Sequence record: KP869102
Strand: one strand, 5' to 3'
Length of the DNA: 64,000 nucleotides
Origin: Escherichia coli O157 typing phage 4
Shown: in pieces, positions 1-64,000 of the stretch
Numbering within the stretch: the first letter of the stretch is position 1
Layout of the letters: each line of letters opens with the position of its first letter
Made by a program: the position numbers and the translations under genes
The notes under the pieces: generated by a model
Told to the model about the DNA's origin: nothing
Seen by the model: only the letters and a program-made list of their open reading frames with translations
The model's database searches: none

Positions 1-893
1 TGAGCATACTCTTTCTTAAGCTCAATGGTGACTACGTGCAGTGTTTTAGCCACGCCCAGTGGGTCGTCTACCTTAAACCCGCGATCCAGGATGATCTGCA
101 ACGCATTGATGCTATGCCCCGTTTCCACACCGATAGGGTCGTAAGAGGATTTACGCTTGCCACCAGAGCCTTGAGTGCCGTTCTCTGCCTTAGGAGGATA
201 GGCCTTGAAACCACTGATAATGTTTCCGGTGTCTTTGTCAACAATGGCTGCAACACGACCACCTACCACCAGGTCTTTAAGCTGCTCATCAGTTACAACC
301 ATAGCACCTTCGCCAATCTTGTGGTCATTAACAGTAACCACGTTGCCAACAATCTGAGTCACATCACCATAGATGCGTAAAACGTCCTGATTGGCATTCT
401 GCTGAGGTTTCTGCTTCTGGCCTTGTGATTGTGCACCTTGTTGCTGTTTTTGCTGCTGAGTCGCTGCTGGAGCCTCTCCTACACCCAGCTTAACCATCTT
501 AGCCAGTGAGCCTTTGTAATAGGTCTTACCGTTATGCTCGTTTGCCTTCAAAGGAATATTTACGATCCATCCTGGCGTTACGGTTTCCCACTTGTCATCA
601 ATCTTAACAGAGACAGAGTCTTGATGCCCCGGTTTAAGCAGCTTATCACCCATGCTGATCCAGACTTCTTCACCGCCTTGAAGCAGGTTATCAGAGGAAT
701 CCAGTTCAGAAATCAGTAAAGAGATAGTGTGGCTGGATTCAATTTTCTTACCTTGCCACACGGTGGTTTTAATACCTGTTGCAGGATCAGCCCCTTTAAT
801 AGGTTTAATGCTAACACGCTTGATCATGCCGTGAGCCAGTAAAACAGTTTCACGCGGATTCATCGGGTTAGCGAATTGTTGAATAACGCTCAT
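1..893 (-). CDS. hypothetical protein with Gln-rich linker, C-terminus outside window; possible replication-associated DNA-binding protein
   Basis: Manual minus-strand translation from ATG at 893-891 (RBS AAGGAGA upstream) stays open to position 1; absent from ORF track because no stop lies in the window; heads the replication block. Confidence 0.5.
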   Translation of the reverse strand, partial: MSVIQQFANPMNPRETVLLAHGMIKRVSIKPIKGADPATGIKTTVWQGKKIESSHTISLLISELDSSDNLLQGGEEVWISMGDKLLKPGHQDSVSVKIDDKWETVTPGWIVNIPLKANEHNGKTYYKGSLAKMVKLGVGEAPAATQQQKQQQGAQSQGQKQKPQQNANQDVLRIYGDVTQIVGNVVTVNDHKIGEGAMVVTDEQLKDLVVGGRVAAIVDKDTGNIISGFKAYPPKAENGTQGSGGKRKSSYDPIGVETGHSINALQIILDRGFKVDDPLGVAKTLHVVTIELKKEYA

Positions 894-1258
894 TATTTGT
901 CTCCTTGTTCTTCGTTAGTGTTTGCCGTGTGTGCAAACCCTGCTTGAATTAATTTGTCCTGAACTTGAGCCAACAGGCCCATTGCAAAACTTGTGGTCCC
1001 AGAGAGGGCCATCAGCATATCTCGTTGTTGAGCTACCCAACCTAAGGCATAGTCCAAACGACGATATTTTTCTTCTTCACGCAGAGCCTGAAATAATTGT
1101 TCAGCCTCCGGTTGTTGTGTGAGCTCCTGAAGTCTTCCCATGAAAGAAGAAAGCACTAGCAAAAGAGACACTTGATCTTTACTTAACCCTAAGAAAAATT
1201 CTTGAGGTTGTTCTTGCTCGTTCATCGCAACCGACTCTTGATCGTTCATTTGTTCCAT
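893..1258 (-). CDS. hypothetical acidic protein
   Basis: ORF track 121 aa; GGAGA RBS upstream; stop overlaps downstream start. Confidence 0.5.
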   Translation of the reverse strand: MEQMNDQESVAMNEQEQPQEFFLGLSKDQVSLLLVLSSFMGRLQELTQQPEAEQLFQALREEEKYRRLDYALGWVAQQRDMLMALSGTTSFAMGLLAQVQDKLIQAGFAHTANTNEEQGDK

Positions 1259-1341
1259 TATGGAATCTCCGATTTTATTTGAACAACATAGAAGGAGACA
1301 CTATTTTAGCATCCCCTTCTGTAAATTACAATAGGTATTTG

Positions 1342-1587
1342 TTAGCCAATCACTTCGAAAGTTCCCCAATTCCCGTCCAGCAGGCAGGTGATCGGATCCC
1401 CATCGTCGTCAAAGATTTCAAAGTTTTCAGCATCCAGGATGTGGCCCTCGAACACAATACTTTCGTCGCCACCACCAGAGATAACAGCGTATTCCTTACC
1501 TTGAGTCAAGTTTTGACACCCTTTGCCACCAAAACCTACTTCAACACAACGTACTTTCTGTCCTGCGCGAGCAACTACTTCAGTCAT
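1342..1587 (-). CDS. hypothetical small protein (DDDGD motif family)
   Basis: ORF track 81 aa; AGGAGA RBS upstream of ATG. Confidence 0.5.
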   Translation of the reverse strand: MTEVVARAGQKVRCVEVGFGGKGCQNLTQGKEYAVISGGGDESIVFEGHILDAENFEIFDDDGDPITCLLDGNWGTFEVIG

Positions 1588-1604
1588 CTTAAGGTCTCCT
1601 GATA

Positions 1605-1925
1605 TTAATCGTCAAGTTCAAAATAGATTTTAACAGCTTCATCGAAGATTGGAATCCCGATGTTGTTGATAAGCTGCCAAACTACCATATCTTTACCTGG
1701 ATCTGGGAGAATGTCAACCTTTCTCCATGCGCTGTATACCCAGTTCGGACCGCCTTCTGCACTAACTGGCAGATTTTCACCAGCCTCCTGTAGATACTTA
1801 TACAGCAAAAGATATTCTGGATACTCCAGAACACTGTCCTCTGTAGTATATAGCAGTTCACGGTATACTTTTAAGAACCCTGCTGGGGTGATGTTTTCAG
1901 TCTTCATTTGCTGCTTCTCCTGCAT
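1605..1925 (-). CDS. hypothetical protein
   Basis: ORF track 106 aa; internal ATG at 1907 has a better RBS (AGGAGAA) and may be the true start. Confidence 0.5.
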   Translation of the reverse strand: MQEKQQMKTENITPAGFLKVYRELLYTTEDSVLEYPEYLLLYKYLQEAGENLPVSAEGGPNWVYSAWRKVDILPDPGKDMVVWQLINNIGIPIFDEAVKIYFELDD

Positions 1926-2286
1926 TCATCAGATCTGCCATAGCGTCACCCACGAAGAGAACAACCACATCGTTTACCGCGTCAGCATCATCTTTGTTGA
2001 CGTTGCTGAATTTAGGACACACAGCAATAATCATATAGACACCGTTACCCACCTGAACTGTCCGTGTGGTGCACATCATGGCGGTATTTGTGCCTTCTTT
2101 GAAGGCGAAGCCTTGAAGACGCTCCTCTAGAGTGTTACCGGTAGACTTCAGAAGCGCCAGCTCGTCCAAGGCATAGATGATATCTCCGGAAGTTAGTGTT
2201 GCCTTGCCATCAGACACCATAATCACTTCATCAGCACCGTCAAGCTTAGAGGCTTCAAAGATATCAATATCCCAAATATTTTTCAT
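1897..2286 (-). CDS. hypothetical protein
   Basis: ORF track 129 aa; tightly packed in minus-strand operon. Confidence 0.5.
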   Translation of the reverse strand: MKNIWDIDIFEASKLDGADEVIMVSDGKATLTSGDIIYALDELALLKSTGNTLEERLQGFAFKEGTNTAMMCTTRTVQVGNGVYMIIAVCPKFSNVNKDDADAVNDVVVLFVGDAMADLMNAGEAANED

Positions 2287-2618
2287 TACGCTTCCTCGTC
2301 GTCTAAGTAATCATCAAGAGAGGTGAAGATTTCACCGAAGTATTCTAAGATTTCTAGCTCACGTGTGGTGCAGCAAACATAATCGCCTTGGTCGTCCTTA
2401 ATAGTGGCCTCTTTACCCAGAATATCTACTTCAAGTTCATCGTTCAACAGGACGGCCCCTGTGTAAACTTTGTCAGCTGTGCAGTCCCGAAAAGCAGAGT
2501 CCTTCTCCAGATAGTCTGGCTTAACCTTGGCTTTAATTCGTTGGTATTGTTTGGTCATTGTTGTGGTCCCCTTTCGTTTTGATAGGACCATTGTATTAGG
2601 TCCTATCGCTGTTGTCAA
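2286..2618 (-). CDS. hypothetical small protein, paralog of 2622-2876
   Basis: ORF track 110 aa; shares AFRDCT and KDDxGD motifs with the neighbouring ORF. Confidence 0.5.
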   Translation of the reverse strand: MTTAIGPNTMVLSKRKGTTTMTKQYQRIKAKVKPDYLEKDSAFRDCTADKVYTGAVLLNDELEVDILGKEATIKDDQGDYVCCTTRELEILEYFGEIFTSLDDYLDDEEA

Positions 2619-2621
2619 GTA

Positions 2622-2876
2622 TTAATGTTCAGGTTTTACAAAAACGACTTCATTAACAGTGCACCAGACAGAGTCTCCTTCATCATCTTTAAAGGTAAGG
2701 CACTGTGCTGAGTTTTCCAGCTCATCGATCTCTTCTTGTGATAAAGGGGCCCCTTCTTCCAGAAGGGCTTTTACCAGAGGGTTCTCACAAAACTCTGCTT
2801 CATAAATTGCACCGACTGTGCAATCTTTAAAAGCTCGGTCATTTGCAACGCATTCTGGCTTCAAAGTAATTTTCAT
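2622..2876 (-). CDS. hypothetical small protein, paralog of 2286-2618
   Basis: ORF track 84 aa; AFKDCT and KDDEGD motifs. Confidence 0.55.
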   Translation of the reverse strand: MKITLKPECVANDRAFKDCTVGAIYEAEFCENPLVKALLEEGAPLSQEEIDELENSAQCLTFKDDEGDSVWCTVNEVVFVKPEH

Positions 2877-2952
2877 CTTGGCAGTCTCCTTAGTTATTTA
2901 AAAATCACCGATCTGTTTGTGTGAAGCATCTTATATCTAATCTTACTTCTTG

Positions 2953-3351
2953 TCAATGGCTATTTTCAATCAGCCACACAGGGTCGAGGTAAATTTGTTG
3001 GCGTGTTGCCCAATGACAAACTTCATTGTACATCTGAATCTCTTTGTCCGTCAGTTCACGAATAGGCTCATCTATACCCTCATTTTTGTGGTAATCCCAG
3101 TCGGCATCGATTTCCCACAGCCATGACTTGTTGTCACCACGCTTACGCACACAGAAGTCACCGGGACGGCCTGCCAATGCATTTAAGAACTCGTTCTCCG
3201 CTCGCTCTTGGAGAATACTAAGGAGCAAAACGTTAGAACATGACCGTAGAATATGCTTCAGCTCACAATCATCAATCTCAACTTCAATACGTTGTTTGAC
3301 TGTGTGGGTACCTTTTACTAACATCCTACCTCCTCTAAACGAACTCTGCAA
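2953..3351 (-). CDS. hypothetical protein
   Basis: ORF track 132 aa. Confidence 0.5.
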   Translation of the reverse strand: MQSSFRGGRMLVKGTHTVKQRIEVEIDDCELKHILRSCSNVLLLSILQERAENEFLNALAGRPGDFCVRKRGDNKSWLWEIDADWDYHKNEGIDEPIRELTDKEIQMYNEVCHWATRQQIYLDPVWLIENSH

Positions 3352-3529
3352 GGGTTGTGTTGTTCACTGCACCGCAGTAAATGGAGTATCCCAGCCCATT
3401 AGAGTGCAGAAACCACGGCGTGCCGAAATTATCTTTCACGTAGACATCACCGTTGCTTGTAAAGGGCCAATATTCTTCACCAAGGGTGAAATACCTACTC
3501 ATACCCTCAGCCAGATACTTTACTTTCAT
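3335..3529 (-). CDS. hypothetical small protein (paralog family with 3526-3753 and 3750-4124)
   Basis: ORF track 64 aa; shared G..W[FY][IL] and LA[EK]FV motifs. Confidence 0.45.
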   Translation of the reverse strand: MKVKYLAEGMSRYFTLGEEYWPFTSNGDVYVKDNFGTPWFLHSNGLGYSIYCGAVNNTTLAEFV

Positions 3530-3753
3530 AGGCCCTCTTCAACAGCTACAAACTTGGCAAGCAGGGTGGTTCCGTAGATATGATACTCACCGTTTGCCAG
3601 ATGGGAGATAAACCAGGCAATCCCTTCCTCGTCTTTAATCATCTTGTTTGCACGATTTTTATCGTAATAAACCTCGTAGGTCTTTCCTTCTTTAAAGAAT
3701 GACAGGTCTGTCATCTTTTCTTCTACAAAAGTAGCTTTAACCAAAGTTGTCAT
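3526..3753 (-). CDS. hypothetical small protein (paralog family)
   Basis: ORF track 75 aa; KDEEGIAWFI motif. Confidence 0.5.
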   Translation of the reverse strand: MTTLVKATFVEEKMTDLSFFKEGKTYEVYYDKNRANKMIKDEEGIAWFISHLANGEYHIYGTTLLAKFVAVEEGL

Positions 3754-4124
3754 TGATCGGTCTCCTTCTTGTTAAGTCTGAATACTGCAATAATAGCATT
3801 CCCAAGGTGCAGTGTCAAATCATTTCCAAGATACCACAACATTCCACGGTCATCTTTAATGAAAGGGTAACAATCTGGTGCCTTCCAGACATTGTACACT
3901 TTCCCAACCTGAAAGAAATCAGGCCCTGTTGGGATTTTGGTGCCAGGCCACACTTGGGATACCTGAACACACTCCACCTGCATAATAACAGGAATAGTCA
4001 TGGATGTAAATGTTTTTGTTGGTTCTACTACCATAAAAGTCTCCTCTTTGCTTAACAGCACCTCCCTGTGCTGATAGTTTACATTAGTGACAATCACCCC
4101 AGTTACGACCACACAAGTATTCAC
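3750..4124 (-). CDS. hypothetical protein (paralog family)
   Basis: ORF track 124 aa; KDDRGMLWYL motif. Confidence 0.5.
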   Translation of the reverse strand: MNTCVVVTGVIVTNVNYQHREVLLSKEETFMVVEPTKTFTSMTIPVIMQVECVQVSQVWPGTKIPTGPDFFQVGKVYNVWKAPDCYPFIKDDRGMLWYLGNDLTLHLGNAIIAVFRLNKKETDQ

Positions 4125-6861
4125 CTGTGATCTGGAACGGGACTCCCATCATTTTAGAAGCTTGCCAGAAGCAATGTACCACCATCTCGCCCACAGGGCT
4201 CCAGATAAGTTCAAGCTTTCCGTCATCGTTCAGGATAGGATCGTACACCGTGTTTCCGTCTCTGTCAACCACTTCGTTTCCGTTTTCATCCTTGCGTGCC
4301 TTTTTGTACTTATGACCGTCGAACACATGAAGTTTGGCCTCCTGCTCTGCCTTAAATGCTTCCAATTCTTCAATTGTGTCGAAGGTGTACACAGTCTTAT
4401 ACTTCGGTGTGTCAGGTACTTGAAGCTGATATTCGTCATGGTAATAGATAATACGACGAACACCTTCATCGTACCACCCACGCTTCACCATTTGGTGGTG
4501 CATAAGTATCCCAACTAAGTCACACAGCGATGCACCACCATTCTGTTGGTATGCATTAAGTAAAGAGTGTTTAGATCGGGTCCAGATGGCATGACCATCA
4601 AAAGAGTAGATAAACTTCTTACCCGTTGCTTCCCAGAATTTCTCCAGATCCTCTTTACGCCCCTTAAGACCAGGGTTGGCATCCCAAAGTGCATCGATCA
4701 CCCTTTGTCCCAACTCTGGAGAGATGTCCAGCATATCTGCAACTTTATCTTTTTGTGCCCCGTACATAACCCCATACGTGATAGGTTTACCGTCGTTACG
4801 AGACACCTCTCTGCCTGCTACTTTTGTATATGCCTCAGCATTGTTTTGGTGTGCGTCCCCGTTACTTACAACATCATAATACAAGCCGTTGTCGAACTCA
4901 AAGGCACCCCAAGCCCCGATAAGCTGCTCTAAGTTGGACCCGTCAATACCGATCTCAAAGTATCCTGGAGGAACACCCCACAAGCTACGCATCTCTTTAC
5001 CCATAACCACTTTAGGAGAGGGTTTAGGCATGTTTGCACAAATACTGTGTTTCTGTCTGGAAGTGTTTGTTAATCCAGAGCTTTTAGCAGGAAGCTTATG
5101 GTCAATCTTCAAACGTGGGTGATTAAGAAGACCAGTGTCAACCTTATCCTCCTTGATTGGATCAAGTACCGATCTGCGGTTTCGCAATGATAACCATAAG
5201 ACGATATCTTTAGCCATCTCTCCGTTCAATTTTTCAAGATTCGGACACAGGTGTCCAAACGTATCTTTCAGTTGCGGAGAAGTAATAAGTGCCCTAGCTT
5301 TTCTACGTATTTTCCCGAATACTTCCTTTTTAATCCTTTCGGAGTTAGGAAAGCTTCGGAACTTGTGCACGGTTGTCTGGAACTTAGCATCAGTTTTGTT
5401 CCAGAAGTTGATAATTAGGTCACAATACTCTGACTCTAAAAGCTCGTCCATATATGCATATACTCGTGCATCAACATCTGCATCAGGTAGAGCTTTCTTC
5501 TTGCTGTCTTTAGTTACATCCTTAGTTCTCCACATTGTCGGAAGCCAACCAGCACTGATCAGGTATCGCTTAATGTCGTCCTGATTGCTGATTTTCATAG
5601 GTATCTTGCAGTCCGGCATTCGCTTCTGCTGTAGATCACTTATTGCCTGATCCATTAGCTCTTTAGGTAAAGGTTGTGGTGTGGAGGTGCCCTTAATATA
5701 ACCTCTCAAGAAATCAGCCATCTTGTCGGGGTCTTTGCAGCCCATCTCTTCGCACCATTTTATCCCCATCTTGCTGACATCTCCTGTGGAGGTAAATGCT
5801 CGCTTAGGCGGGGCTTTGAACTCTAAAGCGCTCATGTCTACAGGATAGCCAAGCTTATCTTTTAACCATTTCCAACCATTATTGGAGATTGTCCCATCTT
5901 GGTTAAACGGCTTTTCAGGGAACTTGGGCCGCTGAGACATTGACAGCTCTTTTAAAGGTAGTTGTGGTTCAACACGATCAGCTATTTCTTTCATCCACGC
6001 ATCACAACGGTCACGTAAAGCAATAGCTCCATCTATGTCAAAATACACACCCTGACGGGCCTGCAGCTCCATCAGGAAGTGCTGCAGCATGCCTCGGCGT
6101 AGTGCGTTCTTCCAGGTGATCTTCTTGAACCCTTTCGGCTTCTCTTTGGCAGGATCGTACATAAAGTTCTGCATGTCAGATTTGCCGTAGAATACACCTT
6201 TTGATTCCGCTACCAGCTCTTTCCAGAGCAGCTCCTGGATGATAACGTCCTCGAATACACGATCCACATACTTCCACAATGGAAGATCGCGCCAGTCATC
6301 AATTTGAACTTTCTGGTTACCAAGGGCGTAGCCCCATGCCATAAGGCCGTGAGGACCAACAGGCTGCATTTTCTTAGTAACCGGGTTGAATACAGAGTCC
6401 GGACAACCTTTTGGTAAAGGGCGATCAGGCCACAAGATTCGGCTCATCGCCAACGTATCAAACAGATTAACCTGGTGGTCGTTGATAGTCCCCATGCATT
6501 TAGGATCACGGAACATATCAAAATGAATACCGGATAATCTTTCCATCAGCATAAAGTCATAACTGTAGCAGTTATGGCAGTTCAAAGCTGTTGGTGACCA
6601 GTCGGAATTTCCTGTAAGCCAACCTTCCAACTCCGAAAAATCTGCTATGCGAACTTCAAAATCTTTATAAAGAGTTTTCTTTGCCAGAATAAAGTTCTTA
6701 GCCTTCTCTATATCCTCCTCGGAGTAGTGTGTGCGGTCATTTAGAGGAAGGAACAGCATAAAACGGTTCTTATTCAGCTCTTTAAACAGGCCGCAATGAT
6801 AATAAAGATCTGGGTCTTCCAAGAGCCCGGAGGCCTCCAGATCGAAGCACCAATTACTCAT
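4084..6861 (-). CDS. DNA polymerase, family A (Pol I/T7-like) with 3'-5' exonuclease domain
   Basis: 925 aa; exo motif FDLEASG; polymerase motif A-like DGSNLEQL, motif B KPITYGVMYG, motif C YYHDEYQ. Confidence 0.9.
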   Translation of the reverse strand: MSNWCFDLEASGLLEDPDLYYHCGLFKELNKNRFMLFLPLNDRTHYSEEDIEKAKNFILAKKTLYKDFEVRIADFSELEGWLTGNSDWSPTALNCHNCYSYDFMLMERLSGIHFDMFRDPKCMGTINDHQVNLFDTLAMSRILWPDRPLPKGCPDSVFNPVTKKMQPVGPHGLMAWGYALGNQKVQIDDWRDLPLWKYVDRVFEDVIIQELLWKELVAESKGVFYGKSDMQNFMYDPAKEKPKGFKKITWKNALRRGMLQHFLMELQARQGVYFDIDGAIALRDRCDAWMKEIADRVEPQLPLKELSMSQRPKFPEKPFNQDGTISNNGWKWLKDKLGYPVDMSALEFKAPPKRAFTSTGDVSKMGIKWCEEMGCKDPDKMADFLRGYIKGTSTPQPLPKELMDQAISDLQQKRMPDCKIPMKISNQDDIKRYLISAGWLPTMWRTKDVTKDSKKKALPDADVDARVYAYMDELLESEYCDLIINFWNKTDAKFQTTVHKFRSFPNSERIKKEVFGKIRRKARALITSPQLKDTFGHLCPNLEKLNGEMAKDIVLWLSLRNRRSVLDPIKEDKVDTGLLNHPRLKIDHKLPAKSSGLTNTSRQKHSICANMPKPSPKVVMGKEMRSLWGVPPGYFEIGIDGSNLEQLIGAWGAFEFDNGLYYDVVSNGDAHQNNAEAYTKVAGREVSRNDGKPITYGVMYGAQKDKVADMLDISPELGQRVIDALWDANPGLKGRKEDLEKFWEATGKKFIYSFDGHAIWTRSKHSLLNAYQQNGGASLCDLVGILMHHQMVKRGWYDEGVRRIIYYHDEYQLQVPDTPKYKTVYTFDTIEELEAFKAEQEAKLHVFDGHKYKKARKDENGNEVVDRDGNTVYDPILNDDGKLELIWSPVGEMVVHCFWQASKMMGVPFQITGEYLCGRNWGDCH

Positions 6862-7592
6862 ACTGTCTCCTCCTGTGTCTTCTCAGCATTCTTTCTTGCA
6901 GCTATTGCATCGTCCCTGTTCTTGAAATACCCAAGGCATTTCCTTTTACCATCTACATAAATTCTGGCTACCCATCTTTCATGGGTTTTATCCCAATTCA
7001 CCCCTGAGCAACCGCTGGTGTTATTATACTGCACGGCTCTTCCACTCTTGTGCGAAAAACCATTATCTTCGAAGAACTTTCTTGCCCACTCTGCCTCTTC
7101 AAAAGTTCTGTACTGGCCTAGCCAGACCCTTTCACCTACAGAGTCTGTGCCTTGAGCTACCCACGCCTCTCTTTCTTCAGAATAGTGCACCCCGACCCTG
7201 CCAGATTTGTTGTTGCTACGAGGTATCTTGCAACTTTTCTTTTTGTTATCTGTAGGTTCGAGTAGTTGCAAATTTTGAATACTGTTGTCAGCCACACCAC
7301 CTGTTTCCCTTATCTCCTTGATGTGGTCAACCTCATACCCTTCTGGTACAGGACCGTTAAACATTTCCCAGATTATAACGTGGGCACCTTTAGTGCAATG
7401 CTTTCCTAGACTAACCACAGGCCTGCCATCAGCATCTTGCCCCTTGTCAGCTCTGGAGCCTGCTGAAGTTTTAACATATCCTACACCGCTGCCTGCCAGA
7501 ATGTCTATCTTCCAAAAAAGATTTTGACCGTCATACTCCAATATTTCTGACCACAAGTGATTGGCTACACAGTGATCTCTGAACTCGTTCAT
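6858..7592 (-). CDS. HNH homing endonuclease with two AP2 DNA-binding domains
   Basis: 244 aa; HNH_3-like VIIWEMFNGPVPEGYEVDHI...NLQLL; two AP2-like repeats (GVHYSEEREAWVAQ, GVNWDKTHERWVARI); free-standing between pol and primase-helicase. Confidence 0.85.
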   Translation of the reverse strand: MNEFRDHCVANHLWSEILEYDGQNLFWKIDILAGSGVGYVKTSAGSRADKGQDADGRPVVSLGKHCTKGAHVIIWEMFNGPVPEGYEVDHIKEIRETGGVADNSIQNLQLLEPTDNKKKSCKIPRSNNKSGRVGVHYSEEREAWVAQGTDSVGERVWLGQYRTFEEAEWARKFFEDNGFSHKSGRAVQYNNTSGCSGVNWDKTHERWVARIYVDGKRKCLGYFKNRDDAIAARKNAEKTQEETV

Positions 7593-7650
7593 AAAGTGTT
7601 CTCCTTAAAGGGGAGGCGGTTGTACTACCCCTCCCACTCTTTGTTAAACA

Positions 7651-9729
7651 TTAAAAAGGTGTTTCATCATCCTCAAAACCAGGAACATGGTCAGAGGACG
7701 GATCATCGTACTGGAGGTCTTCCTGCGTGTCAACAGGCTTAACAGTAGGAGTTACAACCTTATCAGCCACAACCTTACCCATAGGTGTTTCTACAACTGC
7801 ATGCTCCTGATCCTCAAACATAGCCTGAGGTCTCCAAACAACCTCCCCACCTTCTCCATCTGTAAACATTTGCATTTCTTTGTCCCAGTACCAATTACTG
7901 GCATCATGGAACTTACCTGTATGTGGGTCCATAACCAAAGTGTCTGCAATACCTAAAGTTTTTGCTGGACGGTTTTTAAGACCTACCAGTCGGACACGCC
8001 CACGAGAACGATCCACCATTTCTTCGGCCTCGACACCTATGACTACCCAACTCAACTGTTCAAGCCCAGCCGATCCTCGCAAATTCTCTTTTCGCACAGG
8101 ATACCAGAAAGGTAACGGGTTACCATCCTTGTCCTTAGGAGGCACAATCTCTGTACGTTTGAGGTGAGCGATCACCAAGATAAACACATTGAACTGCTTA
8201 CAAAACGCAGCCAGCTGGGTCATAGCCATGTCCAGTTCTTTTCGCTCATCCTTAACATTAAGCCCCGAAATTACCATGGACAGGTGATCCAGCACAATAT
8301 AACGGCAATGGTACAGGCAAACCATTTGCTTAAGCTTGGTAATCAACTCGTCCACCGGAATAGACCCGAAATGTTTGAACACTTTGATTTTTCCAGCTTT
8401 TGCCCATGATTGGTGAATCTCTGCGTGTTCTTGATCAGTTAAAAACTGGCTAGGATCTTCAACAAACTCTTTAACATCAAACCCTAGCTGGTTTGCATAC
8501 AAGGAGTTAATTGCTTCCTCTGGGTCCTCCTCAAGATGGATCATGCATAGACGATCATCCTCTTCATAGTCATCGGCCTTCGGGCATGTCGGGTCCATCA
8601 AGTATCTTGCAATACAATGTTCCAGTTTTTTAGCTACAGTTGTTTTACCGCCCCCTGATGGCCCTGTAAGCATTACGAGTGTCCCTTTGTGCAAGCCTTT
8701 TAGCATTTTTTGCAGTTTTGGAAACTCTGCGCTGATATCTACCCCGTTGGAAGTCTTTTTCCGCAAAGATTCGATAGAGAAGTCTTCTAAATCCGACACA
8801 GCATCAGGCACATACTTAACAGGATGCCGGAACATGTTTACAATATCTTCCAGCTTTTTAGCCTTTAGCATGTCACGGATATCTTTTACACCGTCAGGAT
8901 CGTTTACCTCACCGGGGTATTCTACGTGGTAAACGTTATCAGCCATCAAAAATGCTGCGATATTGTGCGTGGCCTCAACACCTTTAATGACGTGTTTTTG
9001 CTTCTCTACCTCGTTAGCTGCATCGTTATCCATTGCCAGCACAACTGTTCCATAGCTACGGATAAACTTCTCATTGTTTGCAAAAGTATCTACTGCGTTT
9101 GCACATCCACAGTTAATTCCAACAAAAGGCAGGCATGGTTTTCCTGCCAGATCGCCACCGTTGATAACTGCATCGATCCCGTCCTGGACCTCTTTAGCCC
9201 ACTGTTTCACCTTTGCCGGGGCTTTAGCGTTGGTGAGAATCCCTTTTACTTGTATCTGATATGCAGCCTGCCATGCTGCAATAACATCACCTTCTCCCTC
9301 ACAAACGTTAATCTGCTTACGGTTGTTGGAAGATGCACACAGCTTTTGACCAAACATCTGAGAGTTAGCCTTTACTATGCCAACAACGGAGAAATGGCCT
9401 CTTTGCTCTTTAGGAATCGTCCAGTCACGCTTTTTGAAACCGGACAGATTTCCGTAGCGGTCGTAATATGGGAAATATGTTGCAGTGACTGTCACACCAT
9501 CTTCTTGGGATAATGCTGATCGCACACCAAAATATTGTGCAGCCATCAGACCGATATTTTGTTGTGGGACAGGGACAATTTTAGTATTTTCTAAAACAGT
9601 CTCTACAGTTTCAACTTCTTTTTCATCACGATAGTCTCGTTTCACACTTCCCCCACTTTTATACTTAGTTGCTTTCGGGTTTGGCTCACCGAAACGGTTG
9701 TATGCAGATGCCATAAATTTACTTCCCAT
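7651..9729 (-). CDS. bifunctional primase-helicase (T7 gp4-like: TOPRIM primase + DnaB-family helicase)
   Basis: 692 aa; TOPRIM VCEGEGD and MDNDAANE; Walker A TGPSGGGKT; Walker B IVLDHLSMV; acidic C-terminal tail ending in Phe. Confidence 0.9.
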   Translation of the reverse strand: MGSKFMASAYNRFGEPNPKATKYKSGGSVKRDYRDEKEVETVETVLENTKIVPVPQQNIGLMAAQYFGVRSALSQEDGVTVTATYFPYYDRYGNLSGFKKRDWTIPKEQRGHFSVVGIVKANSQMFGQKLCASSNNRKQINVCEGEGDVIAAWQAAYQIQVKGILTNAKAPAKVKQWAKEVQDGIDAVINGGDLAGKPCLPFVGINCGCANAVDTFANNEKFIRSYGTVVLAMDNDAANEVEKQKHVIKGVEATHNIAAFLMADNVYHVEYPGEVNDPDGVKDIRDMLKAKKLEDIVNMFRHPVKYVPDAVSDLEDFSIESLRKKTSNGVDISAEFPKLQKMLKGLHKGTLVMLTGPSGGGKTTVAKKLEHCIARYLMDPTCPKADDYEEDDRLCMIHLEEDPEEAINSLYANQLGFDVKEFVEDPSQFLTDQEHAEIHQSWAKAGKIKVFKHFGSIPVDELITKLKQMVCLYHCRYIVLDHLSMVISGLNVKDERKELDMAMTQLAAFCKQFNVFILVIAHLKRTEIVPPKDKDGNPLPFWYPVRKENLRGSAGLEQLSWVVIGVEAEEMVDRSRGRVRLVGLKNRPAKTLGIADTLVMDPHTGKFHDASNWYWDKEMQMFTDGEGGEVVWRPQAMFEDQEHAVVETPMGKVVADKVVTPTVKPVDTQEDLQYDDPSSDHVPGFEDDETPF

Positions 9730-10513
9730 TAATTCTGCTCCTTACTACAGGCTCGTTTGCTAAGAATACGGCTTTTGCCCAGCCACGTGGTGTGAGGCTT
9801 CGAATCATCTTCGTTCTTGCACTCTTTCCACCCAGCTTGGCGTGTTGCATGGAATACCCGCTAACCACGTCAACTATTTGCGGGACAGGTTTTGTGGCCG
9901 GGATTATAAATCCATTACCTATCCAGCCGCAAGTTATTTTTGGATAGGCATCACGTGGAGCTATAAATTCAGGAAACCATGGGTTTACATCATCTTCCGG
10001 TAAATACCCGCCATAGTCAGAAGGATGAAAACGGTAATCAGGTTTGCGCCACAGTGTGGACATAACACCTACAGGATTCTCTACATGCCACGGGCAATCG
10101 TAAATCTCTCCCAGCTCTTCCGCAACCCGAGCATCCCTTACAGCATTAATTTGGATCATGGGGTCCTTAGCCAGCTTTTTCTTAAAATGTGCAGCACCTG
10201 ATACCGCTAAATGCGTGCACGGAGGAAATGCAAGAATAAAGTCTGGAGCTGGGTACATGCAAAAAGTTTCCTGAGGGAACCATGGGTCAATCCAATAATC
10301 CACATAGTGAATGTTGGGATGATCGGTTATCACCTCTGCATAACTGCCGTGATCAGCACCTTCTGCATTAAAGCACAGGCACAGATACCCAGCTTTTGCC
10401 CAGTCAATGACTGCACCACCAGATCCGTCAAATAGGCTCCACACAACACCTTTGTGGTAGTGTTCTTTGTAGATAAATTTCAATTTGCTGTCTCCTAATG
10501 CAAAAAGCCCCAC
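9719..10513 (-). CDS. short C5-cytosine methyltransferase-like protein (no obvious target-recognition domain)
   Basis: Motif I-like LFDGSGG, motif IV-like FPPCTHLAVSG, motif VI-like ENPVGV; track start is GTG inside an upstream hairpin, TTG near 10483 with AGGAGA RBS is more likely. Confidence 0.6.
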   Translation of the reverse strand: MGLFALGDSKLKFIYKEHYHKGVVWSLFDGSGGAVIDWAKAGYLCLCFNAEGADHGSYAEVITDHPNIHYVDYWIDPWFPQETFCMYPAPDFILAFPPCTHLAVSGAAHFKKKLAKDPMIQINAVRDARVAEELGEIYDCPWHVENPVGVMSTLWRKPDYRFHPSDYGGYLPEDDVNPWFPEFIAPRDAYPKITCGWIGNGFIIPATKPVPQIVDVVSGYSMQHAKLGGKSARTKMIRSLTPRGWAKAVFLANEPVVRSRINGK

Positions 10514-10534
10514 CCTTTCGGGCAGGGCCTAGTG

Positions 10535-11017
10535 TTAAACCCGGATACCTATTGTATACTCGGTGGATACCAATGTCAAATCTAAATTTAAAATTTCTTG
10601 CATCTCATAATATGCGTCCAGGGTGAGATACATTTCCCCATCCTTTTCTACATACTTGTCCAAGTGCTTGAGGCATTTCGGATAACTATCGAGTGCAGCT
10701 TTCAGACACTCAAACTCTGTGCTGTTGATGAGTCCTTCCATCTTGGCTACCCGTTCTGGGGTAACGATAGCACTGTAGTGAGATTTAGCTTCCTGAATGC
10801 AATGGGTCCAAGCATCAACTTTCTCTTCGAAAAGCCCGAAGAATTTCTTTTTGGTGAGCTTCAGATTCTTTAAGTGCTTAAGCACTCGGTTGCCGATCAC
10901 AGCCACATCACGAAACTTAAGGATCACTTTGTCGATATCCTCGCGGCCTATTTTCACAAAGCAAGCCTCACACATTTCAGGAGCTGCGTAACCTACTTTC
11001 CACATAAAATCTGACAT
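10535..11017 (-). CDS. hypothetical protein
   Basis: ORF track 160 aa. Confidence 0.5.
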   Translation of the reverse strand: MSDFMWKVGYAAPEMCEACFVKIGREDIDKVILKFRDVAVIGNRVLKHLKNLKLTKKKFFGLFEEKVDAWTHCIQEAKSHYSAIVTPERVAKMEGLINSTEFECLKAALDSYPKCLKHLDKYVEKDGEMYLTLDAYYEMQEILNLDLTLVSTEYTIGIRV

Positions 11018-11029
11018 AACACTATCTCC

Positions 11030-11428
11030 TTATTCTTCCTGAAAAGCAACGATATCATATGAACTTGCAGACGATCCTGGTGAAGAATGACTCCAGTCTA
11101 GGTCATCAGAGTAGTCAGCGTACTGTGCACCACTACGTAGTTTATATTTTACCCACTTACCTGGTGCAGGGTTTTCACCACCTTCCCATACTTCCCAGCC
11201 TTCTGGCAGGCCGTCCTGGGAATAGTCATCCACCTCACTAATAATCTTAGGGTTTGGCACCAAGATCCCTGCAGGCTCTTCCTTCCGGATAAGTGTCCAC
11301 ACAACGTAGGTGTCTGAGCAGGCGCATGATAGCAAAGTATATCCACTATTCAGAACTTCTGCAAGCTCTTTTTCAGCATCTTCCAATTTGGTTAAGTGGT
11401 ATTGGAGAATCTTCACACCTGTAATCAT
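11030..11428 (-). CDS. hypothetical protein
   Basis: ORF track 132 aa. Confidence 0.5.
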   Translation of the reverse strand: MITGVKILQYHLTKLEDAEKELAEVLNSGYTLLSCACSDTYVVWTLIRKEEPAGILVPNPKIISEVDDYSQDGLPEGWEVWEGGENPAPGKWVKYKLRSGAQYADYSDDLDWSHSSPGSSASSYDIVAFQEE

Positions 11429-11772
11429 CAGAAACCTCCCACTTCTTCGGCAAATGCAGCTGCTGTCGTCGCTGCATCCAGATAGGACTCTAGTTCACGG
11501 GCTGCACGTTTGTAAATTGAGTGGCGAATATCGTTTGGCAGTTGGTGGAAGTCCACCTCTTCACCGTTGTGGTAAACATGCACATCAGTGATCTGTCTAA
11601 ATCCGTAATAGTCAACATCAGAATCACGGCACTCCGGGTCTGGCAACTGGACAACTGCCTGAGCTTCTACAGTGAACATATCGTCAAGTTCGAAATCGAT
11701 TTCAAAAGTGTATGGTTTATAACGTTTCATCATTTGATTGTACTCTTTATTGATCAGACTTATCTTTCGCAA
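11428..11772 (-). CDS. hypothetical protein
   Basis: ORF track 114 aa. Confidence 0.5.
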   Translation of the reverse strand: MRKISLINKEYNQMMKRYKPYTFEIDFELDDMFTVEAQAVVQLPDPECRDSDVDYYGFRQITDVHVYHNGEEVDFHQLPNDIRHSIYKRAARELESYLDAATTAAAFAEEVGGF

Positions 11773-13072
11773 TTAAGGTCGGGGCAAGTTTGTAATAACG
11801 GAAGCCACCACCACCTTGCCAGTTTACAGACTTAGAAATACCACCTTGATCTTCCCCATCGATCACTTTTTCCAAGCGCGGAATAATATGGGTATGGCAA
11901 TGATCACCAATCTCGATGGAGATCCAACGTCTTTTCATCTTGTGAGCTACAGCGGCAGTAGTTCCCGAACCACCGAATGAATCCAATACCAAATCACCTT
12001 CTCGCGTACACATTTCGAAAATCCGCTTCAAAAGCGCTTCTGGTTTTTTCCCATTTTTGAAACTAACGCCGCCTTCATTTGCTATTCCATTCCAACTAAT
12101 GTCTGTCCAAACATCAGTTATTAGTTCCGCAGGTTGCATATCACCGTCAATTTCCAAAAGCCTGTTGGAGTAAAAGACCATTTGCCTACCATTTGCGATA
12201 TAAAATCCTTCAACATCCTCATTTGGATGTACATAAACCTTATCCCTATCTTTCTTTGACTTCTCTATAGTTTCTTTTCTCTTTATTTTAGCACCACCAC
12301 CAATTGCAACAGATTGAAATACACGTTCTGCATTATCAATTGCAAATTGTGCTAATTCATCATCGAATGTGTCAGGCAGTTTTTTCTTGGCTTCTTTTGC
12401 ATCTTTATAGCCATTGGCCTTTGCAAACGCATCGGCAATACCGCACCACGTCCAATTTTTATAATGATCATCCGGGTTTAATAGGTATTTGTTATATCCG
12501 GTATCATACCCTTTAGGTATATAGATTTTGTTAAGCGGTTTCTGGGTGCGATCTTTTGCATATACAAGCAAAAAGTTTGCTGTGGAGAAAACTGTGGCTC
12601 CTGTTGCCTTAAATCCCGAAGGGGAATTTGTGGTCATCGATATGGTATTTAACTGATTTGCACGACCAAAAATCTCGTCCATCAAAACTTTTAAATACGC
12701 CATTTCGCAATCATCTAAGTGAACGAATATTACCCCGTCATCACTTAGAAGATTACGAATTATTTCTAACCTATCCCTCATTAAGCCCAACCAAATGGAA
12801 TGCTCCAGACTATCATCGTAGTGCTCAAAAGCCCTCCCGGTGTTGAATGGTGGGTCTATGTAAACACACTTCACTTTGCCTGCGTACTCTTGCTCTAGCG
12901 CCTTCAATGCTAATAAGTTATCTCCAAAAATCAGCTTATTATCAAAAATATCGTTTTCGGTAACTCTCTGGCTGTGGTAAGACTTACTCGAATCTTCTAA
13001 CAAAATGTGCGGCTCTAATTTTTTGCGCTCGTTTTTACCTATCCAGGTAAGTTCTAATTTGGTTTTGCTCAT
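11747..13072 (-). CDS. DNA amino-methyltransferase (N6-adenine or N4-cytosine), beta-class motif order
   Basis: 441 aa; motif IV VYIDPPFNTG near N-terminus, motif I DSFGGSGTT near C-terminus. Confidence 0.8.
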   Translation of the reverse strand: MSKTKLELTWIGKNERKKLEPHILLEDSSKSYHSQRVTENDIFDNKLIFGDNLLALKALEQEYAGKVKCVYIDPPFNTGRAFEHYDDSLEHSIWLGLMRDRLEIIRNLLSDDGVIFVHLDDCEMAYLKVLMDEIFGRANQLNTISMTTNSPSGFKATGATVFSTANFLLVYAKDRTQKPLNKIYIPKGYDTGYNKYLLNPDDHYKNWTWCGIADAFAKANGYKDAKEAKKKLPDTFDDELAQFAIDNAERVFQSVAIGGGAKIKRKETIEKSKKDRDKVYVHPNEDVEGFYIANGRQMVFYSNRLLEIDGDMQPAELITDVWTDISWNGIANEGGVSFKNGKKPEALLKRIFEMCTREGDLVLDSFGGSGTTAAVAHKMKRRWISIEIGDHCHTHIIPRLEKVIDGEDQGGISKSVNWQGGGGFRYYKLAPTLIAKDKSDQ

Positions 13073-13133
13073 CGTTTGGTGCTCTCCTTAGTTTTTTGTG
13101 GGGAGGAGGCCTCCCCTTTATACTCACATCTTA

Positions 13134-13475
13134 CTACTCAAGGTCTTCAGAGTCAAGCTCAAAAAGAATCAAACTGTGCATGCCTGCAGAGAGATCAACA
13201 CACCCTGCAACAATAAGGGTCTGATAGTAAGGTTCAGCACCCTCGATGTCTTCGTTAAAATCCACAACAAGGTAGTCACCTTTGTTAAAGGTGTATTTGT
13301 CCGATGTGAATGCAAAACCTGCCCAGTCCCCTACTGCAGGATCTTTATCAGTCACCTTTGTTAGCAGTAGATCTTTTTCACGAGATCTTTTAGTAAAATC
13401 GTGAATCACAACATCCTTCTCTTCAGGAGTTGGATTGCCACACACGTAGTTAACGATATTTCTCCACAAACTCAT
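13134..13475 (-). CDS. hypothetical protein
   Basis: ORF track 113 aa. Confidence 0.5.
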   Translation of the reverse strand: MSLWRNIVNYVCGNPTPEEKDVVIHDFTKRSREKDLLLTKVTDKDPAVGDWAGFAFTSDKYTFNKGDYLVVDFNEDIEGAEPYYQTLIVAGCVDLSAGMHSLILFELDSEDLE

Positions 13476-14842
13476 ACGTCCCCCTCTTCGGCTCTGGTTT
13501 CAAAATCTTTCCTGACAATTTTGTCTAAGTCAGGGAATGTTGTATTGTAAAACTCTACGACTCGCGGGTCAACAATAATGTCAACTTCTCTTAGTGGACG
13601 CAACAAGTTTATTCCTTGTATTGTCTTAACTCTGCTCAAAGCGACATACGTCATCCCAGGAGAGAAAGCTCCGTTCTTTCCAAGGTCTAGGTTGTAACAA
13701 TCTAGCGTAAGTCCTTGACTTTTATGAGATGTTACGGCGTACCCAGATTTCAGAGGAAGTTGCTTGTATGACCCAATCACTACCCTCTCTATAAACTTCT
13801 CCATCTTCCTTTCTGCAATGTTGTATCTCTGAGATGGCTTATACTCGTTATTCTCCCACAACCTCTGCTCTATGTCAACCTGTGTTCCATCTTCAAGCTC
13901 TACCACCACCGCCTTGTTCTTAAATTTAACAATTGTGGCACGTGTTCCGTTAACATAATAAGGTACTTTGTGCGTCGGGTCAACATCGTTGGCGGTTATC
14001 ATAACTTTCATGCCAATTTTCAACTTCATCTCCTGCTCAACTGGCAGGGTGGAGGGAAACTTACCCTTCATTTCCCCAGTGTATACCTTCTCCGGGGCGT
14101 TGATGGCATCATAGAACCTTCTGTTCACTTCCTCTGCTTGTTTGTTGGTGGCGCAAATTGTGAGAGCGTCTGTTGGTACACCGCCTTTGTAACAGCGAGC
14201 ATTAAGTTCTGCTACAACCTCTTTTATGCGACGACCCTCACGAACACAGTTGAGCATTGTGGCAAATCGAATAGACTCCTGTCGGAACTGATCTATTAGG
14301 GCTATGTTGTGGAGGTCAAGCTCTTTCCAAGATTCGGTATAGCAACACAGGTCTGTATGGTAGAAGTTGAAGTAGGCTTCCTTCTCCATAGAAGAGACAA
14401 CAGGAGGTGCCTGGTAAAAATCGCCAAACAATATGACCTGTATGCCTCCGAAAGGTTTGTCATTTTTTCGAAGGAAGCGAAGTTTCCTATCCATCTCTAT
14501 AAACTTATCAGCACGGATCATAGAGATTTCATCGATAATCAGGATGGTAAATGCCTTGCTTTTCAAAGGCTTTGCTGTTTTTGCCCTTATTGCGGTCCAG
14601 TCTGACTCCATGCTCACACCTGCTGCAAGATCGAAGGTTCGGTGTGCTGTTGCTCCATTAACGTTTAAAGCGGCTACCCCTGTCGGGGCAACCGTTATGC
14701 AAGAGTCTCCATACATTGACTGGATCATGTTGATGAGGTACGTCTTCCCACAACCTGCGGGTCCTGAAACGAAGACATTCTCACCGCTCATGATTGCAAC
14801 GAGGGCAGCATCTGTGCCTACATCATACTGCCCTTTTTCCAT
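13472..14842 (-). CDS. SF1 DNA helicase, Dda/Pif1/RecD-like
   Basis: 456 aa; Walker A GPAGCGKT; IIDEISMI; C-terminal YAVTSHKSQGLTLD. Confidence 0.85.
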   Translation of the reverse strand: MEKGQYDVGTDAALVAIMSGENVFVSGPAGCGKTYLINMIQSMYGDSCITVAPTGVAALNVNGATAHRTFDLAAGVSMESDWTAIRAKTAKPLKSKAFTILIIDEISMIRADKFIEMDRKLRFLRKNDKPFGGIQVILFGDFYQAPPVVSSMEKEAYFNFYHTDLCCYTESWKELDLHNIALIDQFRQESIRFATMLNCVREGRRIKEVVAELNARCYKGGVPTDALTICATNKQAEEVNRRFYDAINAPEKVYTGEMKGKFPSTLPVEQEMKLKIGMKVMITANDVDPTHKVPYYVNGTRATIVKFKNKAVVVELEDGTQVDIEQRLWENNEYKPSQRYNIAERKMEKFIERVVIGSYKQLPLKSGYAVTSHKSQGLTLDCYNLDLGKNGAFSPGMTYVALSRVKTIQGINLLRPLREVDIIVDPRVVEFYNTTFPDLDKIVRKDFETRAEEGDV

Positions 14843-16047
14843 TACGCCTCCTCGTAAAGAATGTCGATAGTGTTACCGTCTCGGTCAACCACGTATTCAA
14901 TCGGGTCTCCGTCCTTGCGTGCTTCCGGAGCTACCACAATCTCATAGCGGCATGCACGGCACTTAGCGCTATTGTGTTGGTATGGCACACTAACCACATC
15001 TGCAGGGTCAACCATGACAGTCATTACAGTGCCGTAGCTCTTCGCATACTCTTTGCTGGCGCAGTGTAAGCCATAGGAGCACGCAGCTTCAGGATCATCC
15101 TCTACAAAGTTACGAGGCATGGATACAAAAGCACCTTGGTATTGTGGGACTTTACCACTGTGCCAATCCACCCACTTGCTACCGTTAAACTGAACCCCTT
15201 TGTAGCAAATGATTCGACCATCTTCTGCAATCTGAATATCATTGGCCTGCATAAAATCGTAGAGCATGTTTACAGATTTTGCAGAAGGATTGCGTAGCAG
15301 GCGAACGAGGAATTTCACATAGCGGTCATCCAGCGTTCCGTCTGCATAATCTTTCTCAATTTTCTTTGCAATGGTGGATCGCATCTCTACACCGTAGTAG
15401 TAGAGCTTACCATCTTTCATGATCAGGTTGTCTGCAAGTGTGGTGAACTCATTCTTGCGTTCCAGCCAGACAAGGATTTCACCAATTGCCTCGTCATATT
15501 CCTGAACAGAGATATGGTCGAAGACTTTCTGGTAAACTTCCTCACTTTCGCTGCGGCGAATTTCAAAAATGCCTTCGTTGCAGGTGATCTGGAGGAGTTC
15601 CCCACAAATAACTACCAAAGGCTCGATGCTTCGAGTTTGTTGCTGAGACACACTGCTCACCACCTCCAGCACCGGATCTTTGACTTCTACTAAAGGTTCT
15701 TCTGACTTGATTGCCACCCCAGTGAACCCCACACCGTGAACAACACACAGTGGGTATACCACGCCCCAACGTTTAACGGAACCTTCGCCTAAGTCTAAGA
15801 TCATGGCGTACTTACCATTATCTTCCAATCCATAGCGGAATAAACGGGCCTCTTCGCGGGTTTCAAAATCCTCACGGGTGTAGCAGACGCTGTCACGGTC
15901 AGGATCGAACAACTCTGGGGCACCCACTGCCAGTGTCCAGGTTGTGTCGCCTTTCTCAATGGCACATGTGAAACCCTTCTTCTCAAGTTCTGCACGGCGG
16001 TCTCGTGCTTCTTTACGGGTTTTGAAATGTTCGTAGATGAAAATCAT
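14842..16047 (-). CDS. hypothetical protein, putative rIIB-like (by position next to rIIA-like gene)
   Basis: 401 aa; ATG with AAGGAGA RBS; the contig overlap places it directly downstream of the rIIA-like gene; no diagnostic motif. Confidence 0.5.
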   Translation of the reverse strand: MIFIYEHFKTRKEARDRRAELEKKGFTCAIEKGDTTWTLAVGAPELFDPDRDSVCYTREDFETREEARLFRYGLEDNGKYAMILDLGEGSVKRWGVVYPLCVVHGVGFTGVAIKSEEPLVEVKDPVLEVVSSVSQQQTRSIEPLVVICGELLQITCNEGIFEIRRSESEEVYQKVFDHISVQEYDEAIGEILVWLERKNEFTTLADNLIMKDGKLYYYGVEMRSTIAKKIEKDYADGTLDDRYVKFLVRLLRNPSAKSVNMLYDFMQANDIQIAEDGRIICYKGVQFNGSKWVDWHSGKVPQYQGAFVSMPRNFVEDDPEAACSYGLHCASKEYAKSYGTVMTVMVDPADVVSVPYQHNSAKCRACRYEIVVAPEARKDGDPIEYVVDRDGNTIDILYEEA

Positions 16048-16120
16048 CTTGGTCTCCTTATTTGATGTTATTCTTTGTATCGATCAGTTCACGGTATTCA
16101 ATCATAGCAGGAGTGTCCCA

Positions 16121-16130
16121 NNNNNNNNNN
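16121..16130. other. assembly gap (N10)
   Basis: Run of 10 N. Confidence 0.95.
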
Positions 16131-16440
16131 CTCAATGGTGACTACGTGCAGTGTTTTAGCCACGCCCAGTGGGTCGTCTACCTTAAACCCGCGATCCAGG
16201 ATGATCTGCAACGCATTGATGCTATGCCCCGTTTCCACACCGATAGGGTCGTAAGAGGATTTACGCTTGCCACCGGAGCCTTGAGTGCCGTTCTCTGCCT
16301 TAGGGGGATAGGCTTTGAAACCACTGATAATGTTTCCGGTGTCTTTGTCAACAATGGCTGCAACACGACCACCTACCACCAGATCTTTAAGCTGCTCATC
16401 GGTGACAACCATAGCACCTTCGCCAATCTTGTGGTCATTG
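16131..16440. repeat. 310-bp near-identical copy of window 21-330 (synonymous variant contig)
   Basis: By-eye alignment: about 6-7 substitutions; track translation of 16098-16454 (-) is identical to my translation of 21-330 (-). Confidence 0.85.
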
Positions 16441-16450
16441 NNNNNNNNNN
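16441..16450. other. assembly gap (N10)
   Basis: Run of 10 N. Confidence 0.95.
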
Positions 16451-16605
16451 GCACGATTGCATACCTTTGACAGATAATCTCATTACAGAGCGTTTAAGAG
16501 CTTCCTACAAACAAATCTCTCTTTCGAGCGTAGCGAGAACGCACGTCCGTTTTGACCCAAATCACCATACGCTCGGATTTTAACCAAACCCTCGCGGCGT
16601 TTCTA

Positions 16606-16634
16606 TTGACACATTACCGCTCCAGTGATAATAT
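16606..16634 (+). promoter_or_regulatory. sigma70-type promoter (TTGACA-17-TAATAT)
   Basis: -35 TTGACA at 16606-16611, 17-nt spacer, -10 TAATAT at 16629-16634; ATG at 16667 follows. Confidence 0.5.
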
Positions 16635-16666
16635 CCACACATAGTTTGTAGAATATGGGGTACACT

Positions 16667-16756
16667 ATGAGAACATTGTCCGAAGTTTTGGTGGTGATCC
16701 TGATGATCATTACGTCCATAGCGGCTGTTGCCGGAATACTCACGGGTGGAACATGA
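16667..16756 (+). CDS. hypothetical 29-aa hydrophobic micropeptide
   Basis: Manual ORF MRTLSEVLVVILMIITSIAAVAGILTGGT just downstream of the promoter; weak RBS. Confidence 0.35.
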   Translation: MRTLSEVLVVILMIITSIAAVAGILTGGT

Positions 16757-16965
16757 TAAACACACATGCATCTGAAGAGACATCCAAAGGAGTGACTATA
16801 TGTCCCTTGGCTGAGCCAGTGAAAGAGGAAAACTTCGATTCTGAAGATTCTCCATCTTCGCTCCAGGTAGATCCTGAGGCTGATGACCTAACGTGGGAAG
16901 ACATCGTAGATATCTGGTTCTCTATTATGCCTGAGCACGAAGAGTTCAGGGGTGGTAGACTATGA
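16753..16965 (+). CDS. hypothetical acidic protein
   Basis: ORF track 70 aa; same strand as promoter; no clear RBS. Confidence 0.3.
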   Translation: MINTHASEETSKGVTICPLAEPVKEENFDSEDSPSSLQVDPEADDLTWEDIVDIWFSIMPEHEEFRGGRL

Positions 16966-17086
16966 AGCACCGAGCCCACACAGGTTCCTCATGCTAAAGC
17001 ATGGCCTGAAGAGGCAAACGTGCATAATTCCTGTACATTGGGACGTATAAAACCCTGTTCACATTCTCATTTCCAGAGGAGATTTC

Positions 17087-17302
17087 ATGAAGATAGAAAT
17101 ATTTGGTGGAGCTGACAATACTCGTGGCCTGATTTACCTTGAATTCGATGAATCATACCTGCCAGAGGTGTTAAATATGGACTCTGTTGCTGATGCTTTG
17201 GGAGTAAGTCCTAAAGATCTCTACTCTGGTGCTGAGATTGATGGTTGGGAGGAGACCATGAACATTGATTTCAGTGAAGTAGGTGATGAACCACTGGACT
17301 GA
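17087..17302 (+). CDS. hypothetical acidic protein
   Basis: ORF track 71 aa; RBS AGGAGA upstream of ATG. Confidence 0.5.
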   Translation: MKIEIFGGADNTRGLIYLEFDESYLPEVLNMDSVADALGVSPKDLYSGAEIDGWEETMNIDFSEVGDEPLD

Positions 17303-18142
17303 CACACAATTAGCTACCCGGCTAAAGTGCTGGGAGCACCTATAACACATCTTTCAACTAAATTTCCTACCACCACAATCACTTACCTCCCACACATGAC
17401 TGTTTGCTTGTTTAGTGAGCAGTCATGCCTTGACATTCTTGCCTATCCTGATAAAATTAAGTTCTTCTCTTTTCTTTTACCGAGTAATTCGGGTTTTCTG
17501 TTCTCTTCGGTTTGAAGGGGTATGGAGATACACCTGAGTGAACAGGGTGAACAACCGAACATTTGGCTATGGCATTAGCATGGCGAAGCGGACGGGTGAC
17601 GAAAGAGGGGCCGGAGGACACCAGTCACTGCCATATGGTATATGGGTGATAACCTGAAGAGTCTGAATAAGTGTTTAAGTACCAGTCAGAGGAAAAGGTG
17701 AATGGTAGCCGAAGGGGGAGGGGGGTTTCTTGTATCTTTAATTTGTATATTATGTATACACTTGTAAACCAATCTCATTTGAATTTGTTTACCACACAAA
17801 GTGGATAGAGACAAATATTACCTATTAAACTTGAATTATTTATAGAAAATACCACAACACTACTTAAGTCTTTGATTTTACACACAAATCCTGCAGATAT
17901 TCACCCTCCATATTTAACATACTTGTAACATATTCCATACTCTACCTGCCCGATCAATTCACCCAACTACATCCCCATATTTTCCCTGTCTGTACTACCC
18001 CTGCCCCGCCGGGAGTCCCGTCATATCTGGCTTTCCAGCAAATATCACACCCACAAATATCATTGCCTGAAGAGGGTTTCGTCCCATAATACATGCCTTA
18101 CCTGAAGAGCGCTTCATATACCCCGTAAATTTTTTAATTGAC

Positions 18143-18172
18143 CCCCTCCCCGCCGCCGGAGGGGTCGGCTTT
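18143..18172 (+). terminator. possible intrinsic terminator hairpin (weak T-run)
   Basis: Stem CCCCTCC/GGAGGGG with loop CCGCCGCC followed by TCGGCTTTTCC. Confidence 0.25.
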
Positions 18173-18719
18173 TCCCACACAGACCTGAAGAGTCAGCCAG
18201 AAATATCTGAATGGACCCAATTCTGCCCTGTTATGAGCCGTAGCGACTGGAGTGCTGCCAGGCGGACGAAATGGGAATACTTCTCATTCTTATAACAATT
18301 CTCAAATATCGAGGCAGTGAGGCAAATTAATAGGTAAGGCCGTTCACATAGTGGCACAACATTTGCAGTCTATCTGATGTGGTTGAATGAGAATACCTAT
18401 CATTGTGAGAATAGTTATCATTACGGGCAATTTAACATAATACCCATTATGCGCACCACTGGCGATACATACAGGGATTGATAACATGAGTTACTGTTTA
18501 CGCATATAACAATTATATTTCTTATCATTTGTGTGGGATATAGTTAGCAGCCGATAGATTAGATATTGACCTGCGGACTTCTGACCGTCTAGACGTCTAA
18601 ACGCCCACACAACAAGGCTTATACATACATCGCTGAATGTAAACATGGCCGCAAAAATGCTACCATACAAGATTGTAAATTTTTCATGCAGCACTTGACA
18701 AAGAGGAGAAAAACTTGTC

Positions 18720-18762
18720 TGACACTTTAGACATACTGGTGACACAATATGACACTTTAGAC
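18720..18762. repeat. direct repeat, 2 x TGACACTTTAGAC
   Basis: Identical 13-mers at 18720-18732 and 18750-18762. Confidence 0.8.
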
Positions 18763-18779
18763 TTAATTGACATGCCTGA

Positions 18780-18956
18780 CTGTTTACGCTGTCACTATTC
18801 GCGCTATTACTATTCACTCCCTTTACTGTTCACGCTCTTACTGTTTACATGCTTAATGGTTTACATGCTTAATAGACTGCATGTCTAATAGTTTACATAG
18901 CTAACTGTTCACATACTTATCATTTACATGATTGACTGTTTACACAGAGATGATAA
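18780..18956. repeat. iteron-like array of TGTTTAC(A) motifs, including a tandem 16-bp unit
   Basis: (C)TGTTTAC at 18782, 18843, 18859, 18891, 18948 plus variants CATTTACAT, CTGTTCACAT, CTTTACTG; GTTTACATGCTTAATG twice in tandem at 18843-18874. Confidence 0.75.
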
Positions 18957-18963
18957 GCCATGA

Positions 18964-19234
18964 CATTCGTTTGCATGACAATAATTAACAAGATAACAAT
19001 TGACAAGCTAACAGCCAACAAGCTGACAATTAACTTGTTTACAATAGATGACATAATATAAAAGCAGGGCAACTATTAGAAGATCTATAGTTGCCTTGCT
19101 TGTTATGTCATGATTAACTAAATACAAGGCAACTATGATCTGATTAATAGTTTGCAAACAAACTATCACGGGGGTGATGGTTACTGCTTTTATATTATGT
19201 CGCGACTCCGTCGCGCCATGCCATTCGTTTGCAT
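18964..19234. repeat. 13-bp direct repeats CATTCGTTTGCAT bracketing the palindromic element
   Basis: Copies at 18964-18976 and 19222-19234. Confidence 0.8.
19050..19201. repeat. 152-bp element bounded by perfect 18-bp inverted repeats with nested palindromes (MITE-like or cruciform-forming)
   Basis: GACATAATATAAAAGCAG at 19050-19067 is the exact reverse complement of 19184-19201; internal inverted copies of AGGCAACTAT/ATAGTTGCCT and palindrome ATAGTTTG..CAAACTAT. Confidence 0.75.
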
Positions 19235-19850
19235 AGTTGCCTTATTGTTACAGATAAAATAATTGTATTGTTAATTATTTCTTATCTTTCTATTAGTCAT
19301 CTAATGATTCCAGTCAATATAGTAATGTACAGTAAACATTAGACGACTAAAGATTTATCTGCTTATAATAACTTACCGTGACAATTTCGGACTGTTTACG
19401 AAAAATGTTGGCACCTAAGCTGATTTATGTTATGCAGTTTACACGAATAATTATTTTATGCAGGTATTGACTATTCCATTATTCTATGGTTGGAATAAAT
19501 ACTTAGCAGACTATAGAATGGTGAGCGTACGTAAATTCTGAGATCTGGCGGCTATAGTTATACTCGATTTTTCACGTAGAGCACGCTTTTGTGGTTATGT
19601 AAGTGTATGACTTATAAAGATTTTTAGTTGTTGACAAGACACTGAAGATATGCATCAGGTTAAATTTTGTGCAATAGCTGCATTACGTGCAATTTTGGAA
19701 GGAAAAACGGGTAAAAATAGCCCTGCTACCACACAATGAAAAGTTATGCAATAGTTATTTTACATGTATATTTGTACAGTGTGTGGGGTTGATGGCTCGT
19801 CAATTATTCCACTTGCCAGGTAGGGCCGTTTATGGTAGGGGGAAGATCAG

Positions 19851-19876
19851 ACAAAAAGAAAGGGGCCTAAGCCCCT
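19851..19876 (-). terminator. intrinsic terminator
   Basis: Hairpin AGGGGC-CTAA-GCCCCT preceded on plus strand by an A-run (U-run on minus transcript), just downstream of the 19896 gene end. Confidence 0.55.
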
Positions 19877-19895
19877 TGATAATTCAGTTAAAAAA

Positions 19896-20315
19896 TTATA
19901 ATGATTCGTATATTTCAAAAATCCGATTTGCCAGGTCGTTACGGTACCGGAATTTTTCATCACGTTTGATCATAAGATCTTTATAGCCGTACTCTTTAAG
20001 CACTTCATTAACTTTATGGCGGCACACCTTCATATTATCCTGAGCGTCACCAATAAACCTGTTGCTATGGTGCATGGCTTTAATTTCTTCTTCCAGGACC
20101 AGGGCAACTATGCGGACCGGATCAAGCTGATAGGCGGTAACATCAATGCGGCATTGTAAACGGCTTTTTACGTCTGCCACCGGATATACTGCAACCTCTT
20201 CCCCGTCAACATTGACAATAATTAGTTTACCATCGATTTCGAATCCTTTCGCCGCCGGACCGTGACAAAAAGCGTTATCAAAGCTATATGCCGGATTATT
20301 AGATTTAATGTTCAT
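19896..20315 (-). CDS. hypothetical protein
   Basis: ORF track 139 aa; RBS GAGGTAAAAACACC before ATG. Confidence 0.5.
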   Translation of the reverse strand: MNIKSNNPAYSFDNAFCHGPAAKGFEIDGKLIIVNVDGEEVAVYPVADVKSRLQCRIDVTAYQLDPVRIVALVLEEEIKAMHHSNRFIGDAQDNMKVCRHKVNEVLKEYGYKDLMIKRDEKFRYRNDLANRIFEIYESL

Positions 20316-20354
20316 GGTGTTTTTACCTCTTAGTTAATTTTCTTACAACTTCCC

Positions 20355-20383
20355 TTTAAAAAAGAATATAGCAAAACTGCCGA
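20355..20383 (-). promoter_or_regulatory. sigma70-type promoter (TTGACA-17-TATATT on minus strand)
   Basis: Reverse complement gives TTGACA, 17-nt spacer, TATATT upstream of the 20315 start. Confidence 0.45.
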
Positions 20384-20460
20384 TCCTTGTCAATAAGGAT
20401 AGCATAATTTTTATGTGATCAAGGGGCTTTATTGCCCCCCTGACCATGTAACTTGTTGTA

Positions 20461-20724
20461 TTATTTGTTATTCATCCAGTTTTCCCAAGCTGCCTGATAA
20501 TCTGCTTCACTGCGGCGGATCTCTTCTTGCTCTTCAAGTCGGATCTCTTCTTCCAGGTACCCCAGGATATCGGCTTTTTTGGTCTGGCGTAACATCCAAT
20601 CATCTTTTTTACGGGTAAAGATCTTATATGCTTTCTCGCAAACCTCTTTTTTGCTACCTTTTTGGACTTCAAGAACTTTGTAGGCCATGTACTGAACTAG
20701 TTTGAGCTGATCAAGACGTTTCAT
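20461..20724 (-). CDS. hypothetical protein
   Basis: ORF track 87 aa; RBS AGAGGT; preferred over the overlapping 20472-20672 frame. Confidence 0.5.
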   Translation of the reverse strand: MKRLDQLKLVQYMAYKVLEVQKGSKKEVCEKAYKIFTRKKDDWMLRQTKKADILGYLEEEIRLEEQEEIRRSEADYQAAWENWMNNK

Positions 20725-20784
20725 GATGTTTACCTCTTTATGCGGTTCTGATTAGTGGGCCTTTTGGCCCGTGTCATTATCTTA

Positions 20785-21057
20785 TTACTTATGGCGGCAG
20801 AATTCAAGCGTTTTTAATTGATAATCTTCCTCAGCCTGGAGTACGACCGCCTCGATCATTTCGTTGGCATTGTTAAAGCCATAACCTTTAGCGAAATCAT
20901 CCGCGCCACCTTCGTGATCATGTTCTGCGTTCATCGCTTCCACAAAATGGAATTCCAAATTGTTGAGGTAGGGGCTTGATGTTCCGTCCTCTTTTTCGAT
21001 GAGATCCCAAATAGCATTAAAACGTGATTCTACTTCTTGATTAATCCAGCTTGACAC
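20785..21057 (-). CDS. hypothetical protein
   Basis: ORF track 90 aa. Confidence 0.5.
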   Translation of the reverse strand: MSSWINQEVESRFNAIWDLIEKEDGTSSPYLNNLEFHFVEAMNAEHDHEGGADDFAKGYGFNNANEMIEAVVLQAEEDYQLKTLEFCRHK

Positions 21058-21268
21058 AGTGTTTTCCTCTCTTCTGGTTGTTGTGTGGGCACTTTTGCCC
21101 CTTCAAGATAAATGTTACCCCACCCCATGGCAGATGTCAACGGTTTTTATAGTTCTTATATGACAGGCAGGCCCGGTGATTGTCTCCCCCCGTCGCCAGG
21201 TGCCTGCCGTGAAACAAGTATAACAAAAAACAGGACCATTGCAAGCCCTGTTTTGTAGTTTATAAATA

Positions 21269-21460
21269 TTATATTTTTTCGCCTATGTAGTCCGGTCGGT
21301 TTTTCTCTGTCATGCGCTTTAGCAATTCTTGCATGTTGCTTATGGCTTGTAGTGTATCCCCTTCCAGGCTTGAATCGACATAATCAGGATCGTCTATGAC
21401 CTTTCTATGATTATGATAACGCAGTACCGCCAATACCTTTCTGACTTGTTCGATATTCAT
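21269..21460 (-). CDS. hypothetical protein
   Basis: ORF track 63 aa. Confidence 0.45.
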   Translation of the reverse strand: MNIEQVRKVLAVLRYHNHRKVIDDPDYVDSSLEGDTLQAISNMQELLKRMTEKNRPDYIGEKI

Positions 21461-21472
21461 TTTTACCGCTCT

Positions 21473-21607
21473 TTAAAACAAGGTGCCAACCGTTTCCAAT
21501 AGATCACTGACTGCCAGGACAATACCGATCAGCACATATCTAACCATAAGGGGAAAGAGCGCCAATATTGCCACCACAATCCCCAAGGTGATAATTATCT
21601 TTCTCAT
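21473..21607 (-). CDS. hypothetical 44-aa membrane peptide
   Basis: Manual ORF MRKIIITLGIVVAILALFPLMVRYVLIGIVLAVSDLLETVGTLF; below the track length cutoff; abuts the upstream gene. Confidence 0.35.
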   Translation of the reverse strand: MRKIIITLGIVVAILALFPLMVRYVLIGIVLAVSDLLETVGTLF

Positions 21608-21609
21608 GG

Positions 21610-21903
21610 TTAACGGTTCACGTAAGTTTTCCCGTTCACGGTTATGGGCAGATCCTCCAGGTCTGGATCTTCCTTAAGGTCGCGAGCAAGCTCACCGCAC
21701 CGGATACCCTCGAATCCGTAGTACTCTGTTGTGCCGTCCTTAAAAGTTTTAGCGGCAAGGCATAAGCGATAAGTAACCCCGATTTGATTGACGGCATGAA
21801 TATCCGTTAGATTAACCTCTTTTGCCAGCTCTTTAGCCATTACAGGCGCATTAAGTCCAACAACCAGGGCAACCACTGCGATCATCTTTTTCATTGTGTC
21901 CAT
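21610..21903 (-). CDS. hypothetical secreted protein (N-terminal signal peptide)
   Basis: 97 aa; N-terminus MKKMIAVVALVVGLNAPVMA. Confidence 0.55.
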   Translation of the reverse strand: MDTMKKMIAVVALVVGLNAPVMAKELAKEVNLTDIHAVNQIGVTYRLCLAAKTFKDGTTEYYGFEGIRCGELARDLKEDPDLEDLPITVNGKTYVNR

Positions 21904-21985
21904 CCTCTTTCTGCTACGTTTAAGGCGGCGGTAACCGCCTGTTTATGCTTTGTTGGTTAATTTTCGGGTATAGGTATAAATTAAA

Positions 21986-22201
21986 CTATGCTGTACGCTC
22001 AACTATAACAACGGCTTGAGGGATCTCACCTTCAACCACTATCAAGGCTTTTTTCTGCGTGATAGATATCTTTACCCGCTTCAGCGTGGCGGTAAAATCT
22101 TTCATTTCGTCACGTGGTGTTTTAGTGCAATACCAGATCTCAGGCTTGCCGATCTGTAAGTTGCGTAAAAATTCTGTTTTGCCTGTTTTGTTAGTGATCA
22201 T
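21986..22201 (-). CDS. hypothetical protein
   Basis: ORF track 71 aa. Confidence 0.45.
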   Translation of the reverse strand: MITNKTGKTEFLRNLQIGKPEIWYCTKTPRDEMKDFTATLKRVKISITQKKALIVVEGEIPQAVVIVERTA

Positions 22202-22210
22202 TTGGCAACC

Positions 22211-22315
22211 TCACCCGATACCGTTGGAAGACAAGATCGCATTAGCCATGGTTGCAATCAGGCCAATACCCAGGGCAATAACCAAGATCACTGCATCGAT
22301 TAATTTCTGTTTCAT
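22211..22315 (-). CDS. hypothetical 34-aa membrane peptide
   Basis: Manual ORF MKQKLIDAVILVIALGIGLIATMANAILSSNGIG; weak RBS. Confidence 0.35.
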   Translation of the reverse strand: MKQKLIDAVILVIALGIGLIATMANAILSSNGIG

Positions 22316-22392
22316 GGTGTTTATTCTCTTCTGTTAGTAACCTTATTCATGGGGCCGCTACCACAGCCCCAAGGTAAGGCAGCTATGTGCTT

Positions 22393-22638
22393 TTAGTGTT
22401 TCATTCCAACCATCGCGGCACGGATCGCCGTAGTGCTGTACTTGAAGCCGTCCGGGGTCTTATCTTGTCCGGTTAGCTCCAGAAAAAGCATCATATCCCG
22501 CGCCGCATCATTACGATTAGCATTGGCGTTAATAAAGCCTTGGGCCAACCGGTACAATGACTCATCGTTATTAATCCAAAGGCTTACATTCCAATGAGTT
22601 TTGTTTTTGTAACCGTTATAACCTTTATTGCTTTTCAT
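22393..22638 (-). CDS. hypothetical protein
   Basis: ORF track 81 aa. Confidence 0.5.
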   Translation of the reverse strand: MKSNKGYNGYKNKTHWNVSLWINNDESLYRLAQGFINANANRNDAARDMMLFLELTGQDKTPDGFKYSTTAIRAAMVGMKH

Positions 22639-22729
22639 GGTGTTTACCTCTTCTTTGTTCCAGGTGGCGGATCATTCTACCACCTTATGTATTATGCTTT
22701 GTTAGATGGTTGTTTGTTGTCAAACTATT

Positions 22730-22909
22730 TTACCGATAATCATCATATGCTTTATTTACCTGGCGAATATAACATTCAAAAGCCAAATCAATAGATTTAT
22801 ATTCACGGATATACTCACCATAGGAAACCACATACATTTCTATAGCTTCCTCATATGCGAGGAGAATAGAATCTAAGCCTACGATCTCAGTCTTTGCAAT
22901 AATAGCCAT
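22730..22909 (-). CDS. hypothetical 59-aa protein
   Basis: Manual ORF MAIIAKTEIVGLDSILLAYEEAIEMYVV... with RBS AAGAGGA upstream. Confidence 0.45.
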   Translation of the reverse strand: MAIIAKTEIVGLDSILLAYEEAIEMYVVSYGEYIREYKSIDLAFECYIRQVNKAYDDYR

Positions 22910-22985
22910 GATTTTTTATCCTCTTTGTGGTTGGTGGGGTTCGTTGCCCCCTTTGATTTATATATTACAGTCTTATATGGTCATG

Positions 22986-23219
22986 TCAACTATTTTCAAA
23001 AAATTTTTCTGCTGTGATATTCTTCCCGGTAGGGTTCGCTACTTTCAAAATTTTATCATGCACTGGACGCCCAAAAGAATAAGCGCCGTACACAGTAAAC
23101 CAATAATCGCCGTCAGGTTGTACTATTACTGCCGCATATGGTACGCCTTTTTCGTTTTTGCTGACAAAATAGATCACGTTGCCATTAATAGCCTCGGCGC
23201 GTTTAATTTGTTCCATCAT
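22986..23219 (-). CDS. hypothetical protein
   Basis: ORF track 77 aa. Confidence 0.5.
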   Translation of the reverse strand: MMEQIKRAEAINGNVIYFVSKNEKGVPYAAVIVQPDGDYWFTVYGAYSFGRPVHDKILKVANPTGKNITAEKFFENS

Positions 23220-23275
23220 GATGATTTGCCTCTCTTTATTTTCATAATTGGGGGGCCTTTTCGGCCCCGCCAGGT

Positions 23276-23626
23276 TTATTTATTGATAGCGTGCAGCGGG
23301 AAAGGTACGCCAGGTTGATAGATAACCTTTACAACCTCATCAGGACAAAAGAAGTTGCAGAACTCACCGCAATAGGCCTCATCCTCTTTCAACTCTTCAT
23401 CAACATACTCAAAAAAGTAGTCGATGCTTGGATAATCTTGACCAGGGTTATAATCAACCATAGTGAGGACCAGTTCAAGATCATTGCGGATGATATGCAT
23501 ACCAGCTTTTAAATACTTCGCTTCCATTTTTACTACATCGCCAGCGGTAACAATAGCCATGGTTTTAACTCCTGTTTCTGTTAATGATTGGAGGCATAAC
23601 CCCCCTCGACAACTCTTATTATCCAT
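23276..23626 (-). CDS. hypothetical protein
   Basis: ORF track 116 aa. Confidence 0.5.
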   Translation of the reverse strand: MDNKSCRGGLCLQSLTETGVKTMAIVTAGDVVKMEAKYLKAGMHIIRNDLELVLTMVDYNPGQDYPSIDYFFEYVDEELKEDEAYCGEFCNFFCPDEVVKVIYQPGVPFPLHAINK

Positions 23627-23785
23627 ATTGTAGGGCTTGATGCAAGTACTTCTTTAAAAAATTTTTAAGTGCCTTGGAGGCCGCTGTAACGCCAAAATAA
23701 TAAAGGCCATGCAACCGCATAGCCTTTATGTGATTATATCGCTGCAGGCCCTGCTAGGGGCCTTATTTTGCATCATTTGCCGGAA

Positions 23786-24094
23786 CTATACAGAGAAAAC
23801 ATCGTTCACAATAGCGATCACAATGCCGCCCACCTTGTCACGGTCAACAATGCACAAATCACCATAGATCATGTGGTAGTCTGGATGATCTTTCACGGAA
23901 TAGTCAATGAGCGTTTTCTTGTCGTCCAGCTTTGTAACTTCCATTCTCATAACGATATGAGAATCATCAAAGGCATTATTCCGAAAAGTCATAGCCTGAC
24001 CACCAGGGCACCCAGTGATCTCCACTTCCACACCGTCTACGATCTGACCATCAAAGAAATAAAGATTATTAGCCAGGATAAACATGTTTATCAC
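23786..24094 (-). CDS. hypothetical protein
   Basis: ORF track 102 aa. Confidence 0.5.
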   Translation of the reverse strand: MINMFILANNLYFFDGQIVDGVEVEITGCPGGQAMTFRNNAFDDSHIVMRMEVTKLDDKKTLIDYSVKDHPDYHMIYGDLCIVDRDKVGGIVIAIVNDVFSV

Positions 24095-24177
24095 TCCTTG
24101 TTAACTGCGTGTTATTTTACCACGATTAAAATTTACTTTACTGATGGCCCTGGCGTCAAGGCCATCTAAAAATAAAT

Positions 24178-24378
24178 TTACAGGCCTACAATCTCTTTGA
24201 TTCGTTTAACTGCTGCCTCAGCGCCTTGGGGGTAGAAATTATGGTAACCGATCACGCGAGTGATACTAATCGCAGTTTGATGATCTTCATAATAGCCCTT
24301 GAAGATTTCTTGACCGTCAATCAGCACGGCAATTTTTTCTTCTTTTTTGAAGTTAATAACGCGGATATTGTTGCTCAT
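24178..24378 (-). CDS. hypothetical protein
   Basis: ORF track 66 aa. Confidence 0.45.
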   Translation of the reverse strand: MSNNIRVINFKKEEKIAVLIDGQEIFKGYYEDHQTAISITRVIGYHNFYPQGAEAAVKRIKEIVGL

Positions 24379-24493
24379 TTTGTTTCTCCTTTCTGGTTTT
24401 TGTGTTGGTGGGGATTAGCTCCCCGTTGATTATTATTATCCATATTTCGGACCGGATTGCAACACCCCGGAAGAAAAATTTTTTGAAAAAGTT

Positions 24494-24517
24494 AGGCCCC
24501 CAGGGATCGGGGGCCGT
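24494..24517 (-). terminator. intrinsic terminator
   Basis: Hairpin GGCCCCC-AGGGATC-GGGGGCC preceded on plus strand by an A-rich run. Confidence 0.5.
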
Positions 24518-24519
24518 TA

Positions 24520-24639
24520 TCAGTTACTTACAGCGATAAAATACATCCCTACGCCTAACAATATTTCAAGGGCGATGATCTCAAGCCATACCATAACCCG
24601 GCGCACCTTATCGGTGCGGGGCTTATCCTTGGTTGTCAT
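24520..24639 (-). CDS. hypothetical 39-aa membrane peptide
   Basis: Manual ORF MTTKDKPRTDKVRRVMVWLEIIALEILLGVGMYFIAVSN; strong RBS AGGGGGAGA. Confidence 0.45.
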   Translation of the reverse strand: MTTKDKPRTDKVRRVMVWLEIIALEILLGVGMYFIAVSN

Positions 24640-24881
24640 CGTCTCCCCCTTTCATCCTGGTAGTAGTGACGTGGTTTACAATGGCCCCCAGGAGTACCAT
24701 CACCACGCACATCACAAGAAAAATTATCTCTGTCGTTGTTCGATCCATTGTTATAAAATTCCTTAAGATCAGGCCTGAAAATAAAGCGTTCGTTATTGAA
24801 TCCATCACGCCAGGCGGCTGGCTTCAAATCTTCATCAAAGGGATTAATTAACGTGGTATTATTTAAACGGCTGGCCCACAT
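24636..24881 (-). CDS. hypothetical low-complexity protein
   Basis: ATG at 24881 with GAGAGGAA RBS; preferred over the RBS-less overlapping frame 24623-24808. Confidence 0.4.
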   Translation of the reverse strand: MWASRLNNTTLINPFDEDLKPAAWRDGFNNERFIFRPDLKEFYNNGSNNDRDNFSCDVRGDGTPGGHCKPRHYYQDERGRR

Positions 24882-25263
24882 ATTTTCTATTCCTCTCAAA
24901 TAGGCGATCCGCCTCAGTTAAACAAATCTCATGGGCGTGATCTCTGGTTTTAGCTTCATCGAAAACCTGTTGTGCAAGGCTGCAGCGTAGGGAGACTGGA
25001 AGATCACTATAATAGGCGTTGACAAATGTTTGCGCGTCATACAGGTCGGAAAATACTTTACCCTTTCTATTATCGCCTTTGTCAACAATTGCAAGGATAA
25101 CAAGTACAATAGTTGCAACCACCCCCAGGAAAATAGATATAATAAACCATAAAAAGGCGGATCTACCCATCTTGCCAGCGATCCAGGCGTTAAACAAGGC
25201 AACTAATACGGCCAAAATAATAAATTCCATTCTATGTACCTCTTTTGCAGTTCTGTTTAACAA
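24859..25263 (-). CDS. hypothetical membrane protein
   Basis: 134 aa; two hydrophobic helices (FIILAVLVALFNAWIAG and FLWFIISIFLGVVATIVLVILAIV). Confidence 0.5.
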   Translation of the reverse strand: MLNRTAKEVHRMEFIILAVLVALFNAWIAGKMGRSAFLWFIISIFLGVVATIVLVILAIVDKGDNRKGKVFSDLYDAQTFVNAYYSDLPVSLRCSLAQQVFDEAKTRDHAHEICLTEADRLFERNRKYVGQPFK

Positions 25264-25294
25264 TAAGGCGGCAAATATGCCGCCTGTTACCTGA

Positions 25295-25675
25295 TTAAAA
25301 ATTATCGCCGTAAATCTTTCCGCTTTCTGCCCACACCACCACGCGGGGCATACTATCCCACACGTCTTGTTTTAGATTGAGCGCGTGCAATTCTTCGGTG
25401 GTGCCCATACCAGGCACGGGCTGATTGTATACTGCAAAACGACCACCTGCATAATCATAGGCCAGGGTTAAATCACACTGAATCATCTTTTTGATCATGG
25501 CGTTGAGCATAGCGTTAGCCGCATACTGGTCACGTTTTAAAGGCAACTCTTTGATTAGTTTGCGATAGTTTTCAATGTGATCGCACACTGTTTCACGTGG
25601 AAGATCTTTCATATCCTCGCGAAAGGTAACCAGGTTAAACATAACGGTGTCAATAGCTTTAGTAGTGTTTTTCAT
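25295..25675 (-). CDS. hypothetical protein
   Basis: ORF track 126 aa. Confidence 0.5.
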   Translation of the reverse strand: MKNTTKAIDTVMFNLVTFREDMKDLPRETVCDHIENYRKLIKELPLKRDQYAANAMLNAMIKKMIQCDLTLAYDYAGGRFAVYNQPVPGMGTTEELHALNLKQDVWDSMPRVVVWAESGKIYGDNF

Positions 25676-25766
25676 AATGTTTTCCTCTTTGTTTTGTGTG
25701 GGGCAAACGTCTTGCCCCCCCTTGAGTTTTAATATAGCAAGTTTTTAGATTATTGCAACACTTTAT

Positions 25767-26295
25767 TTATGAAAAACTCATCTCTCCATATTCATCCACA
25801 TCAAACCGCCAATCATTGGCCTCAATAAGGCCGATCAGGTTTTCGGTAGTGAACTGTTCTAGATAGGCCTCCTCCAGGTCTACGTAAACCTTGCGGGATA
25901 GCTCCCGTACCGTCTCGGTGATCAGCTCTTCCAGGTCTTCCACTTTGTTTTCTTGTTTGGCGGTCAGATCTAGCCAGGTGGTATCAATGTATCCGCTTAC
26001 AGTGTTTTCATGGCTGTAATGGCTGTACTTGTCGCGTTCAATACTGGCTGATAACTCGCCATCGTGCATTGTGCCAAACAAGTGACGAATTGATCGGAAC
26101 TTGGTCAGGGCCTTTACTTTACGCAAGAATTTTTCTAAATCCACGTTTTCAGCACTGATTGACGCGCCGTCACCCTGGCACCAAAAGCCGGACCAATGTA
26201 CATCGGTATCTTCAAGGCCGTACTCTGGAAAAACTTGCTCTTTATAATATTCAATTACACTTTCTGCGAAAAAATCCTCTCCGCTGTGTTCTTCT
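25767..26295 (-). CDS. hypothetical protein, N-terminus cut off by the assembly gap
   Basis: Track reports 125 aa from an internal GTG, but the frame stays open upstream to the N-run at 26296. Confidence 0.5.
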
Positions 26296-26305
26296 NNNNN
26301 NNNNN
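26296..26305. other. assembly gap (N10)
   Basis: Run of 10 N. Confidence 0.95.
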
Positions 26306-26448
26306 CTTCTTCTCAAGTTCTGCACGGCGGTCTCGTGCTTCTTTACGGGTTTTGAAATGTTCGTAGATGAAAATCATCTTGGTCTCCTTATTTGATGTTA
26401 TTCTTTGTATCGATCAGTTCACGGTATTCAATCATAGCAGGAGTGTCC
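26306..26448. repeat. exact 143-bp copy of 15977-16119 (contig-end overlap)
   Basis: Identical sequence by eye; contains the start of the 14842-16047 gene and the stop of the rIIA-like gene. Confidence 0.85.
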
Positions 26449-28370
26449 CGATATTTCAAGCCCACATGCTTCAAAAGTGGATATTTCTTTTCCAATCTTG
26501 CAATATAGGCCTTCCCGCACTTAACCCGGTTGGCGATTAAGATTTTGGCACGATGATTTAGCTCACTGTGCTTCCACGCGGTGTTACCTTCCCACTTGTG
26601 GAAATGTGGCCGATAATTTCCAAAATCCTGCATGGGGATAATTTTCCCTAATTGTCTATACAGGCTGTCATATGAAGTTTCATTTGCTGCGCGAGTCAGT
26701 AAGAATTTCCAGGCGTCCTCTTTCAACAAATGTTCCACATTTTTCTCTGTAACATACTGGCAATCAGGATTAGTCCAAAGCAGACGGGATTCTGATACCA
26801 GGTACAGGTCTTCCCCTTCAGGAATCTGGAGTGCCGCACGCACACGGTCATAATTTTGCTGGTAGATGTTACTCAGCTGTCCCAGCCAACAACTTCCACG
26901 TTGGATATCACCCTCATAAGGAATGCAGTGCTTAATCTTCTTGAACTCTGCCTTAGTAATACGTTCACGGCGGAAGTAACCATCCTTCTCAAGCTTTTTA
27001 ACCCAATAACCTGGCTCGTAATGAGTTTTTGTTTCACCTTTCTTCGCAGGTCGGCGAGGGAGCTCTGATAACAATTTGACCGTATCTGCAAAGAACGGGT
27101 GGTGTGCCGCTTCTTTAAACTCTTCCACCAGATCCGTGTTACGGCAATAGAAAACGTTGCGTCCGGTGATCTCGCTTAAGTAGTTACATTTATTTCGGTT
27201 ATATTTGCCGTCTCCGTCGTTAAATACAAGGTATACACCTCGTAAGAACTCCGACTTTCCGTAACGAGCATAGCCTATGCGGCCTTTATTTAAGCCGCCA
27301 GCGAAAATTTCACAATCGCCTAAGTCGCCAAGCCCTGTTTCTTCCCAACGGTTCCACATAAAGTTTTTGCCGAAGATGTGTCCGAACACCCCACTATTCT
27401 TCATCATTTCACGTGCTTCTGCTGAGGTTTTTGCCGTCTCCAGTTCTGCAACAACTTCTGCCCCGCGAAGACGTATACCTTCTTTAACAAAGGCCTCCAG
27501 GCGATCCTGGAATCCACCGTCGTCATGGCCCTCTATGGTCCATTCACGCCCAGGGTTAATATTGCAATCCCCGATAGGAATTTCCACGCAGATTGCAGGG
27601 TAATCGGTCAATGTCTCCAGGAACTTAGAGCGGTAAGGTTGGTGACCCATCACAACACGGCTCTCATCAGAACTGGTATAACCTTTCAGGATGGTCATTT
27701 TCCAGCCATCCTTCTCGTAATGATACTGTGCCTCAACCTTGTCACCTTCTAACATCTTACTGGTCATGGGATCGGTGACGGTGAACGGAAACTTCGCATA
27801 GCGTAAGCACGATGCAATAGCAGTGCGATATTTCAGGACATGCTCTTTCTTAACATGAAACTGAACTTTTACCCCGTTGTGCTCTTCAGTCTTCCGCTCG
27901 CGGATCTTGGTAACGTTTGGGATACCCTGATCCAAGAACAATAGATATGTGCTTTCAACACCATTGTGCACACTGATAACATCGAAAGTGTCCACCATGC
28001 TGAACGGAGCCTTTGAACCAACACCTTTATTACCTACCAGAGCATTACTGTTGCGCTTGGTTGACTCTCCAAGGTTCATGAACGTGTTGCGGACCATCTC
28101 TTCTGACATGCCCAATCCAACGTCCTGCACAAAGAAGTATGGTTCAAGGTCTGTAGGAGAGTGAATGATGATCGGTACATCACCCCGTCCAGACTCAACA
28201 TGGGAGTCTACAGCGTTGAAGATTGGTTCACGGCAGCTTGCCAGCACCTTATCTTCGTAAATCCCTTTAATAATTAGCCCAAAAGTCTCTTTGTTCAGAG
28301 AAATTGAGCCCCTGGTGACCTCCATATTTCCGGTTAGCACTGCTTTAGTTTCATTACTGTTTACAATCAT
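26388..28370 (-). CDS. rIIA: rIIA-like protein with N-terminal GHKL-type ATPase domain
   Basis: 660 aa; GHKL N-box REPIFNAVDSH, G1 box QDVGLGMS, G2 box GNKGVGSKA. Confidence 0.7.
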   Translation of the reverse strand: MIVNSNETKAVLTGNMEVTRGSISLNKETFGLIIKGIYEDKVLASCREPIFNAVDSHVESGRGDVPIIIHSPTDLEPYFFVQDVGLGMSEEMVRNTFMNLGESTKRNSNALVGNKGVGSKAPFSMVDTFDVISVHNGVESTYLLFLDQGIPNVTKIRERKTEEHNGVKVQFHVKKEHVLKYRTAIASCLRYAKFPFTVTDPMTSKMLEGDKVEAQYHYEKDGWKMTILKGYTSSDESRVVMGHQPYRSKFLETLTDYPAICVEIPIGDCNINPGREWTIEGHDDGGFQDRLEAFVKEGIRLRGAEVVAELETAKTSAEAREMMKNSGVFGHIFGKNFMWNRWEETGLGDLGDCEIFAGGLNKGRIGYARYGKSEFLRGVYLVFNDGDGKYNRNKCNYLSEITGRNVFYCRNTDLVEEFKEAAHHPFFADTVKLLSELPRRPAKKGETKTHYEPGYWVKKLEKDGYFRRERITKAEFKKIKHCIPYEGDIQRGSCWLGQLSNIYQQNYDRVRAALQIPEGEDLYLVSESRLLWTNPDCQYVTEKNVEHLLKEDAWKFLLTRAANETSYDSLYRQLGKIIPMQDFGNYRPHFHKWEGNTAWKHSELNHRAKILIANRVKCGKAYIARLEKKYPLLKHVGLKYRDTPAMIEYRELIDTKNNIK

Positions 28371-28867
28371 TTATTGCGCTCCTTGTAGTAGATATGGCTC
28401 CCGAATTGAGCTGTCCTCTGCATCTTTTTTGCCCATTTCGGTCGTACTTTGGTTGTATGGTAGTGTGTTGCTCCACCTGTTATATCCATAGCCATGTATG
28501 CAACATGGTTGTTATTATAGACCTTTAGAAGCATCTTTGCAAGACTTTTAGCGTGATCCCATGAATCTTTTTCTGTCACCTTAAAAGTTTTGCCGTGGTT
28601 TGTCCACGAAAACTGGTTAGGTTGGTAGACAATCTTTCTTATAGTGTCTGGGTATTTAGGGTGAGATTTCCTGTTTAATGTGGCAAACCCAGATGCCAGC
28701 ATACCCATCGTGCCATCCCCTCTAGCTTCCCTGTAGATATTACATGCCAAAATGTTTTCCTTAGTATCTGAGGGCTTGCAAGTATGATATACTTTTTGTT
28801 TTGGTGCTGCAACAACAGGCAGCGATAAAAATGCGCTCAAAATAATAGCAAAGATCTTAATTTTCAC
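28367..28867 (-). CDS. secreted cell-wall hydrolase, SleB/CwlJ (Hydrolase_2) family; endolysin candidate
   Basis: 166 aa; signal peptide MKIKIFAIILSAFLSLPVVAAP; motifs YREARGDG, ATLNRK, QPNQFSW, ATHYHTTKVRPKWA. Confidence 0.75.
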   Translation of the reverse strand: MKIKIFAIILSAFLSLPVVAAPKQKVYHTCKPSDTKENILACNIYREARGDGTMGMLASGFATLNRKSHPKYPDTIRKIVYQPNQFSWTNHGKTFKVTEKDSWDHAKSLAKMLLKVYNNNHVAYMAMDITGGATHYHTTKVRPKWAKKMQRTAQFGSHIYYKERNK

Positions 28868-28878
28868 AATAACTCCAA

Positions 28879-28903
28879 ATAGAAAATCCCCGCCGAAGCG
28901 GGG
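28879..28903 (-). terminator. intrinsic terminator (CCCCGCCGAAGCGGGG hairpin)
   Basis: Perfect stem-loop at 28888-28903 preceded on plus strand by AGAAAAT. Confidence 0.6.
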
Positions 28904-28915
28904 TGGTCTTAGAAA

Positions 28916-29296
28916 TTAATCGTAGTGTGCCAAAATCTCTCCATCGTTGCAAGTTCCCTCTACAAAGTTATGGAGATTCATGCACTCATCTTGATAGAAG
29001 AATTTACCGCTTTTCAGCCGTAAGCCAAACAACTCCGCATCTCCACGATGGCAAGCCTCTACAAGTTCATAGATTTCATACGGCAACTCTCCGTCGTCAT
29101 GGAAGAACCCAGCCTTATCGTTGACATAGATGAAGAAATAATCACTGCTATCGCAAGCGTCCAATATTTTAAACCAGATTTCATCTACATCTTTTTCTCG
29201 GATATCGATCACGCAAGTGGAGCTGCATTCGTACTCCTTCTCCGGCTCCTCGGTCAATACCACCAGGTAGTTTCCCCGCTTACCTACTTTAGCCAT
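28916..29296 (-). CDS. hypothetical protein
   Basis: ORF track 126 aa. Confidence 0.5.
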   Translation of the reverse strand: MAKVGKRGNYLVVLTEEPEKEYECSSTCVIDIREKDVDEIWFKILDACDSSDYFFIYVNDKAGFFHDDGELPYEIYELVEACHRGDAELFGLRLKSGKFFYQDECMNLHNFVEGTCNDGEILAHYD

Positions 29297-29305
29297 ACAA
29301 CCTCC

Positions 29306-30490
29306 TTAAGCTTTAGCCAAAATGGCGCTAAACTCTTCACCAAACTCTTTTACAATCTTCATCAGGTTTGGGTATGCTTTGATCAGCTGAGCAACAATCT
29401 TGTCACGACCTTTACCGATAAGCAAGGCATTTCCTAAGGCATTAGGTTTCATCATCGCCATAAAGACTGAGAATACAAAATCTCGGTTCTCGTCCTTGAA
29501 GTTTTCCCAAAGGAAATCGAGGAAGTTTGCCACACAGCTAACAAGATCTTCGTCGGAGATACTTGCATTTTCCATCATATTACGAATAGCGATACAACCT
29601 TCAGATCCAAGAATCCACAAGATGTCTGGCTGTTTAGGGCCTACGTATTCTTTGCAACCTCCTGCCATAATCCGACCGATTTCCGGTAAGTTGCGTTTCT
29701 TGGTGTGGTAAGTCCAGATCTCTACCGCTGCAGTGTGACCAATAGCACCTTGCAGAAGAACACGGGCCATAGCGTCAGAAATAATACCGCTGTCAAAATC
29801 GTGCAAGATATCAGATGCAGCAACCCAAGATCGCGGTGTGGCAAAAGATGGACAATTAATCTCAGCCATGGCCTCATAATTATCAATAGCTGATGGAACT
29901 CTTTTCAGATATCCAATTACAGAGGAGTGCACCCCATTAAGGAATGCGTAGTCCTCAATAAACACCTCTGCGTTGCTTGTAACTTCTACAATGATAAAGC
30001 GGTTAGCCAGAGGGGCTTCGAGCGCCGAAAGAACAGCACCATCTGTAGAACGGTTACCTGCAGCTACAAAAACAGAGCCCTTAGGGAATGCATAGGTGCC
30101 GCACTTGTGGTCGAGCATAATCTGCATTGCAACCTTTTGCAGGTAGTTATCTGCATGAGTGAGCTCATCCAGAAAGACAATTCCGCTCCAGTCAGGATCC
30201 GCAGGCCAAAATTCTGGGATTGCAAACACTGTACGTGTAGTCCCATCCGCTTCTACAGGGATAGGTAGCCCAGATAAGTCGGCAGGATCTTTATCTGACA
30301 GCCGCACGTCAACCAGGTTGTCATCTCGCTCACCGAACATATTATCAGCGATCTGCTTCATCACCTGACTCTTTCCCACACCCATTGGTCCTAAAATCAG
30401 GACAGATCGGTTATGACGCTGGGCAAACTGAATGATAGCTGGCAACTCACGGACAGTGATTTGACCACTTTCAAATACGTTTCTTGACAT
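29306..30490 (-). CDS. AAA+ ATPase, MoxR/AAA_5-like
   Basis: 394 aa; Walker A GPMGVGKS; Walker B IVFLDELTHA. Confidence 0.85.
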   Translation of the reverse strand: MSRNVFESGQITVRELPAIIQFAQRHNRSVLILGPMGVGKSQVMKQIADNMFGERDDNLVDVRLSDKDPADLSGLPIPVEADGTTRTVFAIPEFWPADPDWSGIVFLDELTHADNYLQKVAMQIMLDHKCGTYAFPKGSVFVAAGNRSTDGAVLSALEAPLANRFIIVEVTSNAEVFIEDYAFLNGVHSSVIGYLKRVPSAIDNYEAMAEINCPSFATPRSWVAASDILHDFDSGIISDAMARVLLQGAIGHTAAVEIWTYHTKKRNLPEIGRIMAGGCKEYVGPKQPDILWILGSEGCIAIRNMMENASISDEDLVSCVANFLDFLWENFKDENRDFVFSVFMAMMKPNALGNALLIGKGRDKIVAQLIKAYPNLMKIVKEFGEEFSAILAKA

Positions 30491-30792
30491 TAGTAAAAGT
30501 CCTCTACTTGTGTGTAAGTGTTTTCAAAGTTTTCCAAAACAGATGTCACATCGGATCTGTCAATATCGTACACAACTTCCCAGTTGTATGCAACCCTTTC
30601 TGCTGTCGCCTCTTCAGGACTTAGCCGCCTGCTGGGGTGAAAGAATGCTGGAGTGCATCTTCTTAGTTGTCTTCCGGTTTTTCCATAACAATATCTGTGG
30701 ATAGCTTTGTCAAAATTTAACTCTTTTTCTGCACAAAGTTCGTGTTTCTGGTATAACATGTTTATTACTCTTTTAAGTGGCATCCTTGCCAC
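30490..30792 (-). CDS. hypothetical protein
   Basis: ORF track 100 aa. Confidence 0.5.
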   Translation of the reverse strand: MARMPLKRVINMLYQKHELCAEKELNFDKAIHRYCYGKTGRQLRRCTPAFFHPSRRLSPEEATAERVAYNWEVVYDIDRSDVTSVLENFENTYTQVEDFY

Positions 30793-30798
30793 TACCTG

Positions 30799-31179
30799 CT
30801 AGAATACAGTCCGAATCCAGACAAGGTTCTTATCTGCCCAATCGTAGAGGCAAGTCATTGCGCTATTAAATTGCTCGCACGGAGGATAATCTTCTTCCAT
30901 CTGGCGCATAGCAGAGCCTTGTGGGTAAAGCTCTCGTGCTGCAAACCACGCATCGTAGTCATCCACGGTATCGAAGTAGTATACAACATCCTCCAACTCA
31001 GGATCGAACTTTGAATTATCAGGATCCAGTTGTTCAGGGAACTTGGAGCGTAACTTGCCAGCCACAATGCTTGCCAACTCGCTAACATGCTTATTGTCCC
31101 ACTCCACTAGTTTCCCGTCTTCAGTGATGCGTCCTAACCACTGATCATGAAGGTCAACTGTTGTCTTCCACCGTGCCAT
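30799..31179 (-). CDS. hypothetical protein
   Basis: ORF track 126 aa. Confidence 0.5.
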   Translation of the reverse strand: MARWKTTVDLHDQWLGRITEDGKLVEWDNKHVSELASIVAGKLRSKFPEQLDPDNSKFDPELEDVVYYFDTVDDYDAWFAARELYPQGSAMRQMEEDYPPCEQFNSAMTCLYDWADKNLVWIRTVF

Positions 31180-31181
31180 TA

Positions 31182-31439
31182 TCAGTCCACCTCTTCTTCT
31201 CGTTGTAGTTCAAGATACCCGTAGGTCTGGACATTTTGAAGGGTGTGGAACTCCCCCTCTGCCGCCAAGGCACGAACAACTTGGCACAAAACCTTATGAG
31301 GAACTTCATCCAGACCCAGATTCAGTGCAGGAAACACCTTATCTAAGTCAACAAAATAAACAAACTGTAGCTCACCAGCTTCAAAAGGTGTATCTTCAAT
31401 AAACATCTTCTCGGCATTAGTCAAGATCTGCACTTTCAT
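31182..31439 (-). CDS. hypothetical protein
   Basis: ORF track 85 aa. Confidence 0.5.
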   Translation of the reverse strand: MKVQILTNAEKMFIEDTPFEAGELQFVYFVDLDKVFPALNLGLDEVPHKVLCQVVRALAAEGEFHTLQNVQTYGYLELQREEEVD

Positions 31440-31816
31440 TATTCTACCTCCTCTTCTTTTTCTTCGACATTAGTTTCAGGGCTGCCCCACTCTGGAGTTT
31501 CAACCTCGATAGTAAACTCACGCACTACACGGTAATTACCCATGAAGCGCTCCACTTCGTCAAGGCTTACGGAGAAGCCATTGGCAACCAGGTCTGCAGC
31601 ACCCTCTTCTACCAGGTAGTCCAGATTGGCTTCCAGAGCTTCAGGCTCAAACCCTGTCAATGCAATCAGATAACCTTCCCCTTCATCAGGTAGGACAATA
31701 CAGCCCAACTGATTTTCTTTAAAAAGGCAGTGACCATCATTATTGATCGGGTGTTCATTGCAGTAAATAGCTGCACGATAAGTAACTTTAGACATAGGTA
31801 AGGCCTCCTTAGGCAA
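31439..31816 (-). CDS. hypothetical protein
   Basis: ORF track 125 aa. Confidence 0.5.
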   Translation of the reverse strand: MPKEALPMSKVTYRAAIYCNEHPINNDGHCLFKENQLGCIVLPDEGEGYLIALTGFEPEALEANLDYLVEEGAADLVANGFSVSLDEVERFMGNYRVVREFTIEVETPEWGSPETNVEEKEEEVE

Positions 31817-32087
31817 TTGTCATTTTACATTCTTGAAATTTTAACACAAGACGGTGATTGTGCCTAGTGTCTAAAAAGATTTTCTCAACCATCAGGCACA
31901 CGGTATAACCGTCCATCTTGTTGATAACAAAATCTCCAGGGTGAGGGAGGATGTCTCCCGGATTGGGGAAACATAGTCCACTCAGAAAGGCATCGTCAGT
32001 GGTGGACTTAATAGATTTCCACACACTGTCTGCCTGAACATGCTCACCGACGTAATATACATTACCACATGCCTTCATCATAGTCAA
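31809..32087 (-). CDS. hypothetical protein
   Basis: ORF track 92 aa. Confidence 0.5.
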   Translation of the reverse strand: MTMMKACGNVYYVGEHVQADSVWKSIKSTTDDAFLSGLCFPNPGDILPHPGDFVINKMDGYTVCLMVEKIFLDTRHNHRLVLKFQECKMTIA

Positions 32088-32983
32088 ATCCCCGCATAAA
32101 TTAAACTTGTATCAGTATACTTCTTTAACGGGTAAATATCCTGTCCGTAGATGTAGTCATTAAACACCTCATCTACCCAAAGACTGCATTTATACCCCAT
32201 CATTTCTAAAACACCCATCTCTTCATCAGTAAATTTATCACCACTTTTGCAGGATGTCAATACCTCATTTTGTACTCTTGCCAGTTCAAAAATGTTGTTA
32301 GCAATGTCACTATTAACGATCAGGTATTCACCTAAAGGGTGTGCGGCATTAAAGATGCACAGTGGGCGGTTGACGTAATAGTCCCCAGGTGTATAGAAAT
32401 TGTTGAGGTCCTTCACTAGAACATTCTTATCAGTCACTTCATTTATAACATCATGCATATCGCACATCTTTATGTGCTTGAGGATTCCATCCCCCATCAC
32501 AAAATAAAAACTTGCTGAGATACTCTCGGCATAGATCTTACTGGACCCGTTGTAGTTGTATTTTACGCGAATGCTCACGGGGGTTTTTCCTGTCGCGTTA
32601 GCCATCATCCAAAGGAACGGAAGTTCAAACTTCTCTTCTGAGGAAACAAAAGGTGAAGTTGCCAGAGATCGGAAACCTCCAGAAAAGTTGAAAGTCACAG
32701 AACCGCTCCGGCGGTATGATACCGCGTATTCTACTTTTATATCGACATACCCGTTGGAATAGGTGTGTCCTTCATTATCTAAATATGTCCACTTATCAGA
32801 CCCCGATACCAATCTACGCTCAATCACCTTCATCACTATAGGAATTAGCGGGTTGGTACAAACCGCTTTTGAAGTAGCTTTAGCATCTAAATCCTCGTAA
32901 ATTGCAGAAAGGATGTCTCCAGCTGAAAGATTGGTTGTTATATCCTGTTGCCACCGCGTACTAAAACTGTTAAGATTTGCCAT
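32084..32983 (-). CDS. hypothetical protein
   Basis: ORF track 299 aa. Confidence 0.55.
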   Translation of the reverse strand: MANLNSFSTRWQQDITTNLSAGDILSAIYEDLDAKATSKAVCTNPLIPIVMKVIERRLVSGSDKWTYLDNEGHTYSNGYVDIKVEYAVSYRRSGSVTFNFSGGFRSLATSPFVSSEEKFELPFLWMMANATGKTPVSIRVKYNYNGSSKIYAESISASFYFVMGDGILKHIKMCDMHDVINEVTDKNVLVKDLNNFYTPGDYYVNRPLCIFNAAHPLGEYLIVNSDIANNIFELARVQNEVLTSCKSGDKFTDEEMGVLEMMGYKCSLWVDEVFNDYIYGQDIYPLKKYTDTSLIYAGI

Positions 32984-33065
32984 GAGTGAGTGCTCCTATG
33001 TTAGTTTTCTTTCGAATGGGTGCACTATATCGGAGATTTAGAGTAAAGTCAACACGTTTTTGATG

Positions 33066-33094
33066 TTGACATCTGTTGAGACAATTGATAAGAT
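33066..33094 (+). promoter_or_regulatory. sigma70-type promoter (TTGACA-17-TAAGAT)
   Basis: -35 at 33066-33071, 17-nt spacer, -10 at 33089-33094; sits inside the track-predicted N-terminus of the next ORF. Confidence 0.45.
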
Positions 33095-33125
33095 TTCTTC
33101 ACTTACAGAGCACGAGAGACAACTC

Positions 33126-34103
33126 ATGAATCTTGAAAAATATTATACACCAGAAGAGTTAGAGCGCCTGCTCAAAAAATATAGACGCAAACAGAATAAT
33201 GCACGGAAACGAGATATAGAGTTCGACCTGTCGTGGGAAGAATACCTACTATTTGGTAAAAAACTTTTAGGGGAAGGGGTATGCGACTACACCCTTATAC
33301 CTTTCGACATGCACACAGATGAAAACGGACTGGGAAATCCTTTCTATCCATCTCTGGAGCGGATAGATGATGAAGGTCCTTACGCAATTGATAATTGTTG
33401 TGTGGTAGGGTTGAGGTGCAACGCTCTGAAGGACTGTCTGGTAGATAAAAAGACTGCAATCTTGATAAAAGACAAAACTGATCGAAAAATTGTCCAGCAG
33501 ATGATGCTCCACCTGAGCGAAGAGCGTATGGAGAAATTGAAAGGTGATTATACTTTTGAAGATTTCATCTTGCAATACGGGACAGAAGAAGATAAACTAG
33601 CACTTTTTGACGAAGAGGAAGAAGATATGTCACCAATGCAGGACTTTAAAAATTTCATGGCTGATCGTGCAGCCAACAAACACATTTCAGATATCGTAAA
33701 CGAAACTGTGACAGAAGAAATTGAAGAACAGAACTCTGAAGAGGAAAAAGAGCCTCAGGAGGTCGAAGAGGAGATTGCAGAAGAGGTTCCTGCACTGCCT
33801 GATGATGTTGAGGTTGCTAAGGCTTACACTTTCTATTGTCAAACGTTCTACGATGCAGGTATGAAAGTTGATCTGTCGTTCAGCCAATTTAAGAGTTCAT
33901 ATATTCGCAAATGCTGTGCTTTAACTGGTGAACGTCTCGGAGCTGGACTTAAACCGCTGTTGGTGACCGACTGGAATAAAGGTTTCACTAAAGGAAACTT
34001 TATGGTAGTATCTCCAATTATGGAAAAAGCCATGACAGATCTTATGAAGACCACTCGCATGACAATGACTGAGTTGGCAGGTATTTTCAAACACGTTAAA
34101 TAA
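33126..34103 (+). CDS. hypothetical protein with internal duplication, degenerate HNH-like motif and acidic linker
   Basis: Track ORF 33060-34103 (347 aa, TTG start); ATG at 33126 lies downstream of the promoter; the two halves resemble each other; HNH-like RIDDEGPYAIDNCCVVGLRCNALK; Glu-rich linker. Confidence 0.5.
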   Translation: MNLEKYYTPEELERLLKKYRRKQNNARKRDIEFDLSWEEYLLFGKKLLGEGVCDYTLIPFDMHTDENGLGNPFYPSLERIDDEGPYAIDNCCVVGLRCNALKDCLVDKKTAILIKDKTDRKIVQQMMLHLSEERMEKLKGDYTFEDFILQYGTEEDKLALFDEEEEDMSPMQDFKNFMADRAANKHISDIVNETVTEEIEEQNSEEEKEPQEVEEEIAEEVPALPDDVEVAKAYTFYCQTFYDAGMKVDLSFSQFKSSYIRKCCALTGERLGAGLKPLLVTDWNKGFTKGNFMVVSPIMEKAMTDLMKTTRMTMTELAGIFKHVK

Positions 34104-34107
34104 TGAC

Positions 34108-34124
34108 AGGGGCCAATGGCCCCT
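34108..34124 (+). other. GC-rich hairpin (AGGGGCC-AAT-GGCCCCT), no T-run
   Basis: Perfect 7-bp stem between the two plus-strand genes; overlaps the track start of the vWA ORF. Confidence 0.4.
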
Positions 34125-34136
34125 TCTGGAGTTTTA

Positions 34137-35597
34137 ATGGATAGCAGAAGTTCAGAAATCGTTGCCTCACAGAAAGATGATGCCCTGAGAATGTTGCAGG
34201 CTGCACGTATGTATCTCCTTGAAAAGCTGCCGTTTTATGGCACACTGCTGTCAGGGTTGCAGTTCGTAGAAAACCACACATGGTGCTCCACCATGGCAAC
34301 CGACCATAAACGCATCTATTACAGCCCTGAGTTCATTATGGGATTGGCTGATGAACGCAAGGCTATTCTTAAGGCTTCTCTAACTGACAAGCAGTTTGAG
34401 ATGGCTGAGGTTTTCTATTCCCCCAAATCTGTGAAAGAGGTGGCCTTTCTTCTGTCGCATGAGGTGGGGCATATTATCTGTGATCACCTGGTCCGTGGTA
34501 AAAGCTTTGAGCCGGAACTGTTCAATATTGCTTGTGATCACGTTATCAACACAGGCCTTGTGGTTGACTTTAGCAAACCTCCTTGTGTTTTCTTCTCGAA
34601 GGGGAAAAGCACTACGTTCGTGAAAGGTAAGCCTTTTGGCTTCTTAGCCAGCTGCTACTGCGACATGAAGTTTCATGGATGGATTGCTGAGAACGTCTAT
34701 GCAGTTCTTGATAAGCAAAGAGATCAGAATAACGGTAAAAGTAAGAGCGGTAAAGGTGAGAACTCTCAAGGAGATAAGCGACAAACCGATGATCACATGA
34801 GCGGGAACGGTGGCACCAGTGATGATCTTGGAAAGGCTATGGGGTATGATCAGCCACAACCTGTAATCAGCCAATCTGATAAAGATCAGGCCATGCAGGA
34901 CTCTGGTGACATGCTGGAGGCAGCAATGCAAGCTTCTGGAGGTCGTTGCCCTGAGGCGGTGCGTGAGTTTGTCAAGAATAGAGGTAAGCCTGTAATCAAT
35001 TATATAGACATCATCAAGCAACGCATGTTGTCTAAAAGAAAGGCCGAACTGACCTACAGAAAACCTGGTCGCCGATCTGGGTCTTTGACCAGCACAATGC
35101 GAAAAGTCGGAGCTATAAACAAGAACCAACACGTTATTGTTCCTGGTCGTAATCCGGAAAACACTATAGATATTGTGGTGGCTTTGGACGTTTCTGGTTC
35201 GATCTCTCAAAGAACTTTAAAGAAAATGTTCAATGAGATCACAGGATTGTGCAATCTGTATAAAGAGTTTAAGGTTACAATGTTCTGTTGGTCAACTGAG
35301 GTTGGAGAGGTTAAAGTATACACTCGCGGCAACATAGACGAGATGATCAACTATGAGGTACACTCAACATGGGGCACAACGGCTGCTTGCGTGTTCGAGT
35401 ATCTGGATGCCAACATACCGAATGCAAAAGATGTCATCGTCCTGACCGACCTATACTTTGAGCATAACTTTGAACAAAAGGCTGTTGACAACAAGTGGAA
35501 AAAGTACGATACTTTATGGGTTCTAACCGAAGGGTATAATAAAAATTATATCCCTAGCTTTGGTAAAACTGTGGAATTAATCGAGTACGCTAAGTAA
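34137..35597 (+). CDS. vWA-domain protein with N-terminal HExxH metallopeptidase-like domain
   Basis: Track ORF 34116-35597 (493 aa); HEVGHIICDH zinc-binding motif; vWA MIDAS motif VVALDVSGSI; second ATG at 34137 avoids the hairpin. Confidence 0.75.
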   Translation: MDSRSSEIVASQKDDALRMLQAARMYLLEKLPFYGTLLSGLQFVENHTWCSTMATDHKRIYYSPEFIMGLADERKAILKASLTDKQFEMAEVFYSPKSVKEVAFLLSHEVGHIICDHLVRGKSFEPELFNIACDHVINTGLVVDFSKPPCVFFSKGKSTTFVKGKPFGFLASCYCDMKFHGWIAENVYAVLDKQRDQNNGKSKSGKGENSQGDKRQTDDHMSGNGGTSDDLGKAMGYDQPQPVISQSDKDQAMQDSGDMLEAAMQASGGRCPEAVREFVKNRGKPVINYIDIIKQRMLSKRKAELTYRKPGRRSGSLTSTMRKVGAINKNQHVIVPGRNPENTIDIVVALDVSGSISQRTLKKMFNEITGLCNLYKEFKVTMFCWSTEVGEVKVYTRGNIDEMINYEVHSTWGTTAACVFEYLDANIPNAKDVIVLTDLYFEHNFEQKAVDNKWKKYDTLWVLTEGYNKNYIPSFGKTVELIEYAK

Positions 35598-35603
35598 GAG
35601 AGG

Positions 35604-35870
35604 ATGTTATTTATGGCAACAGAGGTAGTAATTAAAGCTGAACGCCCAGTTAAAAAAGCTATCAACACGTTCCCTGTGGGAACCATTGTGAGCATGATCA
35701 CAGAGTCAGGTCGTGTATCTACGCTACTGATTGTGAAATCTGCATGTTCTTCTTGTGTGTGGGCTTACGATCTGGACGAGAAAGAACTAAAAGATTTTGT
35801 TGGGGAGCTGAAAGCAACCGAGCTCGATGCTCGTATCGAAGTATTTGGTGAAACTATGGAGGAAGAGTAA
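35604..35870 (+). CDS. hypothetical protein
   Basis: 88 aa; RBS AGAGGA. Confidence 0.5.
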   Translation: MLFMATEVVIKAERPVKKAINTFPVGTIVSMITESGRVSTLLIVKSACSSCVWAYDLDEKELKDFVGELKATELDARIEVFGETMEEE

Positions 35871-36133
35871 TGACCACGAAAATCACTATTGCAGAACCGA
35901 AAGCTAACACACAACCTATCGAAAAGTTTAAATGCGGCGAGGTGGTAACATTCACACCAGATAATGAAGATGCTAAGATTTTCGCTATGGTCACAGCTGA
36001 GTGGATGTGTGACAATACCACACAAGTACTACGTTTCGATACCTACCTCACAGATGAGATCCGAAACGATAAGATCGTGACAGGTGTGGACACTGAAATT
36101 ATTTTCTACAAGAGCTTTTTAGAGGGTTTCTGA
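35870..36133 (+). CDS. hypothetical protein
   Basis: 87 aa; RBS GGAGGAAGAG; ATGA overlap. Confidence 0.5.
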   Translation: MTTKITIAEPKANTQPIEKFKCGEVVTFTPDNEDAKIFAMVTAEWMCDNTTQVLRFDTYLTDEIRNDKIVTGVDTEIIFYKSFLEGF

Positions 36134-36134
36134 T

Positions 36135-36368
36135 ATGGCAAAAATTCGTAAATTATCCAGCAATCAGGTTGTGAAAGACTTTGAATCTGGAGAGATTCTG
36201 TATGTTCGTGATGCAGATGACGAAGGTGAAGATCTTGTTATGTTGGTGGGGCACGCTGAGGACGGATGCATCCAAGCTGTTTTTCTTGAAACAGCCATGG
36301 TGCACTGGATAGAGCTGGACTTGAAAGCACGAAAACCTAAAGCAGAAATCCTGATTTACGAAGATTAA
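36135..36368 (+). CDS. hypothetical protein
   Basis: 77 aa; RBS AGAGGG. Confidence 0.5.
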   Translation: MAKIRKLSSNQVVKDFESGEILYVRDADDEGEDLVMLVGHAEDGCIQAVFLETAMVHWIELDLKARKPKAEILIYED

Positions 36369-36384
36369 CAAAAAGGAGATAGCC

Positions 36385-36834
36385 GTGTTGAGCAAGCGTG
36401 AATGCGACAGCATTAGCCTGAATTCTTATAAGAAACAATGGTTTGGGGTAGAAGTTTGCCGACTGCGGCTAGGCTCCTACCTGAACTTCGTTTATTATGA
36501 GAGCGATAGTCGTATCGTTTCTTATGAAGTGTTCTACACTAAGAACACCTTCGAACTGCGCCGTAAAGTGGATGGTGGGAGAACTACCCCCCAGAATAAT
36601 TGGGAAACTATCCTCCCTACAGATGTTATAGGAAGTCCCCTGAATGTATCTGAAGATGAAAATCTTATGGTTCATGCTATGATGGGACTTGACAGCTTAG
36701 AGCTGGCGATCTATGATATGTCCATCGAAGCAGTTAAGCTGGACTACATCGAAAACACTTTAGAGGAAGGTATCAAGAAGTTTCTCAGTGAGAAATTAAA
36801 AGACCACTTTCATAAGGAGCTATACCTGTTATGA
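36385..36834 (+). CDS. hypothetical protein
   Basis: 149 aa; GTG start with AAGGAGA RBS. Confidence 0.5.
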   Translation: MLSKRECDSISLNSYKKQWFGVEVCRLRLGSYLNFVYYESDSRIVSYEVFYTKNTFELRRKVDGGRTTPQNNWETILPTDVIGSPLNVSEDENLMVHAMMGLDSLELAIYDMSIEAVKLDYIENTLEEGIKKFLSEKLKDHFHKELYLL

Positions 36835-37076
36835 AGACCCGTAAAGAACGTAACAAAATTTTACCAGGAGCTCTCGAACACCTGATGAAGTGCAGGTCTA
36901 TTTGGCACTCTGCCAAGGAAGGGCAGAAGGTGGTTGTGGTTAGTGACAATACCAACCCGTTTGGAGATTATACCACCATGATGGCCCCATATGTCCGTGA
37001 TGGCGTTGTAGAAGTGGTCCCTTACAACGGTCTGCATGAACGGCACTTTGAAAGCACTTTGTTAGTGGAGCTATAG
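36831..37076 (+). CDS. hypothetical protein
   Basis: 81 aa; overlaps the previous stop. Confidence 0.5.
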   Translation: MKTRKERNKILPGALEHLMKCRSIWHSAKEGQKVVVVSDNTNPFGDYTTMMAPYVRDGVVEVVPYNGLHERHFESTLLVEL

Positions 37077-37078
37077 TC

Positions 37079-37645
37079 ATGGCGGTCAATGTGGCTTACA
37101 ACACAGGAAAGCTTGACAGAGACATTGGGTGTCTTGTCCTTTCAGATACAGAAGAATATTGGGGTTATGGGTTGCTGTCAGACCCACACCCGAGCAACCT
37201 TGTATCAACAGTGCTATACCGCTACGACCCTGTGCCAACGGTACACGACAAAGACATTCACGACCTTCGTATCAAGTGCCTGGAAGATCTGCTGAACAAT
37301 GGTTGCAACGATCTGCGGGTAGCCAGGGAGAAGCTTACAAACATTCACAAAGAGGAAGTGATGAGCACCCTCAGTAAGAGATCAGTGCACAAAAAGATGA
37401 TGCTGAACTTTGCAATGGGTATCTACATGGACGGGTATAAGGGAGGTGATCCGATTCTCAAGCTTCGCTGCCCAACACTGTGGGAAAGAGTGGTTGACAG
37501 TAAGGACGGTACTGCCCTGCTCGAACTCCACACTGCAGGTTGGATTTGGCGGTATGTAGACGGATACCCTCTGTGGGCATGTGGACCTGGGGAATTTGTT
37601 GACAGACCTAGTGCGGTGGTGGACTTACTATTGCAGTTTGAATAA
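37079..37645 (+). CDS. hypothetical protein
   Basis: ORF track 188 aa. Confidence 0.5.
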   Translation: MAVNVAYNTGKLDRDIGCLVLSDTEEYWGYGLLSDPHPSNLVSTVLYRYDPVPTVHDKDIHDLRIKCLEDLLNNGCNDLRVAREKLTNIHKEEVMSTLSKRSVHKKMMLNFAMGIYMDGYKGGDPILKLRCPTLWERVVDSKDGTALLELHTAGWIWRYVDGYPLWACGPGEFVDRPSAVVDLLLQFE

Positions 37646-37703
37646 AAAAGGTGAGTTATAAGGTATTCATACACCTACCAACAATACAACAGGAGAGACT
37701 GAG

Positions 37704-37979
37704 ATGACGAAAGAAGAGGCCGACGTATTAGATTTTGCACTAGAGGCTACGCAGGAGGCTTTGGTGTTAGCTTGGAAAATGAACCAGCGTGCTGCAGAAT
37801 GCAACCGTCGCATCAATGAGATTCTGGGCATGTCTATGTATGATTTCACTATGCATGCCGGAGAGATTCCTGAATTAACTGCAGAGATGAATGATCTTGA
37901 CAATAAGATTAATATCATTCTGAAGACAGCAGAAACAACTCACCAAACCGCCCGTAAATTTATCAACGAGAAGGTGTGA
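37704..37979 (+). CDS. hypothetical protein
   Basis: 91 aa; RBS CAGGAGAGA. Confidence 0.5.
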   Translation: MTKEEADVLDFALEATQEALVLAWKMNQRAAECNRRINEILGMSMYDFTMHAGEIPELTAEMNDLDNKINIILKTAETTHQTARKFINEKV

Positions 37980-38455
37980 ATATGGACTACAGCTACTGCG
38001 GGGAAGAAGTTCCTTTTAACTACGGTAATCTTACCACAAGCAATCCATACGAGACTCGCCACGGCACACACATCATTGCCATTGACTTTGATGAAACGTT
38101 TAATGCGAGCCCTTTCATCTTCTCCCGCCTGATCAGGGACCTGAAGAAGGAGAGGTGGACAGTATACCTTGTGACTTCCCGATTCATTACTCAAGACAAT
38201 GTGGACATTGAGTATTGGCGCAAGGAGCTTGATGTTGGTGTGTTTTATACTGGAGGTATTCAGAAGGCAGCCTATCTGGCGCAGTTTGATATCTATCCAG
38301 ATATTTGGATTGATGATTCTCCGGCATGTATTCCGGCTAAAAATCAGTTAGAGTTTGCAATGAAGGAGATCGAGTATAAGTCTGAGGCTAAGCGGAACGG
38401 ATGGCCCTTTATTATTGAAGATTACCCAGATCCTGAACCGGAGAAAGAGCCATGA
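37976..38455 (+). CDS. hypothetical protein, possible HAD-superfamily phosphatase
   Basis: 159 aa; HIIAIDFDETF resembles HAD motif I (DxDxT); weak. Confidence 0.45.
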   Translation: MNMDYSYCGEEVPFNYGNLTTSNPYETRHGTHIIAIDFDETFNASPFIFSRLIRDLKKERWTVYLVTSRFITQDNVDIEYWRKELDVGVFYTGGIQKAAYLAQFDIYPDIWIDDSPACIPAKNQLEFAMKEIEYKSEAKRNGWPFIIEDYPDPEPEKEP

Positions 38456-38622
38456 GGCGAAGATATCATTACCTGATGTGGAAGTTATATCATGGTGCTG
38501 CTAAAGCCTACCGCACCGTGTTTGGTAATGACAATCACTGCATTATGTTACACCTTACCGCCATTGAACATCACAATGAGTGGATTCGTGCAATCGTAAT
38601 AGGTGACAAAGATTTTAAGTAA
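38452..38622 (+). CDS. hypothetical 56-aa protein
   Basis: Manual ORF MRRRYHYLMWKLYHGAAKAYRTVFGNDNHC...; ATGA overlap with the previous stop. Confidence 0.35.
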   Translation: MRRRYHYLMWKLYHGAAKAYRTVFGNDNHCIMLHLTAIEHHNEWIRAIVIGDKDFK

Positions 38623-38652
38623 AGTATTGCTTTCTAGATGGAGACTGATTAA

Positions 38653-39033
38653 ATGTGCAAGTGTAAATCCTATAATTGGAAAGTGAAAGGTGCCAAGCAT
38701 CAAAATGTTATCGTTGATGTGCCTAAAAAGCTCCGTGACGGCAAAAAACGTGTGTGCCTTGATAAGTGCATGGCTAAGCCTATCATGAGTCTATGGGCGG
38801 CAGGATTGAAAACTCTAAACTGCTGCTGTGGTCATAACAAAGATGTTCCAAGTATCATTATCCCAGAGGATGCAGACCCTAAAGCTTATGCCAAAATACT
38901 GACTCGCTACCCCAGCACCTTTCTGATCGGAAAATGGTGTCACGATGAACTTCAATGGTGGGTAGCATACGGTAGTATAGGTACTGCTTTTGGCTTCCCA
39001 GCTTTGTCAGAGCGCTACGTCAAAGTGTCATAA
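38653..39033 (+). CDS. hypothetical Cys-rich protein
   Basis: 126 aa; several Cys pairs (CKCKS, CLDKC, NCCCGH). Confidence 0.5.
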   Translation: MCKCKSYNWKVKGAKHQNVIVDVPKKLRDGKKRVCLDKCMAKPIMSLWAAGLKTLNCCCGHNKDVPSIIIPEDADPKAYAKILTRYPSTFLIGKWCHDELQWWVAYGSIGTAFGFPALSERYVKVS

Positions 39034-39138
39034 CCTATTTTAAGGCCTCAAACGAGGCCTGTGCCTTCATAAATTGCCCTACCCTGTGAGATTACCCTCC
39101 TGAACAAAATACCTCCCCAGAATCGCTTAAAATTAAAC

Positions 39139-39167
39139 TTGACACCAACACCAGATCTATGTATGAT
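39139..39167 (+). promoter_or_regulatory. sigma70-type promoter (TTGACA-17-TATGAT)
   Basis: -35 at 39139-39144, -10 at 39162-39167; overlaps the track start of the next ORF. Confidence 0.45.
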
Positions 39168-39197
39168 TATCTCACCAACCGAACAGAGGAGATCGTC

Positions 39198-39605
39198 ATG
39201 GATAATCTTGCGGATGTAAATGTCGAGATTGTTAAACTAAAGTTCTTGGGCTTTCGAGACCCTTATTCTTTAACAGCTATACTAATGGACACTCACTTCA
39301 CACCAGGTAAAGAGTACCCAGCCTTCCGTTATATTTGTGGAGATCACGAATCAGCTTATAGTGTGAATACAAACCTCGGCGAGGGATATTTCATCAGAGA
39401 TATCACAGATCACTTATGGGGAATGTGGGAGTTGGTGGAAGAAGAGAATAAATCCCTTCCTAAAGAGATTTGGGTGCACACCTTCCACACAGGCAAGTTT
39501 GGAGGTACGGAACATAAGTCTATCCACTATGATGAAGAAAGTGCCATCAAACAACAAGCTGTGCTTGGTGGATCTGTAGAAAAATTTGTTAAATGCGAGG
39601 ACTGA
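39198..39605 (+). CDS. hypothetical protein
   Basis: Track ORF 39159-39605; ATG at 39198 with AGAGGAGA RBS lies downstream of the promoter. Confidence 0.5.
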   Translation: MDNLADVNVEIVKLKFLGFRDPYSLTAILMDTHFTPGKEYPAFRYICGDHESAYSVNTNLGEGYFIRDITDHLWGMWELVEEENKSLPKEIWVHTFHTGKFGGTEHKSIHYDEESAIKQQAVLGGSVEKFVKCED

Positions 39606-39608
39606 GAA

Positions 39609-39809
39609 ATGGCTGATTTTTGTAAAGATTGCTCTGAAGAGTTATTTGGCTTTGACTGCAAAGATTTGGAAGGTCTGATCACTGAGGATCAGTGGAAGGA
39701 AGGCTATGCAGCACCTGTTATTTGTGAAGGCTGTGGTTACACCTATGTCGATCATGAAGGTAAGCGTGTCCAGCCGTCTGAAGATGGGTCGTGTTGGGAA
39801 TACTACTAA
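39609..39809 (+). CDS. hypothetical small Cys-rich protein, possible zinc ribbon
   Basis: 66 aa; CKDCS...CEGCG; RBS GAGGA. Confidence 0.5.
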   Translation: MADFCKDCSEELFGFDCKDLEGLITEDQWKEGYAAPVICEGCGYTYVDHEGKRVQPSEDGSCWEYY

Positions 39810-39813
39810 TTAT

Positions 39814-39850
39814 AAAAAGAAAGGGGCCAAACGGCCCCTTTTTATTTACC
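39814..39850. terminator. bidirectional intrinsic terminator
   Basis: Hairpin GGGGCC-AAAC-GGCCCC at 39824-39839 with an A-run upstream and a T-run downstream, between convergent transcription units. Confidence 0.7.
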
Positions 39851-39855
39851 CCTTG

Positions 39856-42800
39856 TTAACGAGAAAAGGTTGCGTAGGCTTCTAGACGATACTGCTGGTC
39901 ACCAGGGAACATAACACCTATAGAGGCTGTCCCTAGAATCCTGCCTTCCTTTCCAGACTCCATTCTGAACCCTACCCATCCTGAACTTCTTGCAGCCTCG
40001 ATGTTGTCGCTATACCCGAAAGTGGCAAGATCGTCAACACCAGCCCCAAACAGCAACTGAAGCTGACTTCTCGGAAGCCCTATAATTTCAGGAATATACG
40101 CACCAAAGTACACCATCTGCCCTACCTTAGGACCGCTGCCGTACTCCATCGGTTTGCTTGTAGAGAAAGTCTTCATACCAGAAGTACCTGCCGGATTAGG
40201 GTATGCCCCGTTTGTTGCTGTACCTATCCACATTCTCCACTGTGGTGCCATCTGTTTGACAGTAAAAGATGTTGAAGACGTTTTGCGCCCTGCATCATCA
40301 GTAACTACAAACTTTATGGTGACATTCCCAGTAGCTTTAAATGTTACCAGTCCTGTGGTAGCATCTACTGTTGCAATGTTGGTATTACTACTTTCCCAAG
40401 TCTTTCTAATCCCGGCTACGTTGGAAGGGGTAATAGAAGGTTCCTGCATCTGCAGTTTACCACCAACAATCCCTATGCCGTTGCCCGGATTATACAGCAC
40501 ACCAACCTCATCTATAATGTTCCCTGCTTTGAGAATATACTTCCTTGAGAAGTTGTAAGTTCCGTTATAAGTGTGTGTCCCTGAGAAGGTGACATCTGCT
40601 TTTCCGTAAGAGATGCAAACCAAAGCATACTTCCTGTCAGGCAACGTTGCTCCCGTCTCCGGGTGAGTTTTACCAACCTGGAACACGCTGGGGTCAGTAG
40701 AATCGTGGCTATCGCTGACAGAGCTTGGACCACCCATCAACTGAGGTAAGCAATTCCTTACCCACGTCCAGTTATTGTCACTAGAGAAGTCAACAGCCAG
40801 ATCAAATACAACCCACTCATTTGGCTTCCATACAGGTGTTGCAATGGATTTACCTACACCACCTCCTTGAAGTGTTGCCGACTGTTCAGTGATCAGGGCC
40901 GCATAGGCCAGAGTTCCTAAACTCAGAGTCTGGCTTGCTGTCCTCACTACCTTAGAATCAGCATCTGTGAAGTTGTTGATGATCTGGAATGTGCCATAAG
41001 TGTTTTTACAGGTAATTCTGGCGTTCAGCGTGTCAATCTTCCTCACATCTGCCATAGCAGTGTTAGACACAGAGAAGTCAGAAGCTTTAGCTGAGTTTGC
41101 CGCAACAGCAGGATCAACGTTAAGAGTTGCGTTGAACTGACAGGCAGGGGTAACCAGCAGCTTGTTATCACCTATTTGTTTCCATGAAACACTTTGAACA
41201 GGAAGATTCCATTTAATACCTGAGAAAACTTTAGCAACCCTTGGCCCCAAAGCTCCAGTCCTGTTGTCTTTACAGCACATGGACATGGTGATCGTTGACG
41301 GAGTGGCCTGACCAAATAATTGCTGTGCTTTTGCAGAGGACATAATATAGAAATTGTCCTTAACAAACTCATCAGCAGCTAAAGATCCATCAGCTCCCCA
41401 CCACTGAACCTGATACCCTGTTTTGTCCCAACCACCGACCTGCTTCAAGTCCTCCCAGGAGATTTCCAGATCCCCAGTGGTAGGGTTGATTGCAGCAGTT
41501 CCCGGTGTTCCAGAGGACCATAATGGGATATCGAACCACGCTGGTTTAACAGATTGTACTGCGTTCGGTCCTATTGCAGCAGCAAGTTGCTGACCCATCA
41601 ACACACGAGCATCTTTTACCAAGCCCCATTCAATCATGGACCCGGAGTAGCCTTCTTTCTTATAGGCCGAAGATCCGTTCAAATGGATAAGCCTGCTGCA
41701 GTCGAAACCATACGCCCCGCCACCGTTAGGATCTGCAAAGTTAGTTATGATTCTATCCCTTATATTTTTCCATGCCCTGCCTCCAATCTCATAGTCATGG
41801 TCATAACATCTCTGCAGCGTTGTCCAGCAAATGATTGCCATTCTTCTGCCACCAGTAAACCCGAAAGCGCCGTCATTCAACTCTTTCCACAGATAGCAGT
41901 TAGTTGCCCACATAGCTCTGTGGATATTGAACCAGTTTATAGACTTAGCAGAATTGTCCCACTGAGTTCCCGGTAATTCAGGCCACACCGCATTCACCAG
42001 CATATCCTCTGTGCCAGCATCGACCAAGAAGCCTCTTACCTTCCTACCCATCCCTTCTCTGTCTTTAGCAATCCAATTGCCAAACAGCCTCAGTTTTGGA
42101 CCATAAACAACATCTTCAGGGTGCTCAAAAGAGACATACTTCAAGTATACCGTAGGATCACCGTAGGTGCCATCACAAACACTTTTATGCATGTTCTCAC
42201 CCAGGTCTAGACGAAGTCCTGTCACCACTTTAGATGTGTCGGTGAATTTGTCTGTTAAATCAAATTCATACCACCACCATCCGCCACCAAGCATAAATTT
42301 CTTGCACCGCGCAGTGTCTGTATCTGATATTCTCTTATCCCCTGCAAAAGGTGAATCAGCAAACTGATAGTGCAGAGCAGTCTCAAATAGATGTGTTGAG
42401 GTTCCGTTTTCTGCAAGAACTTGCTTACCTATTAAGTCGCACTTAATGATCATCACAACACGCTTGTAGCCGTTTGTTATCGGAACCTGCATAGATATGG
42501 ATGTTCCGTCCATGTTCGATCTTAGTGCGGTCATGATGATGTAAGGATCAACAGCATTACCCAAAGTTTCAGGTCCTGGAATTATCTTGTACTTCTTGAC
42601 CTGCCCCATGAATCTGTCACTGGCGTAAGTTGCAGCCTCGAAGCAAGACCCACCACCAGGTAGTTCCCCCGGACCCCAGAAAAATGCGCCATAACAGTTA
42701 TAAAACCACTTGTTAGGGTCATATTTATTCTTGAAGGTCTGAACCTCGTTGGCCTGTTTTGTCAAGAAAACCTGCGTATCTGTGAAGATTGCAGGGTTTA

Positions 42801-45492
42801 CTCTCGCCTGTCTTGGAGGGTAACCTGTTGATTGGTTAAACCACTGATTGCAAGAGATATCCCTCATATAGTCATAATCAGAGTATTTGTTTACATCTTC
42901 GTTCCAACACATGTTCAGGTTGGTACCGCCCATGCATACAATATACTCTGCGACATACTTATCACTTCTGGTAGGAATACCTATGAACCATCTGTTAACA
43001 GGCTCATCCCAAGCTGTGCGCTCATCTTTAACGCAGATAGCAATCCAGTCATGTGTTCCTGTTTTCTTGCACACATCTCGCTTCATACCATAGTAGAACT
43101 CTTTAGTATTCGGCTCGGGTGCATTTATCAGGTAACTCCATGCCTGATTTGCATAAGTTCCATTGGTGCGCGGATCATGATCAAAGGCATACATGATGAT
43201 CCTTTCCCCACCAAGATGTTCGCCAAGAGTAACTTTGACATTCACATCGCCGTAACCATTGCGAACAACATCCATATTGTCAATAGAGATACCTCTGGGC
43301 GTGTAGGCAATTTTCAGTGAGTTATCTTCACTAGTGCCGCCAAGTGTAATCCCTATGTTGTTTGTTGTCCCGTCGGCATATCTTACTGTAGCTTCCCAGC
43401 GTATTCCGAAATATCCTGCATCATGGCTGACAATTTTCAGTGTACGAGCGCCAGGGTGAGGTTTTCCAGGATCAGGCCAAGGGTCTGGGTGTTCGTGGAC
43501 AGTTAACGACGTTCCGTTTTGCTCGTTAACCTGCAACATTTTACCACCTCTGCCGTTAGGGTTGAACTCCCATACGGCCTGTGTCTGCACCAAGTTGTTG
43601 TAGGTATTTCTTCTCTGATCATAAATCTCTTGGGTAACATCATAAGTGACTGATCCAGCATCCATTCTGTGGAGTCGGACCATATACGATGTATCCCCTT
43701 CTACTGCAGGCTGAGTACCATTCAGCCCAAAGTATACAGTATCGTTAACATGGAACTGCTTGCTTCTACCAACGGTATGCCACTTGCCGTTAGACGGATA
43801 CGCAGGAACTATAGTGTTCCAGTTCAAAGTCCTTGTTGTGTGAGTTCTGCCTGTGCCATGCTTGTCATGATAGGTTATTTTTACAGAGTACAGGCCACGT
43901 CTGTTAACATTTCTGTTATACTGGGTAACAACAACTTCGTTGGCCCCACCGTGGTTCCAGTTGGTGGAGAATTGATAATTTGCATCTGTAACAACCGTAC
44001 CTGCAGCATTTACCAGTTCAATCTTGTCAATAATGAACGTAGCCCCCTCTGGCTGAGGCTTCAATTTCATCTTGACCGTGTCGCCAATGTAAATATTGCT
44101 AACGCTGCTAACACCGTTGACGTCGAAAATATCATCAACACCCCAACTGTCTACCGGGACATTTTTATACCAATTCTCAGGAACCTCTGTGAACCCCTGA
44201 CTATTAAGTCTGCCGCCAAACAGGTTGTTAGAGCCTGCAAAACTTCCCCTTGGGATGCCTGACCACCAAAGTTTGCCATTAACAACAGTAAAGGTTCCTA
44301 AGAAACCTTCCCTGTGGATGCCTTGGAAATAAACACTCTCTGTCCAGCTAACTGGCAGGCGTTGCTCAACATATTTAGCTGTAGCAAGAGCCTGATAGTG
44401 GATAAAATTGGCCCTAGGGCTATTGTTTGCAGATTGTGCACCAATATCATTACACAAGTTGCGAGAGAATCCACGATACTGTTTAGTGCCATTATTGAAG
44501 AAAATGCCACTTGTGCCGTATCCACGAGCCATTATCACCTCATGGGTGTAGGTGATATTTAAGGAACGCCATGTGTCATCTCCCCAAACGTCTTGCCCGT
44601 AGAATACGTTAACAAGCTGCTGGTCATTGGGTTTGTGCATCCTCTGCGTGGCAATTATTGCCCCGTTAGGACCACACATAAACCCTTTCCACTCCTCATC
44701 TGCAGGAATGCCCCTCAAATCGTTACGAGTAATCTGCACAGGAGGCCAAACAAGGTCGTTTCTACTGTTATTTCTCAGAAAGTCGTATCCAGCAATCCAG
44801 AAACCTCTAGGACCACCGAAAATAACAGAGTTGTCATGCACCTCACAGTTAATGCTTGGGTTTTTCCAAGGGCCTGTTTCAGGATTTTCCGATGTCTCAC
44901 CAATCTTTACAGGGGTTGCATGCTGATTTTTATCTACATGCAAAGATCCGTAGGTGTTGTTACCAGATCCATACAGGTTAAGTATGCCAGTGCCTTCTGC
45001 TTCTGCAATAACCCAGACCGTGTTGTTAATACCACCCATCACCTCAATAAGGCGCTCTGGGTGGGTGTCAAGGTGCAACCCTTTAACGATCTGTTCAGGA
45101 AGAGGTGTCCACTCTCTTACACAAACATCATTACCGCCTGCAGCATCAGACCCGATAAGCCCTGCAGTGCAGCCGATGTAGAAAAACTGGTTATCAAAAG
45201 TTCGGATCACAAACGCGCGGTCTGCTCTCCACACATGATCAACGTTCCAGGCAGCCTCGTTGGGGTAGTTTATCGTGTCAAGATCCCCAGTGCGGCACTC
45301 TCCGAACCTGTTATAGCCCGTGATATTAAGTTGACCATCATCAAAAAGTATAGCTAAGCTATTTACATAGGATACTGTAGTACTTGTGCCATCACTGTTG
45401 TCTATTGGGTATGACAGAACAGCAAGTTCCTTAATTCCACCCCTCTTATCGAGGAAATGACGACCAAGTTTTAGCAAAGGGATTGGAAGCAT
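39856..45492 (-). CDS. very large beta-rich structural protein with C-terminal Big_2-like Ig domain
   Basis: 1878 aa; last gene of the minus-strand late operon; Big_2-like segment NIATVDATTGLVTFKATGNVTIKFVVTDDAG; Gly/Thr/Asn/Trp-rich. Confidence 0.7.
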   Translation of the reverse strand: MLPIPLLKLGRHFLDKRGGIKELAVLSYPIDNSDGTSTTVSYVNSLAILFDDGQLNITGYNRFGECRTGDLDTINYPNEAAWNVDHVWRADRAFVIRTFDNQFFYIGCTAGLIGSDAAGGNDVCVREWTPLPEQIVKGLHLDTHPERLIEVMGGINNTVWVIAEAEGTGILNLYGSGNNTYGSLHVDKNQHATPVKIGETSENPETGPWKNPSINCEVHDNSVIFGGPRGFWIAGYDFLRNNSRNDLVWPPVQITRNDLRGIPADEEWKGFMCGPNGAIIATQRMHKPNDQQLVNVFYGQDVWGDDTWRSLNITYTHEVIMARGYGTSGIFFNNGTKQYRGFSRNLCNDIGAQSANNSPRANFIHYQALATAKYVEQRLPVSWTESVYFQGIHREGFLGTFTVVNGKLWWSGIPRGSFAGSNNLFGGRLNSQGFTEVPENWYKNVPVDSWGVDDIFDVNGVSSVSNIYIGDTVKMKLKPQPEGATFIIDKIELVNAAGTVVTDANYQFSTNWNHGGANEVVVTQYNRNVNRRGLYSVKITYHDKHGTGRTHTTRTLNWNTIVPAYPSNGKWHTVGRSKQFHVNDTVYFGLNGTQPAVEGDTSYMVRLHRMDAGSVTYDVTQEIYDQRRNTYNNLVQTQAVWEFNPNGRGGKMLQVNEQNGTSLTVHEHPDPWPDPGKPHPGARTLKIVSHDAGYFGIRWEATVRYADGTTNNIGITLGGTSEDNSLKIAYTPRGISIDNMDVVRNGYGDVNVKVTLGEHLGGERIIMYAFDHDPRTNGTYANQAWSYLINAPEPNTKEFYYGMKRDVCKKTGTHDWIAICVKDERTAWDEPVNRWFIGIPTRSDKYVAEYIVCMGGTNLNMCWNEDVNKYSDYDYMRDISCNQWFNQSTGYPPRQARVNPAIFTDTQVFLTKQANEVQTFKNKYDPNKWFYNCYGAFFWGPGELPGGGSCFEAATYASDRFMGQVKKYKIIPGPETLGNAVDPYIIMTALRSNMDGTSISMQVPITNGYKRVVMIIKCDLIGKQVLAENGTSTHLFETALHYQFADSPFAGDKRISDTDTARCKKFMLGGGWWWYEFDLTDKFTDTSKVVTGLRLDLGENMHKSVCDGTYGDPTVYLKYVSFEHPEDVVYGPKLRLFGNWIAKDREGMGRKVRGFLVDAGTEDMLVNAVWPELPGTQWDNSAKSINWFNIHRAMWATNCYLWKELNDGAFGFTGGRRMAIICWTTLQRCYDHDYEIGGRAWKNIRDRIITNFADPNGGGAYGFDCSRLIHLNGSSAYKKEGYSGSMIEWGLVKDARVLMGQQLAAAIGPNAVQSVKPAWFDIPLWSSGTPGTAAINPTTGDLEISWEDLKQVGGWDKTGYQVQWWGADGSLAADEFVKDNFYIMSSAKAQQLFGQATPSTITMSMCCKDNRTGALGPRVAKVFSGIKWNLPVQSVSWKQIGDNKLLVTPACQFNATLNVDPAVAANSAKASDFSVSNTAMADVRKIDTLNARITCKNTYGTFQIINNFTDADSKVVRTASQTLSLGTLAYAALITEQSATLQGGGVGKSIATPVWKPNEWVVFDLAVDFSSDNNWTWVRNCLPQLMGGPSSVSDSHDSTDPSVFQVGKTHPETGATLPDRKYALVCISYGKADVTFSGTHTYNGTYNFSRKYILKAGNIIDEVGVLYNPGNGIGIVGGKLQMQEPSITPSNVAGIRKTWESSNTNIATVDATTGLVTFKATGNVTIKFVVTDDAGRKTSSTSFTVKQMAPQWRMWIGTATNGAYPNPAGTSGMKTFSTSKPMEYGSGPKVGQMVYFGAYIPEIIGLPRSQLQLLFGAGVDDLATFGYSDNIEAARSSGWVGFRMESGKEGRILGTASIGVMFPGDQQYRLEAYATFSR

Positions 45493-45540
45493 TGTGTTCT
45501 CCAGATAAGAAAACCGCCCCGTCAGGAGCGGTTAGATATA

Positions 45541-47286
45541 TTAACGTTGTGCAATTACTACGTCTACGATATCACCAACACCACAATACGTTAATTGCAG
45601 CAAGGTAACACTGTTAGCCTTGTTGTTAATAACAGGTGTTGCCGACAGGATAGCATACTTATCGTGCAAAGTCACGTTGTGACCTACAGCATCCTGAATG
45701 ACATAGATAACTGCAGTGAATGGATAAGGTTTATCTTCAGCTGATGTCCCAGGCCACTGACCTATTGTAAAATCCCCCTTAGCGTGGACAACATACATAC
45801 TGGCCTGCCCGTTAGGTGTCCATGTCCCACTAGACGCGTCAACCTCCTCTAAATCAAAATCTACCTTTCCTGCGTGGAAAGTAGGGGCAGTAATGGTTTT
45901 ACCTGCCTCAATTTCTTGAGAGGTGGTTATCTTACCGCTGGAGTTAATGCCATTACAAACAAAGTTGACATTAGAGAAGTCTGGCAGCCACCCAGTCACT
46001 GTGCCGGATATTTCAAGGTTGTGAAGGTAGGTGGTGCCCGTACCTGCTGCGTTTAAACTAACATCCCCATTTACCTGCAAGTTTCTGGTAACGTTGCAGT
46101 TTTCAGAGTTTGCAGTTGTTGCAGTTAAAGTAGTTGTTGTCAGCTCGGTAATTATGCCTTTGTTGGCTGTAAGCCCTTCCCCTTCAAAAGTTGCACGCTC
46201 ATTGACTCTCAGGGTATTCAGAGCTATGTTTTGGATAGAGGCTGTGCCTCGAATAACTACAGACCCACCAACCTCTAAATCGCCATTTATCAATGCATCA
46301 CCCGTGCTTTCAATATAGCTAGGGTAGATCATGGTGCCATCGACAGAGTAGGTTATCCCTGTAACGGTGCCTGTCACCTCAAGGTTCTTAACCCTGGTGG
46401 TCCCATCGACCTGCAATGTCGGTTCGGTTGCTGCCTTCATGGCATTACCACGAATGTACACGTAGTCAAAAAAGTTATTACCCAGACCATCAAAATGTAC
46501 ATCGTTATTATTAGCCACTGGTTTCCCAGAAGTTATAGTGTCAGCTATAACCCTGTGGGTGGACACTTCATGAGGTTGCAGCTCTGTGCTTCTCCAGTCT
46601 GCATGCTTAGGATCGCTCCACGCAAAAGTAAGTGTAGAAGTATTTGCCGTGAGGATTAGGTTCCTGAAGCGTGCAGTAGAATCTGCTCCATTAACAGGTC
46701 CATGTAAGGTAAGGGTGCCCCCAACTATGGTGTTGGCGAGTTCTGTAAGACCTTTTACCACCAAAGACCCTACAGTAACTTTCATCCCCTCCATGGCTTC
46801 AAATATGCTATCAACATAGTCAACAACAAACTCTGTGTTTGCTATGGACTCTGACTTATCGTCCATTGGAGGTGTAGGTACTCGCGGGTCACCTTCGAAC
46901 CTTGGGCTGTTAAGTTTTGCGTAGTATTTTGCCATTACTGCAGAGTCGGTGTATAATCTCCAGTTTGGAGATTGTGAAGGATCTGCTGGCATTCTAACCG
47001 GGTTAGATTTTGATGCTGCGGGAGCGTACCACCACTGAGGGCCTGTATCCCCTTTAAACTCATACAGCTGGTTAAAAACTGTTGTGGATGCACCATACGC
47101 CCAAGGGATCGGTGGCGTTTTAAAATAAAGGGTGTCAAGCATGGCTTTTCGTACCGTAGGGATGGTGGTCCCATCCTCTACGACAACTTCATCCACAGCG
47201 TTACCGTTGACAATCAGGTGCAAACGTTCAGAATCAACAATTACTTGATCTACCGCCTGCTCAAAGCTTGTCATGTCTTGCGCCAT
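45541..47286 (-). CDS. tail fibre or tail-associated beta-helix-like protein
   Basis: 581 aa; Thr/Gly/Asn-rich repeats typical of fibre or beta-helix proteins; late-operon position. Confidence 0.6.
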   Translation of the reverse strand: MAQDMTSFEQAVDQVIVDSERLHLIVNGNAVDEVVVEDGTTIPTVRKAMLDTLYFKTPPIPWAYGASTTVFNQLYEFKGDTGPQWWYAPAASKSNPVRMPADPSQSPNWRLYTDSAVMAKYYAKLNSPRFEGDPRVPTPPMDDKSESIANTEFVVDYVDSIFEAMEGMKVTVGSLVVKGLTELANTIVGGTLTLHGPVNGADSTARFRNLILTANTSTLTFAWSDPKHADWRSTELQPHEVSTHRVIADTITSGKPVANNNDVHFDGLGNNFFDYVYIRGNAMKAATEPTLQVDGTTRVKNLEVTGTVTGITYSVDGTMIYPSYIESTGDALINGDLEVGGSVVIRGTASIQNIALNTLRVNERATFEGEGLTANKGIITELTTTTLTATTANSENCNVTRNLQVNGDVSLNAAGTGTTYLHNLEISGTVTGWLPDFSNVNFVCNGINSSGKITTSQEIEAGKTITAPTFHAGKVDFDLEEVDASSGTWTPNGQASMYVVHAKGDFTIGQWPGTSAEDKPYPFTAVIYVIQDAVGHNVTLHDKYAILSATPVINNKANSVTLLQLTYCGVGDIVDVVIAQR

Positions 47287-47295
47287 GATTTCTCC

Positions 47296-47562
47296 TTAAG
47301 CTTTTTGCTCTTCGTTTTTAACGTGGTCAGGGTGCTGGCAACCCCACCGGAGCGAGATGAATTTGCTAATAAGCTGGGGGCAAGCTACCGAAGGCGCGTA
47401 TATCCACGCATACCATTCAGGAAGCGTATCATTATACCCCATATGAATAAACACCCCAGTCATTACCGCCATGCCTATGTTCGACCATAGCTTAGATTGG
47501 GACACTTTCGTAGGGTCATCAGATGCCGCAACCAATCCCCATAAAAACTGAGTTAGTTTCAT
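47296..47562 (-). CDS. small membrane protein, holin candidate
   Basis: 88 aa; hydrophobic helix WSNIGMAVMTGVFIHM; lies between fibre genes. Confidence 0.4.
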   Translation of the reverse strand: MKLTQFLWGLVAASDDPTKVSQSKLWSNIGMAVMTGVFIHMGYNDTLPEWYAWIYAPSVACPQLISKFISLRWGCQHPDHVKNEEQKA

Positions 47563-47573
47563 TTACCCTCTTT

Positions 47574-48617
47574 TTAAGCATAAGATATAGTGATCCATTG
47601 ACCGTTTACAAGTTTTTGGATAGCACCTGTCCAGTAATCACCTTGATAAGGGTGTTTATAAGCGTAGTTACCAGAGCACATCACATGTCCAGGGTAGACT
47701 CTTGACTCTCTGTAGGTGGTTTTGAAACGGTTTGCTATCCTTACATCGTCAACCCCTCTACTAGGCATAGGGATAGTAAGGTTACCACTACCGTCTGCGC
47801 TGTTACCATTTACCCTGCGGACCACGTTTCTTCCACCAACTGTTGCATATTGGCCTCTAACGGTTTCATCGTTACAATCAACTCTTCCACCTATTTGAGC
47901 GCTTCCGCAGGATTGTTGTCCGTTAACAGTGGCTCTTGGTATCGTGACCGCATTGGCATTTGCAGAGGAACTTTTTGCATCGTTGCATTCAAGATTTCCT
48001 TGGATAGCCAGTCTTGCACGGTTGGCAGTTATAGCATTGAGCTTCATAGCCGAAAACACAGGCTGCCCACCAGAAGGCTGAAATCTCCAACGGAACCCGT
48101 CTATTTGGTGAGAAGGATCATCAAGATCTGTGCCGTCAGCACCACCAATGTTGTCCATAATCCAGAAATCCATCATCGTCTTGTCTGAGGTTATGGTGGT
48201 ATATATTGCCGCATTGTCTGTTGACGCAGATGCAAACTCGATTCTTTGAAGGCCCAAAGTTTGAGTCTGAGTCATTATGTCTCCAGACTTGTCAACATAC
48301 AGATCGTCCATTTCTTCAGGCGAGTATACATTGAGAACTTGACGTGCAGCAGCTTTGTCTGGAACGTCTGCTAGATTATTAGTAACCCTTAAGAATCTAT
48401 TATCCCATCCTGGGACAACATCTTCTGTTAGATGCTTTAACCACGCAGAAAGCATGTGAAGTTCAAAGTTAACAACTTCACATGCCACTCTTTGTGTCAT
48501 ATCCCAACCTTTCAATCTCTCTTCTTTTTTTGGTTGAGACTTATTCAACTCTCCCGTATTTTCAAGCACAACATCCTGATTGGCCCAAATATCAAGAGGG
48601 ATAACTGGTTTAGTCAT
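47574..48617 (-). CDS. tail fibre protein (paralog of 49632-50672)
   Basis: 347 aa; N-terminus MTKPVIPLDIWANQD and C-terminus QKLVNGQWITISYA shared with the paralog; C-terminus resembles P2 gpH. Confidence 0.7.
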   Translation of the reverse strand: MTKPVIPLDIWANQDVVLENTGELNKSQPKKEERLKGWDMTQRVACEVVNFELHMLSAWLKHLTEDVVPGWDNRFLRVTNNLADVPDKAAARQVLNVYSPEEMDDLYVDKSGDIMTQTQTLGLQRIEFASASTDNAAIYTTITSDKTMMDFWIMDNIGGADGTDLDDPSHQIDGFRWRFQPSGGQPVFSAMKLNAITANRARLAIQGNLECNDAKSSSANANAVTIPRATVNGQQSCGSAQIGGRVDCNDETVRGQYATVGGRNVVRRVNGNSADGSGNLTIPMPSRGVDDVRIANRFKTTYRESRVYPGHVMCSGNYAYKHPYQGDYWTGAIQKLVNGQWITISYA

Positions 48618-48706
48618 CGCGTTCTCCTGAGAAAATTCCTTAGGACTATTTTAACACTTTAGAGAACAAAATGCAAGAACGGAGTCCTTTCCGTTCTGAC
48701 CTTTGT

Positions 48707-49021
48707 TTACCTTTTACTATGCTCTACGAGCATGTGCAAAATCTTTTGTACATCAGCTCGGATACCGGAGACATCTGTCCTGACATCCTGCTTAAGGTCG
48801 TTAATATCGGCCTCTAGCTTGCTTAACCGGGTCTCGATAACGGAATCAAGTTTATCTTTTGTAACCATACTGTTTTTCACTAAGATGAGGTCTTTCTCCA
48901 GTTCATCCAACCTCTTGGAAATGCCTTTCCATTTGGTGTGCCACTGGTTGAAAGCCCATACACAGATCGGGACAACGGTACCCATGCAGATACCGTACAA
49001 TGCCGCCAAATCCAACTCCAC
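48707..49021 (-). CDS. small membrane and coiled-coil protein (holin or spanin-like candidate)
   Basis: 104 aa; N-terminal hydrophobic segment then charged coiled-coil. Confidence 0.4.
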   Translation of the reverse strand: MELDLAALYGICMGTVVPICVWAFNQWHTKWKGISKRLDELEKDLILVKNSMVTKDKLDSVIETRLSKLEADINDLKQDVRTDVSGIRADVQKILHMLVEHSKR

Positions 49022-49032
49022 AACACCTCCTC

Positions 49033-49617
49033 TTAGAGGGTAGGTCGCTCCGGGAAGAAAATGTCAGGGGCTTTAGATGTATCTATTTCAAGAAGTTTTA
49101 CCCTGTACATTTTCAAATCTCTGATGTTACGTTTCTGGTCATCAGTAAGATCATATTCAAGGTCAATCATGTCTTGATAGGCACCAATTCTAGCAGTAGC
49201 CCAAGCAAGTTCTGTCTCTATGACACCCTCTGCCTGTTGAACAAAGAATTCATTATCTGTGACAAATTCATCACCAACTAAACGCAAAGCGTCGTGGTGA
49301 AGCATAATGTTTTCTGGTACCTCTTCTTTTTTGGCGATAACCACACGAAGACCTGGAGCAGGCCATAAGGCATCAGGTTCTTCTGTAGATGTCTTAAGAA
49401 TTCCCTTCTCGTCAACAAGTAGGAAGATACAACCCGGATTTTCTTGTCGTAATGTTCGTGACTGCACATACCAATCGCCATCATCATTACGTAAAAAATA
49501 CCCAGTGTATGCGGTGTAATCCTCAACCTCTTGGGGGGTCAGCTCCTTGGTTTCCTTGTTGGCGTGGTATTCGCCAGATCCCGGTTGGTAAAGTTTAAAC
49601 TCTTGAAGTATTTTCAT
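49033..49617 (-). CDS. tail fibre assembly chaperone (Tfa/gpG-like)
   Basis: 194 aa; C-terminus YRVKLLEIDTSKAPDIFFPERP matches the conserved Tfa C-terminal motif; directly downstream of a fibre gene. Confidence 0.7.
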   Translation of the reverse strand: MKILQEFKLYQPGSGEYHANKETKELTPQEVEDYTAYTGYFLRNDDGDWYVQSRTLRQENPGCIFLLVDEKGILKTSTEEPDALWPAPGLRVVIAKKEEVPENIMLHHDALRLVGDEFVTDNEFFVQQAEGVIETELAWATARIGAYQDMIDLEYDLTDDQKRNIRDLKMYRVKLLEIDTSKAPDIFFPERPTL

Positions 49618-49631
49618 GCTAGTCCTCCGAT

Positions 49632-50672
49632 CTATGCATAATTAACAGTGATCCATTGACCATTTACAAGTTTTTGTAAAGGTCCTGCCCAGTAGGTTGA
49701 ACCACGCATCTCTTTTTTGTCACCGAAATGCCAGCCTGTGACAACGTAGCCGTTGCGAATTGGAGATTCAGAAACGCCGTCAACAAGTCTTGCACCGATT
49801 CTGATGTCTTGCACACCTGTCTGCGGGATAGTGATTGTTACATCACCGTTACCGTTAGCCGTCACTCCATTCACAGAGCGCACCACATTTCTGTTACCGA
49901 CAACACAGTGCTGACTTCTTACAACCATACTGTCACAACTTGCACCACTATTAACATACACTGACCCAGTCGTCAACTGACTAGCCACATTACAGTTGGT
50001 GAATGTTGCTGTATTGCTGATAGTAAGGTTATTACACCTCATGTTATCGACAACTTCAACATTGCCGACCACTTTCAACAGCGCACGGTTAGCCGTGATC
50101 GCGTTAAGGTACATCAAAGTGAACTCTGGATTAATATCCGGCTGAGTTGGCTGGAATCTCCAACGAAACGCATCTACTGTAGATGTACCACCATCATCAA
50201 ACGACCCGGTATTATCACTTAACCCAAAGTCGAGAGTTGTCTTATCTGGGCCAATAGTTGTCTCTATCCAAGCCTTATCTGTCTCGGCAGCTTTAAAGTT
50301 GATACGTTGCAAACCCAATGGGCCTGTCATTGTATCACCTGTAACTTTTACATACCTGGCGTCTGCCTCTTCCTTAGTAATAATCCCAAGGTTTCTACGG
50401 GCAACAGGAATGTTCAAAAGATCACTCAAGTTATTATCACGTACCAGATAACGGCCTTCTTGAGCGGGGATCTGCTCGTCAGCAATGTATTTTGCCCAAG
50501 TTCCGAGCATATTGAAAATATAGTTAAGTTCTTCACATGAGGGCTTTTGACCAAGATCCCAACCTTTTCTCCACAAATCATCAATCGGGCGTAGCCTGTT
50601 CTGTCTGTGGGTGTTAGGCAGAACCTGATCCTCCTCTGCCCAAATCTCTAATGGAAAACTAGGTTTTGACAT
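49632..50672 (-). CDS. tail fibre protein (paralog of 47574-48617)
   Basis: 346 aa; N-terminus MSKPSFPLEIWAEED and C-terminus QKLVNGQWITVNYA. Confidence 0.7.
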   Translation of the reverse strand: MSKPSFPLEIWAEEDQVLPNTHRQNRLRPIDDLWRKGWDLGQKPSCEELNYIFNMLGTWAKYIADEQIPAQEGRYLVRDNNLSDLLNIPVARRNLGIITKEEADARYVKVTGDTMTGPLGLQRINFKAAETDKAWIETTIGPDKTTLDFGLSDNTGSFDDGGTSTVDAFRWRFQPTQPDINPEFTLMYLNAITANRALLKVVGNVEVVDNMRCNNLTISNTATFTNCNVASQLTTGSVYVNSGASCDSMVVRSQHCVVGNRNVVRSVNGVTANGNGDVTITIPQTGVQDIRIGARLVDGVSESPIRNGYVVTGWHFGDKKEMRGSTYWAGPLQKLVNGQWITVNYA

Positions 50673-50684
50673 TTTATCTCCTGA

Positions 50685-52757
50685 TTATGAGAAGTCTGGC
50701 GGGACAACATCCTCTACATACCCTTTCAGAGCAACCTGCCCCATATGAAGCACGGTAGAATCTCTAGCGGTAACAGTGATGCTGTCAGACATTACTTGCG
50801 GGTATGCCCACACATACTGTTTTACCTCAGGGTATCTATACTCTATAGTTGCCATGTTTCCGCAAATACATCTCCATAAAAATTCTTGGTAATTCCTAGT
50901 TGGGTCGTAGCCATATACCGGAGCAAGCTCTTTACTAGGAACGAACCCTGCAAGGTATTGTATTTCAGACGGTTGCCAACCTAACTTAACGATAGGTATG
51001 TTTACAGACTCTTTTGCCTTTTCAATACCCCCCTGCATTACCCAATCGTAGCACTCGGTGCAGAAGAAATCAAGAGCACCTGCTTCTTTTTTATATTGGT
51101 CAGCAAGGTTCAGCTTTTGCGTAAGCTCGGTTTCCATAATGGTTGGGAAAAACAGCAGAGCTGTCATCTGAGCTGATGCAGCGTGTGCCTTTATTGCCTT
51201 TGAAATAGCCGCAATACGAGCGCCAAGCTTACCACGACAAAATGCTACATACTTGTCGTAAACACCGCCAGTTTTAGGATCGTCAATAGTCCCAATATCT
51301 AATGCATACTCACCTGTCTCATCATAAAACGCCTGCTTTGTAGGGTAATCATAAATACAAGGTCTACGAGTATCGGTATTGTACCACCACCATGGTTCAC
51401 CAACCTGCATAATCACTGGCAGGTTGTTTCTCATGGCGGCTGATGCAAAATTCTTAAATACTGCAGTAAGGAAATTCATACCCTCTTCAATGGTTGGAGA
51501 CAGGAGGTAGCTACAAGGTGTATACCCTGTTTTAGCGTAGTTATCGTTCCAGTCTCTTTGGGTCCATTCCAACGGACAGGCATCGCTGTAAAGCTCAAAA
51601 CTTACAGACTGCATAACGTCGAAGTTATGTCGTTTGGCATTGTACATAAAATCATCATGCCATTTATAAGCTGCAGCGTTTAGCGCTCCTGTTCTGTTTA
51701 TAGACCATTGGGTTCCTGACCATGTGTAGTCATAATAATGACTCATACCAACATAATGGTTTATGGTTCCGGTATAGCCCAGACGCTTGATATTGTTCAA
51801 CACCCTTAAAGGAGATACGTTCCACATATCGTCATATGCGGTGCAGATCCCAACGTCGTGCTCTTTAACCTGAATATTGTTAAGTTGCATCATTTTCCAG
51901 CCCGTGTCTGGCTGAAGCAGATCTAGGCGCAACTCACACTCTACATTTTCCGTTCTCGGGTCTGTGCTATTACTTACCCAATCTTTAGGCATAAGCGGTA
52001 TTAAAATCCTTCTCACCTGGCGAGGATCAACACCCATCATGTTGTTGTTCTGATCCATCCCGACGCAGTCCTCGAAATCAATATGAATCTCTGCAACATT
52101 CTTATCCTCTGAGATGCTGGCAGCATATTGAGCTAAAGGAACATAGATGATTGTGCCATCAACAAGGTCTACAGTCATAATCATCTTTTCAGGGGTGGAG
52201 AAGTTGCTGGCATTGGTTATTGACATTCTGAACCAAAGCTTGGTGTTTCTCATCTCATAGTGATCATCAAACCCAATACCGAAATGGTCATACTTATCAA
52301 CTGTTTCCCAAATGCACCCGGCCATACCTCCATATGTTCTTGACACTAAACGGTTAATACAACAGTTGTTATCTGCAACAATACAGGTACTTTCAGTCTG
52401 CTGAGTGGTTGTAACCCAATATCTTGGGTGAAACATTCTCTCCTCAACAGTATCCCAAGATATCCTGTCAAGATTCTCATCTGAAACTATTGTACATTTC
52501 GCCCTTTGTGTTCCAATCATTACCCCTTGGGATTTTGATGAAAACTCCATGAAGAAGCTTCGTGGCAACCTGTTGGGTAATTTGTCAACAATTTCCACGG
52601 GGATCTCAATACTGGTTGCCCCAACTGGGATAGTTATATCGCCCTCAACATGATCATAATCCCTACCAGGAACGGCAGTATCCTGAACTGTGCGGTAATG
52701 AAACCGTGCAGCCATTGTAGAGTAATCACGGTAAGGTTTAAAAACAGCTGTTGCCAT
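50685..52757 (-). CDS. tail-associated structural protein, function unknown
   Basis: 690 aa; late operon between J-like and fibre genes; Trp/Tyr-rich. Confidence 0.55.
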   Translation of the reverse strand: MATAVFKPYRDYSTMAARFHYRTVQDTAVPGRDYDHVEGDITIPVGATSIEIPVEIVDKLPNRLPRSFFMEFSSKSQGVMIGTQRAKCTIVSDENLDRISWDTVEERMFHPRYWVTTTQQTESTCIVADNNCCINRLVSRTYGGMAGCIWETVDKYDHFGIGFDDHYEMRNTKLWFRMSITNASNFSTPEKMIMTVDLVDGTIIYVPLAQYAASISEDKNVAEIHIDFEDCVGMDQNNNMMGVDPRQVRRILIPLMPKDWVSNSTDPRTENVECELRLDLLQPDTGWKMMQLNNIQVKEHDVGICTAYDDMWNVSPLRVLNNIKRLGYTGTINHYVGMSHYYDYTWSGTQWSINRTGALNAAAYKWHDDFMYNAKRHNFDVMQSVSFELYSDACPLEWTQRDWNDNYAKTGYTPCSYLLSPTIEEGMNFLTAVFKNFASAAMRNNLPVIMQVGEPWWWYNTDTRRPCIYDYPTKQAFYDETGEYALDIGTIDDPKTGGVYDKYVAFCRGKLGARIAAISKAIKAHAASAQMTALLFFPTIMETELTQKLNLADQYKKEAGALDFFCTECYDWVMQGGIEKAKESVNIPIVKLGWQPSEIQYLAGFVPSKELAPVYGYDPTRNYQEFLWRCICGNMATIEYRYPEVKQYVWAYPQVMSDSITVTARDSTVLHMGQVALKGYVEDVVPPDFS

Positions 52758-53443
52758 TAACCCTCCTGTCTAGTTGCGTTTACTGTAATACTTTCACAAT
52801 AAATGGTTGTGGTGTCCCAATCAGGTCTTACGTCAGGAACATATAGCAAAGTAGCCAGCCCACCAACTCCGAATTGGTTTTCTTCCCACACTGATCCGAA
52901 GCCAAGAGCTGTAGAGTCCCCTTCAAAACCAAAAGCTTGCCCTTGCGATTCTGTAAGACGCAAATGACAAGGCAATGGTAGCATATCTAAGATCTGATCG
53001 ATAGACTGCAATATGTCAAAGCAAGTTTTTCTAATATTTATGTCAAACCTGAAGTTGTCTCCTTTCCACGTATCGAAATTGTCTCTTCCGAACAATTGTC
53101 GCAAGGTGGAGATGACATCTTCGCGAGTCCCGCCCCTTGATGCTGCGGCCTGCTGAATAATTAGTGTGGCACGAAAATCAGCATCTGAAAGTCCATTCCT
53201 AAGAATACCAAGTTGATTACCAACTTCGTCGAGGTATCTTCCGCTGGCATTGTTAAGCAATCTTCCTTCAGCCAAACCTACCAGCATCTTATCAACATCC
53301 TCCAACCTTTTAAGGTATACGGTTAAGAATGTGACTAAATTAACCTTCTCAGCCAGAAAATCTCCAGGTAGGTAGTCAAGACCTCCCTGAACAAAATCTG
53401 GCAGAGTGTGGATGTGGTTAACATCCGACTTAATCTCTGCCAT
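52757..53443 (-). CDS. tail-associated protein, function unknown
   Basis: ORF track 228 aa; late operon. Confidence 0.5.
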   Translation of the reverse strand: MAEIKSDVNHIHTLPDFVQGGLDYLPGDFLAEKVNLVTFLTVYLKRLEDVDKMLVGLAEGRLLNNASGRYLDEVGNQLGILRNGLSDADFRATLIIQQAAASRGGTREDVISTLRQLFGRDNFDTWKGDNFRFDINIRKTCFDILQSIDQILDMLPLPCHLRLTESQGQAFGFEGDSTALGFGSVWEENQFGVGGLATLLYVPDVRPDWDTTTIYCESITVNATRQEG

Positions 53444-53454
53444 ATCTCACCGCC

Positions 53455-54945
53455 TTAAATAGTTTGTTGGAAAGTTATATTACTTTCGTCGAGGTCAAAC
53501 ACCTCGGTCATGTTCGCAACAATGTCGTTTGTGGTGTAAGCTTCATCAGAAGCTCCTACTGGTTTAACTTGAATTACCAGTCTATTAAATCTACCTATTG
53601 ACACAGCAGCAGATGCAGCACCGACCAATTGGATATTATACAACGTATCTGCAACATCCAGTCCGTTAACAACCTGCAAAAGAGCCTCTACAATGGCATC
53701 TTTTTCGGTTGTGGAAAGCGCAGCACCAGAGTAGGTAATTCTTACATCCAAGCGGTAGGTATTTGCCTTGGAGTAATAAATTCTTTCAGTTTGACCGTCA
53801 GATGTAGTGACATCGTAGAAAATATTACCATAAGTCCTGTTCGTACAGGCTATAGTTTGGTAAAGTGCTTGGCAAATGTCCTCCGTTGCACCACCAAACA
53901 CAACCACTTGGAACTTGTAAGGAGGTATACCTTTAGCATCAGTTTTATCAGTGTTGTTGGAGAACACTCTCACTTTCTCAACACCTTTCACCTCGCTTAC
54001 AGCGCTAAGGATTGCAGGACGGGTAGCCTTCGATGTTAACTGTTTTGTGCTGGAAGCTCTTAAGCGATACTCGGAATCTTTCTCAACATCCCTGCCCTCG
54101 TTGAATCTTTCTCGGTTGGTAAGCTTGATAAATCCGCTGGGAGTAGGTGACATTGTTGTCACGGTCTCTGCCTCTCTTGACAGCTCACCAGCCTCGTTAG
54201 CTATAACATCTAGGGTGATAGTTCTTTCCCCTACAATCGGGGATACTCTGAAATCTACCCTGCTATTAAGTCCAACTTGATCAAGATTAGAATTGTACCC
54301 TATCCACAACGTTCCTGTCAACATATCGATCTGAATCAGATCGTCGTTCAATAGAGTTGTATTATCGACAATGAATTGCTTAATCTCTCCGTAAAAGCTT
54401 GGCAGATCAGAAGAGTCCAGAGCCTTATCTGTTAAAACCAGACTTTTTGTTTTGATACTTCCATCTGTCTGGTTGGTAATTTGAAAGTTGTATTTCCCAA
54501 TTCTTAGATCTGGAGCGTTTATCCTGTGAGCAATAAGATTCCCTGCTACCTGCACGTCATTGCTAAGAACAAAGTTCCCACTGTCTAATGTGTAAGTTTT
54601 GGAATCGTAAATCATGTTGTACGGCACAGTTGTGTTGATCGTCAACTGGCAGGTACCTGATGATTTAGAACGGCCTCTTCGGTAAATACCCTGTCTTCCA
54701 AGAAGTTCATCTAGGTAAATACCTTCTGCCCCATACAGCGTCTGCGATGCGTATACAGATGCTGCCATAAGAATAAGTTGATACTCTCGCTCGTTGAAGA
54801 TAGTGGTCAGCTTATCTGCAACGGAGTTACTCTGTACGTTGAAGTTTTCGCCAAAAGCACGGATCAGGCTTTGCTTAGTTTCAACGATTAGGTCATTTAG
54901 GGTTGGTATAACGAAACCAGCCTCTGTCAATCCATACTTAGCCAC
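53455..54945 (-). CDS. tail-associated structural protein (weak resemblance to baseplate-J-type N-termini)
   Basis: 496 aa; N-terminal pattern GLTEAGFVIPTLNDLIVE...AFG only loosely resembles baseplate J/gp47 starts. Confidence 0.45.
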   Translation of the reverse strand: MAKYGLTEAGFVIPTLNDLIVETKQSLIRAFGENFNVQSNSVADKLTTIFNEREYQLILMAASVYASQTLYGAEGIYLDELLGRQGIYRRGRSKSSGTCQLTINTTVPYNMIYDSKTYTLDSGNFVLSNDVQVAGNLIAHRINAPDLRIGKYNFQITNQTDGSIKTKSLVLTDKALDSSDLPSFYGEIKQFIVDNTTLLNDDLIQIDMLTGTLWIGYNSNLDQVGLNSRVDFRVSPIVGERTITLDVIANEAGELSREAETVTTMSPTPSGFIKLTNRERFNEGRDVEKDSEYRLRASSTKQLTSKATRPAILSAVSEVKGVEKVRVFSNNTDKTDAKGIPPYKFQVVVFGGATEDICQALYQTIACTNRTYGNIFYDVTTSDGQTERIYYSKANTYRLDVRITYSGAALSTTEKDAIVEALLQVVNGLDVADTLYNIQLVGAASAAVSIGRFNRLVIQVKPVGASDEAYTTNDIVANMTEVFDLDESNITFQQTI

Positions 54946-55012
54946 GTCACTCCTCCGGTATGAAAATCTCTACAAGGTATTTTACCAAATTTTGTAACAA
55001 TAGTCAATCTGA

Positions 55013-55041
55013 GCATAAAAATAAACCCCGCCGAAGCGGGG
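55013..55041 (-). terminator. intrinsic terminator (CCCCGCCGAAGCGGGG hairpin)
   Basis: Same hairpin as at 28888; preceded on plus strand by an A-rich run; immediately after the 1279-aa gene stop. Confidence 0.6.
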
Positions 55042-55050
55042 CTTTAAAGG

Positions 55051-58000
55051 TTAGTCGTGAGACTCGTTCCAAGGTCCTTGGAAGCTTGAGTTAGAACGGC
55101 TTACCACAACAGTAGGACAGGATATTGCGACCCCTGTTACAGAAGACGTTGACCATGGTGTGTAGATTTCAACAACAATATCTATGGTTTGTTCACCAAG
55201 ACCTGTTATCCCTACCGCACACATGCCGTTGTTGTCGTTTCCGTACTTCTTCCCTGCAAGGATTTGATGTCCGGCTATCCAAACGTTGAGCTGGGAGCCA
55301 GACAAGGTTCCGTTTAGTTTAAAGAAGAATGTTACGTTCTTACCTTGTCCTGAAACGTTGTCCACATATCTCCACCTCCAACGGCAAACCCTCTGCTGCG
55401 AGTTATATACTGGAGGACAGTCACCGTAGGTTCTGTGTGCAACTATTGCACCTTCGAACTGGTTAGCACGGATAACAGAAGCTTCTACACGCCCACGGAA
55501 GGTACCTCCGGTTGCATCTATGGTGCCCCTAAAGCTACCATTATTGGCATAAACATCCCCACGGAAGGTACCACTAGTGGCGTTAACTGCCCCTGTGAAG
55601 TTACCAGAACTAGCGTTGATGTTGCCTTTCACCCACACATCCATAAATTGGGCGTGCCCGTTCTTGTTAATATACCAACCGTATTTATGGTACCCGTTGC
55701 CATCGTAGTTGTTTGACGAGATTTCTTGTGCGATCTTGGCAGAGGAGATCGTGCCATTCTCTATAAAAGCGTCTTTCAAGAACGCTTGGTTGTTCTTGAT
55801 TGCGAAAGCAAGGGTTGCTGTTCCATTTCCTGGGTTGTATACCGCAAAATTGTTTGCACTAACCATGAAGTAGGATTGAACTTGGCCTCCAGACCCTTCC
55901 ATCCCCAACTGAATACCTGCAACATATTTATTCCCTGCGGAGTCTACCTGTATTTTTGTGCCCCATTGAGCATTTACTTTACCCTCTAAGTCGGTTACAG
56001 CCTTAGATGTTGTAGCTACTGCAGCCCTGATCTCAGACACATCCCCAACATCATCCATGATCTCCTGCTTAGCAACAGCAAGTTCTTGACGAATAGCTGA
56101 CGCTGTGCCGTTGATAAGGTCCACAGTGGCTTTGTTGGTATCGGAAATTGTAGCATCCAGCGCTGTTTTTGTGGAGGTCAGTTTTCCATCCAAAGCATCA
56201 ATCGCTTGCTTGTTGGTAGAAATCTCCCCACGTGCAGAAGTTATCTGCTCTGACAGTGCAGATGTTTTCTGATTCAGCAGGTCAGTGGTGGCCTTGTTGG
56301 TATTGGCAATCAAGGTGTTGAGGTCAGTTTTTGCGGTAGTTATCTTTCCGTCAAGGGTGGTATAGTTTTTAGATACCGTCGCGTTTGTCTGACTAATCTT
56401 TTGATCCAGAGTTTCAGATGTCCTGTTCAAAAGATCCACAGTGGCTTGGTTAGTGCTCAAGATGCTTGCGTCAAGTTCTGTTCTCTGAGTATTGATCTTA
56501 CCATCTAGAGTTTTATCTCCGGCTAAATACCCGCTCTCAACTCCCTCTAGCTGCTCTACCAGTTCACCTTTGGCGGCAACCAATTTCTCATCTAAAGCCT
56601 CTGTCTTTTTGTTCAGAAGATCAGTAGTTGCTTTATTGGTTGTCTCAATCAGAGATGCCAATCTTCCACTTTCAGTGTTCAGATCGTTGGTGAACTTGTT
56701 CTGTGCAGCAACAAGTTTCCTATCCAGCGCTGTGATATTGCCATTGACATCCTCAAACTTCTGAGTTGTCTCTGTAACTACCGCACCTATTCTGTCCCCA
56801 AGTTGCTGGAATGCCTCATCTACCCTACCATCCATGTATTTATTAAGCTCTGTGACACGATTTTCAACCTCTTCAATAGAGGAATCCAAAGTGCTCATCA
56901 ACTCTTTATAAGTTTCTGTCTTTTTGAATTCAGCATCTATCTGAGGCATCAAATCCTCGATAGAGGTGTAGCAGTGTGCAGCGCATTCTACAAACTGAGA
57001 GCTACCAAAAGCGTTTGTGGTTCGAATATACCAATAATAAACCTTATCGTTCTGCAGGCCTTCAGATGTCCAAGTTGAACCAACACCCATACGGGTGGCG
57101 TTTGAAGTAACGGTTGCATCACTGGTGTCTGGCAACCTTGTCATACCAGATGTCCAAAAGTCATACTGGGTGCTAACACTTGCTAAATCCCTACTATGCG
57201 GAATCAAGGTGATAGCAAAGTATCCTTGCTTAACCTCTACAGAAACCGGAGCTTCAGGTGCCTGAATGTTAAACTCACAGTACGCTTCTGGAGATACACC
57301 ACCTTTATAGGATGTTGCAACCACGGTTGCTGTGTATGACCCTTTGGTCAAGCCTTCTACTCGGACAAACTGCTCAACTGTCTGTGCTGTCCAAACAATC
57401 TCTCCGTTCTTTCTTACCTGCACAATATTTTGAGCGTAAGTCCCAACGTTGTCCCAAGCCAAAACACCGTGAGTTACTTCCCCAGCTTGGAGAACGGAAT
57501 ATCTGAAGTTTTGCGGTTGAGCTACACCAGATGGAGATATTGGAATATCTACATCGCCAGAATCCGGAAGTTGTCCTGTGGCATCATTCCACTCTTTAGC
57601 ATCTTGACGAAGTTTTACCTTGACACCACCCTTTTTGGTAAACTCCCATTCAAGAACTCTCATTTCTTGGCCCACTATACCAATACTTGGGAGGTCCATT
57701 GTAACGTAACGACCAGGTTTAAATTTGAAACCTCGCATATTGCAGGTGACTTCAATAATCCTGCCAGCTCTGGCACGTCTTAGGAAGATTGCAGAAACAC
57801 GCTGAGCTTGATAAGGACTGGTAACAAAGCGATAGTCTATATCGATTATCTTTCTTTCTCCATCCTTCTCTATCCACTCTGGGACAAACACTGATGGAAA
57901 ATCTGTTTCAGAATACCCTTTGGTAGGACTGGTGAATCTGCCAGTTATTGTGTTGGATCTTTTGTCAAATGAGGCTTCCGGATAGATCTTGACCTCACCA

Positions 58001-58890
58001 CAGACACAATCCTCACTCAGTGTCATTGTTGCCGGGCCATAGTATGCACCAACCAGCAAACCATACTTACCAGCTACATAGCTGAGATCTGCGCCACAAG
58101 CTTTCAGCATTTCTGCCATAATACTTGCTGGGGCCTCATCCATATCGAACTCGCCATTAATTGTGTAACGGCGCTCACTGGTTCCGTCTGCGTTTTTTAC
58201 CGCCTCGTCGCATATGTTGGCAGCCTCCTTGAAGGACTCCCAGTTGATGGTTTCGTCAGGACATTTAAGGTACGTTCTTAAATAGTCTAGAATCACCAAG
58301 GCTGCGTTATTGGTGTACACCTCTTTACTGATACGAGGATCATAGCATTTTTTACCAACCTTAACGAGTGTAACGTTTGGCAACCCAAAAGGAAACTTGT
58401 TAGGGTCAAACTTGAAGCTGGCACGTAGCCAACTGATCCCTCTACCTATCATGTCTGGTGACCACGATGGGCAGTGTGTCCCCATGAAAGGATCAGCTGT
58501 TTTTCTGTCGTTATGTAGCTCCCACGATACCAAATCCCCATATGAGGAAATAGGATTACCGTCGATAAGTATATCCTCTATACCTTCCAAAGGGTGATTG
58601 GCAAGAACAATAGCACAATGGAGAGTTCTGTCTCTATCCTGCTCCAAAAACGCAAGCAATCCGGATGTGCGTGTCTTCCCATACACTACAGAGCAAGGTG
58701 CAGCAGAAGATCTGAGAAGCTTTTGTCTATCTTGCTGACTTCTGTAAGATTTGTTGCCCTCAAAAATCTTATCCAGAGTTCTGGTGGTAACAGTGTTCAG
58801 GCTGTCAGCCAGAGCTGCCTTGGATGCGTTCCAGTCATAACTTGAAGATCTTGCAGAAGCAACGATGTTATCAATCATTGCAATTGGCAT
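55051..58890 (-). CDS. lambda J-like tail tip / host-specificity protein with expanded coiled-coil repeat array
   Basis: 1279 aa; segments QGYFAITLIPH...YDFW...YYWYIRTTNAFGSSQFVE and NKYVAGIQLGMEG...FMVSANNFAVYNPGNG recalled as matching lambda J; central heptad repeats of about 300 aa. Confidence 0.75.
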   Translation of the reverse strand: MPIAMIDNIVASARSSSYDWNASKAALADSLNTVTTRTLDKIFEGNKSYRSQQDRQKLLRSSAAPCSVVYGKTRTSGLLAFLEQDRDRTLHCAIVLANHPLEGIEDILIDGNPISSYGDLVSWELHNDRKTADPFMGTHCPSWSPDMIGRGISWLRASFKFDPNKFPFGLPNVTLVKVGKKCYDPRISKEVYTNNAALVILDYLRTYLKCPDETINWESFKEAANICDEAVKNADGTSERRYTINGEFDMDEAPASIMAEMLKACGADLSYVAGKYGLLVGAYYGPATMTLSEDCVCGEVKIYPEASFDKRSNTITGRFTSPTKGYSETDFPSVFVPEWIEKDGERKIIDIDYRFVTSPYQAQRVSAIFLRRARAGRIIEVTCNMRGFKFKPGRYVTMDLPSIGIVGQEMRVLEWEFTKKGGVKVKLRQDAKEWNDATGQLPDSGDVDIPISPSGVAQPQNFRYSVLQAGEVTHGVLAWDNVGTYAQNIVQVRKNGEIVWTAQTVEQFVRVEGLTKGSYTATVVATSYKGGVSPEAYCEFNIQAPEAPVSVEVKQGYFAITLIPHSRDLASVSTQYDFWTSGMTRLPDTSDATVTSNATRMGVGSTWTSEGLQNDKVYYWYIRTTNAFGSSQFVECAAHCYTSIEDLMPQIDAEFKKTETYKELMSTLDSSIEEVENRVTELNKYMDGRVDEAFQQLGDRIGAVVTETTQKFEDVNGNITALDRKLVAAQNKFTNDLNTESGRLASLIETTNKATTDLLNKKTEALDEKLVAAKGELVEQLEGVESGYLAGDKTLDGKINTQRTELDASILSTNQATVDLLNRTSETLDQKISQTNATVSKNYTTLDGKITTAKTDLNTLIANTNKATTDLLNQKTSALSEQITSARGEISTNKQAIDALDGKLTSTKTALDATISDTNKATVDLINGTASAIRQELAVAKQEIMDDVGDVSEIRAAVATTSKAVTDLEGKVNAQWGTKIQVDSAGNKYVAGIQLGMEGSGGQVQSYFMVSANNFAVYNPGNGTATLAFAIKNNQAFLKDAFIENGTISSAKIAQEISSNNYDGNGYHKYGWYINKNGHAQFMDVWVKGNINASSGNFTGAVNATSGTFRGDVYANNGSFRGTIDATGGTFRGRVEASVIRANQFEGAIVAHRTYGDCPPVYNSQQRVCRWRWRYVDNVSGQGKNVTFFFKLNGTLSGSQLNVWIAGHQILAGKKYGNDNNGMCAVGITGLGEQTIDIVVEIYTPWSTSSVTGVAISCPTVVVSRSNSSFQGPWNESHD

Positions 58891-59327
58891 TAATACCTCC
58901 AGACATCAACAACGATAGAATCTTTCATGTCGAACATAAAGACCCCTTTATCACCTTTCGCCCAAATCTGGTTGTTCCAGAACACACCAGCGGTGAGCCC
59001 GTTCAGACCTTCGAAAATGACAATATCTCCACGCTGAACCTGTTTAGGAGTGTCCAGGCGAGTCATAAAGAAATCAAAAATAGTGGGCAAATGTGTGGTT
59101 TTGAAATGAAGCATGCACCATCTCTTGCTTTCCAACTCTGTTTTATACGTTCCTTCGAAGTTAGAAAGAAAATCTGTTCCGTATTGGGCATCAACACACT
59201 TAGCCGCAAAAGTGCAACAATCGTGGAATCCCCATTCAAAAGGTATGGTGGCCTCTTCGTCAAATACTTTCCACAACCTTTCTTGCCAGTCCACTAGACG
59301 AGGATGTGTGCTCATTAAACCTCCCAA
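58890..59327 (-). CDS. minor tail protein, possible NlpC/P60-like
   Basis: 145 aa; directly upstream of the J-like gene; Cys-containing FHDCCTFAAKC. Confidence 0.5.
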   Translation of the reverse strand: MGGLMSTHPRLVDWQERLWKVFDEEATIPFEWGFHDCCTFAAKCVDAQYGTDFLSNFEGTYKTELESKRWCMLHFKTTHLPTIFDFFMTRLDTPKQVQRGDIVIFEGLNGLTAGVFWNNQIWAKGDKGVFMFDMKDSIVVDVWRY

Positions 59328-59881
59328 ATGATCGGGCGGCTCGCCACCTGATCCACATATTTAAAAAATCTGTCATTATCGTTTCTTGAGCTGTGGCTTT
59401 CCTCCGTGTACCGATAAGGAAAACCTCTTAACCAACTGTTGAAGATGGAAGAGATGGATATGGACAAAGCACTATTCTCACCCGTCTGAATAGCCATATC
59501 TGTTATAAGTCCGTCAAACAAGCCATTAGTTGTAACAGGCAGACCATTCTCCATAGCGGTAATGTACAACGTGGCACGACAACCAGAATACTCCGTCTTC
59601 AGCAGATCACCCACATACTTAGGATCAAACCCGTTTAATGTTGCTACCACAGATCCGAAGTTGGTGGCATCTTTCTCAGACACAGCAGTTAATGTTGCTG
59701 ATCCACCTATCCCTATAAAATGTTGTCCCTCAATTACTACAACACCAGTACCTGAGCACACCCTGACAGTTCCTGTCGGGAGCTCCAGTTTTGCAGCAAT
59801 CAAGATCTCAACACCATCAAGCTCCAGTTTTTCAAGAAATAAATTATCTAATGGCGCTCTAATCATCTTAGAAATCCTCAA
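59315..59881 (-). CDS. minor tail protein
   Basis: 188 aa; position in the tail-tip cassette. Confidence 0.5.
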   Translation of the reverse strand: MRISKMIRAPLDNLFLEKLELDGVEILIAAKLELPTGTVRVCSGTGVVVIEGQHFIGIGGSATLTAVSEKDATNFGSVVATLNGFDPKYVGDLLKTEYSGCRATLYITAMENGLPVTTNGLFDGLITDMAIQTGENSALSISISSIFNSWLRGFPYRYTEESHSSRNDNDRFFKYVDQVASRPIIWEV

Positions 59882-60458
59882 AGAAGTTGATAACTATATT
59901 ATCACCTTTTTGCATAGCATCGACTTTTTGCTTAATTTTATAAATATCTCTGATATGAAACCTGCCCTTCGGAGATTGAGTTATTATCTTCATAGTGTCC
60001 CCTGCGGCAATAGGTTTTCTAAGTCTTGGAGATATGCTTATAACAGCAGACCCAACACCATCGCTACGCACTGGAGCTGTTACCACTTTCAATTCATCAT
60101 TGACAGATATTTTATCTCCGGCTCTGGCTATGTCTCTGTTTGGCTCCCACCCAACCGTCTTCAAAAAATCGTCGTTACCAGTAGGCCCAAGGGCGATTGG
60201 CTCATTAGCTGTTACTGAGTGACCGTAAGTTTTAATAAGAAAGATGTTCCCATCTTTATACACCTGATCAACAAAACTCTTAAGCTCTAGCAACTGTGAC
60301 TCGCTGATATTGGAGACCGTCAAAGTGCCTTTCCAGTTAGGTGTGGCATAGGTTACTTTTTGCGTTTTACCTGTAAACGGACTTTTAAACGTAACAATAT
60401 CTGCCAACAGCTCCAATCTAATATCTGGAAGGTATCTAGGCCTTTCCCATAAAAACAT
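59868..60458 (-). CDS. minor tail protein
   Basis: 196 aa; position in the tail-tip cassette. Confidence 0.5.
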   Translation of the reverse strand: MFLWERPRYLPDIRLELLADIVTFKSPFTGKTQKVTYATPNWKGTLTVSNISESQLLELKSFVDQVYKDGNIFLIKTYGHSVTANEPIALGPTGNDDFLKTVGWEPNRDIARAGDKISVNDELKVVTAPVRSDGVGSAVISISPRLRKPIAAGDTMKIITQSPKGRFHIRDIYKIKQKVDAMQKGDNIVINFFEDF

Positions 60459-60520
60459 TGTGCCTCCAGGTTAAACAATCATGATAGTTATTTTACCAGA
60501 TTTTGAGTTAATACGCAATA

Positions 60521-60550
60521 CAAACAAAAAGCCCCCGCCGAAGCGAGGGC
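60521..60550 (-). terminator. intrinsic terminator (imperfect CCCCGCCGAAGCGAGGG hairpin)
   Basis: 8-bp stem with one mismatch, preceded on plus strand by CAAACAAAAA. Confidence 0.5.
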
Positions 60551-60556
60551 AATACT

Positions 60557-60889
60557 TTAAAGTACTTCCAAGGTGGATACTGATGGGTCGAACATGTTCA
60601 ACCTTATCGGATCTACAACTTTTCCGCTTTTAGAGATGATGTTTTCTGCATCCTCGTCCAGAGCCAGAACGTTAACATAAAACAATTCACTTTTCTCGCA
60701 AACTGGGTAGACAACCATGTTGCCAAACTCATCTTCGGCCTCATAAGTATCTCCAGTCTCTGTGTAAATGAACCCGACAACCTCTACAAGAAGGGTGTTT
60801 TGCAACACCTCATTCTCGTAAAAGCCGATTTCGTCCATGAAACCATTAAAATCCTCCCTGTCAGTAAACCCAAGGGTAAAAGTATTCAT
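60557..60889 (-). CDS. hypothetical acidic protein
   Basis: ORF track 110 aa; followed by a terminator. Confidence 0.5.
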   Translation of the reverse strand: MNTFTLGFTDREDFNGFMDEIGFYENEVLQNTLLVEVVGFIYTETGDTYEAEDEFGNMVVYPVCEKSELFYVNVLALDEDAENIISKSGKVVDPIRLNMFDPSVSTLEVL

Positions 60890-63800
60890 TATTCAACACT
60901 CTCCATCATAAGCTGGGTGTCTGTCAGTGCAGAGTTCCAAACCCTTATGTCCTTAATATGACCAAATAAGTGTCTTTCACCTGTCGCCGTTTGACCACCA
61001 ATGCGGATGAAAGCGCCTCCTGCCAGGAATTCCCAAGAAGACTGCGTTTCCGTGCTCACCAGTCCGTTAGCAAAAGAGCAGGTTTTACCATCATCTTTTA
61101 TCCTGAACCCAATTTTCAATTTACGGGCTTTAGCCATCTCGTAAACACGTCTGTTTGACCCTCCAATATCACAGTATGGGTGACCATCATCCGCAATATT
61201 TGTTGCAGAGCCAAATCCCATGATAAATGCAGCACCGGATTGATGACCTTCTGTATCAATAACCCTAGGAGCTGCGTTAGGAGCTTTGCCCCAGCCTCTC
61301 CAGTTGGCATCAACCGTAGCGGCGATAGTGAACGGTCTGGGCGCTAGGTTATCCGTCATTGGAAATTTACAAAGATCTGCCGCCCTGGTTACAGGTGAAG
61401 ACCCTGTAGGGATAAACGAGGACTCACAAGATCCTAACTCAAACTGAGGTATTGCAACGTCAACCCAATCTCCTACGGCATGTTGAGAACTCTTCGGCGG
61501 GACAATCTGGAATTGGCACCCGATATTCCTGTCAGAGGCCACTGCCTCAAACGTAGCAACAACCCTTGTCCAAGCAGGTCCGGCTGTTTGCCATCTCTCA
61601 GCTTTTACTTTAATTCTCCCCGCTGCACCACCTGTTGTTTCCACTTCAAGTGTTGACAGGTTAACATAAGCATCGCCTTGAAATGTTGTGGTGGATCCGT
61701 CGTACATGTCGAATCTTATACGCAGTCTCTGGTGAGCTTTACCGCCTCTTGCAAGGATAGACCCAGTACAGAATTTCTCAGCACCTGTTACATCGGCACC
61801 TCTGGTGGCTGGAACTACAGCCAAGTTTAACGCCGTTGTTTCTACACCGGACGTGGTGTTTACTGTAAATCTTGCACCTTTTGTGCCGTTGGTGTTTGTT
61901 ACAGTGCTACCGACAGTAATCGCCTGCTGTGCACCCCATTTACTCGGGTCTTCACTGTTAAGCATCAGGTTTGTCCTTTGCCCCTCAATAAGCAACCCAT
62001 CTCTTTCAAAACGTGGTTGGTTTGCTTGTGCAACAGCCATAACACCGCGCTTAGTGAAATAGGTTGCTGTAGAAGGTCTGGAGAAGACCATCTCACCTTC
62101 ACCCAGTGCAGGTTTTAGGTTAGAGGTTAAAGGCAACCACAAGTCAGGCATAACTGGAGCGGTGGTGTTTTCTGGGAAGCTTGTTCTCTTCCAAGGGCTC
62201 CAAGCCATTCCGCTGCCAAGGTTATTGTAATACCTTTCCCATGTTCCGCCAAGATACATTTTATATATCTGGATACAACCTGTTCCTTCGTTAGCGGAGT
62301 TTCTAAGCACGATCAGCGTACCTGCCATCTGCTGACCTGGTGGGTAATTTCTTTCCGCTGTGGCGTTGGCATTCGCCTCTTGATGGTAAATCCCTTCACG
62401 ATCTGCCTTGTAGTCGTTAAGGTCATTAGTTCCCAACCCTTGACCACGGTGCTGAATAACTTTGTTCCACGCTCTGTGGTTTCCTTGCTCTATGGAACGA
62501 GTGTATAGCTGGTCTAAACGACCTGCCATCTGGAAAGCGTAGTTTCCAGAAAATGCCACAGACAACCCGCCAACAACCATGGAACCTTCAGGTCCGTTGA
62601 CGTTACCAGCCATTATTTTAGAAGGGTTGTTATTCCCGAACTGGTTGTTCCAGTCTGCACCTGTGTGGCATACAAAACCACCAGGAGCTGAGAAAGTGCC
62701 ATCTTTGTTGAAGTTGTAGAATCTATGGGCTGAACCAACAACATCTCTAACAATGACCTGACCCGCCTCTGGGGTAGATCTGAACTCGGCCTGTCCTTTG
62801 AGACCAGCACCATTACCGCATTTAGAGGTAAATGTACCGTTAGTTAAATCCTCTGTTCCATCTGATGCACACTGGAATCCTGCATTAGAGAATAACGCCT
62901 TTCTAGGACTGCCGTAACACAAATAGTCAAGACCGTCTGCCCATAGCTCGACTTTTGGCATATTCATTTTGCTCATCACAGCATAGCGTTCAGCAGTGCC
63001 TATATAGTGCCACTGTGTGCCGCCGCCAGTGTAGAACCCAGAGGTACCTTTGAAGTCAACAATAGGTCTGGTATTGGTGTTGTTATCTCCAAGAACAGCG
63101 AGATTCAAATCTGCTGACTGGAGAGGTGCAACGAACTTAACACCGTCCTGATTGTTTGTTACAGAGCCGACCTGGTAATCTTGCTCTCTGGTAAACACTT
63201 CGACAACATTTCTACTTGCGTATATGCTGACAGGGAAAGCACGAGCCTCTACATAGAAAGCAACATACTCTTGTTTACCCCTTGTTGGAGCAACCATCCC
63301 AAGAAGTGCTTTTTCATTCTGGTAGAAATTTACTACCCCGTAGAAAGAGTCTCCTCTGTCTGTCCAACCACCAGTCCTATAGTGACACTGTAAGGTAGCA
63401 CAGTTCATAGGGTCATTTCCAGATGACGATCTGGTAACTATGGTAATATCAGTACCAGTTGCTGGAGCATAGTACGGATCTGTTCTAACGATGATCGGGT
63501 AGTATTTCCCATCTTCCATCCCTGCGGTTCTTGGCAGTGTTAAGAAGTCTTTCACACCTGCTGCTATAGGAACTTTGAACAGATTCTGAGCATCTGCTAA
63601 AGTTGTAGCCCCAGTACCACCTGCGGCTTGAGGTAAAGGTTCCCACTTGGCCTTCCGGTTGTTATAAACACCCCATTCCAGAGTGCCGTTACCGGATTCG
63701 TCCATCCCACCATCCCAGACAACCATCTTGGCGGCTTTCTTGGACCCCCAGAAGCCTCTTTCTGCCCCTGAACTACGGATCCATTCTCCAAGACCCCAGT

Positions 63801-64000
63801 TTGTCAGCTGACCAGTAAGATCCCCAACCTGCATGTATTTAGGGCAGTCTAACACGCCATCTTCGCGGAAACCTAAATATCTATGAGTTTCAGATCCTTT
63901 TGCACCTTTGTGCAGGTGGATTGTCAACCAAGCCTTATTGTCGTTTCTTACCTCAGAGTAGATCCTATATCCATGCTCAAGGACACCGTCAGCGCTGTAT
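60889..64000 (-). CDS. large beta-rich tail fibre/spike-like protein with C-terminal LamG-like lectin domain; N-terminus outside window
   Basis: Track starts at TTG 63927, but the frame stays open to position 64000; C-terminal HLFGHIKDIRVWNSALTDTQL resembles LamG domains; Gly/Thr/Asn-rich. Confidence 0.7.
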   Translation of the reverse strand, partial: YSADGVLEHGYRIYSEVRNDNKAWLTIHLHKGAKGSETHRYLGFREDGVLDCPKYMQVGDLTGQLTNWGLGEWIRSSGAERGFWGSKKAAKMVVWDGGMDESGNGTLEWGVYNNRKAKWEPLPQAAGGTGATTLADAQNLFKVPIAAGVKDFLTLPRTAGMEDGKYYPIIVRTDPYYAPATGTDITIVTRSSSGNDPMNCATLQCHYRTGGWTDRGDSFYGVVNFYQNEKALLGMVAPTRGKQEYVAFYVEARAFPVSIYASRNVVEVFTREQDYQVGSVTNNQDGVKFVAPLQSADLNLAVLGDNNTNTRPIVDFKGTSGFYTGGGTQWHYIGTAERYAVMSKMNMPKVELWADGLDYLCYGSPRKALFSNAGFQCASDGTEDLTNGTFTSKCGNGAGLKGQAEFRSTPEAGQVIVRDVVGSAHRFYNFNKDGTFSAPGGFVCHTGADWNNQFGNNNPSKIMAGNVNGPEGSMVVGGLSVAFSGNYAFQMAGRLDQLYTRSIEQGNHRAWNKVIQHRGQGLGTNDLNDYKADREGIYHQEANANATAERNYPPGQQMAGTLIVLRNSANEGTGCIQIYKMYLGGTWERYYNNLGSGMAWSPWKRTSFPENTTAPVMPDLWLPLTSNLKPALGEGEMVFSRPSTATYFTKRGVMAVAQANQPRFERDGLLIEGQRTNLMLNSEDPSKWGAQQAITVGSTVTNTNGTKGARFTVNTTSGVETTALNLAVVPATRGADVTGAEKFCTGSILARGGKAHQRLRIRFDMYDGSTTTFQGDAYVNLSTLEVETTGGAAGRIKVKAERWQTAGPAWTRVVATFEAVASDRNIGCQFQIVPPKSSQHAVGDWVDVAIPQFELGSCESSFIPTGSSPVTRAADLCKFPMTDNLAPRPFTIAATVDANWRGWGKAPNAAPRVIDTEGHQSGAAFIMGFGSATNIADDGHPYCDIGGSNRRVYEMAKARKLKIGFRIKDDGKTCSFANGLVSTETQSSWEFLAGGAFIRIGGQTATGERHLFGHIKDIRVWNSALTDTQLMMESVE

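Follow-up and report, generated by a model that had tools for sequence, protein, structure and literature searches.

Where does the tape measure of this phage lie? The window, i.e. the whole 64,000-nt stretch of Escherichia coli O157 typing phage 4 DNA that was analysed (sequence record KP869102), ends in a long, fibre-like open reading frame on the minus strand. It is located upstream of a set of tail-tip genes, at the place where the original prediction expected the tape measure protein of a lambda-like phage. Either this fibre-like protein does the tape measure's job in an unconventional tail module, or the tape measure is encoded further upstream, beyond the edge of the window. The explanation that accounts best for the locus as a whole, and to which we assign a probability of about 0.85, is that the frame encodes the C-terminal 70% of an rV5 gp41-type lateral tail fibre with a shaft and a swappable tip, and that the tape measure is encoded elsewhere. 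Vequintavirus has three large lateral tail fibre proteins that vary between alleles, and the long beta-rich protein is one of them, namely the swappable fibre of the rV5 gp41 type; the finding as such is already known. The new detail is that the C-terminal module of this fibre travels with an overlapping downstream open reading frame of 110 aa (Table 1), which is an increment on known biology and not a new kind of system.

Table 1. Features of the fibre locus, with positions in the window (residues are those of the window protein unless stated otherwise)
Feature	Position	Strand	Remarks
Lateral tail fibre gene, rV5 gp41 orthologue	60889..63999	-	1036 C-terminal codons and stop; ~443 N-terminal codons past the window edge
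Conserved shaft, aa 1-606 (full-length aa 444-1049)	62182..63999	-	88% aa identity to rV5-type allele
'PL..GGTGA' fibre repeat motif in the shaft, aa 121-143	63571-63639	-	
Knob-like domain immediately preceding the swap junction, aa ~520-606	62182..62442	-	Internal repeat, PHROG, weak structural matches
Replaceable C-terminal module, aa 607-1036, allele-specific fibre tip	60892..62181	-	35 of ~120 Vequintavirus records
Gene-transfer-agent 'head spike fibre' domain, aa 670-874	61378..61992	-	NCBIfam NF048003, 80.5 bits vs cut-off 36
LamG/ConA-like beta-sandwich, C-terminal, aa ~878-1036	60892..61368	-	Predicted structure
Acidic 110-aa open reading frame, pI 4.05	60557..60889	-	Start overlaps fibre stop (TAATG); co-inherited with the C-terminal module
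Terminator-like GC-rich hairpin and T-run	60531..60550	-	Pattern scan: 8-bp stem, 7 GC pairs, then TTTTTGTTTG

The fibre gene and the site of the tape measure

The frame is free of stop codons from 63999 to 60892 and is closed by the stop codon at 60889-60891. It had been predicted to start from 64000 and to exceed 1037 residues; the open reading frame is real, but position 64000 is one base out of frame and the product comprises 1036 aa, which in the alignment correspond to residue 444 onward of the 1479-aa orthologue of phage CarlMeissner. Neither tRNA genes nor Rfam families were found within the window. With megablast, 35 phage genomes matched most of the query at 85-96% DNA identity, which is far beyond chance, as is the tail fibre family match given below. 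The window DNA is 95-96% identical to the phages nomine and CarlMeissner, which are colinear with window positions 40649-64000 at ~95.6% identity. Judged from its sequence, the source of the window is a Vequintavirus, i.e. an rV5-like, contractile-tailed myovirus of ~137 kb, and the lambda-like framing of the locus was wrong.

Tape measures are helical proteins, and their genes lie between tube or chaperone genes and the hub. The two colinear relatives possess exactly such a gene: bas48_0018 of CarlMeissner and nomine_16 encode tape measures of 778 aa (phrog_5255, E = 0), of which the CarlMeissner protein matches 13 tape measure PHROGs, and they are located ~8.4 kb past the point that is equivalent to window position 64000. 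Sheath and tube genes come first in these relatives, then the tape measure, and between the latter and the fibre gene there are genes for tube initiator, hub, spike and baseplate as well as two more fibre genes. The orthologue of the window protein, annotated in both phages as a (lateral) tail fibre protein of 1479 aa, thus lies beyond all these genes and not at the position of a tape measure. The suggestion that the tape measure is to be sought further upstream, past the window, is borne out by the 778-aa gene of the two colinear phages, and the present phage would have its tape measure in an ordinary gene of its own, upstream of the window.

With tape measures such as CarlMeissner bas48_0018 the fibre protein has in common that it is a long tail-associated protein, and nothing more; it shares neither the helical nature nor the tube-to-hub position nor the family matches. 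That it is beta-rich had been correctly recognized: by DSSP, AlphaFold2 models the last 403 aa with 41% strand and 6% helix (mean pLDDT 73) and the first 640 aa with 6% helix at poor confidence (pLDDT 39; monomer, 28 sequences), and in a crude propensity scan helix-prone windows make up 7% of the fibre protein versus 28% of the CarlMeissner tape measure. No tape measure homology was detected in Pfam, PHROG or NCBIfam, where all matches are to tail fibre or tail protein families, including the PHROG tail fibre family phrog_6578 (E 3e-240). With ~6% predicted helix, strong tail fibre homology and a locus past the hub, this is not a fibre-like protein in the place of a tape measure, and it is hardly conceivable that it takes over the tape measure's job in an unconventional tail module. 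Such a substitution is already refuted for the closest relatives, which are near-identical and encode a normal tape measure after the tube genes and before the baseplate hub, and its one support is the place directly upstream of siphovirus-type genes (a J homologue and a Dit-like family).

The tail-tip cassette downstream of the fibre does consist of real siphovirus-type genes, but it is set within a myovirus baseplate and fibre cluster. Its 1279-aa protein is a homologue of lambda J (PDB 8iyk_J, E 6e-28, aa 497-683 against J 666-849), matches with aa 954-1116 the C-terminal gpJ fragment (8xcj_Z), and contains the Pfam domains Phage_Tail_Tip and Ig_J_second. The 196-aa protein belongs to a PHROG 'distal tail protein' family, and DUF6950 is the only Pfam match of the 145-aa protein. 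Proteins homologous to lambda M, L, K and I were not found: Pfam assigned no family to the proteins of 110, 196 and 188 aa, and there were no PDB sequence matches. Moreover, a terminator-like hairpin divides the fibre gene from the cassette, which also argues against the substitution. The hairpin follows directly after the 110-aa frame, its sequence is common to all alleles, and it belongs to a block (58001-60555) with 97% identity to rV5. As the cassette resides inside a myovirus cluster and is split from the fibre by the hairpin, its position is uninformative on the tape measure site. The alarm over a missing tape measure thus resulted from the window edge in combination with the lambda-like assumption and can be closed as a false alarm: no tape measure is missing, and nothing is unconventional.

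Shaft, anchor and swap junction

The fibre genes of rV5 (gp41), CarlMeissner (bas48_0026) and nomine (nomine_24) occupy the same locus with the same neighbours on both sides and share the same N-terminal 1049 residues, a region that is common to all allele types. The assignment of the window protein to the rV5 gp41 family is based on phrog_6578, on the identical set of flanking genes, and on the shaft, whose part inside the window is 88-96% identical to its counterparts in this family. The allele of the window is also the one found in CarlMeissner and nomine, at 95-96% DNA identity, and in comparison with the rV5-type allele P0045, there is 88% amino acid identity up to residue 606 and none beyond. 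On the DNA level, the region 60556-62380 (approximate breakpoints) is unrelated to rV5. While rV5 has an S74 end and lacks the small open reading frame downstream, the window combines a GTA-spike/LamG tip with the 110-aa frame. Elsewhere in Vequintavirus, homologues possess PF13884 (Peptidase_S74) or PF07484 (Collar-type) C-termini at the same junction. The Peptidase_S74 domain is a self-cleaving intramolecular chaperone.

The conserved beta-rich shaft consists of repeated 'GGTGA + knob' units and ends at residue 606 of the window protein. In variants of 1198 aa, one internal unit of ~281 aa that lies between repeated motifs is missing, and the knob just before the junction is a diverged copy of a unit at full-length aa ~318-400 (BLASTP, 29% identity, E 2e-9). 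Tail fibre families phrog_8239 and phrog_6614 match aa 519-606, and a profile of the knob weakly matches R-pyocin fibres (6cl5, E 0.026), while Foldseek gives a probability of 0.96 to the R2 pyocin fibre with a low-confidence model. The shaft model of AlphaFold2 as a whole is of low confidence, with mostly strand and coil, and Foldseek hits of the first-640-aa model to T4 gp34 and the R2 pyocin fibre are weak hints only, as their TM-scores are very low. Outside the window, a TSP1/gp66-type anchor (PF18668, E 3e-10) is found at aa 46-103 of the 1479-aa orthologue and in all listed full-length homologues, and a profile matches N-terminal regions of solved phage tailspikes, e.g. TSP3 and TSP4.

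Phages of the rV5 type find wide use in phage therapy and biocontrol. The exact swap junction (window-protein residue 606; DNA ~60556-62380) and the joint movement of the tip with a small partner gene are details that are useful for receptor prediction and fibre engineering. The locus is a published host-range hot spot of rV5-like phages, with allelic variation already described (PMC8594841), and gp41 of rV5, which has an S74-type end, was found in virions by mass spectrometry (PMC3606486).

The C-terminal module

In the window allele, a module of 430 aa replaces the Peptidase_S74 or Collar-type tips; in it, a linker is followed by a GTA head-spike-fibre domain and then by a LamG-like beta-sandwich. 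The first of the two folded domains is homologous on the sequence level to the head spike fibre Rcc01080 of the Rhodobacter capsulatus gene transfer agent (RcGTA; PDB 6tb9, aa 637-879, single-sequence E 4.7e-7, profile E 2.5e-12), and AlphaFold2 models it as a beta-sandwich, mostly with pLDDT ~80-95 per 10-residue block and with dips to 66-78. The two proteins differ in their context, as the GTA protein is a head decoration of 325 aa, of which one subunit sits on a pentameric base (PMC7296036), whereas the window domain belongs to the end of a tail fibre of ~1479 aa and is followed by an extra LamG-like domain. For this last domain, which the original prediction had described as LamG/ConA-like, the predicted structure backs the fold, a curved jelly-roll beta-sandwich of two sheets as in the LamG superfamily, but the Pfam match remains below threshold: Laminin_G_3 reaches 16.6-21.9 bits versus a gathering score of 27.6 and covers aa 977-1029 with the last third of the profile only.

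How may such a fibre function? It would be a homotrimer attached by its N-terminal anchor to the branched fibre network, and the distal tandem beta-sandwich tip may reversibly bind a host surface polysaccharide, such as O-antigen, capsule or another glycan, by which the tip could contribute to host range. The RcGTA head spike fibre indeed binds capsular polysaccharide (PMC10218006). What does not fit well to glycan binding is that the best structural matches of the tip are fibre-docking baseplate wedge proteins (Pa193 gp46, E217), and that the module varies only moderately (41-50% identity between lineages), unusually little for a specificity determinant.

The tip could in principle also be an enzyme, i.e. 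a glycanase or lyase with a ConA-like jelly-roll that degrades the surface polysaccharide in the manner of other components of the Vequintavirus 'Swiss army knife'. Glucanases and lyases are indeed among the members of the ConA-like superfamily, and the structural matches include sialidase lectin modules and the alginate-binding module of a lyase. However, it is non-catalytic binding modules that are matched (CBM40, pentraxin, LG/LNS, neurotoxin Hc), not catalytic domains, and no hydrolase or lyase family was found in the fibre protein with Pfam, NCBIfam or PHROGs. An enzymatic tip is thus very improbable, even though neighbouring fibre proteins contain glycosidase or deacetylase domains (PMC8594841). 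A receptor-prediction preprint (10.64898/2026.04.02.716166) links the NGR receptor to a different, deacetylase-type fibre protein and is silent on the gp41-type fibre.

The small partner gene

Megablast found the 110-aa frame in 34 and the module in 35 phage records, while the flanking genes are present in 119-120. The module is homologous end to end to the C-terminal ~400 aa of side or lateral tail fibres in other coliphages, namely tunus and tinuso (T1-like), IrisVonRoten (T5-like), JenP1 (Nonagvirus) and phage 21 (lambdoid), with 41-50% amino acid identity over its whole length. As in the window, these fibre genes are followed right after their stop by a small homologous frame: in phage 21, IrisVonRoten, tunus and JenP1, 92-aa homologues with 31-41% identity start at most 15 nt from the end of fibre genes that have the same module. 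All else is different, since the anchors and shafts of these lineages are wholly distinct (lambda Stf-type PF08400, T5 LtfA-type, others), their tails are non-contractile, and the third, distal fibre gene that several of them possess is lacking here. LtfA and LtfB of the T5-like phage DT57C were considered as a model for the module and rejected, as both end in S74 domains and thus have a different tip.

The pairing of module and small frame across coliphage lineages suggests that the latter encodes a cognate assembly or accessory protein of the fibre tip. The small acidic protein might be an assembly chaperone of the tip or an accessory that remains bound to it; its frame has the position of lambda tfa, and it would take the place that the self-cleaving chaperone has in the S74 allele. 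We see even odds for the further-reaching idea that tip and small frame constitute a portable two-gene cassette, which moved between non-contractile coliphages and Vequintavirus, and that the ~92-110-aa proteins represent an undescribed family of fibre assembly or accessory proteins with the role of lambda Tfa or of the S74 chaperone.

Folds of the LamG type are used for docking to proteins as well as for binding sugars. The module could also be a docking platform instead of a receptor-binding tip, possibly together with the small acidic protein, to which a further fibre or spike attaches, thereby forming a branch in the network. In the three siphovirus lineages of IrisVonRoten, tunus and JenP1, a further fibre gene indeed follows the small frame, and its products share the N-terminal peptide 'MVTKTVIPTDITKLK' but have variable C-termini, as expected of a distal fibre that plugs into a conserved socket; this hints at docking and speaks against glycan binding. 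Branched fibres are also known in Vequintavirus (PMC8594841; PMC13450770). However, the Vequintavirus cassette ends at the small frame and has no third gene, the peptide has no convincing match in the window or in the scanned part of CarlMeissner (3583-137623, ~97% of the genome), where only coiled-coil-like noise was obtained, and in phage 21 it is a membrane protein, not a fibre, that follows the fibre gene and the small frame. The GTA homologue, moreover, binds capsule (PMC10218006), and we regard docking as an unlikely alternative to the glycan-binding tip, albeit one that deserves more credit than an enzymatic function.

Profile searches with the 110-aa protein family gave no Pfam or PDB match. 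The protein falls into phrog_1361, a family to which PHROG assigns no function. A word-indexed homology search returned two near-identical proteins only, and an exhaustive search returned just 22 representatives, among them a few long repetitive proteins that are probably compositional matches.

The window protein is a modular tail fibre of a contractile-tailed phage

By megablast, the region matches 119 phage records, nearly all of Escherichia phages of the genus Vequintavirus, i.e. rV5-like myoviruses with genomes of about 137 kb, and full-query identities to nomine, CarlMeissner (BASEL Bas48) and others are 95-96%. According to these matches the phage is contractile-tailed, and its framing as lambda-like in the original prediction was wrong. 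Eighteen unannotated 'Campylobacter phage' records with the host Campylobacter jejuni (MG065635-MG065690) also match the Vequintavirus fibre locus (92.5-93.5% identity in the six listed), and their naming looks doubtful.

The fibre ORF (see table) has no assignable start codon because it runs past the window edge; its end had been placed at 64000, which is one base out of frame, but the ORF itself is open. It aligns from residue 444 of a 1479-aa orthologue, which the CarlMeissner and nomine records call tail fibre protein or lateral tail fibre protein. For the last 403 residues, AlphaFold2 (mean pLDDT 73) predicts 41% strand and 6% helix; its model of the first 640 residues, unreliable at a pLDDT of 39, likewise has 6% helix. 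In a simple propensity scan, 7% of the fibre ORF windows were helix-prone, versus 28% in the nearest relative's true tape measure. As predicted helix is low in the models and in the scan, the observation of a long protein, rich in beta structure and lectin-like at its end, holds. Positions 40649-64000 are colinear with CarlMeissner save one variable stretch in another gene. Next upstream, CarlMeissner and nomine encode another large fibre protein, of the rV5 gp42 type, and a small fibre protein that resembles an adaptor, followed further upstream by baseplate, spike, hub and tube-initiator genes, and then by a 778-aa tape measure with tube and sheath genes before it. This tape measure hits phrog_5255 with E = 0 and twelve further tape measure PHROGs, and the relatives' gene order places it at about 72.4-74.8 kb in window coordinates, 8.4 kb past the edge. 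The tape measure thus lies upstream outside the window, which was one of the two explanations considered; the other, an unconventional tail module, is not compatible with its normal setting in both relatives.

Features of the window discussed in the text
Feature	Position	Strand	Description
Fibre ORF	63999-60892, stop 60889-60891	minus	open for 1036 codons
Small ORF	60557-60889	minus	110 aa; start on last base of fibre stop codon (TAATG)
Terminator-like hairpin	60550-60531		after small ORF; sequence common to all alleles
Siphovirus-type tail-tip genes	55051-60458	minus	downstream of terminator
196-aa protein			tail-tip cassette; member of PHROG 'distal tail protein' family
188-aa tail protein			tail-tip cassette
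145-aa protein			tail-tip cassette; DUF6950
1279-aa protein (J-like)			tail-tip cassette; Phage_Tail_Tip + Ig_J domains; lambda gpJ match, PDB 8iyk, E 6e-28
Baseplate_J-type wedge genes			after the tail-tip genes
690-aa fibre protein	50685-52757	minus	N4 gp65-type 'non-contractile tail sheath' N-terminal, TIM-barrel and Calx-beta domains
Short tail fibre genes	47574-48617, 49632-50672	minus	paralogous; 347 and 346 aa
Tail fibre assembly gene	49033-49617	minus	Caudo_TAP type; between the short tail fibre genes
244-aa ORF	6858-7592	minus	HNH_3 + AP2 domains; probably a homing endonuclease

The protein is already known from a well-sampled genus, and dozens of near-identical genomes have it annotated as a tail fibre; new here are only the exact swap junction and the finding that two genes make up the exchanged cassette. 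At the N-terminal end of the orthologues, outside the window, lies a Tail_spike_N domain (PF18668; residues 46-103), and the family profile hits the N-terminal parts of phage tailspikes and tail fibres of solved structure, tailspike proteins 3 and 4 among them. This domain is the anchor that joins tailspikes, e.g. of CBA120 and G7C, into branched assemblies; the protein would form a trimeric fibre anchored via this domain to a branched fibre apparatus. The shaft contains repeated units in which a knob-like domain comes after a 'W.PL..GGTGA' motif, and in natural 1198-aa variants one shaft unit of about 281 aa is missing. The 1198-aa versions of the same allele (P0017-P0031, e.g. Escherichia phage S127 BCL3) lack full-length residues ~332-546; the missing piece is one whole repeat unit, apparently deleted by recombination between 'GGTGA/knob' units. 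The knob that precedes the junction (aa ~520-606 of the window protein) hits tail fibre PHROGs and has weak matches to R-pyocin fibre knobs.

The tip is exchanged together with a small downstream gene

Full-length residues 1-1049 are common to all Vequintavirus alleles and divergence is complete thereafter, which sets the junction at window protein residue 606. Three kinds of tip occur: the 430-aa one of the window, a Collar-type end resembling T4 gp37, and a Peptidase_S74 end. The last is found in rV5 gp41 (1272 aa), which was detected in virions by mass spectrometry (PMC3606486). At the DNA level, 58001-60555 is 97% identical to rV5, 60556-62380 is unrelated, and from 62381 homology resumes, with identity rising from 65% to >95% by 62981. 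Vequintavirinae have been described as allelically variable in their three largest fibre genes, with one variable stretch at 10-14 kb from the tape measure start (PMC8594841, S5C Fig); we calculated 9.4-13.9 kb for this fibre gene, and junction and breakpoints match the published variation.

Among vequintaviruses, the small ORF occurs in 34 and the tip module in 35 phage records, whereas the flanking genes occur in 119-120 (megablast); rV5 has neither tip nor small ORF. Tblastn detected 92-aa homologues of the small protein (31-41% identity) in four unrelated lineages, namely lambdoid phage 21, T5-like IrisVonRoten, T1-like tunus and Nonagvirus JenP1 (35-41% over aa 1-79/80; 31% over aa 1-96 in tunus). 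All four begin <=15 nt from where a fibre gene ends, and the C-terminal ~400 aa encoded by each of these fibre genes share 41-49% identity with the window tip. Over the phage collection as a whole, 205 records contain the module and at least 160 the small protein. The small protein is acidic (pI 4.05), has no Pfam or PDB family match, and belongs to a tiny family, for which a search of 1.84 billion proteins gave 22 representatives. In lambda, this position after stf is held by tfa, and the allele without the small ORF carries a self-cleaving intramolecular chaperone instead. By this analogy, we infer that the small protein may help the tip to assemble, as a chaperone, or stay bound to it as an accessory.

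The genes that follow the small ORF in IrisVonRoten (L004 5289-7013), tunus (L005 4292-5029) and JenP1 (L006 4289-5344) share the start peptide 'M(V/A)T(K/V)T(V/I)IP(T/S)DIT(K/T)LK' and have unrelated bodies, with a Collar-like motif seen by eye in IrisVonRoten. Judged from sequence, this peptide resembles a shared plug that lets distal fibres be interchanged.

What could be the function of the tip? Residues 670-874 match NCBIfam 'GTA_spike_fiber' (80.5 bits, cut-off 36) and the Rhodobacter capsulatus GTA head spike fibre (PDB 6tb9, E 4.7e-7; profile 2.5e-12), and the match of the final ~160 residues to Pfam Laminin_G_3 stays below threshold. The tip is predicted as two beta-sandwiches, with which Foldseek agrees, also finding the E217 baseplate; the predicted LamG/ConA-like domain therefore stands as a fold, but not as Pfam membership. 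All matches are non-catalytic modules, which makes an enzymatic tip less likely. More plausibly, the distal tandem beta-sandwich would bind a surface glycan reversibly, and cassette exchange would alter the host range: the GTA homologue binds capsule (PMC10218006), the tip fold matches lectin-type modules, and O-antigen is regarded as the ligand of siphovirus lateral fibres (PMC8594841). As the main alternative, the tip would dock another component rather than bind a receptor: the top structural matches are wedge proteins holding a tail fibre (PMC11456595), and three siphovirus lineages have the further fibre gene with conserved N-terminal peptide and variable body. Docking is opposed by three observations: the Vequintavirus cassette contains no such gene, neither the window nor the ~97% of CarlMeissner that was scanned contains the peptide, and phage 21 has no third fibre gene either.

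Siphovirus-type tail-tip genes and other features

The siphovirus-type genes noticed in the downstream tail-tip cassette are genuine, as indicated by the gpJ match, the PHROG family and the rV5 record, which notes the likeness of these ORFs to siphovirus PY54. They sit inside a myovirus baseplate and fibre cluster. Within the J-like protein, the gpJ match is limited to the C-terminal two-thirds (Ig/FN3 domains, central fibre), and Pfam and PDB sequence searches detected no homologues of lambda M, L, K and I among the cassette proteins; in the literature, we found no explanation for the structure these genes form on a myovirus. Within the J-like gene, 56035-56902 is the sole colinearity break with CarlMeissner and nomine in the tail region, and the protein has 1279 aa in the window and rV5 (gp37) versus 1199 aa in CarlMeissner; this stretch thus is another allelic segment.

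Four pieces, linked by 10-N runs (16121-16130, 16441-16450, 26296-26305), have been scaffolded into the window, in an order that is not that of the genome. Piece 1 (1-16120) corresponds to CarlMeissner 76571-61186; piece 2 (310 nt) duplicates its start with 98% identity (21-329 / 16131-16439); piece 3 (16451-26295) corresponds to CarlMeissner 95132-85058 and belongs elsewhere. The first 144 nt of piece 4 (26306-64000) are identical to the end of piece 1 (15976-16119 / 26306-26449), and these two pieces therefore truly adjoin. The fibre ORF is well within piece 4 and is unaffected by piece order.

Genes for DNA polymerase and primase/helicase flank the 244-aa ORF; in CarlMeissner, the interval between them measures only ~46 nt. 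The two short tail fibre genes have a 62-nt repeat in common at their 3' ends (82% identity). The counterpart of the 690-aa fibre protein, a deacetylase-type fibre, has been linked to the vequintavirus ECA/NGR glycan receptor (PMC8594841; preprint 10.64898/2026.04.02.716166).
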